Below, one piece after another: positions 1-64,000 of a stretch of 64,000 bases of DNA. Under the pieces are notes generated by a model that saw nothing but the letters and a program-made list of their open reading frames with translations, was not told the DNA's origin and did no database searches. The stretch covers positions 10,618,160 to 10,682,159 of the forward strand of contig NC_047064.1 of NCBI RefSeq assembly GCF_902459465.1, in the 5' to 3' direction. Each line of letters starts with the position of its first letter. Positions within the stretch are counted from its first letter, which is position 1. This DNA is from Asterias rubens. Its lineage: Eukaryota. Both the position numbers and the translations under genes were made by a program.

Positions 1-579
1 CTGCTAGCTGGGGAAAACTTTTCGCCTGCCACAACTTGTTCGTTCATTTTTTAACAAGGAATATGTGGATGTCTCTTTTGTTTGACTTGTCACTTTGTGA
101 GTAAATAAATTAGAATAGCATGAATAGTGGAACTACTACGTACTGTTAATTTTTTTCATAACCAAAAAACTGTTGTGGCAGGGGATACATAAACCTTTCC
201 TACGCTGGACTCCCCTGGCCTCTGCTTCTTGGCCCTTTATAGGCTATGGCTACACTACTTCACTTGCACTTTGAACTGATTTTGATCCGCTGTCGTCTGG
301 GTTGTTCTAAAAAACCCTCGTCCACCACGACCCCTTGCCGTCCGCGCTGTATTTGAAGTGTGTCCCAATTGCGAATTCATTAACACAGGATGGGAGCGAT
401 CAGCCGGATATCTGCCTGTTTGAGTTCATGGAGTTGGCCATGTAATCATACTCGGGCGGTAAACCCAGGTTCCCTGTTGGGATATAATCTTTATACAGGC
501 TCGGGTCGACCAAGAGATACGCGTGGTAATGCCGCAATTTTTTTTCTTCTGTCAATTGTACGTCAAAATTGCCACAGGA

Positions 580-735
580 CCCGATCTCAGCCAATCACGC
601 GCAGTTTGCTTCGTGGTATACCACGTGTGTATGGTGTGTCTCGTACGCTTAGCTGTGATGGCGAGGCATGGTAGAAGTATAGTCGACGTCGACATATAAT
701 ATTGTGTGCGTGATTGGCTGATTTTTATAAACATG
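580..735 (+). promoter_or_regulatory. Candidate promoter-like cluster upstream of the located AGPS exons.
   Basis: It contains CCAAT (cagccaatcacg, ~588), an inverted CCAAT (gtgattggctg, ~708), the E-box cacgtg (~621), the palindrome gtcgacgtcgac with a CRE-like core (~683) and tttataaa (~724). The surrounding 100-720 segment is GC-richer than the flanks. Confidence 0.3.
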
Positions 736-854
736 TATGTTTTTTGTTGGAGGGGTCTGGGAGGGCACATCGCTTTGATGACAGTTTTTAAAACTTTTGC
801 CTTGCCCTGGACGGCCCCTGCCAACAAAGAATGATGTCCGTAGATTTAAAATAA

Positions 855-950
855 ATAAAATAATGTGAACTGTGGCAATTTGGGTGTACAGAAAAGAAAA
901 TAGCACAAAAGTCGAGGTTCGTGGGTCGAGGGGGTTTTAGAACAACCCCT
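855..950. repeat. ~90-bp repeat unit, inverted relative to the copy at 2437-2520. A partial third copy lies at 296-340.
   Basis: ggcaatttgggtgtacagaaaagaaaatagcacaaaagtcgaggttcgtgggtcgagggggttttagaac is the reverse complement of 2437-2520. Confidence 0.8.
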
Positions 951-1794
951 GTCGTCTCCAGGTAACTACCCTAGAACTATGATTATGACGTTCGTTCGCA
1001 AACGGCTCTGTTGCGATAGCGGAACAAGCCTCATAGTTCTAGGGGTAGTCTCCCGGAACCTCGTTGATGTAGATAAGGCGCCTTATAGTTTCTAGTGTAG
1101 GTCACCATGTACAAACTACTGTTGCCAGTCACAATTAAAAGTTCAATTTTTTAAGAAACCGAATCTCACCAATATTATATAGATGGGCTCTACATATGTC
1201 AATCTGTGTTCTTTGTACTTTCATTAAGCTCACGATGGGTCCGGAAAACAATTTGCTAGAAGTGATTAAACATTCAGAATCTTCAACATCCAGCTTAACA
1301 ATATGGCCGTCGCCGAATAATGGTGGGAATTTATCATTTATTGCAACTTTTCTTTTTTTAGTGGATTTTATGGACCAATGCTGAGCTAACTGTGGAGTCG
1401 TGTGTCAGCTGGTTGTAGAGTTTGTTGGCTCTAATCTTGCTTCCTGATCAATTTGTCTTTGTATTCAATTCCAAAAGAAAGGATTCAGAATTATTTTATA
1501 TAAATATTCTTTTAACGCCTCAAAAAAATGGTGAGGTTACTAAACTTGCTGCCGTACCTTGCCAGAATCAATTGGAAGAGCACCTTCTTTTTATACCAAA
1601 CAATCTGGGATCCTTGATGAGGGTTACACAACACCACCTTACAATAGTGCTTTATGTTCGATAACAAGGACAGAGCAGTTATGGTTTTATAATGGTGTTT
1701 CTCAAGGACTCATTCCACCCTTGGTTTTATACCACTAGACAACTCAGCAAGACACCTAATGATGTGATATTTTGTTGAATCTAATTTCTTGTAG

Positions 1795-1877
1795 GTTACA
1801 ACTCAAGGTCCCATACAGCTAAATGAATGCAGTGCCAGCTCGGTACAAGAGAAGAGAGTTCGCATTCCCAAACGAAG
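1795..1877 (+). CDS. AGPS: AGPS internal exon (most 5' exon located). Encodes VTTQGPIQLNECSASSVQEKRVRIPKRR.
   Basis: Acceptor tttcttgtag|G and donor AAG|gtaaca. Matches the human AGPS N-terminal segment ...NECKARR...IPKKRQEV. Phase 0 start and phase 2 end, consistent with the next exon. Confidence 0.8.
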
Positions 1878-2277
1878 GTAACAATTATGAAGTTTATAAA
1901 TTTGCTAACAAATAACCTATGTCTGGTTCGTCATAGAGGGTTAACACTATCCAGGCAGATTGAGTACAAACCTGTCTTGGTCAAATAAAAAGAGTTGGCA
2001 TTTTAAACTGCTCTGGGTTCGATTTCACAAAGCAATAAAATCCGTCGTAAGACAAATTGTCAGTTTTACCATAGTGATTTGTATTGTGTGACATCACGCC
2101 ATAACCAGAGTTCCAAAGTTTGGGTGTTGAGTTACCAATCAGTGGATTTTGTGAAGAGTGAGGAAGGATCCCAGTAAATAACCCGTGGGGGTAAGGGGTT
2201 AACCATGTCTTTTACTTGGCTACGTGTAATTAACAATAACATGATTTAAGATTTGCTGAAATACTTGTTGTATACAG

Positions 2278-2367
2278 GCAGGAGGTATTAAAGTGGAATG
2301 GATGGGGTTATAGAGATTCAAAGTTTGAGATTGACGACGCCAGTAACTTCTCTTTCACTGGAAGCAG
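2278..2367 (+). CDS. AGPS: AGPS exon. Encodes (R)QEVLKWNGWGYRDSKFEIDDASNFSFTGS(R).
   Basis: The KWNGWGY(N/R)DSKF motif is diagnostic of alkyl-DHAP synthase. Acceptor tatacag| and donor CAG|gtaagt. Confidence 0.9.
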
Positions 2368-2436
2368 GTAAGTATTATATTTGTTCATATATGTGTTCAT
2401 GAATTAAAAACCTGGCAAAACAACTGAGACACAGTT

Positions 2437-2520
2437 GTTCTAAAACCCCCTCGACCCACGAACCTCGACTTTTGTGCAATTTTCTTTTCTGTACACCCAA
2501 ATTGCCACAATTTGTTTTTA
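2437..2520. repeat. Inverted partner of the 855-950 repeat.
   Basis: gttctaaaaccccctcgacccacgaacctcgacttttgtgcaattttcttttctgtacacccaaattgccac. Confidence 0.8.
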
Positions 2521-3252
2521 ATGTTACAGCAGTTTGAAAAAATCCATTCAACTTCAACCGCGTTTCTCTCTGAATGTAGTTTCTTGTCTGTTGAGCACCA
2601 TATGTCATTGTGTGAAAATGGTGACTGTCTGTGACTAGTTTCACTATTTATTTTAAAATGAAGTTGTGTTTGCATTAGATCTACAGACATAAACCAGATA
2701 TGGGAACAATTCCTGTTTGTAATGCTGTCTATTCCCATTTTCCTACATGAGCTCTGAAACTGTTGTTTTGGCAGAAGTAAAAGAGAATGTAGTGACTGCT
2801 CCTTTAAAGCAGTCAACCAATCAACACAGACCAGAGAAAAGTGACTGGTAGCTACAGGGAGTGTATGTGTATATAGTTTTTGCTGGTTTTGTAAACATGT
2901 GTGTTATGACGGCAGCCATAGTTTTTTTCTGTCGCAGTCTGACATGTGAAAAACCCAAACCAAAAGTTTAGCTTCATTGTTGCGTTTTACTAGCAGTTAT
3001 CTTCAACAGTTACAAGTTCATAATTTCGTCGTTTATTGTCATTGTTACGTCAACTCTGTGTACGTCTATTTTGTTTGTCTGAACACACGGAGAAACCGAA
3101 ACTTTCCCGAAATATAAACGTGCTTCAGTCCTGTTCCAGCGCCAAGAGGAAAAGTTCGTTCTTCAGATAGTGACAGTGCGGGTGAGTCATAAAGTAGTCA
3201 ATCTCTAACAACCATAATTACAACAAGTACATGCACTCTTTATTCGTTTTAG

Positions 3253-3340
3253 GTACAAAATTGCTGGTGAATTGCCGCACTTTAAAGCATGGATAGAATC
3301 AATAGAGGGAATAAATATCGACATGAAAGTAGATCCACAG
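3253..3340 (+). CDS. AGPS: AGPS exon. Encodes YKIAGELPHFKAWIESIEGINIDMKVDPQ.
   Basis: Matches human [26 protein letters not shown]. Acceptor cgttttag| and donor CAG|gtgagg. Supplied ORF 3272-3526 reads through into the intron. Confidence 0.88.
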
Positions 3341-3574
3341 GTGAGGCTTAAAGCAAATATAAAGCCAGGTTCATACTTCGCTGCAGGTTTTCGCTGCTAC
3401 ATTCGCAAGAGAGTTGAGCACAGCTCAAATCCTGCGAATTATTCATTGCAAATTTATGACCTCAACATTCTTTATCGCCTTCGCAGGAAGTATGAACCGG
3501 GCTTTATGCTTCCCACTTTAGTTTGATTTTAGATTTGTTTGCACTTGCAGGGTTTGCCCTTAAATTTGTTAATG

Positions 3575-3780
3575 ACAAGTCAGCAGGACCAGTGTTGTTG
3601 ACTCGAGTCGCTTACTTGGACTCGAGTTGCCAATTTCATTGTCTTGCAACTTGACTTGACTTGGGAAAAAATAACTTGTAACTTGCATTGACGTTGGTCG
3701 GGAAAGAAATGACATGTGTCTTGACTTGACTTGAGGGAATTTGACTTGAGGCTTGACTTGACTTGCACAAAAGTTAATTG
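3575..3780. repeat. Degenerate (GACTTG)n microsatellite-like tract.
   Basis: gacttgacttg motifs recur throughout. Supplied ORFs 3569-3925 and 3580-3768 (-) lie within it. Confidence 0.7.
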
Positions 3781-4159
3781 AGAGTTTAAGAATTGACTCG
3801 AATAAGTTTGACTTTACGACAATGCAATTATTGTTTAAAATGGATGTGGTAAAATTTAGTCTTTGGCGATTATGTCGCCCTGACATTCCAATTTTTTCAA
3901 GGGCTTTTGTCATAAGGCTGATCATTTAATCTTCACAGATATTGAGACCAAGGGTGCATGATTTATGGGTTGAATTTATTATTAGTAAATTGTCTTTTTA
4001 CAGGGTTTGTAGATTGTAAAACTGAAAAAGGTTACGTCTGATTTTAACCCCCTCCCCCCTAGTGCACAGTTGGTAACAATTGTGGGAATGTTTAATTTTT
4101 GAACCACGCTAAATTGTTCAATAGACTGTATTGAATATGACATCACCGTTCAAATATCT

Positions 4160-4316
4160 GCCCTACAAAATGGCGTCTGTGAGCGTGTGCATGTGTGTGT
4201 GCGTTTGTGTGTGCGTGCTTGTGCCATTGAAACCAAACCAGGAATGCTGTGTGCTGCGTGTTTCTTTGATGTACACGTTTAGACGCGCATATGGTTTGCC
4301 CTACAAGATGGCGTCT
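4160..4316. repeat. (TG)n-like microsatellite flanked by 21-bp direct repeats.
   Basis: tgccctacaaaatggcgtctg (4160) and tgccctacaagatggcgtctt (4296) bracket gtgtgcatgtgtgtgtgcgtttgtgtgtgcgtgcttgtg. Confidence 0.75.
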
Positions 4317-4759
4317 TAAAGATACATGGTCTATTGAAGATACATTTACCAGCCTGGAATAGTACACAAAATGTATTTTTTAAAGATGTCTGACAGTTTC
4401 ACACTTTGGAAGTCGGACTGTCAGATCAAAGTGCAATAATCGTCACTTTGTGTGCTCTGAGGTCAAAGTATTATCTGTTTGTCAAAAGGATTGATAAATT
4501 TGTTGTCATCTGTAAACATGTAGATTGCATTGATCAGACAATGGCTGTTTTGCATGTACGTAACTGTAACAAAGCGGCACTTGGGAAATCTCATTGATTA
4601 CGGAGCAAACCAGATAGCATCTCTCATTCAGTGGGGTGATTTACTGCGGTCAAAGTCCTACAGGAACATGTCTAGAGAATTATGAGGCTGTCAAGTTCTG
4701 TAACTGTGAAGGAAGTCTTAATTTCTGTCAAAAAGTGGAATTCCTTTAGCGTCACCTGT

Positions 4760-5080
4760 CCTAAAGCCATTAGACACTGTCGGTAAACAGATTGTCCAAA
4801 GGCCCACACTCTATGTATCACATGACAACTTATATAAAATAACAAACCTGTGAAAATTAAGGCTCAATCGGTCATCAGAGTCGGGAGAAAATAACGGGAA
4901 AACCCACCCTTGTTTCCGCACGTTTCGCCGCGTCATGACATGTGTTTAAAATAAATCCGTAATTCTCGATATCGAGGATTGATAATTGTTTTAATGTTTT
5001 CACAAAAAGTAAAGCATTTCATGCATCTGTGAACCCTTTTTTGTCTGTTCCGAAAGTGTCCAATCGCTTTAAAATGTACA
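4760..5080 (+). mobile_element. MITE-D (~320-380 bp) with ~30-bp terminal inverted repeats TTAAAGCCATTGGACACTTTCGGTAAACAG.
   Basis: This is a near-identical copy of 44906-45280. The terminus ...ccgaaagtgtccaatcgctttaaa is the reverse complement of the 5' end. Confidence 0.8.
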
Positions 5081-5857
5081 ATGGCTGATGATGGGTTAGG
5101 GTGTATATCATGATCATATATATATGTAGGTAAAGACTGAATGGTTACGTTTGTAGAGTAATTTTTTAGCTGTTCTAGGCCCAATTTCATGGAGCTGCTT
5201 AACAGTAAGCTGCACACTAACAACGTATTGCAATGATGTTGCACTTTGCGCTGTGCTTAAACACTGTGCTTAGAAGAAAATTGGGGTTTGAAGAACCCTC
5301 TTCGCTTGCTTATAACCGCTTAAAGCAAAAAAACCTGGGTGAAACAAGGCCATGAATGAAAATTGTGATTGGGTAACATTGTCGGTCAGAGTCCAAGTGT
5401 GACTCACACAGTAAATGCTGATAGGGCTCCACTTGCATTATTATCCCACAACTTCGACGACCACTTGAGTTCAAATTTTCACAGGTTTGTTATATTTTGT
5501 GCATGTTGAGACGCACCAAGTGAGGAGACTGGTCTTTGACAATTACCAAAGGTGTCCAGTGTCTTGAAGAGACTTTTTTGTCGTTGTTTGGTGATACGAT
5601 TGAGACCTTGATGCGCATAAAAACATTAACAGATAATATATCAAACGCACATTTTAGAGCTTGAATATGAGGTGATTAGAAATAATTTACCAAAACTGAA
5701 ACTCCTAAAAAATTGTGATTTAAAATCTTAATAGATGTTAAATTTGCATCGGGGATAAAACCAAAATTAATATTCTTTATCCCCGATGCAAATTTAACAT
5801 CTATTATATCGTTGCGGTACCCGCTGCCAAAACATAGGATTCGAACTGCCTCTAGCT

Positions 5858-6000
5858 GCCGGGCAACCTCGGTAGTCTAGTTGGTAAGACACTGCTCTAG
5901 AATTGCAACGGTCGTGGGTTCGAATCCCACCCGAGTAACATGCCTGTGATATTTTTTCACAGGACTCGGGAAGTACTGAGTATACAGTGCTAACACACAT
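5858..6000 (+). mobile_element. tRNA-derived SINE-A (tRNA-like head with A and B boxes, plus body).
   Basis: The head ggtagtctagttggtaagacactgctctagaattgcaacggtcgtgggttcgaatcccacccga carries A-box TAGTCTAGTTGG and B-box GGTTCGAATCC. The body ...gtaacatgcctgtgatattttttcacaggactcgggaagtactgagtatacagtgctaacacacatc is shared with the copies at 13117-13262 and 40668-40832. A tail-derived hairpin lies at 5728-5812. Confidence 0.75.
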
Positions 6001-6424
6001 CGATTTAGTTTTTTTAGATGTATCTTAAGAATTTATTTATCAGCGAGTTGATAATACTGTAAAAAAAAATTGATCAGATTAAACAGAATCAACATTATTT
6101 AACTCAATTAAATCCATTGTTTACTTCCATATTACCAGAAAAGTGCTTACACAATACAAAGTGTTAGTGTTTGGTAATTTATACATTGCGTAAAAAGATA
6201 AGTGATTAGTTTGTTTATAGGATTAACTTCAGGTTATAACATCATTCAGGATGACAACATTTCATAACTTCAATCAATTAATGGGTATCAAAAGTTGGTG
6301 TTGCAAAATAGTTCAAAGAAAAAAGGGGAACACTTTGCATTTGTCATGTTAGCAGCTTTTTCAATGGCTCTAAGTTTTGTTGAGTGGGTCTACATACATT
6401 GTACCTGAAACCACCAAAAATGTG

Positions 6425-7145
6425 TTCAAATGAAGGACACAAAACATAATGTTCACAGATTTACATTAAACTTACACAGTTTGAATATAATAAATGGTAG
6501 AGGTGCTGAGGTGCTGTAGTTCTTGAGAAATGAGTAAAACAAGCCACGCAAATAAATTGTTGTCTTGGTGAAACGCAAATTATTTTAGCATGTAAAAATG
6601 TATTTACCTGTTGCAAAACGTTTTACATGCTAAAACTGAGATGAAAATTGTTTTTCGTGACATTGTTTTACTCATTTCTCAAAAACTACAACAGCTCGGC
6701 AAGTAATATTTTCAGGGAAGCTTTCTGCTATCATTATCTTTAAACTGGGTAAGTTTAATGTAAATCTGTGTAAAGTTTTTGTTGTGCTAAAAGTACCCAA
6801 ATCCTTTAAAGGATTTTGGTACTTTTTGTAACACAAAACACATTGTCCACAGATTTACATCAAACTTACACCGTTTGAAGATAATGATAGCAGTTGCTGA
6901 GGTGCTGTAGTTTTTGAGAAGTGAGTAAAACAATGTCATGAAAATACGTTTTTACATGCTAAAATAATTTTCGTCTCATGATCACTGAGACGAAAAATAT
7001 TTTCATGACATTGTTTTACTCATTTCTCAAAAACTACAGCACTTCAGCAAGTAATATTTTCAGGGAAGCTTTCTAACATCATTATCTTTAAACTGTGTAT
7101 TAAGTTTAATGTAAGTCTGTGGACAATGTGTTTATTGTTCAACAA
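6425..7145. mobile_element. Two tandem copies of foldback element MITE-E (~360 bp each).
   Basis: The copies at 6425-6795 and 6835-7145 are each palindromic (cacagatttacat...gagtaaaac...gttttactc...atgtaaatctgtg). They are separated by the perfect palindrome aaagtacccaaatcctttaaaggattttggtacttt (6790-6830). A third copy lies at 15640-15935. Confidence 0.75.
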
Positions 7146-8142
7146 AAGTATGTATATCCTTTAAAGACACTGGACACAATTTGTATTTGTCAAAGACCAG
7201 TCTTCTCACTTTAAAATAACAAACCTGTGAAAATTTGAGAAATTCCCTTGGGGTTCATTATTTGAAACAACCCCTGGTCTTTTTTTTTGTCAATCTTTCA
7301 ATCCTTTTGCAAGAACTAGATGCTAATCAAAGATTACTGAGTGCCAAAGGCACAAGATGGGGTACATGGAGCTCTACACATCTATCGTTAGAAAATCACC
7401 AGTGCCATTTCAGCAAGCAAACCTTTTGCCTCTCATCCACAGCAATGGTAGATCTATTGTTGCATGAAAAGAGATGCTTGCTAAAATGACGCACATTCCA
7501 CAATTTACCTGAGTTCCCCCATCTTGTGCCTTCGATTATATGATCTTGATAAAAAGTAGCTGCTGAGTTAGTGGAGATTTGGAGAACAAATTATAATTCG
7601 AGGTTATAAACATTTTATTGTTTTGTTGTTATGTGTTGGTTAAGAGTTGTGAAGTGTGCACCCAGGACGTTTATGAAGGCGGAGTCCTCTAGAACGAGGG
7701 ATACCCCAGTGCACACACTCGGGTCTCTTTATAGACCCAAGTTCCATATGACGCCACACTCTCAAAAATCGAGACAGATCATTGGATCATTCTCTGTGTG
7801 TAAATATGTGCCTGTGACATTAGCATACCCTACTTGGTACCATTTCACGTTATAATGTAAGGGATCTATTGATTTATATAGACCACTTACTCATGAACAA
7901 TGTGTGTCTACCATTTCCATCATTTTGGTAGTCAAATCTTCTATGAATGTTTGTGCGCGATTTTGAGTCTCAAAATGGCATACAGGCTGGGAATGTATAG
8001 GTGCGCTGCGCATTGTGCAACGGGTCTATACCATTTCACCAATCAATTCAGCTGTCAAATGAGTCCTATTATTTGTCTTTTATTGAAATGAATCTTATAA
8101 TGTTAATTCTTTTAAACATTTTGATTTGTTTTTCAATACCAG

Positions 8143-8263
8143 GAAGAAATACGTCCAGAGAACATACCTAATGTGATACGCAATGAAGACTTTGTTGCTG
8201 CTATTCAGCGTGCTGGAGTGTCATTTTCATTCGATCCACAGGACAGACTATTCCGTGCCCATG
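8143..8263 (+). CDS. AGPS: AGPS exon. Encodes EEIRPENIPNVIRNEDFVAAIQRAGVSFSFDPQDRLFRAHG.
   Basis: Matches human ...[29 protein letters not shown]. Acceptor ttcaataccag| and donor ATG|gtaatc. Phases are consistent. Confidence 0.88.
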
Positions 8264-9032
8264 GTAATCTTGATTTCTGTTCAACTCAAACACTGCAAAG
8301 TAAACCGTTTTTTTGGACGACGACAAATGAGTAATAATACTCTATAGCTCTTATCCCCGGTGGAATGCAGCCCCAAGGGAGGCCCCAGGACCCTTTTTTA
8401 ACCCACAGTTACCCTGGCTCACTTTCACACTGTGTCCCTATTCCATGGTGTTCCGTTGCCAAATCTATACTTGTAACCATGGAGGAAGGAAGAGGAGGAG
8501 CTCGAATGACCCGCAAAACCGTAGAGTAACAAAAAAATACCCTGACAATGCCCCTGTCTGACCAGTGGAAAAAGATAGGAGACCTCCAGCTGGACCGCTG
8601 ATTAACGAGCGGGATTAGATCTCTTTGTACAGAACCTGTGATACCGCCGCTCTGCACCGTTGCCTTCGTGTAAAGTTGAATCATTGGAGACAAGAACCGT
8701 GAATACACGCGTTTTCATTGACCGTTTGTGGTGTTTACATGGAAATATCATAGCATATTTTTACATTTTTTGCAACTTTCCAGTTTTTAAGCAGGGACAG
8801 TTGTGCCATATCACGCGATACGCGCGATGCCCACAGCATTCCCTTATAAGGAGTTGTTTACCCAAGGGTGATGGAGGGCCTTACCATTTCAGAGCTGGAG
8901 GGGTGTTGTGTGGAAAGAAATCATTGAACAATTAAAAATTTTGCATTTATTTAACTTTTTGACCGAAAGTGTTGATGTTTTTTGACCGAAAAAGGTATTT
9001 ATGAATGGGAATCAAAGTGTGTTGAATCTGTT

Positions 9033-9150
9033 TTCAACTAGTGGTTTAAACCCACCGAGGCCTGGTTCTTGATAATTTACCTCGACTTCGTCTCGGTTAA
9101 ATTATCAAGAACCAGGCCTCGTTGGGATTAAACCACTAGTTGAAAACCTC
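9033..9150. repeat. Foldback hairpin with ~52-bp arms.
   Basis: The arm gttttcaactagtggtttaaacccaccgaggcctggttcttgataatttaacc has an exact reverse complement. Confidence 0.7.
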
Positions 9151-9187
9151 TTCACCACACATTGATTCCCTTAGTTTATCATTGTAA

Positions 9188-9343
<156 letters not shown>

Positions 9344-9345
9344 TA

Positions 9346-9728
9346 AAGACAGTGGACACTATTGGTAATTGTCAAAGACCAGTCTTCTCACTTGGTGTAT
9401 CTCAACATATGCATGACATACATAAAAAACCTGTGGAAATTTGAGATCAATTGGTCGTTGCCCGATAATAATGAAAGAAAAAAACACCCTTGTCACACGA
9501 AGTTGTGTGCTTTATGATGCTTGATTTCGAGACCTCAAACTCTAAATCTGAGGTCTTGAAATCAAATTCGCGGAAAATTACTTCTTTCTCGAAAACTACG
9601 TCACTTCAGAGGGTGCCGTTTCTCACTATGTTTTATACCATCAACCTCTCCCCATTACTCGTCACCAAGAAAGGTTTTATGCTTATAATTATTTTGAGTA
9701 ATTACCAATAGTGTCCACTGCCTTTAAA
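9346..9728 (+). mobile_element. MITE-C (~375 bp). TIR TTTAAAG(A/G)CAGTGGACACTATTGGTAATT, with an internal hairpin gatttcgagacctca...tgaggtctcgaaatc.
   Basis: This is a full-length copy with perfect ~29-bp TIRs at both ends and tttaaa flanks. It is the most abundant family in the window. I counted at least 18 full or partial copies, at 5445-5572, 7143-7250, 11900-12238, 12838-13015, 16506-16856, 19094-19300, 21847-22218, 27483-27830, 30391-30770, 37790-38082, 40500-40625, 43675-43830, 45843-46320, 56504-56884, 60851-61200, 61200-61660, 62163-62512 and 63690-63800. Confidence 0.85.
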
Positions 9729-10077
9729 AGTACTTTAAAAAGAACCTGTTTCTTTTAAATATAAAAATACATTTGGGATTATCACAACAGGTTGTATCAA
9801 CACAAGACAAGACAACTGACCCAAAAAATAGACCCTTTTTTACAAGTTGTACTTTGACTTGGAAGAAATCTTTTATCAAAAGAACTGATTTTATTAAAGA
9901 TCAACTTAAATTAATTTATTGTTCTTTTGATACAGAAAGGTAGTTGAGATTGTAATGATTACATGTAAATGAGTAAAACTCAATTAAACATTTTTCCTAA
10001 AACTCAACATTTTCAATCGTTTCATAATAGGCAAAAAATTCATGAAAAGCCCCTAATGGGCTAAGAATCAAAACAGT

Positions 10078-10705
10078 AGGCCCGGGCGAATTATTTGAAT
10101 ATCCGGTTAATGGCGAATAGGTTTTCCTATCCGTAACAGCGAATGCCTTTTTTTTCTTAACTGGATATCCGCATAGGGCGCGAATAGCTATTTATAAACC
10201 GGATAGTTCTGTAATTACAACCAAGTAACCGGATATTCTTTAATATCCGAATATCCGCTGACGTCGGGCGACAACTGATAGGAATATTTTGTCTGAATCC
10301 TTATGAAACTTCTATTAAGACAGCATAAAACAGCATAAATTAAGTATTTAACTATGCTCACCTCCATGAAGAGTTAAAACAATGACATTTGTGACGTATT
10401 TGTTCAAAGATTACGAAAGTTTTCCTTCATGTAGAGTCAATCACGATCAAAAGAAACAGCAAATCGCCATCTTTAAATTAGATCCGGTTATTTTTATGAA
10501 TGAACCGAGTGACACTGTCTAAAACTAATATAAATCCGCCCATAAGATCTCATTCACAAACGAACAGCGCCCTCTAGCGGCCAATTCATTTTTTTAATAG
10601 CGCTCTCTTGTGGGGAAAAAACTATTCAAATATCCGGTTAATTTCGGATAGTTGGCCAGCGGTATCCGAATACCAAAATTTCACTATTCGCCCAGCACTA
10701 CAAAA
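10078..10705. mobile_element. Candidate ~620-bp element with short GGGCGAATA-type termini and internal ccggat/atccgg palindromes.
   Basis: The start cccgggcgaattatttgaatatccggttaat and the reverse complement of the end gctgggcgaatagtgaaatttt share GGGCGAATA. The motif ttcaaatatccggttaat is repeated directly at 10093 and 10619. Confidence 0.4.
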
Positions 10706-11119
10706 CAGCATTGTGACCTCACACTATGGATTTGGTCCAATCAAGACAATGGAAAATGCATAGCAACAAACTTACACAACTTTCATCCAGTCCGAGTTAT
10801 GACATAGTTTACAGCACAGCTTGGACCGTTCTTCTGAGGCACCGGTACTTCAGTGTTTATTTCACTGTTCATTTGTATGCGTCTTTGCTGGGAACCCATG
10901 CAGGGCACAGCCAACAGGTGGAACAAAAACAATACTTAAAAAATCCAAAAAGGGGAACTAGTTTCCCGATAAAGTATCGACAAAATAAGCTACACCCTTA
11001 TGACAAAATAAATAATAAGATTAGTTTCAGTGGTTTCGTTTCATTCGATTCCTAACTATTTACATTTTTGAAAAACAGGCAAACAGTTTCAAACAGTGCA
11101 TTGGTACGATGTAGGGTAA

Positions 11120-11320
<201 letters not shown>

Positions 11321-12349
11321 TAAGAAACCGGAATTTTGATGCCTCTATGCAATAATATTTGCATGTTGATAAAAACCTGAAATGAAGTCAAATAATTAAC
11401 TGTCAGTTTTGAAACTTTTTCCGTAAATAGTATAATTATAACTTGTTCTTATAGAGCGTTAAACAACAATGTGCTTTACATTGGTGCCCTGGTCATTGGT
11501 CAAATAAAAACATCCCTTTCACATTTCTCAGCTCCTTTGGGAGTATACAGCCTGAGCTGCCGTGGCACTCCAAAGGCGTATTTTAAACACATTATCAACC
11601 CCTATCATTGCAGGCACCCATTTATACCCCTGGGTGATTAGAAGCAATTGTTGTATTCCCAAAACACAAGTGTCATGACCGGGTTTCATAGTCTTTGAAG
11701 AAGCAGTAAAACTTGATTGAATTATACAATGAGGGGGTCAGGTTGCCAGTGGTTTCTTTCCTCGCTTTCTACCTGTAGGACCCCGGTTCGAATCCTGCTG
11801 GAGTAATTCCTCAGGGTTGTTAATGTATTCTCTTTATGGGGTTCATGGCTTGTACAGTGATTGAAGGGAAGGTACACGTTTGGTAATTATTGAAAACAAA
11901 TATTAACTTAAAAACTGACTTGGTAATGAGCATTGGGGAGCTGTTGATAGTATAAAACATTGTGGGAAACGACTCCCTCTGAACTAACAGATTTTGAGAG
12001 AGAGGTAATTTCTCACTTAAATAATAAAAGACTTCTAGCTAGAAGTCTTTTATTCCTATCTGAAAGCACATGTATTCGTCCATCAAGGGTGTTTTCTCTT
12101 TCATCATTTTCTCGCAACTCCGATGACCGATTGAGCTCAAATTTTCACAGGTTTGTTATTTTATGCTTATGATGGGATACACCAAGTGAGAACACTGGTC
12201 TTTGACAATTACCAAATGTGTACAGTGCCTTTAAGTTCTCTTTTCTGAGAATCTTTGGATTCACCACCAGAATTAATAATTACAAAAAGTGAAAAATTAT
12301 AGAATTAGAAATGATCACTCTCACTATGAATCTACACTTGTTCTTCCAG

Positions 12350-12429
12350 GTGGAACAAATGTGACCAAGTCCGTTCAGTGTCCGGCTGAAGAGAAACGCA
12401 TGATTGTATCATTAGACATGTCACAAATG
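12350..12429 (+). CDS. AGPS: AGPS exon. Encodes GTNVTKSVQCPAEEKRMIVSLDMSQM.
   Basis: Matches human [26 protein letters not shown]. Acceptor ttcttccag| and donor ATG|gtaagt. Confidence 0.9.
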
Positions 12430-13116
12430 GTAAGTTATGCGTGTTGTTCTGTGGTATGTTCTAACTAAAATAAATAAATCACAAGCACCATCTCTGCCCT
12501 AACAGATACCCATATAAATCTGGGTGATGAGAAGTAATTATAGTTAAGTGTCGTGCTCAAGGACACAGTGTCAAGACGGGTTTCTGCTGAACAGAAACAC
12601 TAGAGCTTGTGTTCATCAGACTAAACCACTCGACCACGATACCACACCGTAGTCTTCATAATGTCTTCTTTCATCAACATAATTGGAATCGGAATGGCAC
12701 GTTTGTTTAAAATTTTGAAAAGAATTCCATAGACTTTTTTTGTGTGTAAAATCCACCATATTGAAACCAAGTCTAACTGAGCCAACAAGACGGAAATGGT
12801 TTTTTTTTTAAAAGAGAGCTGCCTCACCACAGTTAAAGACACTGGACACTATTGATAACTGTCAAAGACCAGTCTTCTCACTTGGTGTATCTCAACATAT
12901 GCATTAAACAAACAAAAACTGTGAAAATTTGAGCTCCATTCGTTGTTGAAGTTGTGAGATAATAATGAAAGAAAAATCACCCTTGTCACACGAAGTTGTG
13001 TGCTAGATCTTTGTTCAAGGGTGCCAGACATTTGGCTAACATTATTAGTTTGATATGGGTCACCAAAGATTCTTGTCATGTAATGTCCCCCCCCCCCCAA
13101 AAAAAAAAAAAAAATG

Positions 13117-13262
13117 CTCTAGAATTCCAAGGGTCGTGGGTTCGAATCCCACCCGAGTAACATGCCTGTGATATTTTTTCACAGGACTCGGGAAAGTACT
13201 GAGTATACAGTGCTAACACACATCAGTGTATGGGTAAAAACCAAAATTAATAGTCTGTGTCT
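13117..13262 (+). mobile_element. SINE-A copy, 5' truncated, preceded by C10A15.
   Basis: Carries the same body and the tail tgggtaaaaaccaaaattaata. Confidence 0.7.
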
Positions 13263-13264
13263 GA

Positions 13265-13408
<144 letters not shown>

Positions 13409-13726
13409 TGAACTAGTTCTTTTATACCTACCACTAGTTTTGAGAAGAAATTTTAATTTTGTGGTACAAAGACAAGATCTAAGGTTAAAGGGTAGAGAGT
13501 TCCAGATGCGTGGCGCAGCTGAAGAAAAAGACCTGTCGACCAGGATTGTCGAGACTTGGGTTTAATGAGGAGAAGGGCGTCTCAAAATGTGCAGAAGGTA
13601 ACTGTGCATCGGATTAATTACTTTATTTTGTGCATACTATTTGAGTTTCCGATGTATCTGACCAATTGTAAGTGTTTAGATACTTTATTGGTGCAGTTGA
13701 CTTACATTTGTCATGATACAATTTGA

Positions 13727-13984
<258 letters not shown>

Positions 13985-13999
13985 TGACATGAGTTCAGT

Positions 14000-14250
14000 A
14001 ACCAAATTATGTTTGTTTTACAAACGTTATAGATTCTGTATTTTATTGCTAAAAAAAGACAATCACTTGAAATACTTCCTAGGACCATAAAAGATTGTGA
14101 ATTTCTTTGTCAAGAACCAATCACGTGATGTGCCACAAACAACCATAATAGATTGTGAACTTTTATTGGTCAAGAACCAGTCACTTGATATGCTACAAAA
14201 GACTGTAATAGATTCTGTATTTTTATTGGTCAAGAACCAATGTGCTCTAA
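14000..14250. repeat. ~58-bp minisatellite, ~4 copies, in AGPS intron 9.
   Basis: The unit is ccataa(a/t)agattgtgaa(t/c)tt..ttggtcaagaaccaRtcac(g/t)tgat(g/a)tgc(c/t)acaaa. Confidence 0.75.
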
Positions 14251-14284
14251 GGTGCTGAAGTTCAAACATAACACATCCAAGTAA

Positions 14285-14635
14285 TTCGTGAAGTGTTGTG
14301 GCCGAGCATATAAGAGCACCAAATTCAAGCTGTGGTGTTTCTGATCAGCAGAGTGTGGGTTCGAAACCCAGTCATTACACGTGCATGTGTTCTTAAGCAA
14401 GATACTTAACCATGATGCTTCGTCCTTCTGATAGGACATAAAGCCGCTGGTCCCGTGTGTTGTGTAACGCGACGTAAAATAACCCAGTAGTGTACTTATC
14501 ACTAAGAGAAGGGTTAACCTCGGTGTTATTGGTTTGATTGGCAACGTATTGCGACACAGCAACTTGTAAACCATTACAAAATTCAAACGTAGTCCCACAT
14601 ACCTTGCAGGAAAATACTGAATTTGCGCTTAGAAA
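14285..14635 (+). mobile_element. SINE-B copy (body subfamily 1).
   Basis: It has the same head, an alternative body, and the same 3' tail ...caaacgtagtcccacataccttgcaggaaaatactgaat. Supplied ORFs 14230-14598 and 14393-14638 (-) lie inside it. Confidence 0.8.
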
Positions 14636-14796
14636 CAACCGTATTAAGCGCGTAATAAATGTTGTGTATTCTTAAGATCTTGGTCATGTGTATGAAAGTC
14701 AACAATGAAGCATGTTTTCCCTATGTTATGTTATCTGTTTGCCATGATTTTTGTTGTATCTGTAATCATAAATATTTGTCGTTTCTTATTATTCAG

Positions 14797-14850
14797 CTTG
14801 TGCATGTGAAAATGGTGACACCACAAGGAACCATTGAAAAGAATTGCCAG
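14797..14850 (+). CDS. AGPS: AGPS exon. Encodes LVHVKMVTPQGTIEKNCQ.
   Basis: Matches human VVHIKMVTPRGIIEKSCQ. Acceptor ttattcag| and donor CAG|gtaata. Confidence 0.9.
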
Positions 14851-14867
14851 GTAATACAATATATATA

Positions 14868-15128
14868 GGGTGCGTTCGTTTAGCTTCCCTGGGTCTACCC
14901 CGCAGTGCTCACTCGGGTAAGCCCCTGACAAGAGCTAAACGAACGACCACTCCTGCTCTCGTAGTGACGTCGTTTACCTGGGGCCAGCCCCAAAGTGACC
15001 CACTCCACAAGCAGGGCACTGGGGGCTGACCTGGGTGAGCCCCTGGAATGACGTCAAAAGCTATTCGAACGCACCGGGGTAGACCGGGATAGACCGGGAT
15101 GACCCAGGGAAGCTAAACGATTGCACCC
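14868..15128. mobile_element. GC-rich ~260-bp element with ~35-bp TIRs in AGPS intron 10.
   Basis: gggtgcgttcgtttagcttccctgggtctacccc (14868-) matches the reverse complement of the 15060-15128 end, gggtgcaatcgtttagcttccctgggtcatcccggtctatcccggtctacccc. Confidence 0.6.
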
Positions 15129-15282
15129 ACATAAGTACAAGTAGAAACATGCTCAGCATACTAATGTTATTAATTTACATGTATTTCGGACAGAGTTAGT
15201 ATGCATTTATTCTATGAAAATATTTTCATTAATAGAGCAATAGTTTGAATTATTTCTAACCTGTGTAATATTTTGTTTCTAG

Positions 15283-15935
<653 letters not shown>

Positions 15936-16505
15936 AAAATGACGTTTCTTTATTTATCATAATCCACTAGGGAAACTGAATGGGGAATAATTTTGGGTTG
16001 AACAAAGAAAAAATTACTAGAGGGGGATTAGTACCTGTAACAATTTGATTAACGTGCTGTCATGCTACCATAGAGGTGCTTAGTGGACGATTTCGAGGTT
16101 ACTGTACGATGTCCATTCCATAGCGTTGCTAACCAAAAGCACACGAAAAAGGCATGCTAACCTTTCGATGCTTACTGCATGAAAATAAATGACGCCACAA
16201 TGCAAATCCATGGTGAACAAGAAATATAGCTGCCTAATTTTTCTGCCAACCTGTGAAATACGCCTGCGCCTTAGCAAATTTTTCTGTGACAGTAAGCATG
16301 AAAATTTGCTTACTGTTAAGCAGCTCTATGACTGCAACTGGGCCCAGATGTTGGTCTACCTATTTTGTCCATTTGTTCAGAGGTGACAAGAAGTTTGTAA
16401 ACTTGGGTGTGATCTCTAGCTATACGGCAGTTTAAAGTTGAATGGCTGCTGAGTGGCACCCCCAAGCAAATTTATTGACAAAATAGGTAGACCGCCATCA
16501 AAGGC

Positions 16506-16856
16506 AAGATAGCTTAAAGACACTGGACACTGTTGGTTATTGTCAAAGACCTGTCTTCTCACTTGGTGTATCTCAACATATGCACAAAATAACAAACCTG
16601 TGAAAATTTGAGTTTGAGATAACTGTGAAAGAAAAAAACACCCTTGTCACATAAAGTTGTGTGCTTTCAGATGGTTGATTTCGAGACCTCAAATTCTAAA
16701 TCTGAGGTCTCGAAATCAAATGCGTGGAAATTTACTTTTTTTTTCTCGAAAACTACATCACTTCAGAGGGAGCCGTTTCTCACAATACCAAGTGAGGTTT
16801 TATGCTGATAATTATTTTGAGTAATTACCAATAGTGTCCACTGCCTTTAATTGGTA
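16506..16856 (+). mobile_element. MITE-C copy.
   Basis: Flanked by cTTAAag...ccTTTAAtt. Lies in AGPS intron 11. Confidence 0.8.
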
Positions 16857-17264
16857 AAGCAAGGTCACAGGTTCGAATTATGCTCCAATCAAATTTTCTT
16901 TGTTTAAGTCCAAATTATTTTCTATTTAAAGTTTAGAAAAGCTCCTTGTAACTTGGTAATGCCTGGAATGGTCCAATGGTCCTCCATTAGTGATTCGAGT
17001 CATGACACCTGTGTCGTAAGCAAGACACCTAACCATGATGCTTCGTCCTTCGGATGGGGCATAAAGCCGGTGGTCCTGTGTGTTGTGTAATGCACATAAA
17101 AGGAGCCAGTGCACTTAGTGAAAAGAGATGAGGTCCTGGTTGATTGGCAGCATATTGCGCCACAAGTCATTTTGAGATATGGCGGACACGATACTATGAC
17201 ACTATTCGGTTGGGGTTAATTTGTCTGTGTACACCCAAACAGAACAGTGCACTACTGTAGTGTC

Positions 17265-17635
17265 CACCATGGCATGTTATGGCCGAGCGGTTGAGAGCAC
17301 CGGATTCAAGCTCTGTTGTTTGATCGGCAGGGTGTGGGTTCGAATCCCGGTCGTGACACTTGCTACATAAAATTGGGGAGGTATTGCTTTCTGCTCTAAC
17401 GGCCAGGCTTCGGACTGATGATACCCAAGCCTACATCTGTATGGACTGTTTCAGCCCTAGGAGTAGGTGGCAACAGCCTCTGGACAAAAATAATTGTAGC
17501 CCACACCTTGAAGTGGCCTTCAGGCCTTGTGTGTCTGGCGCCATACCTAAAAAAGGCTAATGGTGATGTCAAAGGAGTAGGTCTCATAATTCAAACGTAG
17601 TCCCACATGCTCTGCAGGAAAATACTGTATATTAA
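17265..17635 (+). mobile_element. tRNA-derived SINE-B, full length.
   Basis: The head gtcatggccgagcggttgagagcaccggattcaagctctgttgtttgatcggcagggtgtgggttcgaatcccggtcgtgac carries the B-box GGTTCGAATCC. The tail ends attcaaacgtagtcccacatgctctgcaggaaaatactg. Related copies (two body subfamilies sharing this tail) lie at 14285-14635, 16940-17190, 28222-28480, 34038-34330, 38735-38900, 24700-24880 (-), 40280-40425 (-), 12470-12650 (-) and 63330-63565 (-). Confidence 0.8.
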
Positions 17636-17704
17636 ATAGCCTTGAGCATCGCTGAGTGACGGGTTATTAGTTTCTAACTGTACAGGATTGATTTTACCCC
17701 TTAG

Positions 17705-17756
17705 CGTTGTGCACCAGCATCCATACGACTCATGGACAATGAACAGTTCAAGTTCG
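17705..17756 (+). CDS. AGPS: AGPS exon. Encodes RCAPASIRLMDNEQFKF(G).
   Basis: Identical to human RCAPASIRLMDNKQFQFG apart from two substitutions. Acceptor ccccttag| and donor TCG|gtgaga. Confidence 0.9.
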
Positions 17757-18750
17757 GTGAGATATTCCTCTTTTCATTCTCATCTTGGTAAAGCACTTTG
17801 CAGCACTAAACTTAAATTCTAGTTGCTGAGTTGTCAAAGTGAGGGTTTAAACTCATGCATATGTTTTTTTTCTTCTTGTTTTTGGTATTTCTGGCATTAT
17901 TTTATTAACCATCGTTTATAAAAATATTATAATCATGTTAAACGCATTTACAAAATGCTATAAAAAGCATTTACAAAATGCTATAAAAAGTAAAAGCACT
18001 TGTTTTATAGGTTGATTATTGGTTTGAAAGTTTATGTGATGTAGTTTGTGACTTTGTATGTAGTGAACAACCTGATTATGGTTGCTAATAAGAGATCGTT
18101 ATCCTATTGAATATTGGTAGGATGCACTCAGGAATTCAATTTCATAATTAAGCATCCTCAAAAGAAATTCATTGTGAAAGGTTTTCTAACAACTGTCTGC
18201 ATGAATAGACGCACATGCCACATTACAAATGGTCACTATTACTTATGAAATAATAACAATAAAGATTGATATGTACGCATTTATCCGGAAAACCTGATCA
18301 AGGCGCCTACACACACAAAAGGAAAACAGCTGTAGCAAAGCAAGAGCTTCTGATCTATCTACAAGGCACCCAAAGATTCATTCTTTATTGAGGGGAATAA
18401 TTGCTTCTCCTGACAATGACTAGAGCAAGCTAGTCAAAACTTTGAGACCAATTCAAGAACTATCTCTGTGGTAGTGCAGGTATTAACGATCTTATAAGCT
18501 AAAGTAGTAGTTCCAGCAAATTTTCTATACCTTCTGCCCGGGTAGTTAAAAAGCAGGACAGTTTTTCTCAGAACTAAGAATTCTCCCAAACATCTTAAAG
18601 AAAGACAGTACTCTAAGAACAAACTCTACCTGGCAAGTATATAAACACATGGTGTTTATCGCAAACCAAATATATATTGATACCTCACCATGCAATGCCT
18701 CAAATCTTGTATAATAATTGCTTACTTTTAATTCTTGATTGGCTTGGCAG

Positions 18751-18827
18751 GTCAAGCTCTGAAAGGACCAGCAGCATCAATGTGGACTTCACTGATGGAC
18801 AGCCTGAAGAAAGTCTATGTTACTAAG
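18751..18827 (+). CDS. AGPS: AGPS exon. Encodes (G)QALKGPAASMWTSLMDSLKKVYVTK.
   Basis: Matches human [25 protein letters not shown]. Acceptor ggcttggcag| and donor AAG|gtacag. Confidence 0.85.
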
Positions 18828-19349
18828 GTACAGAGCATGAAATTGTGAAAAGCGTCTGCGAAATTATCTAGTTCCTTACTTTAGGGGACTTTTTTTGACT
18901 GCGCTCTTTTTAACCATTGATTCAGCGTACTCACAAAAAGAACTCAAGGCTGAACACAAACGCCATTGGCTACTTTGGTCTATGTTCACCTTCGATTCAC
19001 AATGGGTAGTTTCATCTTGGTTTGAGTTTAACCTACTCGGAGAAATACTACATACATAGTGAGGCAGCCATCGTTGTTGTGTGCATTCAACTGGAGTGAT
19101 TAAAGACAGTGGACACTATTTGTAATTGTCAAAGACCAGTCTTCTCACTTGGTGTATCCCAACATATACATAAAATTACAAACCTGTGAAAATTTGAGCT
19201 CAATTGGTCGTTGAAGATGCGAGATAATAATGAGAGAAAAGACACCCTTGTCACATGAGGTTGTGTGCGTTTAGATGGTTGATTTTGAGACCTCAACAGA
19301 TTGAAACATTTACATACTAACTAAAATATAATTTGTTTCTCCTTTTTAG

Positions 19350-19412
19350 TTAAAGAGGTTTGATCCTAGCGTAATGGTGGTTGCTACACTGCTCTTTGAA
19401 GGAACGAAAGAG
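19350..19412 (+). CDS. AGPS: AGPS exon. Encodes [21 protein letters not shown].
   Basis: Matches human [22 protein letters not shown]. Acceptor cctttttag| and donor GAG|gtacag. Confidence 0.88.
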
Positions 19413-19559
19413 GTACAGATTCTTTAATGAAATTGTTTGCATTAAGTTTTACAATAATGGGTTAAATATTTTAGAAAAATAACTCCCCTTGAATGGGGCA
19501 AAAGCAAGCAATACAACTGTATTCCCTAAAAAAATGATCTGTGCTCGGCCTAAGGCCTA

Positions 19560-20245
19560 TAAAAAAAAAAATATGTTGGATTGCCCTATCCCGACCGTCC
19601 TTAAAATGAGGAAAATCTTGGTCGCATTTTTTTTTCTTTCTCTTTTTCTGTTTTTTTTTTTTTTTTTTTTACTTCAGAATTACGATTTCATGAATATTTT
19701 ATGCTTACAAAATGGCAGATTTGACACAAATATTTATTTTCGACCGATTACTTACTGTCGACAACAATAATTATCTAGTGCAACAAATAGTGCAACACAG
19801 TGGTGGTATTCAACCTTCGCAGAAGCCCAACGGAGATCGATTTCCCTCTCACACATATCAAACCGCACGCCGTTTATCCGACGTCACAATTTCACAAGGA
19901 ACCAGTCTAACAATCCATTGAACAACAGAGGGCGCTGTTGCCAGTAATGCCCTTATATGGTATCGCTCGTTTATTGAATGGACGAAAAAAATGGTGAATG
20001 AAATGACTCTCCGAAATAGTTTTTGAAGGATTTTGCCAAAATAAAGACACAAAAAGAGTGCTTGAAGCGAGATATAAGTTGAAATACCTTGCTTGTTTGA
20101 CAAACAGATCTTTCATGAAATGTTTATGCAGTTTTGGCAGGACATTCTTTGACATCTCAAAAAAAATAATAATAATAATCACGACCGACCGACCCAAGCA
20201 AAAAATCGGGTGAACGGGCAATCCAACATATATATTTTTTTTTGC
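19560..20245. mobile_element. ~680-bp element with ~30-bp TIRs in AGPS intron 14.
   Basis: The start aaaaaaaaaaatatgttggattgccctatcccgaccg matches the reverse complement of the end cggtcggtcgtgattattatt...gggcaatccaacatatatattttttttt. Confidence 0.55.
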
Positions 20246-21602
20246 CTAATTGCATGGCTCTCCGTATAGTAAGCCAAGAATCAGTGCTTACAGGAGCAGG
20301 GAATTTCAAGCTTACATCAAGCCTATTTCACTGGTTAGTAGGGAGTTTTGATAATGCACAAGCGTAGACCAAAATACTGGGCATTCTTTGCTTACACAGC
20401 TAGCATAGAAACTCACCCTATAGCCTAAACATCTGACGTCACACTTTGAGGCTTGTGAATAGCGCCAGCGACTGGCCTCCTGTCAACGTGTACATGTGCA
20501 CTTTTGACATACATTCATTTCCCATAGTGATAGGAGTGTACTGTTGAGGCATCTATTGAAAGCTCATGTCACCGCACATTATCAAATGATATTATTGTAT
20601 CCACTGGATCTGAGTAGCAGGTACCTGTCTTTATCCTTGCAGATAAAGACAGGGGCCCTGTTTGGCCCTTGCACAGTGAGTGGACAATAGTGTAAAGTGG
20701 TGAATAGTGATCGTTAGCGTTGATAGAAATCATGAATAATTAGAGCAATGAAATCAGGCCCTGGGTAATTTAGAATGACAAAAACAACGTCTCGAAAGAG
20801 AATTTTCATAGGATCTTGTAAGTTAAAGGAACGTTACAGAATTGGGAAGAAATAAAAACGTGAAGATCACAGGTGTACATAAAACTTACACGGTCTAATG
20901 ATGATGGTAGTTGAAAGCATCCTTTGAAATATTTCTGTCTGAAATGTCATATTTGATGAGAAGTAAACAATCCAACTTCTCGTTTGGAGTTTATCGCTCA
21001 GGGAGCGTTTTGCTCATTTATAATTGGTTTTTCACTATTCTCTCGTGACCCAGATGGCCGATCGATCTCAAACTTCTACAGATTTGTCAGTTTTGTACAG
21101 TATATGGTGAATTACATATGTGTTTACAATGCCATTAACTGTGTTGTTAGCAAAAACCAATTCTGTTATGTTCCTTTAAATGTTGGACCTTTTTTCAGAC
21201 CAACTGGAACCATTTACACAATCATGGGTAGAATATAAGGTTGATTTAAGTTTTAAGTCAGTTGTTACAGCTCATTGTTGATACAATTATTAGTTCATTG
21301 TTTACAGTAATATCGTGCAGCTGGTTTTAGCAAAAAACAACACTATTTTAAACACTTGTCACAAGAGGGTGCTGTTCAAAATGGATGTGTGATATATTTA
21401 TTTACCCTTGGTAATATATTTCCAATTGAATCATTCTCAAAAACTTCCATTATCCAAAAACTTCCATTATAATCAAAAAATTGTTAGGGTTATTTAATTT
21501 CTTTTGAAGAATGGCCATGTAATTAAATCTTTAACTTGGAGGGTTGGTTTGCTTTTGTAACAGTTATCATAATACACAATGTCTTGCACTTCTTCTCTCT
21601 AG

Positions 21603-21652
21603 GATGTTGCTTCTCAAGAGAAGAAAGTCTACACAATAGCTTCTCAATTCGG
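21603..21652 (+). CDS. AGPS: AGPS exon. Encodes DVASQEKKVYTIASQF(G).
   Basis: Matches human LQHEKQVYDIAAKFGG. Acceptor cttctctctag| and donor CGG|gtaaga. Confidence 0.85.
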
Positions 21653-21846
21653 GTAAGAGTATTTCAACTTCATCCTTTAATAGTCTCATTCAAGCTTCTA
21701 TCAGTTTTGTTTTTTGTTGAATTTCTGTGCTTTTTTAGTTATGTGATGTTTTTAGTTTTGAAGTGCAGAATTTTCACTTTCAGTCATGACAGTAAGCAGA
21801 ACCAAGAAATTGTGCCTGGTACAAGTTACCCAGAAAAAAAAATTAT

Positions 21847-22218
21847 ATTTGAAAGACACTGGACACTATTGGTAATTGTCATAGACCAGTGTCCTCACTT
21901 GGTGTATCTCAACATGCATAAAATAACAAACCTGTGAAATTTGAGCTCAAGTGGTCGTTGAAGTTGCGAGATAATACTGAAAGAACAAACACCCTTGTCA
22001 CATGAAGTTGTGTGCCTCCAGATGCTTGATTTTAAATTCTAAATCTGAGGTCTTGAAATCAAATTCGTGGAAATTACTTCTCTCTCGAAAACTACGTCAT
22101 TTCAGAGGGAGCCATTTCTCACATCATTTAGTACTATCAACCTCTCCCCATTACTCGTTACCAAGTAAGGTTTTATGTTAATAATTATGTTGACTAATTA
22201 CCAATAGTGTCCACTACC
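21847..22218 (+). mobile_element. MITE-C copy.
   Basis: Full length, flanked by tttgaaag...ccttgaaa. It lies 195 bp downstream of AGPS exon 15. Confidence 0.8.
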
Positions 22219-22728
22219 TTGAAATACTGTGGAAAGTGAAGGAAATTTAATGGGATTGGAGCAATCAAACCAAAAGCTTGTATGAATGTGCACAGAAAGG
22301 AGATTTTGTCAAGAAAATAATAATTGGAGCTTTCACTAAAGGTATCTACAGGATTGGTGGAGCTGAAAAAAACAGTTACAGACAATGTTCATGTTTATGT
22401 TGATCAACCATGAGAAATATCACAAGTGTCATCTCCCACCGGTGATGTGTTTATATATTTGCTTAATTTTACACGTTTCTCTTACGTTTATCAGCTTATC
22501 CATGTTTGCTTATTAATAAAAGTGCAGTGACCACAGCCAATTGCCTGCGGGCATCTTAGGAATTTTGTTTAAGGTGTGGCAAGCCCATATTTCCGTACGC
22601 AGGGTAACCTGGGTGCCTGTATTTCTAAGGCTTTTCTTTTCCTGGTTTCGTTTGGTTAAGTGCGCCGTATTTTCTGTAGTCAGCTAGTTTCATTGCCGCT
22701 TTCTTTTGTTATATCAGTTTGCCGCCAT

Positions 22729-22820
22729 AAACTCCTGTAAACTCCTGTAAACTCCTGTAAACTCCTGTAAACTCCTGTAAACTCCTGTAAACTCCTGTAA
22801 ACTCCTGTAAACTCCTGTAA
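22729..22820. repeat. 10-bp minisatellite (AAACTCCTGT)x9.
   Basis: Perfect tandem copies. Confidence 0.9.
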
Positions 22821-24079
22821 ACCTCCCTGTACATAATTGTTACGTTCCCACTGTGTTGAAGTGATTTCCCCGATGACAATTTTTCACCTGCTCCTCGATG
22901 AGTCATAAAATAAATTACCGGGTCGATAAACACAATTGTCTACGACTGTTCATTGTTATACATCAACACGGTGACAACAAGGTTTGGGTTGAATCCATTG
23001 TGTGTGTCTGGAGAAAATATTGGAAAACCATGCACAATGTTCAGCATGTAAACACGTTATCCTTAAGAGTTCAGATATCAATAAACATGTAAACCACAAG
23101 GGAAACTGACTAGGTAAACTTTAAAATGATTTTTGGGGGTTGAAACAAAAACAATACTATTTCAGGGGGAAATATAGTATGAACTTCATAATCAGTGAGC
23201 TTTCAGAAAGAAAAGAAGGGAATTTTTGGTTATCCTAGGCATTCTTGTATAACACTTTAAAAACAAATGCTCATGTTTTTTTCAAACACCACCCAAGCTG
23301 TTACTAATTTGTTAATAATAAACTTCAATGAAAATGTTTGCACAACTTTTTATATAAGAGAAACGGCCTCTGAAGCGAAATATATAATGATTTATACTTG
23401 ACACACTTTGTAATCTAATGTTGAAACACTGAGCAAAGTCTACTACAATGTTTTGCAATTGCTAATGTCATTTTTTCACAGAAAACTCCAAGTGCCGTTA
23501 TCTTTGTGTTTGAATTTGTCTGTAATCCTTGTTTGCTTTTCATTTGGTGTTTGCTGTGGACAGTGTTCCTTTTTTTTCTTGTGACAAATTGGCACTCCTT
23601 TACTCAATATGTAAAGACACTAAGTATAGTTACTATTGACTTAGGCCATATTAAAAATAATACCAGTTGATCCTCCCCGCCCACATTCTTTTTTTTTGGG
23701 GGGGGGCATCGTTTTAAAAACAAATTTTGCTTTTATTTGTTCGTACTTTTATTTATTTATTTATTTTTTTAATCCATAAGGACTGACCTAGAGCCGTTTC
23801 CCAAATCTAACGTGATGCTCTCGAATACTTGTAATCGTCTTGTTTCATAAAACAGAATTAGTGAATGCCTACTAGCGAATCTTTATAGTGTTATAATCTT
23901 ACCCTGTAAACCCGGGTTTTCATGCAACAACTAAATATAAAATAAGTTTGCGGTTGGTTCAAACTGAGGAATTGGTGGCCTGTTTGATTTGAATAATAAG
24001 CGGCCATCTTGGGAAAAAAAAAGAAAAAAAAGATAAAAAAGGCCCCCATCCTCCTCTTTTTTGAAAAATTTCTGAATGA

Positions 24080-24250
<171 letters not shown>

Positions 24251-26125
24251 TAGTTAACAGTAAATAACGCAGATAAACACCAGGTGTGTTGGTTGACGTA
24301 GACCATAAACCAGTCACTAGCTGTGGCAATGCACACACTGTCTTATCATAATGTCTGCTCAGTATGATAAGGTCTATAGTGCAATTTGTACTGATTTCAT
24401 CAAATGCCTTTAAACCATATTTTGGAGCTCCTGGTAAATGGAGTTTATATACAATAATGATCTTCAAAGCATTTCTTTAGCAAGAATAAACATTTATTTT
24501 TGTTAAAGTTTTTTTCTTCTTCAAATTTAGACACAATTTTAATTAAACAACAGTTTGATCTTTATGAGTTTGAAACTGCAATTACAGACCCAGTTCTGAG
24601 CCAACAACATTATACCGGGGTACTTCTCAAATAGAAAGACTGTAACTGGTTTTTTTTCTTTCTTTATGGTAACAATCCTCAATATACTAGTTGCAACTCA
24701 AATGCAGGTGGGTCATCAAACTTCCCATTTACCCCTGGGTGGAGAGAAGCAATAATGGTTAAGTGTCTTGATCAGGGGCACAAGTGTCACGACCGGGATT
24801 CAAACCCACACTCTGCTGAACAGAATCAGCAGAGCTTGAATTTGGTGCTCTGAACCGCTCAGCCACGACACCCCAATATCATCAAATACCAGATACTTCT
24901 TTTTACCTGTCATTATCAGTTAGATGTAATTACTCAAAATAATAAAAACGACTTGGTTTCATAATTAATTTACTCCTGTTTTATGACATAACCCTGTGCA
25001 GAAATGGGATCAATCTGACGGCTATTTGTGGCTGGTGGGTCACGATGAAGTACCTGAAATTTTTATTGGGTCGCTGGCGTATATTTTTACTGATCGCTAG
25101 TCTATGTCATAGTTAACCCACCATTCATTGAGTTCTAATAATGTGCAATGTTACTTTATTCAAAATCTTTTGTGTAATCTTGTCCTGATTTGCTGCACAC
25201 CAAAACTGTTTTCCTACAATGCTGGGCATACTTTTAGTGTAATTTCCCCCCCCCCCCAAAAATAAATTGTCATCGTTTGAGGACTTTGTTACAACAGAAG
25301 TTTAGAATCCTTAGTCTTGAAAATGGAGGTAATAGCCAAGTCCAATTATTTACTTTTCTTGCATTGAAATCCTCATCCTGAAACTAGCCCATTACGGTGG
25401 ACACATTATTATAACACTATTTGGTTTGGGAGGATTGGTCTGTATACACCCAACCTCGCTACCATGGGCAGCGCGCCGTATCACCTGCTAGCTCTGCGTA
25501 CGTCTCTAACCCCTGGGAGGGAAACTCCGATCCGTGTCTTTGATTGGCTATCATATGCGCCCAAAGTTTGAAACGCTGTGTGTCTCCAAAAAGCTCTATA
25601 CGCTGAAACGCGTGCGTAGAAGATGTTCGTATTCACTTTTTTGTCACAACACTGAATGCCAAGAAGGCAAGTTTATGACTTTTATTACACACAGCGCATC
25701 CAGCGGGTGCACGACTAACGCCCAACACAGAACGGATCAACCACAGGACTCATTGTAATATCCCTTATAGTTGGATATTTTGGGGTTACACTTCCAGGGG
25801 TTATGATCGAGCAAGGCATGCTGGGAAAAAATGGCGCGGCGAGATCGACCACCCCTGGGAACGAGGTTGGTATACACCCAAACCAAAAAATGCACTCCTA
25901 TATTGGCCATCAAACCTCAAAAAAGGGTTATGCAGTTCCTATGGCCTTCAGTGGAGCCAGTTTGTGTGGAATGGGCATGGCTTTATTTACAGTGAAATCA
26001 CACATGATTGAAGGAGGAGTCTAAGAAAGTAATTGGTTATTGGTTGATGGAAAAGGAATGGTGTGTGGTGTATAAAACTGTTAATACACATTCATGATTT
26101 GCTTCATGATCTTCCTAAACTAATT

Positions 26126-26512
26126 ATTTGTTAAAGGGACACGTTGCCTTGGATATGTCGAGTTGGTCTATAAAAGCGTTTGTAACCGTTTGTTATAAAA
26201 TGCATATGGGTAGAAAGATGATGTAAAAGTAGAATACAATGATCCACACAAACATGCCTCTAAATTGCAAGGTTTTCCTTTTACCTCGTCAACTAACATG
26301 GTCAGCCATTTACGGGAGTCAAATTTTTGACTCCCATAAATGGCCAACCGTGTTAGTTCGCACAGTAAAAGGAAAACCACGTAATTTTGAGGCAAATGTG
26401 TGTGGATCATTGTATTCTACTTTTACATCATCTTTCTACCCAGATGCATTTTATAACAAATGGTTACAAATGCTTTCATCCGATCCAATAAAACGTGTTC
26501 CTTTAAGGTAAT
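26126..26512. mobile_element. Foldback element MITE-F: a near-perfect ~190-bp inverted-repeat palindrome.
   Basis: The arms run from aaagggacacgttgccttggatatgtcgagttggtctataaaagcgtttgtaaccgtttgttataaaatgcat... and mirror around the centre ggagtcaaatttttgactcc (~26330). Supplied ORFs 26168-26410 (-) and 26239-26511 (+) are mirror artefacts of this palindrome. Confidence 0.85.
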
Positions 26513-26552
26513 ATCTTTTTTCACCCAATTTTGATTTTTTTCACTACCGCAG

Positions 26553-26614
26553 GATCTGGGTTTGAATTTCTATGTAATAGCAGAATCATTTGAGACAACT
26601 GTACCATGGGACAG
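26553..26614 (+). CDS. AGPS: AGPS exon. Encodes DLGLNFYVIAESFETTVPWD(R).
   Basis: Matches human [21 protein letters not shown]. Acceptor cactaccgcag| and donor CAG|gtgaga. Confidence 0.88.
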
Positions 26615-26825
26615 GTGAGAATATTATACATTTTTTATTTATTAATTTCGTTGATGATATTCTCTTTCGTTTTCTTGTTATTGTATTTGTTATTTTATGA
26701 AGGGGTGGGGGGATGAGATTCAGTGTACATTTAGTGGTTAATTCATATTAAGACATCTGCTCTAGCAATGCAAAGGTTGTGGGCTCGATTTTTTTCACAG
26801 GACTCTGGAAAGTAGTTTTATAAAA

Positions 26826-27190
26826 AGTGCTTAAAGGAACACGTTGCCTTGGATAGGGTCGAGTTGGTCTTTGAAAAGCATTTGTAAGTCTTTGAAAAGC
26901 GTTTGTAACCGTTTGTTATAAAATGCATATGGGTAGAAAGATGTTGTAAAAGTAGAATACAATGATCCACACAAACATGCCTCGAAATTGCACGGTTTTC
27001 CTTTTACCTCGCCGACTAACGCAGTCGGCCATTTATGGAAGTCAAATTTTGGCCGACCATGTTAGTTTGCACAGTAAAAGGAAAACCACGCAATTTTGAG
27101 GCAAACTGGTGTGGTTCATTGTATTACATCTTTCCAACCATATGCATTTTATATTCAATTCCCATCCACGGCAACGTGTTCCTTTAATAT
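26826..27190. mobile_element. Second complete MITE-F foldback copy.
   Basis: It has the same arms, and its centre ggaagtcaaattttggccgacc lies ~700 bp downstream of AGPS exon 17. Confidence 0.85.
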
Positions 27191-27941
27191 TCGTTGGTGT
27201 GAGAGTAAAAGAAAATAATTTGTTTTTGAAAATTTTGAAAAGCTCAGAATTACAATAACTGAGAAAATTTGCAAGTGCGCCTCTTATGCTCCTATTGCAA
27301 ACTCTCAATTTCTATCAAAATTGTTTTTACTAGGCCTTTAGAGAGATTGCACATGACATCATTGAACACCATCTTTGGTGAAACGTGCACGCATGCAAGG
27401 CTATCATTGGCTGAGAGTTTTGCGCAGCGCGTACATGCGTGCACTTTTGTTTATCATCAAATATGGGCCATAAGTGAGTCATCTCTTACACGTTTGGTAA
27501 TTGTCAAAGACCAGTGTTCTCACTTGGTTTATCCAATCAATAACAAGCCTGTGAAAATTTGAGCTCAATTGGTCTTCAAAGTTAGGAGAAAATGATGGGG
27601 AAAAAACCACCCTTGTTGGACGAAATTGTGTGCTTTCAGATAGTAATAAAATAATAGCTAGAAGTCTTTTCATATATTAGTGAGAAGTTACCTCTTTCTC
27701 AAGAACTACGTTACTTCACAGGGAGTCGTTTCCCATAATGTTTTATACTATCAACAGCTCCCCAATGCCTGTTACCAAGTCAGTTTTTAAGTTAATATTT
27801 GTTTTGAGTACATGTAATTACCAAATATGTACCTTCCCTTTAATTGTCAAAATTATGCAGGTTCATAAAGAGTTGCACTGCCTCCTCACTTTTAAATAAG
27901 TGTATGGTAAGAAAGTGCTAACCCAACCCTCCATTGGTTAA

Positions 27942-28088
<147 letters not shown>

Positions 28089-28221
28089 TAAGACTTCAAT
28101 GTTAATGGATGGTATAAATGGCTAGTATGTAAGGCACTCACCTCTCGCCAATGTGCCCATGGTTCTATTCCCAGCTAAGGCCATTCATTTTAGCGACATG
28201 GCATCCGGTTCAAGCCACTTG

Positions 28222-28480
28222 TGTGGTGCGTCATGGCCTAGCGGTTAAGAGCACCGCTCTGGTTTTTGAGCAGCAGAGTGTGGGTTTGAGTCTCGGTTGT
28301 GACACTTGGTACGTAAAATTGGGGAGGTTTCTGGGGAGGTTTCTGACCCAAGCCTACATTCGTATGGACTGTAAATGGGGTAACCCTGTTTTAGCCCTAG
28401 GAGTCGGTAGCAATGGCCCCTGGCAAAAAATTATTGTAGCCCACACCTTAAAGTGGCCTTGATGACTTGTGTGTCTGGCG
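28222..28480 (+). mobile_element. SINE-B copy in the intron after AGPS exon 18.
   Basis: Head gtcatggcctagcggttaagagcaccgctctggtttttgagcagcagagtgtgggtttgagtctcggttgtgac. Confidence 0.75.
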
Positions 28481-28542
28481 AATTGCATAAACAAAACTAT
28501 CCTCCCTGATCTCAAACTTATTTTACAAATTTCATGTTCTGA

Positions 28543-28713
<171 letters not shown>

Positions 28714-29849
28714 TAAACGTTTATTCCATACTCTTGTTGGAAAAAAAACAATTGTGAGAATTAAACAGTACATAGAAATTTAAAAAATCTAAAGTGCATT
28801 AAATTATACAAAAAAAAGCAATATAATCTAAAAGCAAATAATAAATTAATAACTAGGAATTAACTATGTACAAGACAGGAACGAGAGCATGAGGCTGTTA
28901 GATAAGCCGTGGCTTGTAGACAACAGCCTTTATACAGACAAGAAAACACACAAACAACCAAAAACAAACAAACAAACAAACAAATAAACATCGGAAGAAG
29001 AAGCAAGGGCAAGACAATTACACAATGACAATACAAAATACTGACGACAAAATACAAAGAATGTTAAACCAGGCTAACTGAAGACGACAAAAGAAAATAA
29101 ATAAGTGGAGAGAAAAGCTATGTTACATAGTGGGAGAGGAGGACTCTTTTGTAAACAAAATGTCCCCCTAAAAAAGCCAAATGATGAGTAACTAGCACTC
29201 TGCCCAAAAATGGAAACTAAGTATGATGAAGTAACGCAAGTAGCGGGATCTCAGAGAGCAATCATGTCCAAGCCATTGGCAGTGGTTTATGTTGACTTGT
29301 GTGTACTGTACTGCTGCAGTCTGGCACACTGATTACTACTGCAGTAGTGCAAACAAATTTCGTGATCGCTAACGTGAGTGGTAAAAAGTTTGTCTGATTT
29401 TTGGAGTAAAAGTGACATCACTAGTGCAAAATGCTAATACAAGGTGTATCCTTTGGTTTGTGACATTCATCTCTGAAAAAGTTATGAATTTGTCTAATAA
29501 TGATAACAAGATCAACAAAAGCAAAAAAAATTCTTATCAAATTATAAAGATTTTCGTTCACTAATATCTGAGCATTCTCCATGATCATGATCATAGAAAG
29601 ACATGGCTCTTACAGACTACTGAAATAATTTAACGTTGACAAGTGAGCAAAAAACTTAAATTTGCTGTAAAACATCTTGAAGTTGATAATAAATTTGATG
29701 TTAAATTGGTCTTTGAATGAGAGCTTTGTTGTGTGTATCACGCTGGAGTGGTCAGGCATTGTGTTCACAGGCATTGATTCATGTGGTTAAGTCAAAGTTC
29801 AAGTTAACACCAGGGTTAACAAGACAGTTCATTCAATTTCTATCACCAG

Positions 29850-29907
29850 GCTGCAGCTAGGGACGAGATCTTGGGTCTTGGAGGAAGTCTATCGCATCAC
29901 CATGGAG
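29850..29907 (+). CDS. AGPS: AGPS exon. Encodes AAARDEILGLGGSLSHHHG.
   Basis: Matches human AAAREEILANGGSLSHHHG(VGK). Acceptor ctatcaccag| and donor GAG|gtaaaa. Confidence 0.9.
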
Positions 29908-30390
29908 GTAAAAATATAAATCTTGTTGTTTTCTTATCAATATCAAGAGATAATTCGGTTTAATTGGTTATAAAATTCAAATTTACCTATCAAAAACCTG
30001 CATCACATTGCTTTCTCTCAAATGTGGCGCTTAGGCTCTGTTTTAAGTAGGGACCTTAAATTTGCTTTGGCTAGGTCTTGTTCACTGTGTCTGTTATTCT
30101 GCAAGTAATGAGGTGTAGTGGTTCGAATTAGATTTGATGGTTTAACAACTTATAACAGTTTACTCTGAAGACGGTTGGAGCATTTGTAATGTACTGATTG
30201 AAATATCAAGTTCTCAAAATCACCAGGGCCCGATTTCGTGGCTCTGCTTAATACCGCCCAATGCTGTGCTTACAATCACCATTCTTTGCGTTCTGTGAAA
30301 CCGCCGAATTTTTACACTAGCTGTGTCAAAGAGAAGATTGCAGAGTAACATGTTTTACACACTTGTACAAGGCCAGACGGCCACTTTAAA

Positions 30391-30770
30391 GGCAGTGGAC
30401 ACTATTGGTAATTACTCAAAATAATTATCAGCTTAAAACCTCACTTGGTAACGAGTAATGGGGAGAGGTTGATAGTATAAAACATTGTGAGAAACGGCTC
30501 CCTCTGAAGTGACGTACAGTTTTGAGAAAGAAGTAATTTTCCACGAATTTGATTTTGAGACCTCAAGTTTAGAACTCTTGAAATCAACCATCTAAACGCA
30601 CACAAGTTCGTATGACAAGGTTGTTTTTCTTTCATTGTTATCTCGCAAGTACGACGACCAATTGATCTCAAATTTTCACAGGTTTGTTACTTCATGCATA
30701 TGTTGAGATACACCAAGTGAGAACACTGGTCTTTGACAATTACCAATAGTGTCCACTGTCTTTAAGGTGA
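30391..30770 (-). mobile_element. MITE-C copy.
   Basis: Reverse orientation. Supplied ORFs 30441-30671 and 30676-30933 (-) lie inside it, so they are spurious. Confidence 0.8.
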
Positions 30771-31341
30771 AGGCTACACATAACCGATTTGGGAAACGAC
30801 CAAAATCAACTGTCACCAGGGGCATGTTGCCATCTACTCCTGGGGCTGAAACAGGGTTATTCCTTTCACAGTCTGCAAGGACGTAGGTATGGGTATCATC
30901 CACTAGGAGCCTGGTTGGTGAAGCAGAATGCACTATATACCTGTAGCCCTCACTTTGGTCATATTCATAGTCAATATTTAAGTCTTTATATTAGTCACAT
31001 TCAAAATGTTCAATATATTTTGAACCATCCTCATAAAAGTGTGGCCGGGTTGGCGGAATGGTATCTTTCCTTGCATTCAACTTCTAGGATACCAGGTGGA
31101 ATCACGCCGAGGGCACTGTAGGCTTTCAGTCTCCACTTGACTGCGTGGGTTTATCCTGGAATAATTCTCTGGGGTTTTCCTCCCACATCTAAAGCTGAAA
31201 CTTCCTTCCTTGTCTTTTCTTCCTTGGGTTCTTGGTTAATACAGTGATTAAGTTTCCCTTTTCTGAGAGTCCTTGGCTTCACAACCACAGTTAATAAATG
31301 AAATGGTTTTTAATTGCACAATTTCCACTTTTTTTAACCAG

Positions 31342-31463
31342 TTGGTAAGGTGCGGAAACAGTGGATGCCAAAAGCCATCTCGCAGCCCGGCTTGGATACG
31401 CTACGAGCAATCAAGAAGCATCTCGACCCTCAGAATATCTTTGGGAATGATTGCCTGCTCTGA
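31342..31463 (+). CDS. AGPS: AGPS terminal coding exon. Encodes VGKVRKQWMPKAISQPGLDTLRAIKKHLDPQNIFGNDCLL*.
   Basis: Matches the human C-terminus [40 protein letters not shown]. Acceptor ttttttaaccag| and stop TGA at 31461-31463. I did not see a canonical AATAAA within ~250 bp downstream. Confidence 0.9.
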
Positions 31464-31869
31464 AGAAAAAACAACAACAACAACAAAAAATAAGATTTGG
31501 CCTGACATAAACGAGTAAACAACACTTTTGATATGGTTGGGTTTCGAGTTCGATGATGTCCAATTTTACAAGTGAAATACTTTTTTGGTTATTTATTGAA
31601 ATGTTAAATAATATTCGGAACCGATTTATAATAATTGTCATGCCTAACTATTTCAAGACAGATAGGTGAGAAAAATTTATAATTTTTTTTATTTTACATT
31701 TTGAGATTTTATTGACCTATATTTTCATCATTTTCTGACAAAAATTCCTCAAAGGAATTTGGGATATCAGTTGATGCAGATTTACATGTAGATCAAATTG
31801 GGGTGGGTAGGAGGGGAGAATAAACGTAAAATAAATGCTAGATTCCAAAAGAATGCACCATTTTTTTAC

Positions 31870-32150
31870 CGTGTGAGGGCGTTCTCAATTTACTGTTATC
31901 ACTTCCGGGGGTATACACGATTCGGCCTGCACAGTTGTAATGGGCGTTCTGTCACTTTTGTTGCGCCGTAGTTTAAATTTTCTTTAAAGGTTGAATATCA
32001 CGGCTCCGTTAAAGGTCTTATTGTCCATGGTGGATAAGATGTCCATAGTGGTAATGTGTTTCAGTCGTTGATAACTGTGTTGGGTATGAATGAATATACA
32101 TGTACCCCCGGAAGTGATACAAATATATTTGAGAGTGCCCTCACACGGTC
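31870..32150. mobile_element. ~280-bp MITE with ~45-bp TIRs downstream of AGPS.
   Basis: ccgtgtgagggcgttctcaatttactgttatcacttccgggggtatacac matches the reverse complement of atgtacccccggaagtgatacaaatatatttgagagtgccctcacacgg. Confidence 0.65.
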
Positions 32151-33249
32151 AAAAATATGGCACATTGGAGAATGACATTCGATTTAGTGTAATTGTGACA
32201 TTTTAGAGGTTTTAACCCTCCGACTGATTGAGCATTTGATATCATTCAAAAATCCATTCATCGTGCTTACCCTAATTAGCTTTGTACACATTCAATAGCT
32301 TTAAACTTTGATCAGATGATCAAAGTGTACACAACCATTCATGATCAGTTTAGTGTGTAAATGGTTCAGATTGTGAAGCAGTGGCTGGGTCCCACAAGGA
32401 TATAGGAGGTTTACATTCTGTATTGTGGGTTTATGTACATGGAATCCAAATACAAAAATCAAGCATTTGTCTTGAGTTGACCTGTCTGTAAGGCCAGTGG
32501 TGTACCTGAGAGAGGGTGGGGTTAGCAAGTTTACCTGGTAAGCATTTCTTACCATACGCTAAATTTAACTATGAATGCAATGAGGAGGCAAATATGCAAA
32601 TCTTCTTCAGTTTGCCTTGTGAAGTGAGGACTCATTATGTCCCAGGAAGACCTACTGTGCTAAGCATAAATCTCTGCCAAGTGGTTGGCAAAATAATAAT
32701 CAAAATTCATACCAGTAATTTTGTCCAATAGGTTGCGCTAACATAAAAACTATCAAAGTGGTTATCTATGTTGCAATATGCATTACGATTAACCTTTTGA
32801 GTGTTGCATTAAAAATGGGGGGGGGGGTATCCACATCTCCCCTGTAGCTATGCTGCTGAGGCTTCCTGTGTTTCTGAAGGAGTAGGATTGGGGCATGCAA
32901 GAAACTTTTATTTAAGAGTGTCTTCCAAGAAGTTGCCAATCATGAGTGATGTTAATGGACCCTTCCCATGAAATTACTAATTACTTTCACACATGCTGGC
33001 AAACGCCATAGAGTTGTGCACTAAGTAGACGCCACGCACCCATTAGCCGTGTACAAAACAACGCGATATTCCCTCATTTTGCCAACCAAAATGTAAGTGC
33101 GCAGGCGCTATGTGCAATTTACATATTATGGGAAGGGTCTATTGTCTTATATGTGTGCTACATATGTGCAACGGCTAAAAATTGTAATGTTTAAATAACA
33201 CATTCTTATATTTGACAAATGCTGTCACCATCTTGGTCATGTTCTCTGT

Positions 33250-33313
33250 TTTCATAATCTGATAACAGTAATGAATGCTTTTCATAATCTGATAACAGTA
33301 ATGAATGCTAACA
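33250..33313. repeat. 32-bp direct tandem duplication.
   Basis: ttttcataatctgataacagtaatgaatgct occurs twice in tandem. Confidence 0.85.
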
Positions 33314-34037
33314 TTCATTGCTCAAACATGGCACCAGACTATTATTTCGTCCAGCATCAGTTTGGTTACACTGTTGGAATGGAGTAAAATCAAGATGGCC
33401 GCACCATGATAAAGGTATATTGAAATGGATTTGTTTTTTGCTTTACACTGTATGTGCTCCCTATTATATGAAATTTGACTCTCATGAGCATATTAAAATC
33501 GGCTGGTCTTGTCTACCAGTGTGAGAAGGCATCGAACATATTTTGGTAGAGTATCGAGTTAAGCTTATTTATGTTTTACTTTCCAATTGTGTGATTTTCC
33601 ATGTCATTATACGTATACATTGTATACATTACTATTAGAAGAAGAAATCAACCCAACTGACACACAACATGAGATTGCACAGCATGCACTGATTGTACAG
33701 ATGTTTTATTGCCAAACTATTGTTCGTTAATGTACACCATTGGAACTATGTCACCCAACATGAAACAACAAACCTGTGAAGCTATATGTTAAATTCAATT
33801 TCATAGGAGTCAACAAATAGTGAGTGAACAGACTGATACATTTCACAGTTCAAGAACATTGAGTTTGGTCTTGCTTGATTAGTTAATGTTTTACTTATTT
33901 GTCAAAAACTAAAGCATTTCAGGCAAAAATATTTCAAGGGAAGTTTTCACTTATGATACCACATTGCTTTTGTGCAAACATTAAAGTCACAGTTTGCGAA
34001 AGTTTCTGCTTCATATCAGTGTTATATCTGAGAAAAC

Positions 34038-34330
34038 AGCAGCAAAACTCTGGCCGAGCAATAAGAGCACAAAATTCAAACTCTAGTGTTTCTGATCAGC
34101 AGAGTGTGGGATCGAATCCGTATACCCACTTAACCATTACTTCGTCTATCGGATGGGACGTAAAGCCGTTGGTCCCATTTGTTGTGCAACGCATGTTAAC
34201 GAACCCAGTGCACTTATCGAATAGAGAAGGGGTTTTGTCGCCCCTGTTTTCCTGGCCGTGGCTGCTGTATGCGCCGTAGCACCTTGTAAACCCTTAAAAG
34301 GTGCTATATAGTTGGGTCTCGGAATTCATC
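34038..34330 (+). mobile_element. SINE-B copy.
   Basis: Supplied ORF 33899-34279 (126 aa) lies entirely within this SINE. Confidence 0.75.
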
Positions 34331-35939
34331 ACTGCATTACCCTAACTTTCTGAAAGTTTGTGTATACTCAGCGCCTTGAGTACCTTGTTTGGTAGATACG
34401 TGCGCTATTATAAGACTTTGATAAAAAATTAAATTGTAAAGTAATTTTGTAGTCCTTGTGGATTTTTACGAAATTATTTCCACCTCACTGAGATATACAC
34501 TCCACTGTAATAATAGTTATATTTCTTAACGACATACAAATAAATGCAGTTCAAAATTGTGTACAAAACAAACCTGAGAAATACCTTATCATTAGCAGAT
34601 TGGTTACACTTCAGACCTATGTTTCAACACCCCTCACGTAATGCATTTGTCCTAACCCTATCAATCCTTAAATCTTAATCCTTATCCTAATGTTTCCATA
34701 GGTTACAATAGGTTATTGGAACAAAGGTTTGACCATCATGTTAAACAAATTAATTGTAGCTTATAACAATAAACACAGTTCATTTAATTTCAAATAATTA
34801 AAAACTTTCAGTATCCAGTCAATAGGTTGCTAAAAATGTGACTGCCCACTAAAAGAAATGCAGTAACTGTTTTGTATGGGATTGAACATGTGAGGTATTC
34901 GGCACAGGCAGAGTTTGTCATCACACTTTTCCTAAGCCTCTGGCTTTCTTCAAATATGTTCTTGCGTACGATGTTTATATTTCTCTAACTTTTTGTTTTG
35001 ACCTGATGGTACAAAATATCTGAGGTTCCTATTTCATAGGCTAGCTATGATTCTATAAATAAGTGGACCAAAAATAGCATTTTGTTTATCGGAATCATGA
35101 TGAGAACTTGCACTAAAAATTCGAAATCTTTTATGACATTCCAAAACTTATGTAAAAGTAATTGCAATGCAACTTTAATCTTAAGCAAAAACATATTAAG
35201 TAATAATATGTCAGGAAAAGAAATGTTTGTTAACAATACAGATATTAAAACAATAAACCACAAGGTAACTGACTGGGTAAATTGTAAATTATATAGTCAT
35301 ATACCGAGGGGAAATTCAACTGATACTGTATAGCAATCCCACAGGCTTCCAGATGATCTTGAGATTGTGTTTCACCATTCCATGGGTGAACATGAACACT
35401 TCCTTGGCTGGGGTTATCAGGTGTGTCAACAGTATTACTCTCAGGTGTGTCAACAGTATTACTCTCTACACGACACTCATTTGTTCGTGTACGAATCAAT
35501 GGGATATTTCCACTAGTCAGACTATTATAGTCTATGTTGTAAAAAAAACAGCGAGTAATAGTGTTTATCAAGCATATTCTTTTAGAAGTTGTGGTAAATT
35601 CAAATGCAGAGTAAATTTAACTTAATGCATGATTAGGCCTATTCAGCGTTTGAATTTCATTGACCTCCAACACAGTTGCAAGCATGCAGCCTGGCTTTGT
35701 TTTAAGGAATGGTTTTTTTTAACTTTGTCCGTAAAAGAAAAGAGCATGCTGCCGATTTTGTACTAATGTCTACATACAATGTATCAATGTATAATCTGAT
35801 AGGTGCTACTTTTCTCCCAAAGTATTTTATGATTTAAATTATTAGTCCTAAACAATTGCATAACATCAGTGTAAACCACTGAAAGACACTCTCCCTGATA
35901 CACTAGCCCTCCAATGAATTCCTGAGATTCACACAACAC

Positions 35940-36000
35940 CCGGAACAGGTGTAGCCTACCTACGGCCAATCACACCAGCCACGCCACGTGGGATTTAGTT
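35940..36000 (+). promoter_or_regulatory. Candidate promoter motifs: CCAAT box plus E-box.
   Basis: The sequence ggccaatcacaccagccacgccacgtggg lies just upstream of a GC-rich 13-bp minisatellite. It sits in the region where the unlocated 5' end of the Rab-like gene should be. Confidence 0.2.
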
Positions 36001-36114
36001 AATTTGAAAAACTTTGGTAAGCTTTTTCCATCGTTGGAAAATTTTCAAATTGAGCGCATGAGGCTTAAAACATCGAGCAGCGCCATCTCTACTGGACAAG
36101 TCTCCAAATGCGCC

Positions 36115-36290
36115 GATCGAATACCAGTCATCTCGCCCCCCAGCAAAGTCGCCCACAACAAAGTCGCCCCCCCCAGCAAAGTCGCCCACTACAAAGTCGC
36201 CCCTCACAAAGTCGCCCCCTGACATAGTCGCCCCCAACAAAGTCGCCCCCGACACAGTCGCCCCCTAACAAAGTCGCCCAAGAAGATTTC
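36115..36290. repeat. 13-bp GC-rich minisatellite (A[CA]AAAGTCGCCCC)n, ~12 units.
   Basis: Imperfect tandem copies. Supplied ORFs 36004-36222 (+) and 35995-36255 (-) are artefacts of this repeat. Confidence 0.85.
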
Positions 36291-36769
36291 ACTAAGTGAG
36301 GGCGCCCTTTGTTAGCGGTTTAGATTCAACCATTGGAGATTTCAGTCTTGGCGAATGCTCTGTCTTTTCGCTAGATAACTAATTAGCTATTTTTTTTTTT
36401 TTTTATACTTTGAATTGGCCTTCTAATATTATGTAAATCTGTATCGAACATAGACAGTTTTCTGAATTAAATTAAGCATGCCAACCATTTTAGATTGTAT
36501 ACATAATTATTGCTGTGCATAATTTTTAATCCATACCGGAAACAAATTTTTATACCCAATATTTTTAGTTAATGTTTTTAATCAATTTGTTTTAACGATA
36601 AACAATTGTTATGACTAAAATGTGATTTTGTCTGTAGGCCTAGTGATCGACTTAGGGTTTTAATTAAAGTAGGCAACCTGTCAACTTATCACTTCAAATA
36701 ATGTATCAAAACACATCAGTTTTAGAGTTAACATAATTTTATTCAATTAAACAACATATAGACTAAAAA

Positions 36770-37290
36770 AAGGTTTTATATATAATAAAAAAAACAATTA
36801 GAACTTTATTTAAAAGCAAATATGTAACCACCATAACTTTTAATAAATTCGCGAATAATTACCATTGCACAAACATTTGCTTCAACATGGAGGGGAAAAA
36901 AATTAAACAAATTGAGTTTGAAGTTTACATCAACAAAAAACAAATAAATAAATGCAAATAAAAACAACCCATCAGTTACACGGAAATAACAAATATTTTA
37001 AAAAGTTTGAAGTTGGAAAAAGTAGTACATGTATTTAAAAAAAAAAAAAAAGTTTTGGAGTAGAACAAAAAATTAGAACTATATTCAAAAACAAATAAAT
37101 AACCACAATAACTTTTAATAAATCCGCGAACAAAAAATTAGAACTTTATCTAAAAACAAATAAATAACCACAATAACTTTAAATCAATCCGCGAATCCGC
37201 GAACTTTTAATAAATCCGCGAACAAAAAATTTGAACTGTATTTAAAAAAAAAAACATAACCACAATTACTTTTAATAAATCCGCGAATGC
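36770..37290. repeat. Tandem array of a ~57-60-bp AT-rich unit (~5 copies).
   Basis: The unit ...aaaaaattagaactttatctaaaaacaaataaataaccacaataacttttaataaatccgcgaac... repeats. The array is bracketed by the duplicated flank gaatgctYtgtcttttcg...aattagcta (36355 and 37285). Confidence 0.8.
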
Positions 37291-38439
37291 TTTGTCTTTT
37301 CGATAACCAATTAGCTAGTTTTCTGAATTTAATTATGGTGCATTGCCAAAAAGGGCGGCACAGCCACGTAACAGTTTCTTGGCACCGATTTCGCCGTTGG
37401 TGTAACCATACTGTCCCAGTGTCTAGTGGGGGTGACGCGCGGCATCCCGATAGTGAATATTCCCCGCTAGTATAACTAGAAGATCACCAGAGGCTCGTAG
37501 TGCTGTGGTGATGACCAAGCATAGATGAATCAGTGAATGAGTGCGCCATCTGTTGTTTTTTCCCGAACCCGATTTTGTGCACAGCAGAATTGAGGTGGTA
37601 GGTGTCTGCTGATTCAGAAAGAGCTAACAAGTGCATACTCACAACGAACCAGAGCGCCCACAACTTCTTCAAAGTTCCCCAGGTTTGTACTTACTTTGTG
37701 GGTAAGTATAGTCCATCCATCAAATGAATGATAATATACGTACAGTTACTTGAGTGTTTATTATCATAAAAACTTTCTTGGTATAGGGGTAGAGGTTAAT
37801 AGTATAAAACATTGTGGGAAACGGCTCCCTCTGAAGTAATGTAGTTTTTGAGAAAGAAGTAATTTTTCCACGAGTGATTTCGAGACCTCAGATTTAGAAT
37901 TTCGAGGTCTCGAAATCACGGATCTGAAAACACACAAGTGCGACAAGGGTGTTTTTTTCTTTCATCTCGCAACTTGAGCTCAAATTTTCACAGGTTTGTT
38001 ATTTTATTTATGCATACGTTGAGATACACCAACTGTGATGATTTGTCTTTGATAATTTCTAATAATGTCCAGAGTCTTTAAGGGTGAACTGGTGAACTGG
38101 AGGAGAGGTTTGGCTTAATTAAAAACATTTAATATTGTTTAACAACATGCTCAAGTTTCCTTTCCTTCATGATCAAACCATGGCCACCGACGACTCGTTT
38201 GAGACAGCTCGACCATTCCTACAGCGGTTGAGACAGCTCGACCGTTCCTACAACTCGACGAACATTTTTTTCATCTGTCAGAAAACTCGACTTATAATTA
38301 GGACCAAGACAAGTCGATGGATGGCCTCAGCACGGGGCGCGAACAGGGCTGGGAAGGGGGGCGTGTTATAGGGTTAGAAGGGTAAGGATTTACAGGTAAC
38401 TTGTGTAAACATGTCTGTAACAGAGGTAAACTGTTCAAC

Positions 38440-38560
38440 CGTCGACGTGTCTTGGCCATCCTTAGAGTTTTCTGAACCGTCGAGTTGTGTGAACCGTCGA
38501 GTTGTCCGAACAGTCGAGCTGTCTGACAGCTGTCGAGTTGTCCGAATGGTCGAGCTATCA
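38440..38560. repeat. 16-bp tandem repeat (GAACCGTCGAGTTGTN)x~6.
   Basis: Related cagctcgacc(a/g)ttcctaca units lie at 38190-38260. Confidence 0.75.
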
Positions 38561-39644
38561 GACGGACGAGATGTCTGACATCAGTCTGTGGCCAGATAGT
38601 ATGCTACTGTATGCTACCTCCTCCAGTGTTGGACTTACAACTTCTACAAAAGTCAAGTGTTGAGTGTTGAACTGGATTGGTTGACAGCTGGAGGTTGTAC
38701 CCATACTTTTGCAATTCGGAGGAGAAAACTGTGTCATGGCCGAGCGGTTTTTAAAGAGCATTGAACTGAAGCTCTGCTGTATCTGATCACCATAATGTGG
38801 GTTCAATTCCCGGTCGTTAAACTTCAAATTTTCATTTATTTTTAGCAAGGACACTCCGTTGCTTTGTCCTTCAGAAGGGACGTAAATGTATAGGTCCTTA
38901 AATTGTGTTGTAAATCAACGCACGTAAAAGACACTTATCGGAAAGAGAAGGAGTACGCCCCGGTGTGTCTGGCAGGGGGACTATTTGCAATCATGAAGGC
39001 TGCACAAGAATTAGAAAGAAAAAAAGATAGAAAGAGGGTTATGCATGGTACAGGAGGAAGATGGTGGGCTAGGTTGGCTCAGTCAGTGGTTGCTGTCCCT
39101 GTCTTTCACCTCTTTGGATGCCTGGTTTGATACCAAGACCGGAGCCTTACATTGCGTTTTTCAGTCCCGTCCTAACTGTGTGGCTTTTCCCTATTGACTA
39201 ACTCAACCGATCCAAGGCAATGTGTTCCTTTTAAGTATGATGCTTATACACAAATGTAACATATATTGTGTAGATCTTTTGCTGGTAATTTTTACTTTTA
39301 AGACTGTTTGAAATGGCGCGCCAGAGTCGCGCCGAACCAAATAGAATAGTACCGATTCTAAAGTCCACCCAAACAATTTTGGGTTTTTGACAGGCGAACT
39401 TAACAAAATATTTACATAAAGGTTTGGCTCATGACAAGATCGATGTCTGAAACCATGCAAGGTTCTCGTCTCTAGAGTCATTCTGAATGACTGCAACAGT
39501 CAATCTTTCGACTTCTAGCGCATCCCGTCATTCCTATCTGTTTTAGACAATAAACTTTTCAAGTTTGAATTCAGAATATGGTTTTTGCGCGACTGTAACT
39601 TATTCCCGAATTATTACTATTATTTTATATTTTCTACTCTGAAG

Positions 39645-39826
39645 GTCGTGAGAGATTCTGTAGTCTAACGAGAGTGTATTTCAAGGAAGCATCTGCGTGT
39701 GTTATCATGTTTGATGTCACGTCTATCAAGTCATTTCAGCATGTAGTCACTTGGAAGAATTTGGTAGATTCTACAGTCTCCCTACGAGATAGGAGTCCAA
39801 TACCTTTTCTGTTACTCGGTAATAAG
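39645..39826 (+). CDS. Rab29/Rab32/Rab38-subfamily small GTPase, internal exon. Encodes (G)RERFCSLTRVYFKEASACVIMFDVTSIKSFQHVVTWKNLVDSTVSLRDRSPIPFLLLGNK.
   Basis: Matches human RAB29 QERFTSMTRLYYRDASACVIMFDVTNATTFSNSQRWKQDLDSKLTLPNGEPVPCLLLANK, which covers the G3 tail and the NKxD G4 box. Donor AAG|gtatgt is clear. The acceptor is assigned to ctctgaag|GT, and the exact 5' boundary is uncertain. Confidence 0.75.
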
Positions 39827-40667
39827 GTATGTTTGAAATAACCCTCTTTTTTTTCTCTTTGTTTTAATGTTTTTATAAGAGATCGCGTAACATAACAAGG
39901 CCATAAACGGCCACTTCACATAGGAGCCATATATAGACTGATCCGGGCTGTTAACCAAAATCAACTCTCAACTGTCACTAGTGGCATATTGCCGCCTATT
40001 CCTGGGGCTGAAACAGGGTAAACCCTATAGACTTGATGACAAGTCGTTAGGCGCTGCCTATTTGTTACAAACACACATTCTGCCCTTCATGCAACAGTTC
40101 CGTTCGATTATACATTCATGCCACCGTCACGCACACATACTGGGATCGAGGATGTGTGTACCGTCCCTGGATGTAAACTACACTGCGCTTCACAATTACT
40201 GTCTTGACTTTAAGTAGTACTGGGTATTATCCACTAGGACATGTAAGAGCCTGTCTGGTAGAGCATAATGCAACCTTCCCAACTTTTTGCAAAGTTATTT
40301 TGGTTATAGTGCCTTGCTCAAGGGCACAAGTGCCATGACCAGGATTCGAACCCACACCCTGCTACTGACAGCGTCAGAGCTTGCCAGGGGACCTACACCG
40401 CTTGGATGGGCATGACAAGTCGCATCATTTGTTCTTTAAAATGTGAGACATTGTGGTTGATTTATTTTATTTTCTTTTTCAAATCTTAATTTTGTTCTTT
40501 CATTTTTTTTTCTTGGAACTTCGATGACCAATTGATCCCATTTTTCACAGGTTTCTTATTTTATGCATTTGTTGGGATGCACCCAGTGAGAAAAGTGGTT
40601 TTTGACAATATTGTTACCAAAAGTATACCCGGCCTGCCTTTAGGATATTGATTTAGTCTAATGATAT

Positions 40668-40832
40668 TTATGTTCGAATCCCACCCGAGTAATATCCCTG
40701 TGATATTTGTTCATAGGACTCGGGAAAGTGCCGAGTATAAAGTGCTAACACACATTGGTGTATGGGTAAAAACCAAAAAATTAATATTCTTTATCGCCGA
40801 TGCAAATTTAACATCTATTAGATATTTATGTT
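40668..40832 (+). mobile_element. SINE-A copy ending ~25 bp upstream of the Rab-like exon acceptor.
   Basis: Carries the same body and the tail ...ccaaaaaattaatattctttatcgccgatgcaaatttaacatctatta. Confidence 0.7.
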
Positions 40833-40856
40833 GGTATTATTTCATCATTTATTTAG

Positions 40857-40978
40857 TCTGATCTGGACGAACATAAGGTTTCGGATGAAGAGATTAAAGC
40901 AATGTCTGAAGATCATAACTTTGTTGGCTGGAGCAAGATATCAGTCAAAGATAACTACAATCTTGAAGAATCCATGAT
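40857..40978 (+). CDS. Rab29-like GTPase exon. Encodes SDLDEHKVSDEEIKAMSEDHNFVGWSKISVKDNYNLEESMM.
   Basis: Matches human RAB29 CDLSPWAVSRDQIDRFSKENGFTGWTETSVKENKNINEAMRVLIEKMM. Acceptor catttatttag| and donor GAT|gtaagt. A SINE copy ends ~25 bp upstream of this acceptor. Confidence 0.8.
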
Positions 40979-42017
40979 GTAAGTATGTCATAGGATTAAC
41001 AATGGATGGGTCATTTTTAAGCCTTGGACCCTTTCTTTCGTTTGCGGCCACTCGGATAGTCAACATGACTGGCTTTGGTGTAAGTCTACCGTGCGGTACC
41101 ACCTGGACTTATATTTGATGTATAAGCTTTACAGCTTTGTCGCGCTAGGTTTACAGTGCGGAGCTGTACCCATTGTACTTTTATAGTGGCCCTGATAAGT
41201 TACCATGGCTGCGTGGAAGTCTACTGCGACCTCTTTCGGCCTGTTAGTTTTACATCACGGTCGCGGTAAATTGACAGGGAGGTAAGTAACCCATGCGTCC
41301 CCATTGGATTGAATTTTGTCATTTAACAGAAAAGTCGCAGTACTACAAAAGAAATCCCATTGGAACACCGCTTTAGAATTTTATCTAAATTCAAAGTTAT
41401 TCGAGTGAAGAATGTGTTAATGGCTTTGTTAGGTGGAGACCAGTCAAGCTTCATTCAGACAGAAAACAAGTATATAATGTGCAAAGCCACAATCATAGGT
41501 ACACATTTGGGGGGGCGTGGAACGCAATCATTGTACCAGTTAGTATCAGTGCGTCATCTATTAATTTGTACATGCGTGTACACACAACCCATCATACACC
41601 AAGCAGAATGTTTTGAAGTTTTTGAAATGTACAATCTTCGTAAAAAAATTCATTACAGAGCAGATTGTCACAATTGTCTATAATTGTTTTTAAAAAATCA
41701 CTTTTTAACAAAAGGGAATTTATGAATGGAAATATTAGGGTGGTGACTCGTTCTTAAACGGCCGTTTAAACATTGCAGGGTTAAGGGCGTTTCTGCTCGG
41801 GCCTTTATCACACGGCCAAGACCCTGCTGGTTAGAAACAACCGTTTAAGAATGCTGAGTCACCACTCTTTTATTCCCTTATTTAAGTGTTTGGGTAAAAC
41901 CAGTCGAAATGTCAAGAGAAACCAAACAACTTTTGTCCGAGAGACAACCTCTTTAAAAATATGAATAAACATGATGTAGCCGGAAGACTTAACAGATGAA
42001 TTTTACTGTATTGGCAG

Positions 42018-42132
42018 GCTCTTGGTCGAGGAGGTTGTAGCGAGGCTTCAGCCCAGAGTTGCAGAGTTTACTATCGATGACGGGAGGATTAAACTGCCTC
42101 ATACTTACAACAAACAAAGCAAGTGTTGGTAG
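42018..42132 (+). CDS. Rab29-like GTPase apparent terminal exon. Encodes (M)LLVEEVVARLQPRVAEFTIDDGRIKLPHTYNKQSKCW*.
   Basis: Acceptor ttggcag| and in-frame TAG at 42130-42132. It continues the hypervariable tail after ...EESMM. The predicted end SKCW* lacks a CC/CXC prenylation motif (see findings). Confidence 0.6.
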
Positions 42133-42989
42133 ATTTTTTAATGATAAATAATAACTCAAGGGCCCGATTTCATAGCTGCAGAGAATATGCTTAGAAGTTG
42201 TCTGCTAAACAGAAATGAGCAGGATACCACATTCTCAAATTTTACAGTAACATCATGGCAGTTTGAATGGTAACCTTATTCTGGTAAGCATAATTTTGTT
42301 GTGCTTAGCTACTTTTTGTGCGTAAGCAGCTCTAGGAAATTGGGTCCAGGTAATTATGCAATAAATTTATACTTAACAAAGTTGTGTCTCCATTTTGTGG
42401 TAACTCACTGGCTGTTTAAGTTCTTGCAACTTTGAACAAAGTGAGTTATTTCTTATGTGTTTGTGGTGCATTTTACTGAAAAACTGCGGTCATAATTTTT
42501 TGCGTGAGCACAAAATCTTGCAAAAAGCAAACATGTTACTGGTCCAAATACCATGTAATGTATCAGGGAACGATTTTGTCCATCAATTTTGCGTACCAAG
42601 AATATTAGACTGAACTTATTTCGAGCACACTGATTTGTAAATTTGAGTTGCAAATCCTGATTTTTGAGTAGCAATTGAAACATTTGGTGTTGCTTTTGCT
42701 CTGCTATACAAAGTAAATCGGCCACTTTGTATCAGATACTCTTTGTGACTGGTTGATTGTTGCTGGGCAGTTACCGTATGCCTGAAAAATGAGTATTTGA
42801 AGTGACAGAAACAGTTCTTCAAAGTTTGTCTATCAAAGCAGTCTTAAAGGCACGGGATGGACACCTTTCATTCATTCATTCAGCCGATGCGATTCATTCA
42901 TTGGTCCTCCATTACTGTACGCAGCTCTTCCCAACGCAGTCTAAGAGTCCCTGCACAAGGTGTCCTTGCACAAGGTGGTCTGCCCCAGG

Positions 42990-43680
42990 AACAGTGACCT
43001 TGAGTAGGGGCCCATAGCACAAGCTAGCTCACTACCAGCTCTGCATGTCTAAGACAGTGACCTGCTTATCTCAGTCTTCTTGCCCTAATCCTGGTGCCAA
43101 CTCTCGGTAGGCCACCATAGAGTTCCAGGTTTGTGACATGCCTCTCCCAATGAATCTGTTTAACACAACGAAGCATTCTTGTATAGCAGCGATCCAGTCT
43201 CTTCTCTAGACGACTGGCCAGTGTCCAGGACTCACATCCGTACGGCAGTACTGATTCCACAGTGGCAGTAAAGAACTTCACCTTCAGGGACTGGGACATC
43301 TGACTTAACCATAATGTTCTTCATGGAGTCGAGTTCCTTTTAGGCAAGAGTGATACGACATTTCACATCTTTCTCGGTGTCATTAACCCACGAGCCCAAG
43401 TATTTGAAATCTGTTACCGAGTTCAGCTCAGAACTGATGGTTGTCTTTTAGGGAGTGGCAGTGGTCTGTTAAATATCATGTACTTTGTCTTCCTGGTGTT
43501 GAGAAATAGCCCCACTCTGGCACATTCGGTCTCTGTTCTTTGCAGAATCAGCTGAGCTTGCTCAATCTCATCAGATATCAGAACGATGTCATCTGCAAAA
43601 TCAAGGTCTGTGATCATGACAGGAGCCACTCGTCTGCTCCTCCTATCAACTGTTCCTCCACTTCTTCCTGGCAAGGATAA
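42990..43680 (-). mobile_element. Degenerate non-LTR retrotransposon reverse-transcriptase fragment.
   Basis: Minus ORF 43423-43674 translates to ...MITDLDFADDIVLISDEIEQAQ...TETECARVGLFLNTRKTKYM (the FADD RT motif). Minus ORF 43066-43299 translates to ...FFTATVESVLPYGCESWTL...LDRCYTRMLRCVKQIHWERHVTN.EL (RT thumb/C-terminal region). The frames are shifted relative to each other, so this is a decayed copy. Confidence 0.8.
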
Positions 43681-44905
43681 TTGTCAAAGACCAGTCTTCT
43701 CAATTGGTGTATCTTTCCGATGCTTGATTCCGAGGTCTCGAAATCAAATTCGTGGAAAATTACTTCTTTCTCAAAAACTATATGTTACTTCAGAGGGAAT
43801 CTTTTCTCACATTTTTGTAGTCTATCAAGTAAGGTTTTATGCTAAAAAAAAATTGATGGGAGACTTTTGGGCGGTCCTTTTTAATAGTTCTCGCCAGTAC
43901 GGGTACAACAGTGAGCATCTGTGTGCACACTTATAGACATTAAAAAGGACAGTTATGTCTGCAGCTGCCAACGTCTCAAAAGTTTCGCATTATTTGTACA
44001 TACAACGTTGTGTGTAACTTGTAAAAATTTAATTTAAACAATACCGCCTTACTTTTGTTTACATAGAGTGACCCTGAGAATTTCAGGCACAACATTTGGA
44101 AATTATTGAATTTGTACCATTTCCCAAAAGCAAAAATGTGATGAAAATCATTCAGAGATGGAAATCATCTTTACTTGTATAATGGTACATGTTCATGTTT
44201 TGTTCTGTCGAGCTGTAAACAATTTGTGATACAGAAAGTTTAGGCTCTGTGTCTCTTAAATCCGCATCTTCAATACTCCACTGATTTATTTTGTCTTCTT
44301 CTGTTTTAGAGAAGAACCTTTATATGAGCTGAAAGCCTGGTTCATACTTCCTGCGAATGCGAAGCGAAGTTCCAATGAATTTGACGTCACAACTCTGTTT
44401 ATGCTGCAAACATTCGCAAGAGTCAAGCACAGCTCAACTCTGCGAATAATTCGTTGCAAATTTCTGATGTCAACATTCGCATTCGCATAAAGTATGAACC
44501 AGAAAACTGTATTAAAGCAGTTCTTTAAAATAAATTAGGTAAATCCATATAGATGCTACTCTCTGACATTTCCATTTATACTGATAAATATAATAAACAA
44601 TATTGGTAACTAAATCTAACAATGCATATAAACATATAATTGTATAGGAAAACCCCACTCTATGAATGTAGGAGTAACTAAGGCAGCTTTTAAAAAACAG
44701 TATAAAAACTTATTTTAGTTTGATTTTGAAAGGAGCTGCCCTTACACAGTCCGCTCTATATAAAGTTTTATCAATAAGTATCGATATAGAACAATAGTAT
44801 TGATGTAAAATTTAAAATTATTTCTTCAATAATCTTGTATAAAATGGTATTGCTGTTGAAATAATGCCACTGATTCACTAAATATCAGTTATTTGGTTTG
44901 ACCTT

Positions 44906-45280
44906 TTAAAGCCATTGGACACTTTCGGTAAACAGTATTTTCCAAAGGCCCACACTTCGTGTATCACATCTTATATATAAAATAACAAACCTGTGAAAAT
45001 TTAGGCTCAATCGGAGTGGGGAGAAAATAACGGGAAAACCCACCCTTGTTTATGCACGTTTCGCCGTGTCATGTCATGTGTTTAAAATAAATCTGTAATT
45101 TTCGATATCGAGAATTGATAATTGTTGTAATGTTTTCTTAAAAAGTAAAGCAGTTCATGGAATGATATTTCAAGAGAAGTCTCTCACCATTACCTTCTGT
45201 AAACCCTGTAGGTTATTTGTAAATCTTTGAACTTTTTTTTTTCTGTTCCGAAAGTGTCCAATGGCTTTAACTTGTGCATA
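44906..45280 (+). mobile_element. MITE-D copy.
   Basis: Runs from ttaaagccattggacactttcggtaaacag to ccgaaagtgtccaatggctttaa. It lies between the Rab-like and PCTP genes. Confidence 0.8.
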
Positions 45281-46401
45281 TCTGTGGAAATTGACTTTCA
45301 ATCATGCCAATGTTGTGCACACACTTTAAGTAGATAGCAGTCCCTGACTGTCAAAAATTACCGCTCTGCATATTTTGAATGTTTGGAAATAACAAAATCT
45401 TAAAACACACACATACTATTTCAAAAGGAACCAATACAATAGTCAAATCCTTAGAAGTTGGACATCTTAAAAAGTTCAAATGTATAGGGTATATCACTTT
45501 GTTTATCACTTTACAATAATAACATTGTTTAAAAAAATTAAATGACAAACAAATTAGAGACCCAAGTAGCTCCTAAAAGTACATAATATATTCTGTACCT
45601 TGTTTTTTTTTAACTGGTCGATTGTTTTAATCTTATTTAAATGTAGACTTTTACAGTACACAATCTGGGAGACGTTACTGTTAGTACCACTTCTCTGATT
45701 CAAATTGTGGGGCATAAAACCAATATCTTTTTACATAATCACATCACTTAGGAGTGAAATGATTCTAAAAATTCTATTATCGAAAGTAAGTTTATATTGC
45801 CATTCATTTTAAGAGTGATAAACAAATGTATACTTTCCCTTTAAAGGCACTGGACACTATTGATAATTGTCAAAGACCAGAATTCTCACTTGGTGTAACC
45901 AAACATATGCATAAAACAACATATCTGTGAAAATTTTGACTTAATTGGTCGTCCAAGTTGCAAGAGAATAATGACCGAAAAACAGCCTTGTGGCACAAAT
46001 TTGTGTGCTTTCAGATGCCTAAAAATTCACTTCGGGCCTGGGGTCTTTAATAATTTTGAGTGAGAATGGCCTCTTTTTCAAAAGCTACGTTACATGTACT
46101 TCAGAGGGAGCCATTTCTCACAATTTTTAAAACTATCAACAGCTCTCCAATTGCTCATTACCAAGCAACTTTGTATGCCAACAGCTATTTTCAATATACA
46201 GTGTATATTTACTTTACGGAACCCACATGAATATATCTACTTGCCAGGTAAAGTTTGTTCTTTGCTAATAACTATAAGTTTTCAAATAAGAAACTACCAA
46301 TAGTGTCCAGTGCCTTTAACATGATTTGCTAAACAAGTATTGCATCTACTGATATCAATAGCAAATTGATTAAGTATTTTGCCGACTACCAACAAACAGC
46401 A

Positions 46402-46500
46402 TCAACTTGTCGTGCCTTTACTCCTTTCCAATTTAGCCAGGTATTCTGGATAACCATTACATGCATCTGTCATGGATTGCATGAAACCAGGAACTCCAGT
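46402..46500 (-). CDS. PCTP: PCTP-like terminal coding exon. Encodes TGVPGFMQSMTDACNGYPEYLAKLERSKGTTS*.
   Basis: Matches human NGVPNFLKDMARACQNYLKKT*. Acceptor gtttcctag| and minus-strand stop TGA (plus-strand tca at 46402-46404). Confidence 0.88.
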   Translation of the reverse strand, partial: TGVPGFMQSMTDACNGYPEYLAKLERSKGTTS

Positions 46501-47041
46501 CTAGGAAACGGTACAAAAAAATATTGATATTTTAAGATTTCATATTTATGTATAACAAACAAAGAATCTTATCACTCTAAAAACTTTGGGCCAGAATTGT
46601 CCCCAGGGGTCTGAACCCAAATCTGTGCCAAACTGACCTAAACCTGTGTCAAACTGACTTATAACCCGAAAAAGAACTTTAGAGTAGTTGCTTAGTAAAG
46701 TGTTATTTTACGTCACTATACAAATCACTATTGTTACACCGACAATTGTTCTTTACAATGAATTTTAATGCTTTGTGAAATGGAGCCCTGCTTTTTCTTA
46801 GAGTAGGAAAAGGCCCAATTTTGAAAATGACAAAACAAAAAATAATAAAGGAGAACAAACCACTGGTGCTTCATAAGCTTTATCCAAATATATTTACCAG
46901 AAACAAACAGGTTGAAATAGAAATTGCAGTATATGCAAATTTTAGCTGATTAATTGTACATTTTCCAACACAAAAGGAACATGAATTGATGAAATTCTTA
47001 TTCCTGAAAACTATTTGATCGCAGTAAAAAAAATGACTTAC

Positions 47042-47109
47042 TTTGGCAGCCCAGTTGACCAGCCATGTTGGTATCATTCCTTTAGGGTTGTCATAGTAAT
47101 GCATGAACG
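47042..47109 (-). CDS. PCTP: PCTP-like exon 5. Encodes AFMHYYDNPKGMIPTWLVNWAAK.
   Basis: Matches human VFMYYFDNPGGQIPSWLINWAAK, the START-domain C-terminal helix region. Acceptor tatctgtag| and donor AAA|gtaagt. Confidence 0.9.
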
Positions 47110-47345
47110 CTACAGATATCAAAGACAATATTGTTAATACAAAGAATTTCAAAAACTTGCAATCGCCCCCGAATGTTGAAATTCCAGTCACATGTTCATT
47201 TCTTCAGGTGAAGTTTACACTAGAAAGCATGTGTTAAATTTAAAAAAACAGAACACGTTTAATTGTTCTGTTTCTTAAAAACTGTTTCTTTTTTTACTTG
47301 GCCTAATGTCATATGCAAAGGGTCTGATCTAACCTATTATATTAC

Positions 47346-47514
47346 CTTTTGAACCATCACCACTTGCTTTGATTGCCATACTTTGCTTGAAATCATCCAC
47401 CCTGATGACACCAGCCACAGGCGGTTTGGAGGCAAAGGGAACACTGCGACCCAGGATCACCCATACGTGCTCATCATTAATTTCAAACTCTCTTGACTCT
47501 CGTATAAACGCGTA
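47346..47514 (-). CDS. PCTP: PCTP-like exon 4. Encodes YAFIRESREFEINDEHVWVILGRSVPFASKPPVAGVIRVDDFKQSMAIKASGDGSK.
   Basis: Matches human YVYLRQRRDLDMEGRKIHVILARSTSMPQLGERSGVIRVKQYKQSLAIESDGKKGSK. Acceptor ttttgcggacag| and donor AAG|gtaata. Confidence 0.88.
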
Positions 47515-48341
47515 CTGTCCGCAAAAGTGTTAAGAAATCCTCAAAATAAAATGTTGAATAAATTTTAAAATAACAAATTGAGATTGTCAAAATGTCAAAG
47601 ATGGACCTAAAGACCAGAAGTTGACCAAAATTATTGGACGAACCCCATTCTGCTCCATTTTCCAATACTGGGAGATAAAGTATGATAAATGAGTCTTTCT
47701 CAATTGTTTATCATTACCTGTGTGTGAATGCCTATAGAACAAAATTTATATATGTGTAGATACATATTTGGTACATGTTTAATTTGATGAAAATGATTCA
47801 AGTTCAGTTTATTATACAAAATATTGAAATTGTTATTTTTCAATATTACAGCAGTCGGCCTGTGAAAAACATCAAACTTGGTTGTTTCGTCTTGGTGATA
47901 ACAATGGAAGCACGTTTAATTTAGCCAGAGACTTGGAGCACAGCAATCAATCTTAATGACTCTATCATTATAAATATTTATAACAAAAATATTCGTCTGA
48001 AGGATGGTTCTGGTAGGAGCTTTTATAGTTAGAAACCTATCTGAATAAACTGATTTTTTTACAGGAATTACCAAACGTGTCTTTATAGACTCATTATTTT
48101 GAATATAAAAAACAATGAGGCCTTAGTTTAGGCACATAATTTCTAATGATATTTATCATGACATCATTCCGCATAAGTTGTCAATTAGAAACAAATAAAT
48201 TAGCTGCTGCACACTGCTCAACCAGCACAAACAAATTGTGATATAATTGCAAAAATTGGTAATGGCTGACATCTTTTTACATAACCACACTACTTAGAAG
48301 TAAAATGTTTCAGAGTGATTCTTCAATAATAAAAAAGATAC

Positions 48342-48421
48342 ATCTCTTGATGACATTGGGAATGGGTAGTTGACTCTCCAGTAAACGCCCTCTCTGTCAC
48401 CATCTTTAACTTTATACAACT
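48342..48421 (-). CDS. PCTP: PCTP-like exon 3. Encodes (K)LYKVKDGDREGVYWRVNYPFPMSSRD.
   Basis: Matches human ELYEQECNGETVVYWEVKYPFPMSNRD. The acceptor is a 16-T tract followed by gcag|, and the donor is GAT|gtatct. Supplied ORF 48294-48512 (-) overlaps this exon but runs on into flanking intron. Confidence 0.88.
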
Positions 48422-49984
48422 CTGCAAAAAAAAAAAAAAAAATATTATTTGAGTTTTCAATTAATAAAAACCGGGTACGGGCCTCTAAACTAATAGGTAT
48501 TGAAAAAAACATGAAATAAAGGTTGTTCTCTCAAAACCATTTTCAGACCTTGAACTTCCCTCTTGAAGGAGCACATCCATTTTTTTTCTGGTCAGGGGCA
48601 ACTCAGGAGATTGATTGACAGCTCTTTTGTTGCCAGGAAAAATTCACCTTAAACCCATCGACCTTAACAGAAATACTTGAAGCAGTAGTTTTCTTATCCC
48701 GATAAATCAAATGGCACATCAACAGCTCCATACCCACTTTTAATTTGAGGAAAACAAATGATATATATTTGAACTAATGTCCCCCCCCCAAAAAAAAAAT
48801 AATAAATAATAAATAAATTAATTATTTAATAAAAAAATAAATTTATAATTAAATAAAGCATAAATAAAAAAATTAAAATTTTAAATATACAAAATAAAAC
48901 AAAAATTATGAGAGGACCTAAATTTCGTTCCTATAAAAAATAATTAGTTGTTTTCCCAAAAAATAATACTGTTTAGCTCCTTTAAATTAGTCATTCATTT
49001 TCTCAAACAATTATTGTGTTCCTATGAAAAAAAATTCCCAGCAAGTTTCACTCCGAATTCATTGTTTCATGCTTTTAGACAGCCGAGCAGATTGACTCAG
49101 ACGCACAATTTGGGGTCTGGTTCTATCGGAAATGTTCACAGTCCTCATATGTTAAGAGCGTCAAGTCAGTAAAGGCAGATGGAAAAGAGCGTCGGATTAA
49201 TGTTGCGTAATCCAGTAAGTAGGAAAAAACGGTGTTTGACGCTCCACACACCGTGCAGTATGCCTACACAGTACTCCACATCAGTTGCAACTTAGCAAGG
49301 GCGGGCTGGAAAAGAGTTGGCCTAATGACAATTATGAAAGTCTCTGGTAAGTGAAATATTTGTCAAAGTGATTCCACATTTTATAGTTGTTCATTTAGAT
49401 GAGTAAGCTTCAAAATTTCCATCATTTTCCAACAGTATGCCGTAAATTCTGAAAAGATTGCTAAACTAAAAGTAAGTAAATAAGTCTTCAGAAATCCTCA
49501 TTTGAGCGGCTAAAAAGTGAGCACTTAATTCAAAATTGTTCTACTCCATTTTCCAGCATTTTTTAACCGTAGCCAAAACATGAATTAAATGGTTTGAACA
49601 ACTTCAAGTCAGTGGTTTTTCTCGTACTTCATTATGAAAGTGTAGCCCAAACAACATACCGCAGGTTAGACCTAAAGTGGATGTCTATGGTAACCAAGTT
49701 CCTGAGAATTGTAAGGTTATAGGCGGATCTGAGAACACTTTTATATAAACAATAATAAACACTCACTTCATACAACAGGACATATGGCTTCCCTGTACTA
49801 CATTATTGGTTGGGTGGGATGGGGTCACATTTCTTTTATTCATTGAGAAAGAAGAATCATTCATCATGTTTTTGTGAATGTGGTTTTACAACGCATAAAC
49901 TTGCGTTTTGGGTTGACCTGGCAGGGTCAAAATTCCCTTTATTTACAATTTTTACGGTTAAAGGAACACGGATCAGACGAGTCG

Positions 49985-50800
49985 GTCTACAAAAAGCGTT
50001 TGTAATTGATTTGTTCCTAGGTCTTTAATAGTAAATTGATTTGTTCCTAGGTCCTAGTGAATTGATTTGTTCCTAGTGAATTGCATGTTTCCTAGGTCCT
50101 AGTGAATTGAATTATTTCTACGTCTTAGTGGGTTGATTTGTTCATAGGTCTTAGTGGGTTGATTTGTTCCTAGGTCTTAGTGAATTGAGTTGTGCCTAGA
50201 GATTGAATTTCTCCTAGGTCTCAGTGAATTGATTTGTTCATAGGTCTTAGTTGGTTGATTTGTTCCTAGGTCTCAGTGAATTGAGTTGTTCCTAGAGATT
50301 GAACTGTTCCTAGGTCCTAGTGAATTTAATTGTTCCTAGTGAATCGAGTTGCGCCTAGGTCTCAGGGAATTGAATTGTTTCTAGTTCTCGGTGAATCGAT
50401 TTGTTCCTAGGTTCTAGTGAATTGAATTATTCCTAGGTCCTAGTGAATTGATTTGTTCCTAGTGAATTTAATTATTCCTAGGTCCTAGTGAATTAATTTG
50501 TTCCTAGTGAATTGATTTGTTCCTATACAGTATGTCTTAGTGAACTGAATTTTTTCTAGGTCCTAGTAGATTGAAATGTTCCTAGGTACAACAAAAACTG
50601 ATTTGTTCATATTGATTTTTTCCTTAGTAAAATGATTTGTTCCTATCAAGGTCATTGTGAACTGATTCTCCCATGTTCCAGTGAATTGATTAAATCATAA
50701 AGTCCAGGTAAACTGATTTGTTCCTAAGTCACCGTGATTTGATTTGATTTGATCATAGCTATCAGTAAATTGATTTGGTACATAATCTTTTATGGGTCTC
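49985..50800. repeat. Satellite array of a ~26-28-bp unit (~28 copies) in PCTP intron 2.
   Basis: Imperfect tandem units of GTTCCTAGGTC(C/T)TAGTGAATTGA(T/A)TTG. Confidence 0.85.
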
Positions 50801-52854
50801 GAAGACTCGGTTTGCTCCTTATAAAAACAGACCCTGGTCTATGGTAAAAGGAAGCTGTACAACGCTTTAAGGAGGTACGCTTAATATAAGAAAAATTGCA
50901 TTCCTGTGTCACTCCCAAAAAGTATTAGAAAACAACGCAAGTATTTTTTTTTCTTGAAAGACTTTTTTCTTGTTTCAAGGATACAATGCAGTGTAAAATG
51001 AACCGGTTTTGTGTTCAGTAACTGCAAATTCAAATGTTTCCAAGTGATAAACTAAGGGAAACTGACTGGGTTACATGTATATGATGTTGGGTTGAACAAA
51101 GAAGAAATTACTAATGTTCAGTCTTTTCTGTTCAGTTCTAATCTTGTTTTCATGGGGTGATATTGCTAAACTCTTATCATTAGCTGGAGAGCTTTAATCC
51201 GATTATTGAATTCTTTGGACAGATAAAGGTAAAGCCAATTATCTCACATGAGTTATAAAGCTAAAGAAAGGCCACACAGAAAGGCAAAGTTATGATTTAA
51301 GTTTAAAAGTAACTCATGTCGCTTTTTAGTTTTCTTCATATCCTCTTCTAATATCAAATTCTGAACTTTGTTGGATAACTTTTGTGTTTATTTATTGTAA
51401 CAAAAGCTCATAACAAAGGCAGGGCAGTTTGGCATTTTGTTGAAAATCATTTGATCATTTAAGTATTTTATCTGTGTTATTGATCATTACATGTATGTCA
51501 TTGTATAAATATGTATATTAGGCATTAGGTGCAGTTAAAAGTCTATTCAGTTTGGGGCAATAGGTATTATGTGTAACCCCAGATCTTAAAAGTTGAGATA
51601 TAATCATTTAAAACTTGTAAGAAACCATCCAGCAGGACCTGTCTTTGCTCTGATATGCACTATTTCTGTGAAATCAGTTTTTGTGATAATATGCACTATT
51701 TCTGTGAAGTGCATCTTTTGTCTTAATTTAAACAATAAAACTATGCTTTGAATGTTGGAAAGAAACAAATTGCAAAACCTCAGCCAAATCATCTGATTGT
51801 TGCTCATAGATGTACGTGCATGCACGTCACAAGCACATAATATTTTAGGCTTTTTCAAAGGTGTGTACACAAACATGGGAGTGCACACAAATGCAGCTCA
51901 CAGTACATGCTCTACTCAGTACACGTGTACACGTACATGTAGATCTATGGGTTCAACACGTACTGTACAACTACAATACTACTGGTATTACTATAATTGT
52001 TATTATTATGATTCTTAAATGACATAAATGGTAATTAAAAACTGCTGAGTAAGACTACAGTTTACAATGTTAATGAAATACTAAGGGAAAAAAACACTGA
52101 CAATACAATAATGGAGAGGGGGGCTTGTGCCAGTCACCCCCCCCCAGCCCTGATCCCCAATTTGGACCCAGACCTTTGAGATTCAACACTACCTATGATA
52201 AGCTTTCATGTGGTATTAAAACTGTTTTTCTATTTACACACTGACAATGTAATTTGAGATTAAAAAATTTGAGGACGACCAAAAGTAAAAAGGTACATTT
52301 AATAAGCTTTTTGACAATACTAATTAAACTCTGCGTTTAATTGTTGAAAACTATTTTCTATACTACGCAAAACAAAAATCCAGTTGTTCGTCCCCACTCC
52401 CCTCCATCATCCTTTGTTTGAGGGCGCCGCCCCCTTTTTTTCTTTTTCTTTTTTGAACAAATTTTCGGTGTACATTATTTCTCATTTAACTAACTAATCT
52501 TTGAAGAACTTGTAAACTACATAAGGTAGGTGGTGACTTTAAACTGAAGAATTTGTGGCCAGTTTGAAATAAAATGCTTGGTGACCACCTTAAGAAATAC
52601 AAAATAAAAAGACCCTCATCCCTTTTGGAAAAACCTGGACGATCACTGGTATACTTCTTGGCCTTCATACACACTAATGTAATTTGATGTTACCTCCACC
52701 TCAAACTTGCTTTCAAGAATTAAGAAATGGCATAACAAGAGCGCTGAAAAGGAGCACACGGGTCATTGCGTAGATTGTAGGAGTGAGGTTAAGAAAAATT
52801 AGCCAAGAGAGCCCCTCTATACAAAATGAAGTAATCATATTGTGCCTAATTTGT

Positions 52855-54420
52855 TTAAAGCCATTGGACACTTTCGGTAAACAGTGTTGTCCAAAGGCCC
52901 ACTCTTCATGTATCACAACTTGTATAGGGTACGTTCAGACGTGGGGTTAAACTAGTCCTTAATCCGAGCACCGCGGGTGTCCAAAAGATAAACATGACTT
53001 AGTCCAAAATTGGCTTGCGTTCACACAGTGAGTTTATTCTGGTCAAGCGGACTAAACTAGCCCACGATGTTGATTATTGGGTCATGCATCGGCGAACCTT
53101 ACCATTGCTGGTTCCGGTTTGTTACATTGTCCATGCGTTTTCCACAGGGTTTCGATCCGCTATCGTTTCTACGAACCTCATGGTCATCATGTATTCCATC
53201 ATTAAAGACGGCAAAATCACTTCATATCCTTGCTTGGCCCCAGCACAAACGCAATTCTATTGTGCCCGCTGAAGTTTCCGTTCCGCACTGCCCTCGATGA
53301 ACGAAACATTTACACGTTGTTGTTGAAAGCTTCAAATTATTTTCGAGTGTGAACTTTTGTAAATATATCACAACTTGGTCATTAAGAAGTCGTAGCCTAC
53401 ACACATTCTCATGTTACGTTAAAAATTGTTTTTCAATTCAACATTAGTCTGCTACTCGTATAACTGTTACGTAAAGTTGTTGAGGGCAGGAACCAGATAC
53501 AACCTAGTTTTCGAACCCAAACTTTGGTCTTAATTGTCGATCCCGTGTGTAGCTTAGCTGTGATTAGATGCCACTTTCTTCAAAGCAAAACCCGTTCGTT
53601 ATCATAAAGTAGCGTTGCACACAGAAGAAGTGAATTTAAAAACTAAATAGTGCTACTAAAAATGAGAACTTGTTTTCGTGCGACGTCCATTTCAAACATT
53701 TTCGGCGAAGGGGAATACCGGGGCCCCAACACTTAATGGTAACATAAAGGGAAGGCAGCGGAGAGACGCAAGGAGATATTATATAGCTCCATGGATTCAT
53801 GAAGACACCACCCAATACTCGCTGCCGATCCATCCATACACGTGGAATGACGTCACCTTTGTTGCCGCGGTCATTTGGGCTAAAATAGACCGGAAGTAGC
53901 AGGTCAGTTGCGTTCCAACGATGGTTTACTGGGCCTCGCAGCGGGGGGTTGGTCGTAAAACCTGGGCTAAGTTTATTGTCTAGTCCACCAATTTTTTTGG
54001 TTTAGTTTAGCCCAGCTCAGTGGGTCAAATTAACCCTCGCGGACCAGAATATTGCGTTCACACGCAGGGTTAGTTTAGCACTTTTGGATTAAGGACTAGT
54101 TTAACCCCACGTCTGAACGTACCCATATAAAATAACAAACCTGTGAAAATTTAGGCTCATTCGGTCATCGGAGTCGGGAGAAAATAACGGGAAAACCCAA
54201 CCTTGTTTCCGCACGTTTCGCCGTGTCATGACATGTGTTTAAAATAAATCCTTAATTCTCGATAACGAGAATTGATAATTGTTTTAGTGTTTTCTCAAAA
54301 AGTAAAGCATTTCATTGAATAATATTTCAAGAGAAGTCTTTCACCATTACCTTCTGTAAACCCTGTAAGTTATTTGTAAATCTGTGAACTTTAATTTTTT
54401 TCTTTCTAGTCAGAAAGTGT
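52855..54420 (+). mobile_element. MITE-D copy interrupted by the nested insertion above.
   Basis: The 5' part at 52855-52920 and the 3' part at 54121-54420 are collinear with the intact copies at 4760-5080 and 44906-45280. Confidence 0.8.
52921..54120. mobile_element. Non-autonomous TIR DNA transposon (~1.2 kb) nested inside a MITE-D copy.
   Basis: The ends are ~45-50-bp terminal inverted repeats: gggtacgttcagacgtggggttaaactagtccttaatcc... at 52921 and its reverse complement ending at 54120. Long subterminal inverted repeats share the core gcgttcacac. The host MITE continues on both sides, and compared with uninterrupted copies the join carries 3 extra bases (tat/ata), implying a 3-bp TSD. 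Confidence 0.75.
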
Positions 54421-54524
54421 ATAATGGCCTTTTTTTTGCCATTGAGTTGAGGGCCTTCATGTGAGGCCAGGTTGGGGTCTTTTTAAAGTTACCCTCTGTA
54501 AGATGTTTTGGGGGCTAGAAAAAT

Positions 54525-54860
54525 ACAAAGTGATTGGAGCGGGACTAGAACCTGCGACCTCCGGATTATTGTGCCCGCGCTTTACTAACTGAGCTATTCG
54601 GTGCTTATGTTGGCGGTGTCCCTTTTTTGTCAAATTCTTTGTTCAGGGGTGCCACTCAGATGCAATACAACCTGTAACTGCTGTAAAGCCACAGATCACA
54701 CTCCCAAGTTGATTTCAAATATTAAGTACAAAAAACACAAGGGACACCAACTTGGTAAATTCTTAAGTTAATTTTTGGTTGGAAAAAGAAAAATTTACTA
54801 GAGCGGGACTTGTGCCGACGCTTTAACAACTGAGCTTTTAAGTCCTATAAATGTTCGTGT
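54525..54860 (-). pseudogene. Two tRNA-like remnants within a ~270-bp tandemly duplicated unit.
   Basis: The first (54531-54610 on the minus strand) reads gcaccgaatagctcagttagtaaagcgcgggcacaataatccggaggtcgcaggttctagtcccgctcc. Its A-box TAGCTCAGTTAGT and B-box GGTTCTAGTCC are intact, but the acceptor stem does not pair. A degenerate second copy lies at 54790-54855. Confidence 0.45.
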
Positions 54861-55047
54861 TAGAGCCTTTTGCTGGTCTCCCCATTTTGTCAATGTGTTT
54901 GTTCGGGGGCGACAGTCAATTTTACTTGTGGTTTATATAACTTTATACCTTAAAATATAATGACAACCTATTTCGACAATCTCTTGAAAAATAAGTTGAA
55001 AAAGTTCAGCAGTCTGCTAGGGGGATAAAGATGGGGAATCATACTTA

Positions 55048-55165
55048 CTGTTGACATAACTGTCCCATGTTTTCCGGTACTCCAGATCAACATACACCTT
55101 GGCGCAAGTCTCTGGTCCAACACCACTTAATGTCCCAAATACCTTGTATTCATACAATCCTGAGT
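55048..55165 (-). CDS. PCTP: PCTP-like exon 2. Encodes DSGLYEYKVFGTLSGVGPETCAKVYVDLEYRKTWDSYVN(K).
   Basis: Matches human GLYEYKVFGVLEDCSPTLLADIYMDSDYRKQWDQYVKE. Acceptor ttttgag| and donor ACA|gtaagt, both on the minus strand. Confidence 0.88.
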
Positions 55166-55744
55166 CCTCAAAACCAATGAAAAAATAATTTACTGTTAAT
55201 AAAATGTATCTTTAAAAAAAAATAACAATTTTGGTTAGATTTAGTAAGTTAGAAAAGTATTGTTCATGACACAGTAATTATTGCATGTAGCATTTTTATA
55301 TACTAACGCCAATCATAGCTATCACCCCAGCATGACAGGAATTATTATGGACAAATATAGTTCTTCTGCATCCCACACCAAGGTCAAAGTAACTTTTGTT
55401 AAATTTTCTAAGCAATAGAAATTCTTTGTTGAAAATGTTGGAGGAGTTACATGATATTTTTAAATATGAAACTTTTGTAATTTGACGCTCGATGACGTCA
55501 AAACTTGTAATGGTTACATCTACTACTTCTACTCATTACATAGTTTGAAGTAGGTTTGCTAAGTATTTTGGTCAATCACTGTCAATGAAGACACTCGATG
55601 TATAGCAAGTAGAAAATGGAACTTGGTCTAAAGGGACTGTAACTTGGTCTAAACATGCTAAATGACGAAAAGACCACACCAAACACACACGATTGTAATT
55701 CAGGACTCTCCACAATGACAATAGTAATATCAGTGAATGCTTAC

Positions 55745-56290
55745 GTCTTCATAGAACCTTCTGTACCATGCAGCCATGATACACGTACTTCACAAAGCTA
55801 ACAAAGGCAATTGCCTCCATGCCCCCTGGTCATTGCCTTGGTGCCCTTGAAACGTTACAGTTGAATTTTTACAATTTCCTCGTAGGGTGCCCTTTACCAA
55901 GAAGAAAATGCCAAGGTGCCATTGCCCTTTCAAAACGGAAGCATACTGTACAGGCCTGCATGGATGTTGCAGGTCTCGAACAGCACCCACAGCAATTTCC
56001 GTGGTGCCCTTTGATTGCTGTGGTAATATTAGTGACAGCCTGTACGGAAGTCTCCATCAGAACCTTCCACAGTTGTATCATGCAGCCATGGACAAGCCTG
56101 ACACTTCACATTTAAGGCAACAAAGGCGATTGCCTCCATGCCCTTACCTTGGTGCCTCTGAAAAGTTCCAGGACAAGTTTACATTTTCACCATACATGTA
56201 CGTGAAGAGTGTCCCTTACCAGAGGAAAATTATTGTGCCCCTTCAAAAGCAAAAAGGCCCGGTGTTGACTGCTATGTTGCGCTACGGGTA
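55745..56290. repeat. Tandem duplication of a ~330-bp unit containing ~40-bp GGTGCCC... sub-repeats.
   Basis: The segment 55745-56075 repeats at 56075-56290. The recurring motifs ggtgcccttgaaa, ggtgccctttaccaagaag and gtgccccttcaaaag explain supplied ORFs 55819-56115 and 55887-56330. Confidence 0.7.
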
Positions 56291-56503
56291 CAATGTATGG
56301 GTGCACTGTAATTTGAATAGACTTACATGATTCGTAACATCACGCATGCTTCCCACCCTGTGTATCAAGTGCATCAAGTTGCAGAGCTAGAGTTTGAAAT
56401 AAACAACGCACCACAGCACATGGCAGATTCAACATGGCACTTATTAACCATAACGGGTTGATTGAGTTGAGCCATGGAAGCGCTACCTGTCCAGCCTAAT
56501 AAG

Positions 56504-56884
56504 AGTTGAAGGCAGTGGACACTATTGGTAATTACTCAAAATAACTATTAGCATAAAACCTTTATTGATTACGAGTAATCGGGAGAGGTTGATGGTATAA
56601 AACATTGTGAGAAACGGCTCCCTCAGTAGTTTTTGAGAAAGAAGCAATTTTCCACGAATTTGATTTTGAGACCTCAAGTTTAGAATTTGAGGTCTCGAAA
56701 TCAAGCAGTTGAAAGCACACAACTTCGTGTGACAAGGGTGGTTCTTCTTTCATTGTTATCTCGCGAGTTCGATGACCGATTAACCTCAAATTTTCACAGG
56801 TTTGTTATTTTATGCATATGTTGAGATACACCAACTGTGAAGGCTAGTCTTTGACAAGTACCAATATTGTCCACTGCCTTTAAA
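56504..56884 (-). mobile_element. MITE-C copy.
   Basis: Lies in PCTP intron 1. Confidence 0.8.
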
Positions 56885-57539
56885 CTTTACAACTCCTCCC
56901 CTGTCCCCACTCCCAAAGTATGTCTTGATGAGTGGCCTGTTCTTGTGATCCAGTTCTAGTTTGATCCAGATTCTTGTTTGATACAGATCTCTTCTCCATC
57001 CATGTGTATGGACAGTATTCAAGTTGCGACATCAGCGACTACGCTAACAAAATCAAGACAAGGCCTACACCCAACTTTCCTCCATGCCCCAATCAAGTGT
57101 TCACAATATACTGCAGTCTGTCTTTTTAGGACAATAATGATAAATAGGCCTACAAATCCTATCGATGAACATTTGACTTGACCTTGAACTTACAACGTAT
57201 AGATCTATCACAATATGGACAATCAACTTCAGCCGGCTAGATAATAAATCAGGCACTAACATCATGACAATTATGAGTTGATCAAGCATAGACTTGTGGA
57301 CAAGTCTTTAAATGTCTGTCGCAGTAAGCGTTCCCCGCGATTCCTCGGTATTCTCGCGCCCAATATTAACGACTTATCCACAAGTCTAATCATGCATTGC
57401 AATGCATTTTTAACAAATACATTATTTGTAAAGACAGAATTTATCACCACAGTTTAAGTTCCTACATGTTGTTTAATTTCACTAAAACTAAGGTTTAACA
57501 ATAATGTTAACGACACCTAGCCCACCTTGTTGAGCTGTT

Positions 57540-57685
57540 AATGGCTCCGCTTTTAACATTGGTCTCGTCACTGTCACCATTACATTGTAATGGTGACAGT
57601 GATGAGACCGATGTTGTAATGGTGACAGTGATGAGACCGATGTTGTAATGGTGACAGTGATGAGACCGATGTTAAAAGCGGAGCC
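57540..57685. repeat. 29-bp tandem repeat (GTAATGGTGACAGTGATGAGACCGATGTT)x3 with an inverted-repeat flank.
   Basis: ggctccgcttttaacattggtctcgtcactgtcaccattac is the inverted complement of the unit. It lies immediately left of the MITE-F arm. Confidence 0.8.
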
Positions 57686-57689
57686 ATTA

Positions 57690-58790
57690 AAGGAACACGT
57701 TGCCTTGAATCGCCTTGGATCGGACGAGTTGGTCTATAAAAAGCGTTTGAAACCGTTTGTTATGAAATGCATGGTTAGAAAGATATTTTAAAAGTATAAT
57801 GATCCACACAAGTACCACTCAAAATTGCACGGTTTTCTTTTTACGTCGCGAACTAAGCACAACTACTCCATTGGTGACAGTATAATCCAGACAGTAAGTG
57901 AAGAAAGAGATCTTGGGGTAATCATCCATCAGTCACTAAATGCAAGTACCCACTGTGCGAAGGCAGTCAAAAGCGCATTCAGAGCCCTGGGGCTAATCAA
58001 CAGAACCATTACGAACAAAGACAAAACAACAATCATCAGACTGTACAAAGAACTGGTTAGACCACACCTAGATTACTGTGTTCAGGCGTGGAGGCCTCAT
58101 CTTCAAAGGGACATTGACCAAATAGAAAGAGTGCAAAAGAGAGCGTTGCGAATGATTGGAGGTCTATCTCACCTAGACTACGTTCACAGACTCAGGGAAG
58201 TGAAATTGACCACCCTGGAGTGCAGGAGGCTGCGAGGAGATCTTATCGAGACCTTTAAGATACTCAGGGGCCTTGAGGGCTTGAACCCGGAACACTTCTT
58301 TGATTTGTCAACCGTGCAGCACAGGGGTCACCAACTTAAACTGTACAAATCAAGATCCAACCTCAACCTCAGGAAGTTCTGGTTTACCCAGAGAGTGGTC
58401 AACTACTGGAACATTCTCCCTCGAAAAGCAATTGAAGCTTCAAGTGTGAACATTTTCAAGGGACATGTGGATAAATTCCTAAAGAACGTCGGGGGGCTCT
58501 ACATAAGCTTATCTAAGCTGTCTGCCCCAGTAACCAGAACCACCGTCTCCTCCCCAGTTGTGTGATGGCGTCGGTGGGTTCAAGTAAGTTCAAGTAAGAC
58601 CGTGTTAGTCGACGAGGTAAAAAGAAAACCACGCAATTTCGAGGCATATTTTTGTGTGGATCATTGTATTCTACTTTTACAACATCTTTCTAACCATATG
58701 CATTTTATAACAAACGGTTACAAAACGCTTTTCAAAGACCAACTCGACCGATCCAAGGCAACGTGTTCCTTTAACAGCTCAACACAGAAG
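57690..58790. mobile_element. Composite element in which MITE-F arms flank the CR1 ORF2 3' fragment.
   Basis: The left arm at 57690-57840 and the right arm at 58600-58790 are inverted copies of each other and of the 26126-26512 arms. The 759 bp between them (57841-58599) is the CR1 RT tail. Confidence 0.8.
57841..58599 (+). mobile_element. CR1/L2-like LINE, 3' end of ORF2 (RT C-terminal domain) plus a short 3' tail with (ttcaagtaag)x2.
   Basis: Supplied ORF 57825-58565 translates to ...LDYCVQAWRPHLQRDIDQIERVQKRALRMI...TLECRRLRGDLIETFKIL...HRGHQLKLYKSR...RKFWFTQRVVNYWNILP...FKGHVDKFL. This is the classic CR1-clade ORF2 C-terminus (RRLRGDLI, FFTQRVV..WN.LP). Confidence 0.85.
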
Positions 58791-58894
58791 GTTTAGCACA
58801 TTTCATGGATTTGATACGGCAAATGGTTTCCATGATATGATAACATGAAGAAACGCTTCCGGTTGTTTGAGTTTTAATACGTTAGTGAATTTAC

Positions 58895-59014
58895 CTCTTG
58901 ATATTTGCGGTAGATCTGTACACCTGAAGACTCAACAAAGAACTCATAGTCCGAAATTCTTGGATTGTCCAGCTCAGAGCAAGCTTCTTCAAATTCTTCA
59001 TCCGTGAAGTCCAT
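58895..59014 (-). CDS. PCTP: PCTP/StarD2-like START-domain protein, first coding exon. Encodes MDFTDEEFEEACSELDNPRISDYEFFVESSGVQIYRKYQE.
   Basis: Minus-strand ATG at 59014. Matches human PCTP ...SEEQFWEACAELQQP...WQLLVETSGISIYRLLDKKTG. Donor GAG|gtaaat on the minus strand (plus-strand atttac at 58889-58894). Confidence 0.85.
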
Positions 59015-59446
59015 TGCTAATTATCAGTGTAATGTATTGTTAAGATTATGGAGGAGGAGAAGCAACAAACCTGTATGTCAACAACAAAAATAAATGTCAA
59101 TGCGAGTAAATGGCGCCCTCTCTTGGCAAGAATTGTTTTCACTACGGGTGGGTGTGTCATCACACATAAACTCCCATAGACATGTGCAAAATAATTCCTA
59201 ACTATTCAAAAGTTAGAAGTCTCAAAGCTTTCTACAGTAAAAAGAAGAGTACTCATTTACTCTTAAACTTTAACCTACTACTCAACTTAATACGCGGAGT
59301 CCCAGTTCCCTTCGAGTTACCCCCCCCCCCCCCAGTTGTTGTTTCAATTAATGTGCGATCATCAATATTTTGAAAAGTAATCTCCGGTCCTTTGTCCAAA
59401 AGTCCAAATATCACCATTTATTTAAGGGCCTTTATCATCCAAATTA

Positions 59447-59770
59447 CCTTTAAAGCCATTATACACTTTCGGTACAGAAAAGAAGAAGTTCACAGATTTA
59501 CAAATAACTTACAGGGTTTACAGAAGGTAATGGTGAAATAGTTCTCTTTAAAAATATTATTCCATGATATGCTTTACTTTTTGAGAAAACATTAAAACAA
59601 TATCAATTCTCGATAGCGAGAATTACGGATTTTTTTTAAACACATGTCATGACACGGCGAAACTTGCGGAAACAAGAGTGGTTTTCCCGTTATTTTCCCC
59701 CGACTTTTGTTATTTTATATATAAGTTGTGATACATGGACAATACCGTTTACCGAAAGTGTATAATAATG
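59447..59770 (-). mobile_element. MITE-D copy.
   Basis: Collinear with 4760-5080 in reverse orientation. It sits 430 bp upstream of the PCTP start codon. Confidence 0.75.
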
Positions 59771-60850
59771 GCTTTAAGTTGGAAGTCAACAACCCACTTG
59801 TCACAATACTGGGCAACATTTTTACACAGTATTCATTTTCTAGGGTTTCAAGTCTCTTTATAATATGAGGCCAATGCTAAACTCCCTATACTAGACGTGT
59901 GCAGCACCCATACGAGTGGCAACGCTGCATCCATCCAGTGAAGTGCAAAAGGAAGCGCTGAATCACAAAACAACAACGCTTGAATGATATAATGCACAAA
60001 CTATGAAGTAGAAGCCTCGCGATATCTTGAAACAAAAGGCCGTATAAAAAAGAAACATGGTTAGCGCCTGGGTTTCTAAAAAAAAGGTGGAGGAGGTGCT
60101 TTTTGTTTTTATTTTTTGTTTCAAGATGACTACCATTCTTTTAAAATTTCAAAAATTCATTTTTCGTCTGTTCAAACTCACAATAAAAAATGAAACATGC
60201 TGAACAAGACATTGAACAAAACAAAACATATTTATATATATTTTTTTTTAAGTTAAGTATTTTTTTGATGAGACCATTAAAAAAAAACATTAAAAAAAAT
60301 CTTTAAAAAAGTAGGCGGCCCCTTAAAAAAGGAAGCGGGCCAAATACAAATAATATTTCATTAGCTCTCACGTCTTGAAGAAGGTTGATTATGTCACTTA
60401 TCTCAGAGGTATGGTCCATCGTCCATTTTGGCTTCAATGGTCCAAAAGTTTTGGCTAGGGTGTTTCCCCCATTTCCCCCATCCTGTTCACGATGACTATT
60501 AACCAAACGCCCATAAAGATAAATACGTTTACAACCCTGATGGTCATTGTTAGGCGTATAGTAATGTGAGATAAGGTGGTAAACTAGGCTGCAATTAATA
60601 TCGTACTATGAACCAGTTCGCTTGGGCCTACAGTTTTCTTGTTGTCACGAGTCAACATACAATGGTACACTCGTATATTAGTCAACCTGCCCTGATGCGC
60701 AACGAGTTAGAAAATAAGGAACAATCGGTTGTATATTTTCTTGGAGTGTTAAACAAATTTAATTGTCAATTCATGATTTTTGTTTTAAAGGTCTAGCGTA
60801 AAAGTCTTGCCATGCCAACCAATAAGAATTATGTGACGAGACGGGACGAA

Positions 60851-61660
60851 ATTAAAGGCAGTGGACACTATTGGTAATTACTCAACATAATTATTAGCAT
60901 AAAACCTTACTTGGTAACGAGTAATGGGGAGAGATTGATGGTATAAAACATTGTGAGAAACGGCTCCCTCTGAAGTGACATAGTTTTCGAGAATGGAGTA
61001 ATTTTCCACGAATTTGTTTTCGAGACCATTGCGGTCTCGAAATCAACCATCTAAACGCACACAACTTCGTGTAACAGGGGTGTTTTTTCTTTCATTAATA
61101 TCTCGCAACTTCGATGACCGATTGAGCTCAAATTTTCACAGGTTTGTTATGTTATGCATATGTTGAGATACACCAATAATGTCCAGTGTCTTTAAGCAAT
61201 GATAAAAATGTGATTGTCATCAAATTTCACGAGAGATTGACAACAATTTTCTCAGCTCTATGTTGTGGGAAACGGCCCCTCTGAAGCAACGTAGTTTTTC
61301 GAGTAAGATGTAATTTTCCACGAATTTCATTTCGAGACCTCAGATTATAATTTTGAGGGCTCGAAATCAAGCATCTAAAAGCACACAACTTCGTGTGACA
61401 ATTTCTTTTTCATTGTGCCTATTATCTCGCAACTTCGATAACCAATTGAGCTCAAATTTTCACAGGTTTGTTATTTTATGTCGAGATACACCCAAGGAGC
61501 AGACTGGTCTTTGACAATTACCAATAGTGTCCAGTGTATTTAAAGAAGACACACAATGTTTTATACTTTCAACCTCTCCCCCATCATTACTCGTTATCAA
61601 ACAAGGTTTTATGCTAATAATTATTTTGAGTAAGTACCAATAGTGTCCACTGCCTTCAAG
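60851..61660 (-). mobile_element. Two adjacent MITE-C copies plus a partial third.
   Basis: The segments 60851-61200, 61200-61553 and 61553-61660 together form a cluster upstream of PCTP. Confidence 0.75.
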
Positions 61661-62162
61661 CACCGGCTTTAGGAAGGGAAAAACCACACGATTGGTTGCG
61701 TAACCTTATAGGTCTCTCCCTGTGTAGATATAGACTCACCTCATTAATACAACCAAATTCAGAGATGATTATCACAAACACGTCTGCTGTCGGGTAAAAT
61801 ACGAACCCCTAAATTCATAAAATCTCAAGTGCCTTTTCTTCAAACAAAACTTCAGCGGTGTTGTAAACAGTAATGTAAATAGTCAATTACCGGTCGATTG
61901 TGACTATGTGTAAATACGGGTTCAAACACCAGTTGTGTGGATTTAAGTGTGGGTTGTTGGGCGGGTTCGTTGTGTGCAGGAGAAGAACGCACTCGACAGA
62001 GAATTGAGAGAGGCGATATGACTACATCAAAACAAATAAAGTTACTGGCATATTTTAATAACTGGTAAGCTACAGGGTTCAACATGGGCAACTCTGGCGA
62101 AATACAAATGGAAAACTGTGCTTTGTATATGGGGCAGCATGATCGCGCAGTCCTTTTAAAGA

Positions 62163-62512
62163 CAGTGGACACTATTGGTAATATTGTCAAAGACCAGTCT
62201 TCTTCTCAACATGCATAAATAACAAGCCTGTGAAAATTTTAGCTCAACTTGTCGTTGAAGTTGCGAAATAATAATGCAAAAAAAAAAAAATAAAAAACTT
62301 GTCACACGAAGTTGTTTGCTTTCTGATGCTTGATTTCGAGACCTAAAATTCTAAATCTGATGTCTCGAAATCGAATTCGTGGAAAAATGTATTCTTAGTC
62401 GAAAACTAGGTTACATCAGAGGGAGCCGTTTCTCAATATGTTTTATACTATTAACCTCTCCCCATGCTTATAATTATTTGAAGTAATTACCAATAGTGTC
62501 AGCTGCCTTTAA
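62163..62512 (+). mobile_element. MITE-C copy.
   Basis: Runs from ttttaaagacagtggacactattggtaat to cagctgcctttaaa. Confidence 0.8.
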
Positions 62513-62885
62513 AGCCATTGGACCCTTTCGGTTCAGAAAAAAAAAAGTTCACAGATTTACAAATAACTTACAGGGTTTACAGAAGGCAATGGTGAAAGAC
62601 TTCTCTTGAAATATTATTCCATGAAATGCTTTACTTTTTGAGAAAACAGCAAAACAATATAAATTCTCGTTAACGAGAATTACGGATTTATTTTAAACAC
62701 ATGCTATGACACGGCGAAACGCGCGGAAACAAGGGTTGGTTTTTCCGTTGTTTTCTCCCGACTCCGATGACCGATTGAGCCTAAATTTTCACAGGTTTGT
62801 TATTTGATATAGAAGTTGTGGTACACAAAGTGTGGGCCTTGGACAACACTGTTTACCGAAAGTGTCCAATGGCTTTAAATGATTA
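62513..62885 (-). mobile_element. MITE-D copy.
   Basis: Runs from ctttaaagccattggaccctttcggttcag to ccgaaagtgtccaatggctttaaa. It directly abuts a MITE-C copy at 62163-62512. Confidence 0.75.
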
Positions 62886-63329
62886 CAGGCACATCAACCA
62901 ATTATCAAGAATGATACGATAAAAGTCACCTTTCAAAGTTTCAGCTGAGAATTGTCTACTGTATTGAGAAAGCAACACTCATGAGACCATGCAGTGAGGG
63001 CCTGTTGCTGTCAGAACATGCTTACTTTAATAAGTATTTCCATTGTCTAAAATCGTACATTACCGGTTATAGCCCATAATGATATCCTAAACTGGACTAT
63101 GCCACACGTCCAAGAGGGGTGTCACTCAACAGGGTTTAGTGATTGAATTGGGAGGGGCAGAACACAAACACTGCCAGCATGTGTACACAATCTTAATGTC
63201 AGTTGTCAATATTGAAGACGAAACCGAAAATTTGTATTTAATAATAAATAACAATATCGAAGTCTTATAATAGCGCACGTATCTACCAAACAATCAAGGC
63301 GCTGAGTATATAAACAAACTTTCAGGAGG

Positions 63330-63565
63330 ATAGGTTATTGAAGTGATGAACACTGAGATCAAATTATTTAGCACCTTATAAGGGTTTACAAGGTGCTACG
63401 GTGCATACAGCAGCCACAGCCAGGTACCGGGGCGGACCTAAGTTTTCGATAAGTACACTGGGTTCTTTTACATGCATTAGACAACACATGGACGTCCCAT
63501 CCGAAAGACGAATCAATGGTTAAGTGTCTTGCTCAAAACCGCTCGGCCACGACACTTCCATTTGG
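63330..63565 (-). mobile_element. SINE-B copy.
   Basis: Reverse complement of the 34038-34330 type. Confidence 0.7.
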
Positions 63566-64000
63566 TATAGTACTCCAAAAATTAATGGCAAAAAACAATA
63601 ATCAGTGAAGAGCACTGGAGAGCTTTTGATACATAAGAAAGGATCCACTTGAAGTAATGTAGTTGAAGAGATAGGGGTACTTTTCACCCTAAAATTTGAT
63701 CATGAGAGGCTTCGCGCATTGAGTCTTGCTTTAAGGCATCTGAAAACACACAGTTATATTCAACGAGGGTGTTTTTTTCTTCGATGACCAATTGACCCCA
63801 ACTTTTCTCTCTGAAAAGGAAAACCATTGAACAAAGGGAAAACTAAAAAAATAAACATTTGCGTGAGCCGTGGGTCGCTATCAAGTACACTCTAATGTAA
63901 ATTAAAGTCGAATCACCCGAGTTCGCCGAAAAAGTTAAATGGTTCGAAGGTTTATATCTTGAAAGATGATGCTGTTAAAAAACATACAATTTCTCAATTG

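Follow-up and report, generated by a model that had tools for sequence, protein, structure and literature searches.

Our analysis of a 64-kb stretch of Asterias rubens DNA (the window) points to a locus that is most likely a dispersed, 5'-truncated copy of the Rab-7L1 (RAB29)-like gene of this starfish, which keeps its introns and is most likely decaying as an unprocessed pseudogene or gene fragment. The locus is homologous to that gene, is truncated, carries several lesions, and has evolved at an accelerated rate, and it has probably lost its function. In the scenario that we favor, the segment that was copied or retained begins within the intron that follows the codons for ...LWDIAG and includes the remainder of the gene, whereas the exon(s) coding for P-loop, switch I, interswitch strands, and DIAG are absent. 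The replacement of the catalytic Gln by Arg, the alteration of several family-invariant residues, the deletion of five codons, and the conversion of CCWIF to CW-stop would be later lesions. In the RefSeq model, this remnant is preceded by two unrelated exons and followed by one small further exon, giving a chimeric open reading frame of 197 amino acids.

Retained exons and their intact paralog

Three Rab exons, all with canonical AG/GT borders (Table 1), encode a Rab-7L1 (RAB29)-like protein from the Gly of DxxGQ onward. These are the three 3' exons that the initial annotation had ascribed to a Rab29/32/38-like GTPase, and both their exact coordinates and the family assignment proved right. 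Their joint translation, GRERFCSL...KQSKCW, is a 100% match to the A. rubens "ras-related protein Rab-7L1-like" (P0001, 197 aa). In tblastn searches, the three exons were found with E-values of 1.5e-37, 7.9e-23, and 1.2e-17 when P0001 was the query and of 1.9e-27, 2.1e-20, and 4.9e-13 when the intact paralog P0002 was used. The Pfam Ras profile matches P0001 only at profile positions 57 to 160 of 162 (E=1.4e-18), compared to positions 1 to 160 in P0002.

Table 1. Features of the Rab29-like locus (positions in the window)
Feature	Position	Strand	Description	Evidence
RefSeq first coding exon	35382..35444	(+)	MGEHEHFLGWGYQVCQQYYSQ; unrelated to Rab	no Pfam match
RefSeq second coding exon	37602..37701	(+)	VSADSERANKCILTTNQSAHNFFKVPQVCTYFV + G; unrelated to Rab; ends in phase 1	
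Intron upstream of first Rab exon	39231..39644	(+)	homologous to parent-type intron	blastn
Rab exon	39645..39826	(+)	encodes (G)RERFCSLTRVYFKEASACVIMFDVT...PFLLLGNK; switch II, RabF3-5-like motifs, start of NKxD	
Arg replacing catalytic Gln	39647..39649	(+)	codon CGT, within the 39645..39826 exon	
Rab exon	40857..40978	(+)	encodes SDLDEHK...FVGWSKISVKDNYNLEESM(M); rest of NKSD (G4), SVK (G5)	tblastn, splicing
Last Rab-derived exon	42018..42132	(+)	encodes LLVEEVVARLQPR...HTYNKQSKCW; stop TAG at 42130..42132	
RefSeq alternative terminal coding exon	42925..42944	(+)	(S)LPNAV + TAA; bypasses TAG; tail without Cys	

The best solved-structure matches to the remnant are human Rab-7L1/RAB29 (8fo2_B, 3e-28; 6hh2_A), followed by Rab32 and Rab38, and the alignment with RAB29 begins at G66 and runs to approximately residue 174. 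The copy has the signatures ASACVIMFDVT and SVK in common with human RAB29/RAB7L1 (6hh2, 8fo2), but identity is 41%, and the copy has neither an equivalent of residues 1 to 65 nor the C-terminal CC. The G4 motif NKxD and the SAK-like G5 motif are present as GNKSD and SVK, as in P0002, P0003, and human RAB29, and the RabF3-5 region is kept (RFCSLT, VYFKEA, IMFDVT). Diekmann et al. 2011 (PMC3192815) require at least one RabF motif of a Rab; in the present case, the retained region shows Rab descent, not function. By descent, the remnant is a Rab29 subfamily sequence, since it is nearest to RAB29, then to RAB32/RAB38, and has the intron after WDIAG in common.

The intact paralog of A. rubens, P0002 (210 aa), is a complete Rab-7L1-like GTPase that begins with MNEKLFKVIIVGDSRVGKT, contains WDIAGQERF, and ends in KCCWIF. 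The window copy is 80 to 83% identical to it, with 88% identity between the second Rab exon and P0002 residues 125 to 165. With P0002 and Patiria miniata P0003 as the reference, identity is 83% over 139 shared residues, and the exon borders and the layout of the hypervariable tail are the same, whereas the copy lacks residues 1 to 63, has Arg for Gln, 19 replacements, and a five-residue deletion, and ends in CW-stop instead of CCWIF-stop. Copy and intact gene appear to lie on different chromosome-sized sequences, P0001 being seen on one of 22.9 Mb and P0002 on another of 25.7 Mb.

Parent-type DNA was available only in the form of two short marine-metagenome ENA contigs, L001 and L002, which are 99% identical to each other; their exon translation is identical to P0002 residues 65 to 124. 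A scan of JGI metagenomes with the exon-3 pattern yielded no DNA of the parent locus. In blastn, L001 and L002 aligned with positions 39231 to 39927 of the window (E=1e-131), including 414 nt of upstream and 100 nt of downstream intron. The exon itself is 85% identical to L001 at the nucleotide level, with acceptor and donor common to both, and the intron mismatch is p=0.188 (~81% identity; JC 0.216, both lineages together). Since the introns are retained and can be aligned, the duplication took place at the DNA level and did not produce a retrocopy. Two introns occupy the positions that they have in the parent, and homology to parent-type DNA continues into the flanking intron, which sets the copy apart from a processed pseudogene, a type defined by the absence of introns, a poly(A) tail, and a flanking target-site duplication. 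The upstream homology stops at repeat insertions and not at a clean breakpoint, and the breakpoint was not found; tRNA-derived elements were sought in 31-45 kb, and there were none. The duplication is far younger than the split of Asterias and Patiria.

Loss of the 5' half, the catalytic glutamine, and the prenylation motif

Residues 1 to 63 of the intact paralog, from the P-loop to DIAG, are without counterpart in the window copy. The initial annotation had failed to locate this half in 31.5-39.6 kb, and the same result was now obtained across the 64 kb by motif scan, tblastn, and profile. A six-frame motif scan of the window found neither a P-loop GxxxxGK[ST] nor DxxGQ in a Rab context, and tblastn of the window with P0002, P0003, and P0005 gave no match for residues 1 to 63 at E≤5. 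Human RAB29 and RAB32 probes did not reveal a relic of a 5' exon in the window either, and neither the switch I Thr of G2 nor RabF1 (IGVDF) turned up in the window by tblastn or in searches with an N-terminal exon profile. This profile was built from 12 N-terminal exons and run with filters off against 4,483 six-frame pieces, with a best E-value of only 0.94. The piece concerned (36767-36958), which is the sole same-strand candidate for a 5' exon, lies in an A-rich tandem repeat and was attributed to chance, as was RISLWAITGNVRF followed by a stop on the minus strand (63088-63050, E=3.6), where flanking similarity is lacking.

An AGPS-like gene with at least 20 exons extends on the same strand from 2294 to 31460, as mapped with a human AGPS sequence as the probe; when the AGPS of A. 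rubens was sought among proteins, all that came up were fragments belonging to other species. Since this gene ends at ~31.46 kb, only 31.5-39.6 kb is left for Rab 5' exons. In the read-through ORFs of distant species (P0012-P0020), the first coding exon stops exactly at WDIAG. The intron after WDIAG is thus shared by distant species and L001, which indicates that its position is old and that all sequence upstream of it is missing here. A search for parent-type 5' exon DNA returned only distant species.

Of the G3 motif DxxGQ, only the Gly is left, split over the new splice junction. The acceptor reads ...tttgaag/GT CAG GAG in parent-type L001 and ...ctctgaag/GT CGT GAG in the window, and the parent-type DNA continues CAG GAG AGG TTT (QERF), compared to CGT GAG AGA TTC (RERF) in the window. 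The two acceptors are homologous, and therefore, the acceptor chosen in the initial annotation was right and the Arg that it had read in place of the catalytic Gln is real.

At the C-terminus, the intact paralogs end in KQSKCCWIF-stop (A. rubens P0002) and KQSKCCWLL-stop (Patiria P0003). The window sequence AGC AAG TGT TGG TAG ATT TTT TAA reads S K C W stop I F stop and is colinear with SKCCWIF-stop; the old stop TAA persists at 42139-42141, and the sole stop change is Trp to stop, three codons upstream of it. A CCXXX prenylation motif was thus once encoded in this same exon and has been destroyed by Cys to Trp and Trp to stop. The ending with a single Cys and without a Rab motif (...KQSKCW-stop), which had been noticed before, was borne out, whereas the proposal that a weak donor at 42128/42129 leads into a micro-exon that restores CC fails: the ancestral CCWIF lay in the same exon and was point-mutated, and the colinear alignment makes a micro-exon unnecessary. 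Furthermore, this donor joined to the acceptor of the alternative terminal exon gives KCC plus 23 residues, so that KCC is not a C-terminal motif. A prenylatable Cys motif (CC, CXC, CCXX, or CCXXX) is absent both from the colinear ending KCW-stop and from the RefSeq splice form KSLPNAV-stop.

A G domain without β1-α1-β2-β3 lacks the sites for phosphate and Mg2+ as well as switch I and DxxG. Since these elements are missing, neither binding nor hydrolysis of GTP is possible for the product, and since there is no C-terminal Cys pair, it cannot be geranylgeranylated. Of the defining Rab features tested, four are absent, namely G1, G2/RabF1, the Gln of G3, and the motif for prenylation, and a protein of this sequence would not be able to cycle as a Rab.

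The RefSeq model, constraint, and alternative readings

RefSeq presents the locus as protein-coding; the 197-aa model starts with 54 residues of unrelated sequence, contains no P-loop, and has a tail without Cys. Splicing of six window exons, with the last Rab exon cut at 42124, reproduces P0001 in 196 of its 197 residues. The mismatch is at residue 54, which is V (GTG) in the window and E in P0001; a canonical splice giving E54 was sought in the window and not found, and therefore, a V/E polymorphism is likely. The donor of the first coding exon sits inside a perfect 24-bp tandem duplication (35417-35466), the second coding exon gives the first base of the Gly codon that is completed by the GT at 39645, and the donor for the alternative terminal exon is at 42124/42125, giving ...KSLPNAV-stop. 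Predicted peptides of the RefSeq form include MGEHEHFLGWGYQ... and ...KQSKSLPNAV. No family match was found for the 54 N-terminal residues in Pfam, and a literature search returned nothing on this locus. We infer that the locus is transcribed from two features of the RefSeq model, since its donor precedes an available stop codon by 5 nt and since its upstream exons could not be predicted from homology alone.

The amino acid sequence of the copy has changed rapidly. With Patiria as the outgroup, 19 amino acid changes fall on the window lineage versus 3 on the parent lineage (Tajima test, chi2=11.6, p=6e-4); the window copy is 82.7% identical to the parent, and the parent is 83.5% identical to its Patiria ortholog. 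Changes hit 6 of 45 family-invariant sites (13%) versus 18 of 94 variable ones (19%; p=0.48), and the six residues replaced are invariant from starfish to human (Q to R, Y to F, D to L, K to T, V to I, and C to F). In exon 3 (the counterpart of 39645-39826), to which the comparison with parent-type DNA is confined for dN/dS as well as for breakpoints, every polarisable replacement is on the copy lineage (dN 0.11), the pairwise dS is 0.39, and the pairwise dN/dS is 0.29. The lineage-specific omega of the copy is estimated at ~0.7-1.1 from 60 codons and a metagenomic parent-type sequence, which makes for a weak rate test. In addition, a 15-nt in-frame deletion has removed five codons (GKGSI) from the last Rab exon relative to the parent. 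Amino acid constraint thus appears to be relaxed on the copy.

The 414-nt frame over the three exons contains no frameshift and no internal stop. In the flanking intron, 491 nt could be aligned, and these show 16 indel events. In a neutral simulation at intron rates, the probability of an intact frame was 0.0002 to 0.012, an estimate that is fragile since the intron is AT-rich, L001 is of metagenomic origin, and the frame would be unremarkable if the indel:substitution ratio were lower. The intact frame is a hint that the ORF is under some selection or that the copy existed for a time as a complete gene before it was truncated.

The first of these options corresponds to a living chimeric gene for a P-loop-less protein, in which 54 new residues precede a Rab29-like G domain reduced to its C-terminal two-thirds and which is translated and maintained by selection for a nucleotide-independent role. 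We consider this doubtful. The substitution pattern looks unconstrained at the amino acid level, and the N-terminal exon has a perfect, hence recent, 24-bp duplication, although frame and splice sites are intact despite ~19% mismatch and many indels in the adjoining intron, the single indel within the exons preserves the frame, the phase at the end of the new exon 2 is the one that completes the Gly codon, and RefSeq annotates the locus as coding. The argument from the indel rate, in turn, rests on an AT-rich intron. From general knowledge of G domains, an independent fold is unlikely with half of the Rossmann-like core (β1-β3 and α1) gone, and AlphaFold, run on P0001 with four homologs and thus a shallow alignment that makes this weak evidence, gave no confident structure at residues 1 to 61 (pLDDT <50), only 55 to 78 over the Rab remnant, and a mean of 50. 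Such a chimera might, for instance, serve as a soluble decoy that occupies a partner of the α3-α5 face or of the hypervariable tail. A starfish lineage-specific "half-Rab", consisting of the new 54-residue N-terminus and switch II to α5, without a lipid anchor and with a frame under selection, that would work independently of nucleotide, perhaps by competing in soluble form for a protein that binds Rab29, is imaginable but decidedly improbable.

According to the second option, a once-complete second Rab29-like paralog was functional for a time, lost its 5' exon(s) recently by deletion or rearrangement, and decayed afterwards. This would reconcile the frameshift-free frame with the present lesions, and upstream of the first retained exon, homology in the intron continues for 414 nt or more until it ends at repeat insertions. 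We nevertheless regard it as unlikely: the replacement rate of exon 3 on the copy lineage is close to the intron rate and invariant sites were freely changed, which fits relaxation through most of the history of the copy, and no relic of a 5' exon is detectable in 31.5-39.6 kb.

A complete but unusual Rab, whose P-loop exons were beyond the window or misassembled and whose CC was restored by a terminal micro-exon, is largely refuted and highly improbable, since 2.3-31.5 kb is filled by the same-strand AGPS-like gene, the sequence with which the RefSeq model begins at 35382 is not that of a Rab, the ancestral CC was mutated within the same exon, Arg stands at the Gln position, and six family-invariant residues are changed, against which there are only the finite window and a hypothetical acceptor at 43552 that would yield KCC-stop with the donor at 42128.

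The truncated duplicate remains our preferred reading. Introns are kept, the copy is incomplete, and the rate and invariant-site tests indicate a loss of constraint, as in an unprocessed duplicated pseudogene. The initial annotation had set a 5'-truncated pseudogene copy against an unusual functional Rab, and truncation, lesions, and rate favor the former.

Relation to known systems and significance

The copy resembles unprocessed pseudogenes and partial duplicates in that introns are kept, one end is truncated, the rate is higher, catalytic and targeting motifs are lost, and unrelated exons are included in the model. In contrast to these, it is so far without a frameshift or internal stop. 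Known pseudoGTPases retain the whole G-domain fold. The loss of nucleotide-binding motifs is common to pseudoGTPases and the window copy, but the copy additionally lacks the first third of the fold.

As a type of object, the locus is ordinary, and its value lies mainly in a caveat for annotation and in the question of why the frame is still intact. If the intact frame reflects selection, the locus would be a rare case of the reuse of a G-domain fragment, which is not favored by the present evidence. It is also an example, clean and datable, of a partial duplication whose product has been combined with unrelated exons in a gene model. The RefSeq "ras-related protein Rab-7L1-like" (197 aa) has neither the half that binds nucleotide nor the catalytic Gln nor a site for prenylation and should be excluded from inventories of starfish Rabs and from comparisons of the RAB29/LRRK2 pathway.

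Upstream exons of the RefSeq model

The donor of the first exon in the RefSeq model of the Rab fragment locus falls within a 24-bp tandem duplication, one copy of which is coding (QVCQQYYSQ) while the GT donor comes from the next; the boundary of this exon is probably very young. At residue 54, the codon in the window (37697-37699) is GTG and encodes Val, versus Glu in the 197-aa RefSeq protein P0001. No alternative canonical splice gives Glu at this residue, and therefore, the mismatch probably reflects a polymorphism or a difference between assembly versions.

Features of the window in and around the Rab fragment locus
Feature	Position	Strand	Remarks
AGPS-like (alkyl-dihydroxyacetonephosphate synthase) gene	2294-31460	+	20 or more coding exons; human AGPS served as the mapping probe
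Perfect 24-bp tandem duplication	35417-35466		TCAGGTGTGTCAACAGTATTACTC, 2.1 copies
Interspersed repeat, ~330 bp	37758-38081		more than 12 other copies, e.g., 9343-9688, 16513-16786, and 56546-56883
Exon-like ORF, phosphatidylcholine transfer protein-like (START-domain protein)	46880-47191	-	PDB 1ln1_A, E = 7e-7
ORF of 246 aa	57825-58565	+	

Repeats and the metagenome contigs

The ~330-bp interspersed repeat is present in high copy number across the window, with one copy located 57 nt downstream of exon 2 of the RefSeq model and a further piece in an intron of the Rab fragment (40490-40628). The metagenome contigs L001 (1-998) and L002 (1-611), which originate from the ENA SOLA22 marine metagenomes (seawater), are starfish nuclear DNA with an intact-type Rab-7L1-like exon. 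Intron homology to L001 stops exactly at the ends of other repeats (window 39196-39231), and segment 32-175 of L001 is a repeat with copies at window positions 44332-44478 and 3411-3506. The 246-aa ORF had no Pfam match at E ≤ 0.01; we take it to resemble the C-terminal portion of a LINE ORF2.

Neighboring genes and the intact gene in Patiria miniata

The upstream neighbor of the Rab fragment is the AGPS-like gene, which is encoded on the same strand and terminates in ...NIFGNDCLL near position 31460; PF02913 is present in fragments related to this gene. The START-domain-like ORF probably represents the downstream neighbor gene. In another starfish, Patiria miniata, isoform X1 of the intact gene (P0004) has 12 additional residues precisely at the WDIAG/GQERF junction, and therefore, the intact gene of this species is implied to have an alternative mini-exon within switch II.

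Follow-up and report, generated by a model that had tools for sequence, protein, structure and literature searches.

Vertebrate PCTP genes have six coding exons. The human protein, PCTP or STARD2 (1LN1, 7U9D), is a START-only protein of 214 aa. It forms one START subfamily with STARD7, STARD10, and CERT (PMC3634439), within which STARD7 has 370 aa and is 25% identical to PCTP (PMC3634439). In human PC-TP, the phosphate of the bound lipid is liganded by Tyr72, Arg78, and Gln157, and the choline sits in a cage made of Trp101, Tyr114, Tyr116, and Tyr155 (PMC10182070, PMC13525633); the R120H change lowers phosphatidylcholine (PC) transfer (PMC10182070).

We analyzed a window of 64,000 nucleotides from the starfish Asterias rubens (contig NC_047064.1, positions 10,618,160 to 10,682,159, forward strand), to which all coordinates below refer. 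On its minus strand lies a six-exon gene of 12.6 kb that is, with a probability of about 0.94, the A. rubens orthologue of PCTP/STARD2, encoding a 217-aa START-only protein that would be a PC carrier by analogy with the human one. The coding exons and the candidate poly(A) signals are the following:

58895..59014, minus strand: coding portion of PCTP exon 1, codons 1-40 from the ATG (59012-59014), ending in phase 0; donor gtaaat
55049..55166, minus strand: PCTP exon 2, 118 nt, DSGLYEYKVFG...YRKTWDSYVN, with Tyr65 and Arg71; acceptor ...tttgag, donor gtaagt
48342..48421, minus strand: PCTP exon 3, 80 nt, KLYKVKDGDREGVYWRVNYPFPMSSRD, with the cage residue Trp94; acceptor t16gcag, donor gtatct
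47346..47514, minus strand: PCTP exon 4, 169 nt, YAFIRES...VIRVDDFKQSMAIKASGDGSK, with Tyr107, Phe109, Phe148, and Gln150
47042..47109, minus strand: PCTP exon 5, 68 nt, AFMHYYDNPKGMIPTWLVNWAAK, with Trp178 and Trp182
46402..46500, minus strand: coding portion of PCTP exon 6, 99 nt, with the C-terminal helix TGVPGFMQSMTDACNGYPEYLAKLERSKGTTS and the TGA stop at 46402-46404
46046..46051, minus strand: ATTAAA, a candidate poly(A) signal lying 350 nt 3' of the stop (pattern search only)
45626-45631, minus strand: second candidate ATTAAA (pattern search only)

Five of the six exons had been placed exactly in an earlier note made from the letters of this DNA. Exon 2 had been given as 55048-55165, which begins one base within the exon and runs one base into the donor. 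When those literal coordinates are concatenated, the coding sequence reads ...YQETQDCMNTRYLGH*, that is, the frame is lost and a stop follows; the 217-aa START protein announced in the note is obtained only with exon 2 at 55049-55166. The corrected coding sequence has 654 nt (217 codons plus TGA) and is free of frameshifts and internal stops, and all five introns are then GT..AG with polypyrimidine tracts. Introns 1 and 2, said to be 3.7 and 6.6 kb long, indeed measure 3728 and 6627 nt after correction, and introns 3, 4, and 5 measure 827, 236, and 541 nt. The phases of the five introns are 0, 1, 0, 1, and 0. An in-frame TGA TAA stands 4 codons 5' of the ATG. As had been noticed, the gene cannot be seen as a single ORF, the longest ORFs touching it being of 103 and 72 aa. 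Within 1.4 kb, the pattern search gave no AATAAA, and an Rfam scan of 44000-61000 returned no intronic snoRNA, miRNA, or any other RNA family.

After correction, the product matches XP_033624987.1, the A. rubens phosphatidylcholine transfer protein-like isoform X2, at 217/217 residues (100% identity from end to end); that entry is itself a prediction (RefSeq Gnomon). The two proteins show no difference and come from the same gene; the exon model is therefore NCBI's own, and the gene is an ordinary, already known one, annotated in RefSeq. A second RefSeq isoform, X1 (XP_033624986.1, 238 aa), keeps intron 5, and its C-terminus is matched by the ORF 46880-47191:

46880..47041, minus strand: intron 5 read-through, alternative C-terminus of X1, ...WAAKVSHFFYCDQ...NIFG in place of the C-terminal helix

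The gene had also been described as tail-to-tail with a Rab-like gene. This arrangement holds: the plus-strand Rab coding sequence runs to 42944, and 3457 bp separate that end from the PCTP stop. An exhaustive HMMER search matched this neighbor at 100% identity to a Rab-7L1-like protein, XP_033624655.1, which overturned the idea that the Rab-like gene has no annotated A. rubens protein and is a possible pseudogene. A P-loop exon and a Cys-terminated exon were looked for in it by regular expressions and by tblastn, with Rab32, Rab7, Rab1, and sea-urchin Rab-7L1 as probes, and neither was found.

The two large introns are simply filled with transposable-element debris. All four classes of repeats that had been proposed for them (a CR1 fragment, MITEs, a nested DNA transposon, and an 800-bp satellite) were recovered:

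57858..58490, plus strand: 5'-truncated piece of a CR1-type LINE, antisense to PCTP (intron 1), inside the ORF 57825-58565
57681..58780, no strand assigned: foldback or MITE-like element with inverted arms of ~175 nt (57681-57856 / 58605-58780), enclosing the CR1 fragment
56506..56884, no strand assigned: SINE/MITE-like interspersed repeat of ~380 bp (intron 1), present at least 15 times across the window
52927..54124, no strand assigned: non-autonomous DNA transposon of 1198 bp (intron 2), bounded by perfect terminal inverted repeats of 39 nt (pair I4), with a 3-bp duplication, ATA
50004..50777, no strand assigned: tandem array in intron 2, unit of ~22-26 bp, higher-order 45/96 bp (TRF, motif scan, self-blastn)

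The CR1 fragment is a 3' fragment, and its translation shares 44% identity over 212 aa (E = 2e-52, tblastn) with the C-terminus of avian CR1 ORF2. Pfam, which has no model for that region, gave only noise on the intron-1 ORF. The CR1 assignment comes from the tblastn comparison and is best taken as a strong lead, short of a database match. The arms of the foldback element are 78% identical over 186 nt (blastn; inverted pairs I3, I5, I6, I9, and I11), and more arm copies lie at 26129-27153. In intron 2, the 1198-bp transposon is nested in another repeat, which it splits into 52854-52926 and 54125-54431; uninterrupted copies of this host repeat are found at 44905-45268 and 62535-62879. The tandem array is clear over 50004-50525 and has a degenerate tail to about 50777 (~0.5-0.8 kb in all), which makes the figure of 800 bp generous yet defensible. 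Separately, a 61-nt inverted repeat pair (54127-54187 / 56753-56813) brackets exon 2. Such a pair could favor exon skipping or back-splicing, a candidate effect; as exon 2 has 118 nt, skipping it shifts the frame.

The only Pfam hit in the 217-aa protein is the START domain (PF01852), with E = 3.9e-25 and 88.9 bits (cut-off 22) over residues 33-202, corresponding to profile positions 31-204 of 207. Its top solved relative is human PCTP (1LN1, 49% identical across 200 aligned residues, E = 7.6e-65), in agreement with the PCTP/StarD2-like assignment of the earlier note. Collinearity with the human protein was borne out as well, the alignment covering residues 3-202 with two small gaps only; the starfish N-terminus is ~5 residues shorter and there is a short extra C-terminal tail rich in Lys, Ser, and Thr. 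Two of the conserved blocks that had been quoted, YEYKVFG and VIRV, are present literally, whereas the other three were the human versions, where the starfish has YWRVNYPFPMSSRD, NPKGMIPTWLVNWAAK, and GVPGFMQSMTDAC. Among the best 120 hits in a database of 5.8 billion proteins, all the informative names were PCTP/PPCT, the remainder being uninformative ("hypothetical"). Identity was 72% with Acanthaster, 67% with a brittle star, and 45-55% with most vertebrates, cnidarians, and a sponge; the A. amurensis orthologue is also 217 aa long. The starfish protein aligns with its orthologues from residue 1-3, with no N-terminal extension, and an alignment of 16 species has 42 invariant columns, among them Y65, R71, D75, W94, and Y107.

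An AlphaFold2 model (pLDDT 92.7, pTM 0.86) predicts a helix-grip fold, the START arrangement in which an antiparallel beta-sheet wraps a long C-terminal helix, with nine main strands, a 3-residue strand, and one long helix (177-214). Using Foldseek against the PDB, 1LN1 came first (TM 0.87/0.93, rmsd 1.7 Å over 203 columns, 48% identity), so that the predicted fold is common to the starfish and human proteins. STARD10, which has the helix-grip fold too, was second (TM 0.76/0.68, 25% identity), and the top 50 were all START-domain (StAR-related lipid transfer) structures.

These comparisons support a place for the locus in PCTP/STARD2 and not in STARD7 or STARD10. It seems most improbable to us that the protein is instead a STARD7-, STARD10-, or CERT-like member of the phospholipid/sphingolipid START subfamily, outside the PCTP branch. 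All four proteins do fall in one subfamily (PMC3634439), STARD10 and CERT are detectable relatives, and STARD10 (6SER, 291 aa) and STARD7 both handle PC, but the search scores separated them widely, with 222 bits for PCTP, 53 for STARD10 (E = 3.1e-13), and 24 for CERT (E about 2e-4). Identities were 48-49, 25, and 18-21%, respectively. Both STARD10 and STARD7 are longer than the starfish protein, carry extensions, and show only about 25% identity, and neither name appeared among the best 120 hits. STARD7 was judged by its published figures: its features (~370 aa, N-terminal extension) are absent from the 217-aa starfish protein, which aligns with PCTP from residue 3. We likewise give next to no credence to the gene being a decaying, non-functional copy that merely looks intact. 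Transposable elements have inserted heavily into its introns, its convergent Rab-7L1-like neighbor appears degenerate, and an intron-retaining isoform is annotated; against this stand an intact frame with every splice site canonical, just 5 differences in 217 residues from A. amurensis, and the presence of A. rubens in one cluster only within the best 120 hits, as would fit a single orthologue. The 42 invariant columns (sponge and cnidarian to mammal) also include functional residues, which are kept in the starfish by definition. The results thus support the earlier reading of this locus as PCTP, whose only error was the one-base shift of exon 2.

Mapping the human ligand site onto the starfish PCTP orthologue showed that the phosphate-binding triad is intact (Y65/R71/Q150) and that the cage positions are aromatic at 4/4 (W94/Y107/F109/F148), with two Tyr to Phe changes at human Tyr116 and Tyr155. 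Human Arg120 corresponds to Ser113. Asp82 and the membrane-engaging Trp186, Trp190, Tyr84, and Tyr105 of the human protein are all kept, the two tryptophans as Trp178 and Trp182. By analogy with human PC-TP, we infer PC binding and transfer, and a corresponding physiological role, for the starfish protein. One PC molecule would be held in a closed tunnel, its phosphate bound by Tyr65, Arg71, and Gln150 and its choline by the aromatic cage of Trp94, Tyr107, Phe109, and Phe148, and the C-terminal helix 177-214 would form a membrane-contacting lid. With such a tunnel and lid, starfish PCTP may act in the cytosol as a carrier or sensor of PC between membranes.

It should be noted that Y116F, Y155F, and R120S mean that strict PC specificity is not guaranteed in the starfish protein. 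These three changes, together with the finding that mammalian PC-TP works via ligand-dependent binding of partners such as PPARδ (PMC10182070), leave some room for a true PCTP orthologue that in echinoderms is mainly a lipid-sensing regulator of partners, or accepts a wider range of ligands, instead of being a bulk PC carrier. We regard this as unlikely, since the sequence gives no specific pointer to it, the phosphate triad is unchanged, and a cage with Phe keeps its cation-pi character. Less probable still is that starfish PCTP departs from a plain PC carrier either because Y116F/Y155F/R120S alter its ligand range or because the lid-less, intron-5-retaining isoform is a regulated form that is inactive or dominant-negative.

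The locus shows that a multi-exon animal gene can be recovered from unannotated sequence with near single-base accuracy, which beyond quality control is of little import. PCTP is a conserved, housekeeping-type lipid-transfer gene, and the starfish gene adds one more data point for PCTP being ancient in animals, as the same search found orthologues from a sponge and cnidarians to mammals.

The earlier note had proposed, from sequence alone, six exons on the minus strand (46402-59014) encoding a 217-aa PCTP/StarD2-like protein. Joined literally, these exons give 654 nt on the minus strand, but the frame is broken within exon 2 (…YQETQDCMNTRYLGH and then a stop), so that the literal coordinates fail to yield the proposed protein. 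The last base of the acceptor AG in intron 1 is 55167, and the first base of the donor GT in intron 2 is 55048; exon 2 is therefore 55049-55166, not 55048-55165. The other five exons (58895-59014, 48342-48421, 47346-47514, 47042-47109, and 46402-46500) stand as proposed. With exon 2 moved by one base, the 654 nt read as 217 codons plus a TGA at 46402-46404, and all five introns (3728, 6627, 827, 236, and 541 nt; phases 0, 1, 0, 1, 0) are GT..AG with pyrimidine-rich 3' ends. The ATG lies at 59012-59014, with an in-frame TGA TAA immediately upstream. The gene is indeed not visible as a single ORF, because the longest ORF touching it is 103 aa.

XP_033624987.1 (phosphatidylcholine transfer protein-like isoform X2 [Asterias rubens]) matches the corrected product from end to end at 100% identity, and thus the gene is already annotated in RefSeq with the same exon model. 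It is an ordinary, conserved, previously annotated gene, and the finding was right in substance, with one exon wrong by one base. The RefSeq isoform X1 (XP_033624986.1, 238 aa) is the same as X2 through …NWAAK and then continues with VSHFFYCDQ…NIFG. This X1-specific C-terminus is a read-through of intron 5 (ORF 46880-47191) and would take the place of the C-terminal helix. In Asterias amurensis, the orthologue has the same length of 217 aa, with 5 residues changed.

The two long introns had been described as filled with a CR1 fragment, MITEs, a nested DNA transposon, and a satellite, and this account holds:

57858-58490, plus strand (opposite to the PCTP gene), intron 1: 5'-truncated tail of a CR1-type LINE, by translated similarity
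57681-57856 and 58605-58780, intron 1: ~175-nt inverted arms around the CR1 fragment
56506-56884, intron 1: ~380-bp interspersed repeat, 15 or more copies across the window
52927-54124, intron 2: 1198-bp element with terminal inverted repeats
50004-50525 (clear; degenerate to about 50777), intron 2: tandem array

The CR1 tail shares 44% identity across 212 aa with the C-terminus of an avian CR1 ORF2 (E = 2e-52), a part for which Pfam has no model. The arms that exactly enclose it belong to a foldback or MITE-like element (57681-58780), and their sequence recurs in several further copies clustered at 26129-27153. In the same intron, a perfect tandem repeat of 29 bp x 3.1 (57585-57673; TTGTAATGGTGACAGTGATGAGACCGATG) is part of a 47-nt hairpin with 96% complementarity (57538-57584 / 57644-57690). 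The 1198-bp element ends in 39-nt terminal inverted repeats that are 100% identical (GGGTACGTTCAGACGTGGGGTTAAACTAGTCCTTAATCC), has a 3-bp target duplication, and sits inside another repeat, of which two intact empty-site copies are found (44905-45268 and 62535-62879); this suggests a recent cut-and-paste insertion. Exon 2 is bracketed by a pair of 61-nt inverted repeats (84% complementary; 54127-54187 / 56753-56813), whose arms belong to two interspersed repeats in opposite orientations in introns 2 and 1. Skipping of this 118-nt exon would shift the frame. Rfam detected no RNA gene in 44000-61000.

The convergent neighbor is XP_033624655.1 (ras-related protein Rab-7L1-like [Asterias rubens], 197 aa):

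~35382-35447, ~37602-37700, 39645-39826, 40857-40978, 42019-42124, and 42925-42944, plus strand: six coding exons of the Rab-7L1-like gene

Its TAA (42942-42944) is 3457 bp from the stop of the minus-strand PCTP gene, and the two genes were therefore correctly described as tail-to-tail. In this protein the Pfam Ras match is confined to profile positions 57-160 of 162, whereas in the sea-urchin Rab-7L1 it spans 1-160. It is without a P-loop and switch I, has YFEGRE where Rabs have WDIAGQE, and ends in ...SLPNAV without a Cys prenylation motif. The entire 64-kb window yielded no P-loop exon, and the P-loop region is also missing from the Patiria miniata Rab-7L1-like protein (XP_038066438.1, 201 aa). 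XP_033624655.1 resembles a degenerate GTPase; it may be a decayed paralogue or a pseudogene, or the model may be mis-stitched. The 3.5-kb spacer between the two genes contains a LINE reverse-transcriptase fragment (43066-43674, minus strand; Pfam RVT_1 E = 6e-7, FADD motif). A FAD-linked oxidase gene, which presumably resembles alkylglycerone-phosphate synthase (AGPS), has plus-strand exons at 31338-31460 and 15433-15597, upstream of the Rab gene; the last of its exons shows a match to Pfam FAD-oxidase_C (E = 6.5e-8) and terminates in ...KHLDPQNIFGNDCLL and a stop. ARAGORN predicted a tRNA-Ser(AGA) at 5866-5939 (plus strand).

Several lines of evidence point to PCTP among the START proteins. 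One START domain, at residues 33-202 (E = 3.9e-25), is the sole Pfam match. Human PCTP (1LN1, 7U9D) ranks first among all PDB sequences (E = 7.6e-65, 222 bits), with starfish residues 3-202 aligned on human 8-210 and 98 of the 200 aligned residues identical, followed by STARD10 (3.1e-13, 53 bits) and then CERT (about 2e-4). In the best 120 matches from a database of 5.8 billion proteins, all informative names are PCTP or PPCT, and the sole A. rubens entry is the gene's own cluster. In this set, Acanthaster shares 72% identity and a brittle star 67%; hemichordates, crinoids, and sea urchins reach 59-63%, and molluscs, amphioxus, Nematostella, Amphimedon, and most vertebrates 45-58%. A confident AlphaFold2 model built from a 16-species alignment (pLDDT 92.7, pTM 0.86) shows the helix-grip arrangement, in which the C-terminal helix is long (177-214). 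Foldseek ranks 1LN1 first in the PDB (TM 0.87/0.93, rmsd 1.7 Å, 48% identity), followed by STARD10 (TM 0.76/0.68, 25% identity) and then CERT. In its forward direction, the reciprocal best-hit test suggested in the earlier note thus sets PCTP far apart from its paralogues. STARD7 has 370 aa and is 25% identical to PCTP (PMC3634439); the starfish protein has neither this length nor the N-terminal extension. Of five conserved blocks quoted as common with human PCTP, YEYKVFG and VIRV are literally present, whereas for the other three the human sequence had been quoted; the starfish counterparts are YWRVNYPFPMSSRD, NPKGMIPTWLVNWAAK, and GVPGFMQSMTDAC.

In human PC-TP, Tyr72, Arg78, and Gln157 hold the lipid phosphate, Trp101, Tyr114, Tyr116, and Tyr155 form the aromatic choline cage (PMC10182070; PMC13525633), and Trp186, Trp190, Tyr84, and Tyr105 have been proposed to steer the head group in from the membrane (PMC13525633). 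HMMER alignment to human PCTP places Tyr65, Arg71, and Gln150 at the phosphate positions, Trp94, Tyr107, Phe109, and Phe148 in the cage, and Trp178, Trp182, Tyr77, and Tyr98 at the guiding positions. Human Asp82, reportedly the partner of Arg78 in the 2002 structure paper, corresponds in the HMMER alignment to starfish Asp75. Y65, R71, D75, W94, and Y107 are invariant in all 16 species sampled, from sponge and cnidarian to mammal. The starfish protein differs from human PC-TP by two Tyr to Phe changes in the cage and by Ser113 in place of Arg120; the human R120H variant lowers PC transfer (PMC10182070). From these lipid-site residues we infer that starfish PCTP is most likely a cytosolic single-domain carrier or sensor of phosphatidylcholine, with predicted ligand binding and transfer, that would work like the mammalian protein.

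Follow-up and report, generated by a model that had tools for sequence, protein, structure and literature searches.

In a 64,000-nucleotide stretch of Asterias rubens DNA (the window, as the whole analysed stretch is called here), one copy of a MITE is interrupted by 1.2 kb of sequence that the intact copies lack. This locus raises the question of what the interrupting segment is, how it came to lie inside another repeat and to which group of transposons it belongs. The segment is a nested, non-autonomous transposon with terminal inverted repeats (TIRs; class II, cut-and-paste) and a 3-bp target-site duplication (TSD), and we put the probability of this reading at roughly 0.85.

The host MITE and the three extra bases at the join

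The host is a TTAA-flanked MITE of ~375 bp, which spans 52859-54429 once it is split by the element. Its subfamily has four copies within the window, and the intact ones are located at 44905-45270 (+), 62880-62509 (-) and 4762-5075 (+). The copies at 44905 and 62880 carry the 19-bp TIR AGCCATTGGACACTTTCGG with TTAA on both sides. The host has the features of MITEs that insert at TTAA, the target type of piggyBac/Kolobok: short TIRs, TTAA duplications, a small size and many copies. The split copy and the duplication made within it consist of the following parts:

52855-52858, unstranded: left TTAA target-site duplication of the host MITE (intact copies read TTAA-AGCC...GGCT-TTAA)
52859-52926, plus strand: 5' part of the host MITE with its TIR AGCCATTGGACACTTTCGG, 92% identical to the copy at 62880 (minus strand) over positions 2-73 of the latter
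52924-52926, unstranded: left ATA of the 3-bp duplication, made by the inserted element
54125-54127, unstranded: right ATA of the 3-bp duplication, made by the inserted element
54125-54429, plus strand: 3' part of the host MITE, with a degenerate right TIR (CAGAAAGTGTATAATGGCC) and its TTAA mutated to TTTT

A 22-mer from the MITE core has matches on 62 JGI metagenome contigs (names beginning with JACSE, as well as Ga0115547/48/56 and Ga0209309), some of which are 93-99% identical to the window copies. The host is also one member of a large set of MITE-like repeats with a common internal core (...AAATAACAAACCTGTGAAAATT...) and at least three different 5' ends (AAGCCATTGGACACTTTCGG..., AAGACACTGGACAC..TTGGTAATTGTCAAAGACCAG... 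and ACAGGATTGGTAGAGCTGAC...). About 15 weaker matches to this set are present in the window, e.g., at 12107-12234, 56756-56884, 30638-30765 and 19100-19227, and the set is also represented at loci L002-L063.

The initial annotation had described the insertion of a TIR element within a MITE and three extra bases at the join, and both observations were confirmed. In a BLAST comparison with the intact copy at 62880, its first 130 nt (62880-62751, minus strand) align in two blocks: positions 2-73 correspond to 52854-52926 and positions 71-130 to 54125-54184. Both flanks therefore align to one intact copy with a 3-nt overlap, and the alignment identifies them as the two halves of one MITE. Seven intact copies, three from the window and four from the metagenome loci L005 (two copies), L023 and L036, were further compared with the split copy in a MAFFT alignment from which the element had been removed; compared with six of these, the split copy is longer by exactly 3 nt at the join, and the remaining one, located at 4762, is locally rearranged there.

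The paralogous intact copies provide the empty site against which the TSD can be read. An empty site at this locus would read ...CTTGTATATAAAATAAC, and the site before insertion was ...ACAACTTGT-ATA-TAAAATAAC. The duplicated bases are ATA/ATA, and this direct repeat cannot be extended to either side, as T at position 52923 faces C at 54124 and G at 52927 faces T at 54128. The junctions are found at 52926/52927 and 54124/54125 and not at 52920/54121, where they had been placed before, and the duplication, previously called TWA-type, is of a different sequence, TWA being TAA or TTA. Insertions of hAT, MULE, P, Merlin, Transib, piggyBac/Kolobok and Sola/Ginger elements are accompanied by TSDs of more than 3 bp; since the empty-site test fixes the duplication at no more than 3 bp, all of these superfamilies are excluded.

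Termini, interior and coding capacity of the element

The element, its terminal repeats and the short motifs found near its ends by a k-mer census are located as follows:

52927-54124, unstranded: inserted TIR element of 1198 bp, non-autonomous, GC content 44.2%, CpG observed/expected 1.04
52927-52965, plus strand: left TIR, 39 bp, 100% complementary to 54086-54124
54086-54124, minus strand: right TIR, 39 bp, pairing with the left arm
52948-52954, plus strand: TAAACTA within the left TIR (element position 22)
53053-53059, plus strand: subterminal TAAACTA copy (element position 127), oriented as the copy in the left TIR
54003-54009, minus strand: subterminal TAGTTTA (element position 1077), oriented as the copy in the right TIR
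54071-54077, minus strand: subterminal TAGTTTA (element position 1145), oriented as the copy in the right TIR
54097-54103, minus strand: TAGTTTA within the right TIR (element position 1171)

The TIR reads GGGTACGTTCAGACGTGGGGTTAAACTAGTCCTTAATCC and was measured at 39 bp, shorter than the ~45-50 bp first claimed, with 39 of 39 positions complementary between the arms. It occurs just twice in the window, even if up to three mismatches are allowed, and 0 chance matches are expected from dinucleotide-preserving shuffles. The termini of the element are GGGTACG... and ...CGTACCC, and the combination of GGG...CCC with ATA/ATA is fully symmetric. The start of the element, GGGTACGTTCAG, appears similar to the GGG/GGC-NNN-GTT type of terminus found in PIF/Tourist elements. 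In its composition, the element stands out from its surroundings: the GC content of 44.2% compares with 37.6% in the remaining window (~38% for the window overall), and the CpG observed/expected ratio of 1.04 compares with a window mean of 0.63, i.e., the element lacks CpG depletion.

The TAAACTA motif is found on the plus strand at element positions 22 and 127 and on the minus strand at positions 1077, 1145 and 1171, a layout in which the two ends mirror each other. The census also revealed TTGCGTTC at element positions 89, 982 and 1126, with all three copies in direct orientation. The long subterminal inverted repeats that had been attributed to the element could not be recovered. When element positions 40-300 were aligned locally to the reverse complement of the opposite end, the best inverted alignment past the TIR was a 10-mer, and its score was matched in 49 of 300 shuffles. 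A match of 15 nt that links the host flank (52908-52922) to the interior of the element (53363-53377) was judged to be a chance match, because local alignments between the element and the MITE score at the level of shuffled sequences. Promoter-site-like motifs, namely TGACGTCA (CRE-like) and CCGGAAGT (ETS-like), are located in the interior of the element at 53820-53900, and a TATATAG lies ~60 bp upstream of them; they may be remnants of the promoter of a parent element or just the product of chance.

The longest open reading frame (ORF) of the element has 85 aa, and no Pfam match of the five longest ORFs is credible, even at E ≤ 10. A six-frame translation of the element gave no match at E ≤ 0.01 among 5.8 billion predicted proteins, and Rfam reported no family in or around the element, the one match, IS009, being at chance level. 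As there is no ORF of more than 85 aa and no Pfam or Rfam match, the element is non-autonomous, in agreement with the initial annotation. The search for a transposase or Myb-like ORF was extended to the whole window and found none in the element and none among 113 stop-to-stop ORFs of at least 75 aa, in which Pfam recognized only Ras, RVT_1 and FAD_binding_4.

Several other features of the window were recorded. Exons resembling those of AGPS/ADAS (alkylglycerone-phosphate synthase) are located at 13727-13984 (+) and 15283-15705 (+); one of them has a FAD_binding_4 match, the other is 70-75% identical to bird and nematode ADAS fragments, and the collection of 5.8 billion proteins contains no protein identical to the AGPS-like exon. 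A Ras-family (Rab-like) exon is found at 39599-39838 (+; Pfam Ras, E = 8.9e-09), and a short RVT_1 fragment at 43426-43683 (-) is probably a decayed LINE. A 246-aa ORF at 57792-58562 (+) corresponds to the C-terminal portion of a reverse transcriptase of LINE type and has a close counterpart on a marine plankton metagenome contig (ENA; SOLA22-1_SAMEA7060535; locus L001), with 99% identity at the protein level and 98.6% over 877 nt; this points to a probable marine animal source, the DNA of which occurs in plankton samples from the coast. Rfam (48.4 bits) and ARAGORN agree on a tRNA-Ser(AGA) gene at 5866-5939 (+), which looks intact. A tRNA-like stretch on the minus strand (~54530-54600; GCACCGAATAGCTCAGTTAGT...GGTTCTAGTCCCGCTCC) follows closely downstream of the host MITE and may be a SINE head derived from a tRNA; no tRNA is called at this position by ARAGORN or, even at E ≤ 1, by Rfam.

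Further copies of the element were searched for inside and outside the window. The other 62.8 kb of the window hold no second copy, as judged by a search for the TIR at up to three mismatches and by BLAST with the whole element, and 137 kb of metagenome contigs carrying the same MITE family gave only chance-level 11-mer matches in BLAST and fuzzy searches. A 20-mer of the TIR has 0 matches in the JGI metagenomes, and an 18-mer has 0 matches in IMG/VR. A text search of the literature with the TIR and MITE sequences returned only unrelated oligonucleotides.

Superfamily assignment and rival explanations

In Repbase, non-autonomous elements are placed by the length of their TSD and by agreement at terminal positions 1-11 (PMC4455052). 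The PIF/Harbinger-like elements sensu lato (PHIS) consist of six groups, which are told apart by their TSDs: TWA in PIF/Harbinger, AT in the context A-AT-T in ISL2EU, none in Spy, ANT in Pangu, CWG in NuwaI and TNA in the context C-TNA-G in NuwaII (PMC4482050). A preference for AT-rich targets is common to the PHIS groups, and most PHIS elements have 3-bp TSDs (PMC4482050). The length of the TSD, the AT-rich target and the 39-bp TIR starting with GG make PHIS the best guess for the element described here, although this assignment is tentative and is given somewhat less than an even chance. The sequence ATA itself falls into none of these six classes (TWA, AT, none, ANT, CWG and TNA); it is one base off ANT and one base off TWA/TNA.

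Two of the PHIS groups come closest. PIF/Harbinger TIRs start with A or G and in most cases do not reach 60 bp (PMC4482050), which agrees with the 39-bp, GGG-starting TIR of the element; in PIF/Harbinger sensu stricto the TSD likewise has the length of 3 bp found here, but not the sequence. The element thus resembles non-autonomous, Tourist-like members of PIF/Harbinger in its 3-bp duplication, its AT-rich target, its GG-starting TIR of less than 60 bp, its lack of coding sequence and the short motifs at its ends, and it differs from them in that the duplication is ATA instead of TWA and that no partner encoding a DDE transposase of the DDE_Tnp_4/Plant_tran type and a Myb/SANT/MADF protein was found in the element or among the window ORFs of at least 75 aa. 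Pangu elements have TIRs of 11-40 bp that start with AG or GG, and they occur in marine invertebrates, namely an oyster, a hydrozoan and an anthozoan (PMC4482050). By this published description, the TIR length, the GG start and the 3-bp TSD are all shared with the element, whereas ATA deviates from the Pangu TSD, ANT, at the third base.

A different superfamily that makes 3-bp duplications (Zator, Academ or another one) could also have supplied the transposase that mobilized the element. This alternative is unlikely, but it has several points in its favor, as the 3-bp length of the TSD is observed directly and ATA falls outside every PHIS class. Moreover, non-autonomous copies of Zator-1 are active in a marine invertebrate, the amphioxus, and have TIRs of 33 bp, near the 39 bp found here (PMC12905397). 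By description, long perfect TIRs and a 3-bp TSD are thus common to Zator-1 and the element. However, the TSDs of Zator-1 are TAA/TTA and not ATA, and its copies were called palindromic (PMC12905397), whereas the element has no significant inverted similarity past its 39-bp TIRs. In addition, no transposase was found in the element or among the window ORFs of at least 75 aa.

The true duplication might comprise 2 bp instead of 3 bp, in which case the element would be 1199 bp long with one unpaired terminal A. Because the target is a TATATA run, this is formally possible: the sequence can be divided as TA-GGG...CCCA-TA, with a TA duplication as in Tc1/mariner and pogo, or as AT-AGGG...CCC-AT, and AT duplications are made by ISL2EU (PMC4482050). 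Both divisions demand asymmetric ends, whereas GGG...CCC with ATA/ATA is wholly symmetric. If the ends are kept symmetric, AT stands at the right flank, and a TA duplication requires the extra terminal A, which speaks against Tc1/mariner and pogo; the AT reading needs an asymmetric extra A as well, and the A-AT-T context of ISL2EU is absent, since T and A flank the site in place of A and T. A 2-bp duplication is therefore considered quite improbable. A long shot, rated slightly lower still, is that the element represents a group of TIR elements, PHIS-like or unclassified, of which no copy had been sampled before and whose transposase would make 3-bp duplications at the non-palindromic sequence ATA, outside the six PHIS classes. 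The gradings in this section are rough estimates, and the remaining probability falls to an element that is unclassifiable or new.

It is very improbable that no transposition took place and that the locus arose by rearrangement or mis-assembly, which would have left a segment flanked by inverted duplications inside the MITE. A single copy is known from the window, the 137 kb of related contigs, the JGI metagenomes and IMG/VR, a point in favor of such an origin. On the other hand, the interruption of the host is precise, a direct duplication of exactly 3 nt abuts perfect 39-bp inverted termini, and rearrangements seldom leave both a direct duplication and abutting inverted termini. Hardly credible at all is a non-autonomous CACTA/EnSpm (CMC) element, which would be in line with a 3-bp TSD free of sequence constraint and with subterminal repeats: a conserved CAC(T/A) terminus defines the CACTA superfamily, and the termini GGGTACG.../...CGTACCC, which are not CACTA/CACTG, therefore exclude it. 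The initial annotation had named PIF/Harbinger or CACTA; the former is supported by the 3-bp length, the GG-starting TIR and the AT-rich target, but not by ATA in place of TWA, and the latter had to be given up.

Proposed mechanism, age and meaning of the insertion

Perfect TIRs that abut a short direct duplication, within a repeat that can be precisely restored, are the standard footprint of a DDE transposase and its staggered cut. The target of the later-arriving, non-autonomous cut-and-paste element was a pre-existing TTAA-type MITE. In the mechanism proposed, the 39-bp TIRs would be recognized by a transposase of the DDE type whose gene lies at another place in the genome; as the element encodes nothing, the enzyme must come in trans. 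This transposase may also read the mirrored TAAACTA-type motifs, which are found within ~135 bp of the left end and ~120 bp of the right. The element would have been excised from its donor site by the transposase, and its 3' ends would then have been joined to the target at ...ACAACTTGT-ATA-TAAAATAAC with a stagger of 3 nt. Repair of the gaps would finally have generated the ATA/ATA duplication.

The host MITE copy must have been in place before the element inserted; its identity is 85-90% with the other copies in the window and 93-94% with the nearest ones from the metagenomes. The TIR arms differ at 0 of 39 positions, which corresponds to an arm-to-arm divergence of less than ~7.7% at 95% confidence (exp(-39d) = 0.05). 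If the element had aged like a MITE copy that is ~5% off its consensus, ~3.9 mismatches would be expected in the TIRs, and the probability of observing 0 would be ~0.02; the insertion is thus probably younger than typical MITE copies. The CpG ratio of 1.04 versus 0.63 and the absence of TIR mismatches are both consistent with an insertion that is younger than the MITE. The locus had been proposed as a marker of recent activity, and it does serve to order the insertion relative to the host MITE; it points only weakly to recent activity, as the 0/39 mismatches do no more than bound the divergence at less than ~7.7%.

The nested insertion is of an ordinary kind and has little significance past annotation. 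It provides a clean order of two transpositions, that of the TTAA-type MITE and the later one of the 1.2-kb element, and its well-defined pair of termini could seed a genome-wide hunt for other members of the family, the autonomous partner included. The known target range of transposases that produce 3-bp TSDs would be modestly widened if many copies were to share ATA-like, non-palindromic duplications.

Follow-up and report, generated by a model that had tools for sequence, protein, structure and literature searches.

Results

Layout of the locus

The structure reported here lies in a window of 64,000 nucleotides of Asterias rubens DNA (by "the window" we mean this whole stretch), in intron 1 of a gene similar to that for the phosphatidylcholine transfer protein (PCTP-like). 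According to tblastn, the gene has six exons on the minus strand; the exon interiors are identical to A. rubens XP_033624987.1 and differ at several residues from the A. amurensis protein. At a distance of some 110 bp from the splice donor of exon 1, there is a nest of transposable elements: a small foldback MITE (MITE2) adjoins an element of another foldback family (MITE-F), which in turn encloses the 3' end of a CR1-like LINE, antisense to the gene. The order within this composite is TTAA, left arm, CR1-like ORF2 3' end with its tail, right arm, TTAA. The composite is 1,080 bp long, and both TIRs and the flanking TTAAs are intact (Table 1).

Table 1. Position of the nested elements, their flanks and the MITE-F reference copies in the window
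Feature	Position	Strand	Basis and remarks
MITE-F copy A	26135..26502		TTAA at 26131-26134 and 26503-26506; uninterrupted centre
MITE-F copy B	26835..27183		TTAA at 26831-26834 and 27184-27187; internal deletions including part of the centre; no CR1
Whole nest (MITE2 + MITE-F + CR1)	57518..58782		1,265 bp versus 38 unalignable bp in A. amurensis
Outer flank TGTTGAGCTG	57528..57537		reverse complement of 58775-58784
MITE2, small foldback MITE	57538..57686		TTAA at 57538-57541; 47-nt inverted termini; abuts MITE-F via the common TTAA
Left TTAA	57687..57690		read from the sequence; doubles as the right TTAA of MITE2
MITE-F left arm	57691..57856	+	alignment; TIR begins AGGAACACGTTGCC; 10-bp local duplication at 57702-57722 (TRF)
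CR1-like ORF2 C-terminus, 5'-truncated	57855..58565	+	open frame from AAG CAC (K H) to TGA at 58563-58565
CR1 3' UTR (12 nt) and terminal tandem tail	58566..58598	+	(GTTCAAGTAA)x2.1 at 58578-58598 (TRF)
MITE-F right arm	58599..58770	+	alignment; begins (G)ACCGTGTTAG, ends ...GGCAACGTGTTCCT
Right TTAA of MITE-F	58771..58774		read from the sequence and alignment
Outer flank CAGCTCAACA	58775..58784		partner of 57528-57537
Exon 1 of the PCTP-like gene	58894..59014	-	tblastn with the PCTP sequence

The first-pass annotation of this DNA had described inverted arms around the C-terminus of a LINE ORF2 with a short tandem tail. This description is confirmed: the left and right arms of the composite match with 78.9% identity over 166 bp (BLAST, E = 2e-35). 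The proposed kinship of the arms with the elements near 26130-26506 and 26831-27187 holds as well, the right arm being 90.5% identical to copy A over 179 bp (BLAST). The measurements, in turn, had to be revised. The arms had been given as ~190 bp long with the left one ending at 57840; they are ~166 and ~172 bp long, and the left one ends at 57856. The insert, described as "exactly 759 bp", is 742-744 bp (57855/57857-58598), where the range reflects the ambiguity of the junctions: at the 5' junction, 57855-57856 (AA) is a microhomology common to the MITE arm and CR1 (2 nt), and at the 3' junction, G58598 can be assigned either to the tail or to the MITE arm (1 nt). The left junction string is CGAACTAAGCACAACTACTCCATTGG, the right one GTTCAAGTAAGACCGTGTTAGTCGAC. 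Nor can the reference elements be called "perfect" foldbacks; the arms of copy A are 86.5% identical over 310 bp, and copy B has internal deletions.

The MITE-F family

We compared some 105 kb from Asterias and, in addition, four metagenome contigs, all of them short. Apart from the composite, two MITE-F copies (A and B) were found within the window and five more in 20 kb of Asterias amurensis DNA (L002); TTAA is present on both sides in all eight cases, the composite included. The alignment of the seven copies and the two arms gives a length of 357-405 bp and the termini AGGRACACGTTGCC / GGCAACGTGTYCCT. The seven copies have a continuous palindromic centre (part of it is missing in copy B) and contain no CR1 sequence; no ORF of at least 130 aa was found in copies A or B. 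In the 105 kb from Asterias, MITE-F accounts for roughly 3% of the sequence. A terminal fragment of 66 bp at about 49957-50015 is orthologous in both Asterias species; therefore, the family is older than the rubens/amurensis split.

A single long hairpin is predicted for an intact MITE-F (dG = -145.8 kcal/mol, z = -26). In the prediction, its tip consists of a helix of 26 bp, closed by a 4-nt loop and bounded by an 8+8-nt internal loop, and the region of this helix is the 56-nt near-perfect central palindrome of the intact subfamily members.

The subfamily that best matches the arms of the composite is formed by the A. amurensis copies L2a/L2b. The left arm is 86.9% identical to the left arm of L002:1529-1694 and 75% identical to the right arm of the same copy; for the right arm, the identity amounts to 91.1% with the right arm of L002:1745-1921 and to 87% in the crossed comparison. 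Taken together, 166 + 49 + 172 bp rebuild an element of normal length (~390 bp). Judging by these alignments, both arms are one MITE of the TTAA-flanked foldback family. The side-for-side matches and the normal rebuilt length rule out two unrelated half-MITEs placed around CR1 by chance.

The two arms of the L2a/L2b subfamily are themselves only about 83% alike; accordingly, the 79% identity between the arms of the composite is inherited from the parent subfamily and is not a sign of age. We considered and rejected a reading in which the arm divergence would make the MITE far older than the CR1: the MITE insertion is lineage-specific, and the asymmetry comes from the subfamily.

TTAA is the target type of piggyBac-type transposases, and MITE-F can be provisionally referred to the piggyBac type by its TTAA target only. 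The canonical piggyBac TIR begins with CCC/GGG, whereas that of MITE-F begins with AGG... The inverted halves folding into one long hairpin resemble Drosophila Foldback (FB). However, the arms of FB are long and built of tandem subrepeats, while those of MITE-F consist of unique sequence, are about 190 bp long and are flanked by TTAA; TRF reports only two 10-bp duplications in them (in the left arm). The arms thus being unlike those of FB, the term "foldback" is used here descriptively only.

The CR1-like insert

The insert contains a single open frame with 234 CR1-homologous codons matching the C-termini of non-LTR retrotransposon ORF2. Its protein is 99% identical to the best database protein (P0001) and matches more distant relatives with E = 1e-85 or better. 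The fragment lies downstream of the RT and itself has no significant Pfam match; RVT_1 is found in longer members of the same cluster (at least 90%) and family, P0122 and the ORF of L004, with E = 4e-26 and 6e-27.

Four other CR1 copies were available for comparison, one from A. amurensis (L002) and three from ENA marine metagenomes (L003, L004 and L005). They are 97-99% identical to the copy in the window, stand at unrelated loci with no MITE arms, and either reach further 5' into RVT_1 or are truncated elsewhere. Upstream of the position of the junction, they have the native CR1 sequence ...AACATCAAGCACAACTAC; therefore, the copy in the window is truncated inside ORF2. The tail (GTTCAAGTAA)n is present in five copies at different loci and has 2.1-3.1 units (2.6-3.1 units in the other copies with a complete 3' end). 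In the MFE fold, ACCACCG and CGGUGGGU are predicted to form a stem directly before the tail, where CR1 elements have a stem-loop proposed as the recognition site of the RT; the copies are too alike for covariation. The copy in the window has only five private substitutions in about 720 bp, and its frame is intact, which fits a young insertion.

BLAST revealed no second CR1 copy within the window. When the 1.96 kb CR1 of L003 was compared with the window, only the insert and some unrelated repeats of the flank were matched, and no MITE copy. None of the CR1 copies examined is full-length or shows an endonuclease domain. A tRNA-like stretch beside the CR1 in L003 was also considered and dropped, as it received no ARAGORN call.

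The 3' end of the insert coincides exactly with the LINE terminus, and its 5' start falls at an arbitrary point of ORF2; this argues for reverse transcription from the tail and not for capture at the DNA level. These features of its sequence identify the insert as an ordinary product of retrotransposition in an active CR1-like LINE family. Severe 5' truncation as well as a 3' hairpin and microsatellite have been described for CR1 (PMC4316615). Similarly, our insert is severely 5'-truncated and ends with a short tandem motif in place of poly(A), and the longer copies encode an RT; the predicted stem-loop may be a further point in common. The difference from amniote CR1 is the tail unit, which is a 10-mer (GTTCAAGTAA) and not an octamer. 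The designation "CR1-like" follows from the ORF2 homology, RVT_1 and the tandem 3' tail; the placement in the CR1 clade, as opposed to L2, Rex1 or Jockey, is putative.

The missing centre of the MITE

Of the sequence around the MITE centre, the composite retains ...GCGAACTAA (left side) and GACCGTGTTAG... (right side). The stretch between them, CACGGTCGGCCATTTATGGGGGTCAAAA followed by TTTTGACTCCCATAAATGGCC, is missing; its length of ~49 bp is deduced from the paralogous MITE-F copies, not from the pre-insertion sequence. Relative to the symmetry axis, it begins at -28 and ends at +21; the 56-nt palindrome has thus lost 28 nt of its left half and 21 nt of its right half, and the left breakpoint is at the base of the predicted tip helix. 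Hence, the CR1 copy replaces the hairpin tip of MITE-F; the deletion and the insertion would have been one event. An insertion of CR1 precisely at the palindrome centre, one of the two explanations offered in the first-pass annotation, is supported in that a 5'-truncated CR1 is found in the centre, but ~49 bp have been replaced and it is no point insertion.

The first-pass annotation had named target site duplications (TSDs) at the junctions as one of the points to check; a clear TSD, as left by a simple independent LINE insertion, was to count against its proposal. No direct repeat is present at 57856/58599, and it is the paralogues that indicate the loss of target there. The CR1 copies in L002 and L005, the two with both flanks visible, have no obvious TSD either; consequently, the missing TSD in the composite says little.

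Insertion site and age

In the orthologous A. amurensis locus (L007), the alignment runs with 94% identity up to position 58782 of the window and then with 91% from 57517. The empty site is not clean, since the 38 bp there are poorly alignable. As the A. amurensis intron is free of the nest, the latter arose after the species split; a traceless loss in A. amurensis is less parsimonious. The comparison indicates that the whole nest is lineage-specific and young. The site being occupied in one species and empty in the other, MITE-F has demonstrably been mobile. For the CR1 step taken separately, the empty-site comparison is limited by the fact that the A. amurensis ortholog is free of the MITE too. 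We also tried a 631-bp contig from a more distant species (L006, obtained by a search with the exon-1 peptide) as an empty site and rejected it because the intron is too diverged.

If MITE2 and MITE-F are taken out, what is left is a 24-bp palindrome with TTAA at its centre, and no larger host foldback was found around it. MITE2 contains a 29-bp tandem repeat (x3.1) at 57585-57673 (TRF); there is no other MITE2 copy in the 105 kb of Asterias sequence.

A metagenome scaffold with the same left junction

P0001 is encoded by L001, a 1,355-bp ENA metagenome scaffold (SOLA22-1, ERZ23498415), and begins with the same 12 arm-encoded residues as the junction ORF of the window. Over 135 bp, L001 is 100% identical to the left arm, and its left junction is the same as in the window. 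Since this junction is also present in an independent sequence, it is not an assembly artefact of the window.

After a tail of 3.1 units, L001 continues into unrelated sequence in place of the right arm. Its CR1 differs from that in the window at 12 positions and equals L003 at 12/12; across CR1, L001 is 99.9% identical to L003. At seven of the 12 sites, the variant of the window recurs in other copies (in L004 and L005 at 7/7, in L002 at 3/7). The seven sites, being common to other copies, are subfamily markers, and the CR1 of L001 belongs to another subfamily. We presume that L001 beyond the left junction is most likely a chimeric assembly; this is the simpler explanation because short-read assembly has to cross a 740-bp repeat with many copies at 97-99% identity.

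No second complete composite was found among the sequences examined. Exact look-ups of the products of the 246-aa junction ORF, the 64-aa right-arm ORF and the 44-aa antisense right-junction ORF found none of them on record; therefore, the right junction (from the tail to the right arm) is seen in the window only. Scans of JGI metagenomes gave 0 matches for the left-junction 26-mer and the MITE-F terminus, and the collection evidently contains no asteriid DNA.

Discussion

Proposed history

Starting from what is seen directly (how the locus is built, to which families its parts belong, that the centre is missing and that A. amurensis has no such nest), we believe with good confidence that the locus is a three-level transposon nest, in which a single CR1 retrotransposition into the hairpin tip of MITE-F was accompanied by a target deletion. 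The events could have proceeded as follows. A non-coding foldback MITE of ~390 bp would have integrated at a TTAA beside or inside another small MITE. The minus strand would then have been nicked in the palindrome tip, at the present 58598/58599, and the CR1 RNA reverse-transcribed from its 3' microsatellite tail; the synthesis may have stopped, or the product been truncated, ~740 nt upstream. The plus strand would have been broken 49 nt upstream, the 5' end joined at 57856 via the 2-nt microhomology, and the intervening target lost. Two breaks 49 bp apart in the original MITE account both for the loss of the central palindrome and for the lack of a TSD.

Target-primed reverse transcription (TPRT) would be the most economical account of these features. 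A nick of the second strand upstream, which results in a target site deletion, is an established outcome of TPRT for non-LTR elements (PMC2881922). We further infer, though only tentatively, that the CR1 step took place at the present locus and not in a parent copy that moved later.

Alternative explanations

The composite could have formed at another locus and then have been moved into the present TTAA by a TTAA-specific transposase. Its termini (AGGAACACGTTGCC... / ...GGCAACGTGTTCCT) and flanking TTAAs are intact, MITE-F entered this site only after A. amurensis had split off, which speaks for recent mobility of the family, and the same left junction occurs in a second sequence context, L001. 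Against this, no second complete composite has been seen, and L001 lacks the right arm and carries a CR1 of another subfamily. We consider this history unlikely, though worth keeping in mind; it would alter only the place of the CR1 step, not the nature of the structure.

Next, the break could have come first: the extruded hairpin or cruciform tip would be cut by a structure-specific nuclease and the break patched with CR1 cDNA in an endonuclease-independent manner. Endonuclease-independent L1 insertions are free of TSDs and associated with target deletions (PMC1920257). Here as well, there is no TSD, the ~49 bp lost coincide with the 26-bp tip helix, with the left breakpoint at its base, and a microhomology of 1-2 nt is present at both junctions. 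However, the LINE 3' tail is kept and is only slightly shorter than elsewhere (2.1 versus 2.6-3.1 units), in keeping with ordinary priming there; clear TSDs are missing from other copies of the family as well, so this feature is not diagnostic, and we deal with a single case. On balance, such an order of events seems improbable to us.

It might also be that the MITE centre was deleted before CR1 arrived, as copy B demonstrates a central deletion without CR1; this would, however, need two events at the same nucleotide.

Another conceivable scenario concerns L001: a composite transcript from the left arm to the CR1 tail, retrotransposed in trans by the CR1 RT, would leave a retrocopy with a MITE head and a LINE tail. 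The scaffold is built as would be expected in this case: a stretch of the left arm (at least 135 bp, 100% identity) leads over the shared junction into the CR1 fragment, which has 3.1 tail units against 2.1 in the window, and an unrelated flank follows. Such a retrocopy should carry the variants of the composite, but the CR1 of L001 is 99.9% identical to the L003 type and differs from the window at the seven shared-variant sites; a chimeric short-read path across the 740-bp repeat is simpler. Thus, we find a retrocopy very unlikely.

It is tempting to go further and propose that the hairpin tip of the abundant MITE-F is a preferred entry of CR1 (through structure-directed nicking or the repair of tip breaks), that the composite is dual-mobile, and that L001 is a genuine retrocopy. 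If this were true, the composite, with transposase-competent ends and a 3' tail recognised by the RT, could move both by DNA transposition and by retrotransposition. A rough estimate of chance does not encourage this proposal, to which we give very little credence: the central palindrome makes up about 14% of the element, which together with 3% coverage means that a random CR1 insertion hits a MITE-F centre in ~0.4% of cases. For a LINE family of many copies, several such hits are expected genome-wide by chance, and one case picked after the fact cannot establish targeting.

Finally, the first-pass suggestion that the foldback family arose from CR1 3' sequence or captured it at the DNA level has only the physical juxtaposition in one copy in its favour and can be practically dismissed: the seven MITE-F copies in two species are free of CR1; BLAST with the 1.96 kb CR1 hits 57855-58598 and never the MITE copies; CR1 copies with the same tail stand at loci without MITE arms; the exact LINE terminus is not expected from DNA-level capture; and the composite is lineage-specific, whereas the MITE family predates the species split.

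Relation to known systems

The structure is an ordinary nested transposon insertion of a well-known kind and no new type of element. The lack of a TSD, the loss of a few tens of bp and the microhomology at the junctions are shared with target-deletion and endonuclease-independent insertions of human L1 (PMC2881922, PMC1920257). The distinctions from the L1 cases are that the element is CR1-like and that the deleted target is the palindromic tip of a transposon; unlike many endonuclease-independent events, the insert keeps its 3' tail.

MITE-F can be compared with piggyBac-related TTAA MITEs such as the coral CMITEs, which are likewise small, non-coding, bounded by TIRs and flanked by TTAA on both sides (PMC2872659). 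Two MITEs abutting via a common TTAA and the formation of a new composite by nesting have parallels among the coral CMITEs as well (PMC2872659). In contrast to these, the inverted repeat of MITE-F spans the whole element, which makes it a true foldback.

Significance

The composite can be viewed as a by-product of two active transposon families; nothing points to a function. The nesting after the divergence of the two Asterias species implies that both a TTAA foldback MITE and a CR1-like LINE have been recently active in the lineage. A wider point can be put as a hypothesis, for which one case is insufficient: the palindrome tips of foldback MITEs may be fragile or may be preferred entry sites for LINEs. 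By itself, the locus is of little consequence, unless LINE entries prove to be in excess at MITE hairpin tips. The exact junction sequences can be used as presence/absence markers.

Insertion site and neighbouring elements

The nest formed by the small MITE2, the foldback MITE-F and the CR1-like LINE fragment lies in the window together with a phosphatidylcholine-transfer-protein-like gene (Table), whose six exons are identical in their interiors to Asterias rubens XP_033624987.1; by this match the window belongs to A. rubens or to a species very close to it.

Table. Host gene and small TTAA-flanked elements (window positions)
Feature	Position	Strand	Remark
Phosphatidylcholine-transfer-protein-like (START domain) gene	46405-59014	minus	six exons
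MITE2, second small TTAA-flanked foldback MITE	57538-57686		directly abuts MITE-F; one TTAA is common to both
Second MITE family, example locus	9343-9727
Second MITE family, example locus	30386-30766
Second MITE family, example locus	56506-56883
Second MITE family, example locus	60852-61176

MITE2 ends in inverted termini of 47 nt, and at 57585-57673 it contains a 29-bp unit repeated without mismatch in 3.1 copies; a search of 105 kb of Asterias sequence found no further copies of MITE2. The 10 bp immediately outside the MITE2/MITE-F pair, at 57528-57537 and 58775-58784, are exact reverse complements of each other (TGTTGAGCTG and CAGCTCAACA), so that the site before insertion is reconstructed as a 24-bp palindrome with TTAA at its centre. 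Either the target itself was palindromic, or MITE-F entered a TTAA within the outer inverted repeat of MITE2.

The counterpart of the nest in Asterias amurensis (L007, the locus orthologous to the intron of this gene) is not a clean “empty site”: positions 5234-5270 stand there against 57518-58782 of the window. The 38 bp at this site that do not align to the window flanks read ATGACACTCACACCACTAGGTCGTCATGAGGTGGTTTA on the plus strand of the window, i.e., as the reverse complement of L007; part of them looks like a local duplication and part like a small inversion.

Age of MITE-F

A solo terminal fragment of MITE-F (66 bp with TTAA) at about 49957-50015 of the window is orthologous to L007 12052-12118, and the family is therefore older than the divergence of the two species. 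A pair of MITE-F copies in another A. amurensis piece (L002 1528-1921 and 2389-2780), 861 bp apart, shows 99.5% identity and the same flanks, which suggests that the MITE-bearing segment was recently duplicated in tandem at this locus rather than that the MITE transposed twice.

CR1 copies in metagenome contigs

The metagenome contig L001 has the same left junction between MITE-F and CR1, and its CR1 portion belongs to a subfamily other than that of the window copy. After the CR1 tail it continues, at 878-1355, with unrelated sequence and then, at its end, with a copy of the second MITE family. Chimeric assembly across a repeat is the probable origin of this contig.

In the marine metagenome contig L005, a CR1 copy that is independent of the window copy and lies at a different locus is truncated at its 5' end (position 178) only 6 nt upstream of the truncation of the window copy (57855); the former starts with AACATCAAGCAC... 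and the latter with AAGCAC.... The near match may reflect a truncation hot spot or coincidence.

Second MITE family

This TTAA-flanked family of about 380 bp, with termini AGGCAGTGGACACTATTGGTAATTAC..., is very abundant (20 loci in the 64-kb window) and is also present in the A. amurensis loci.
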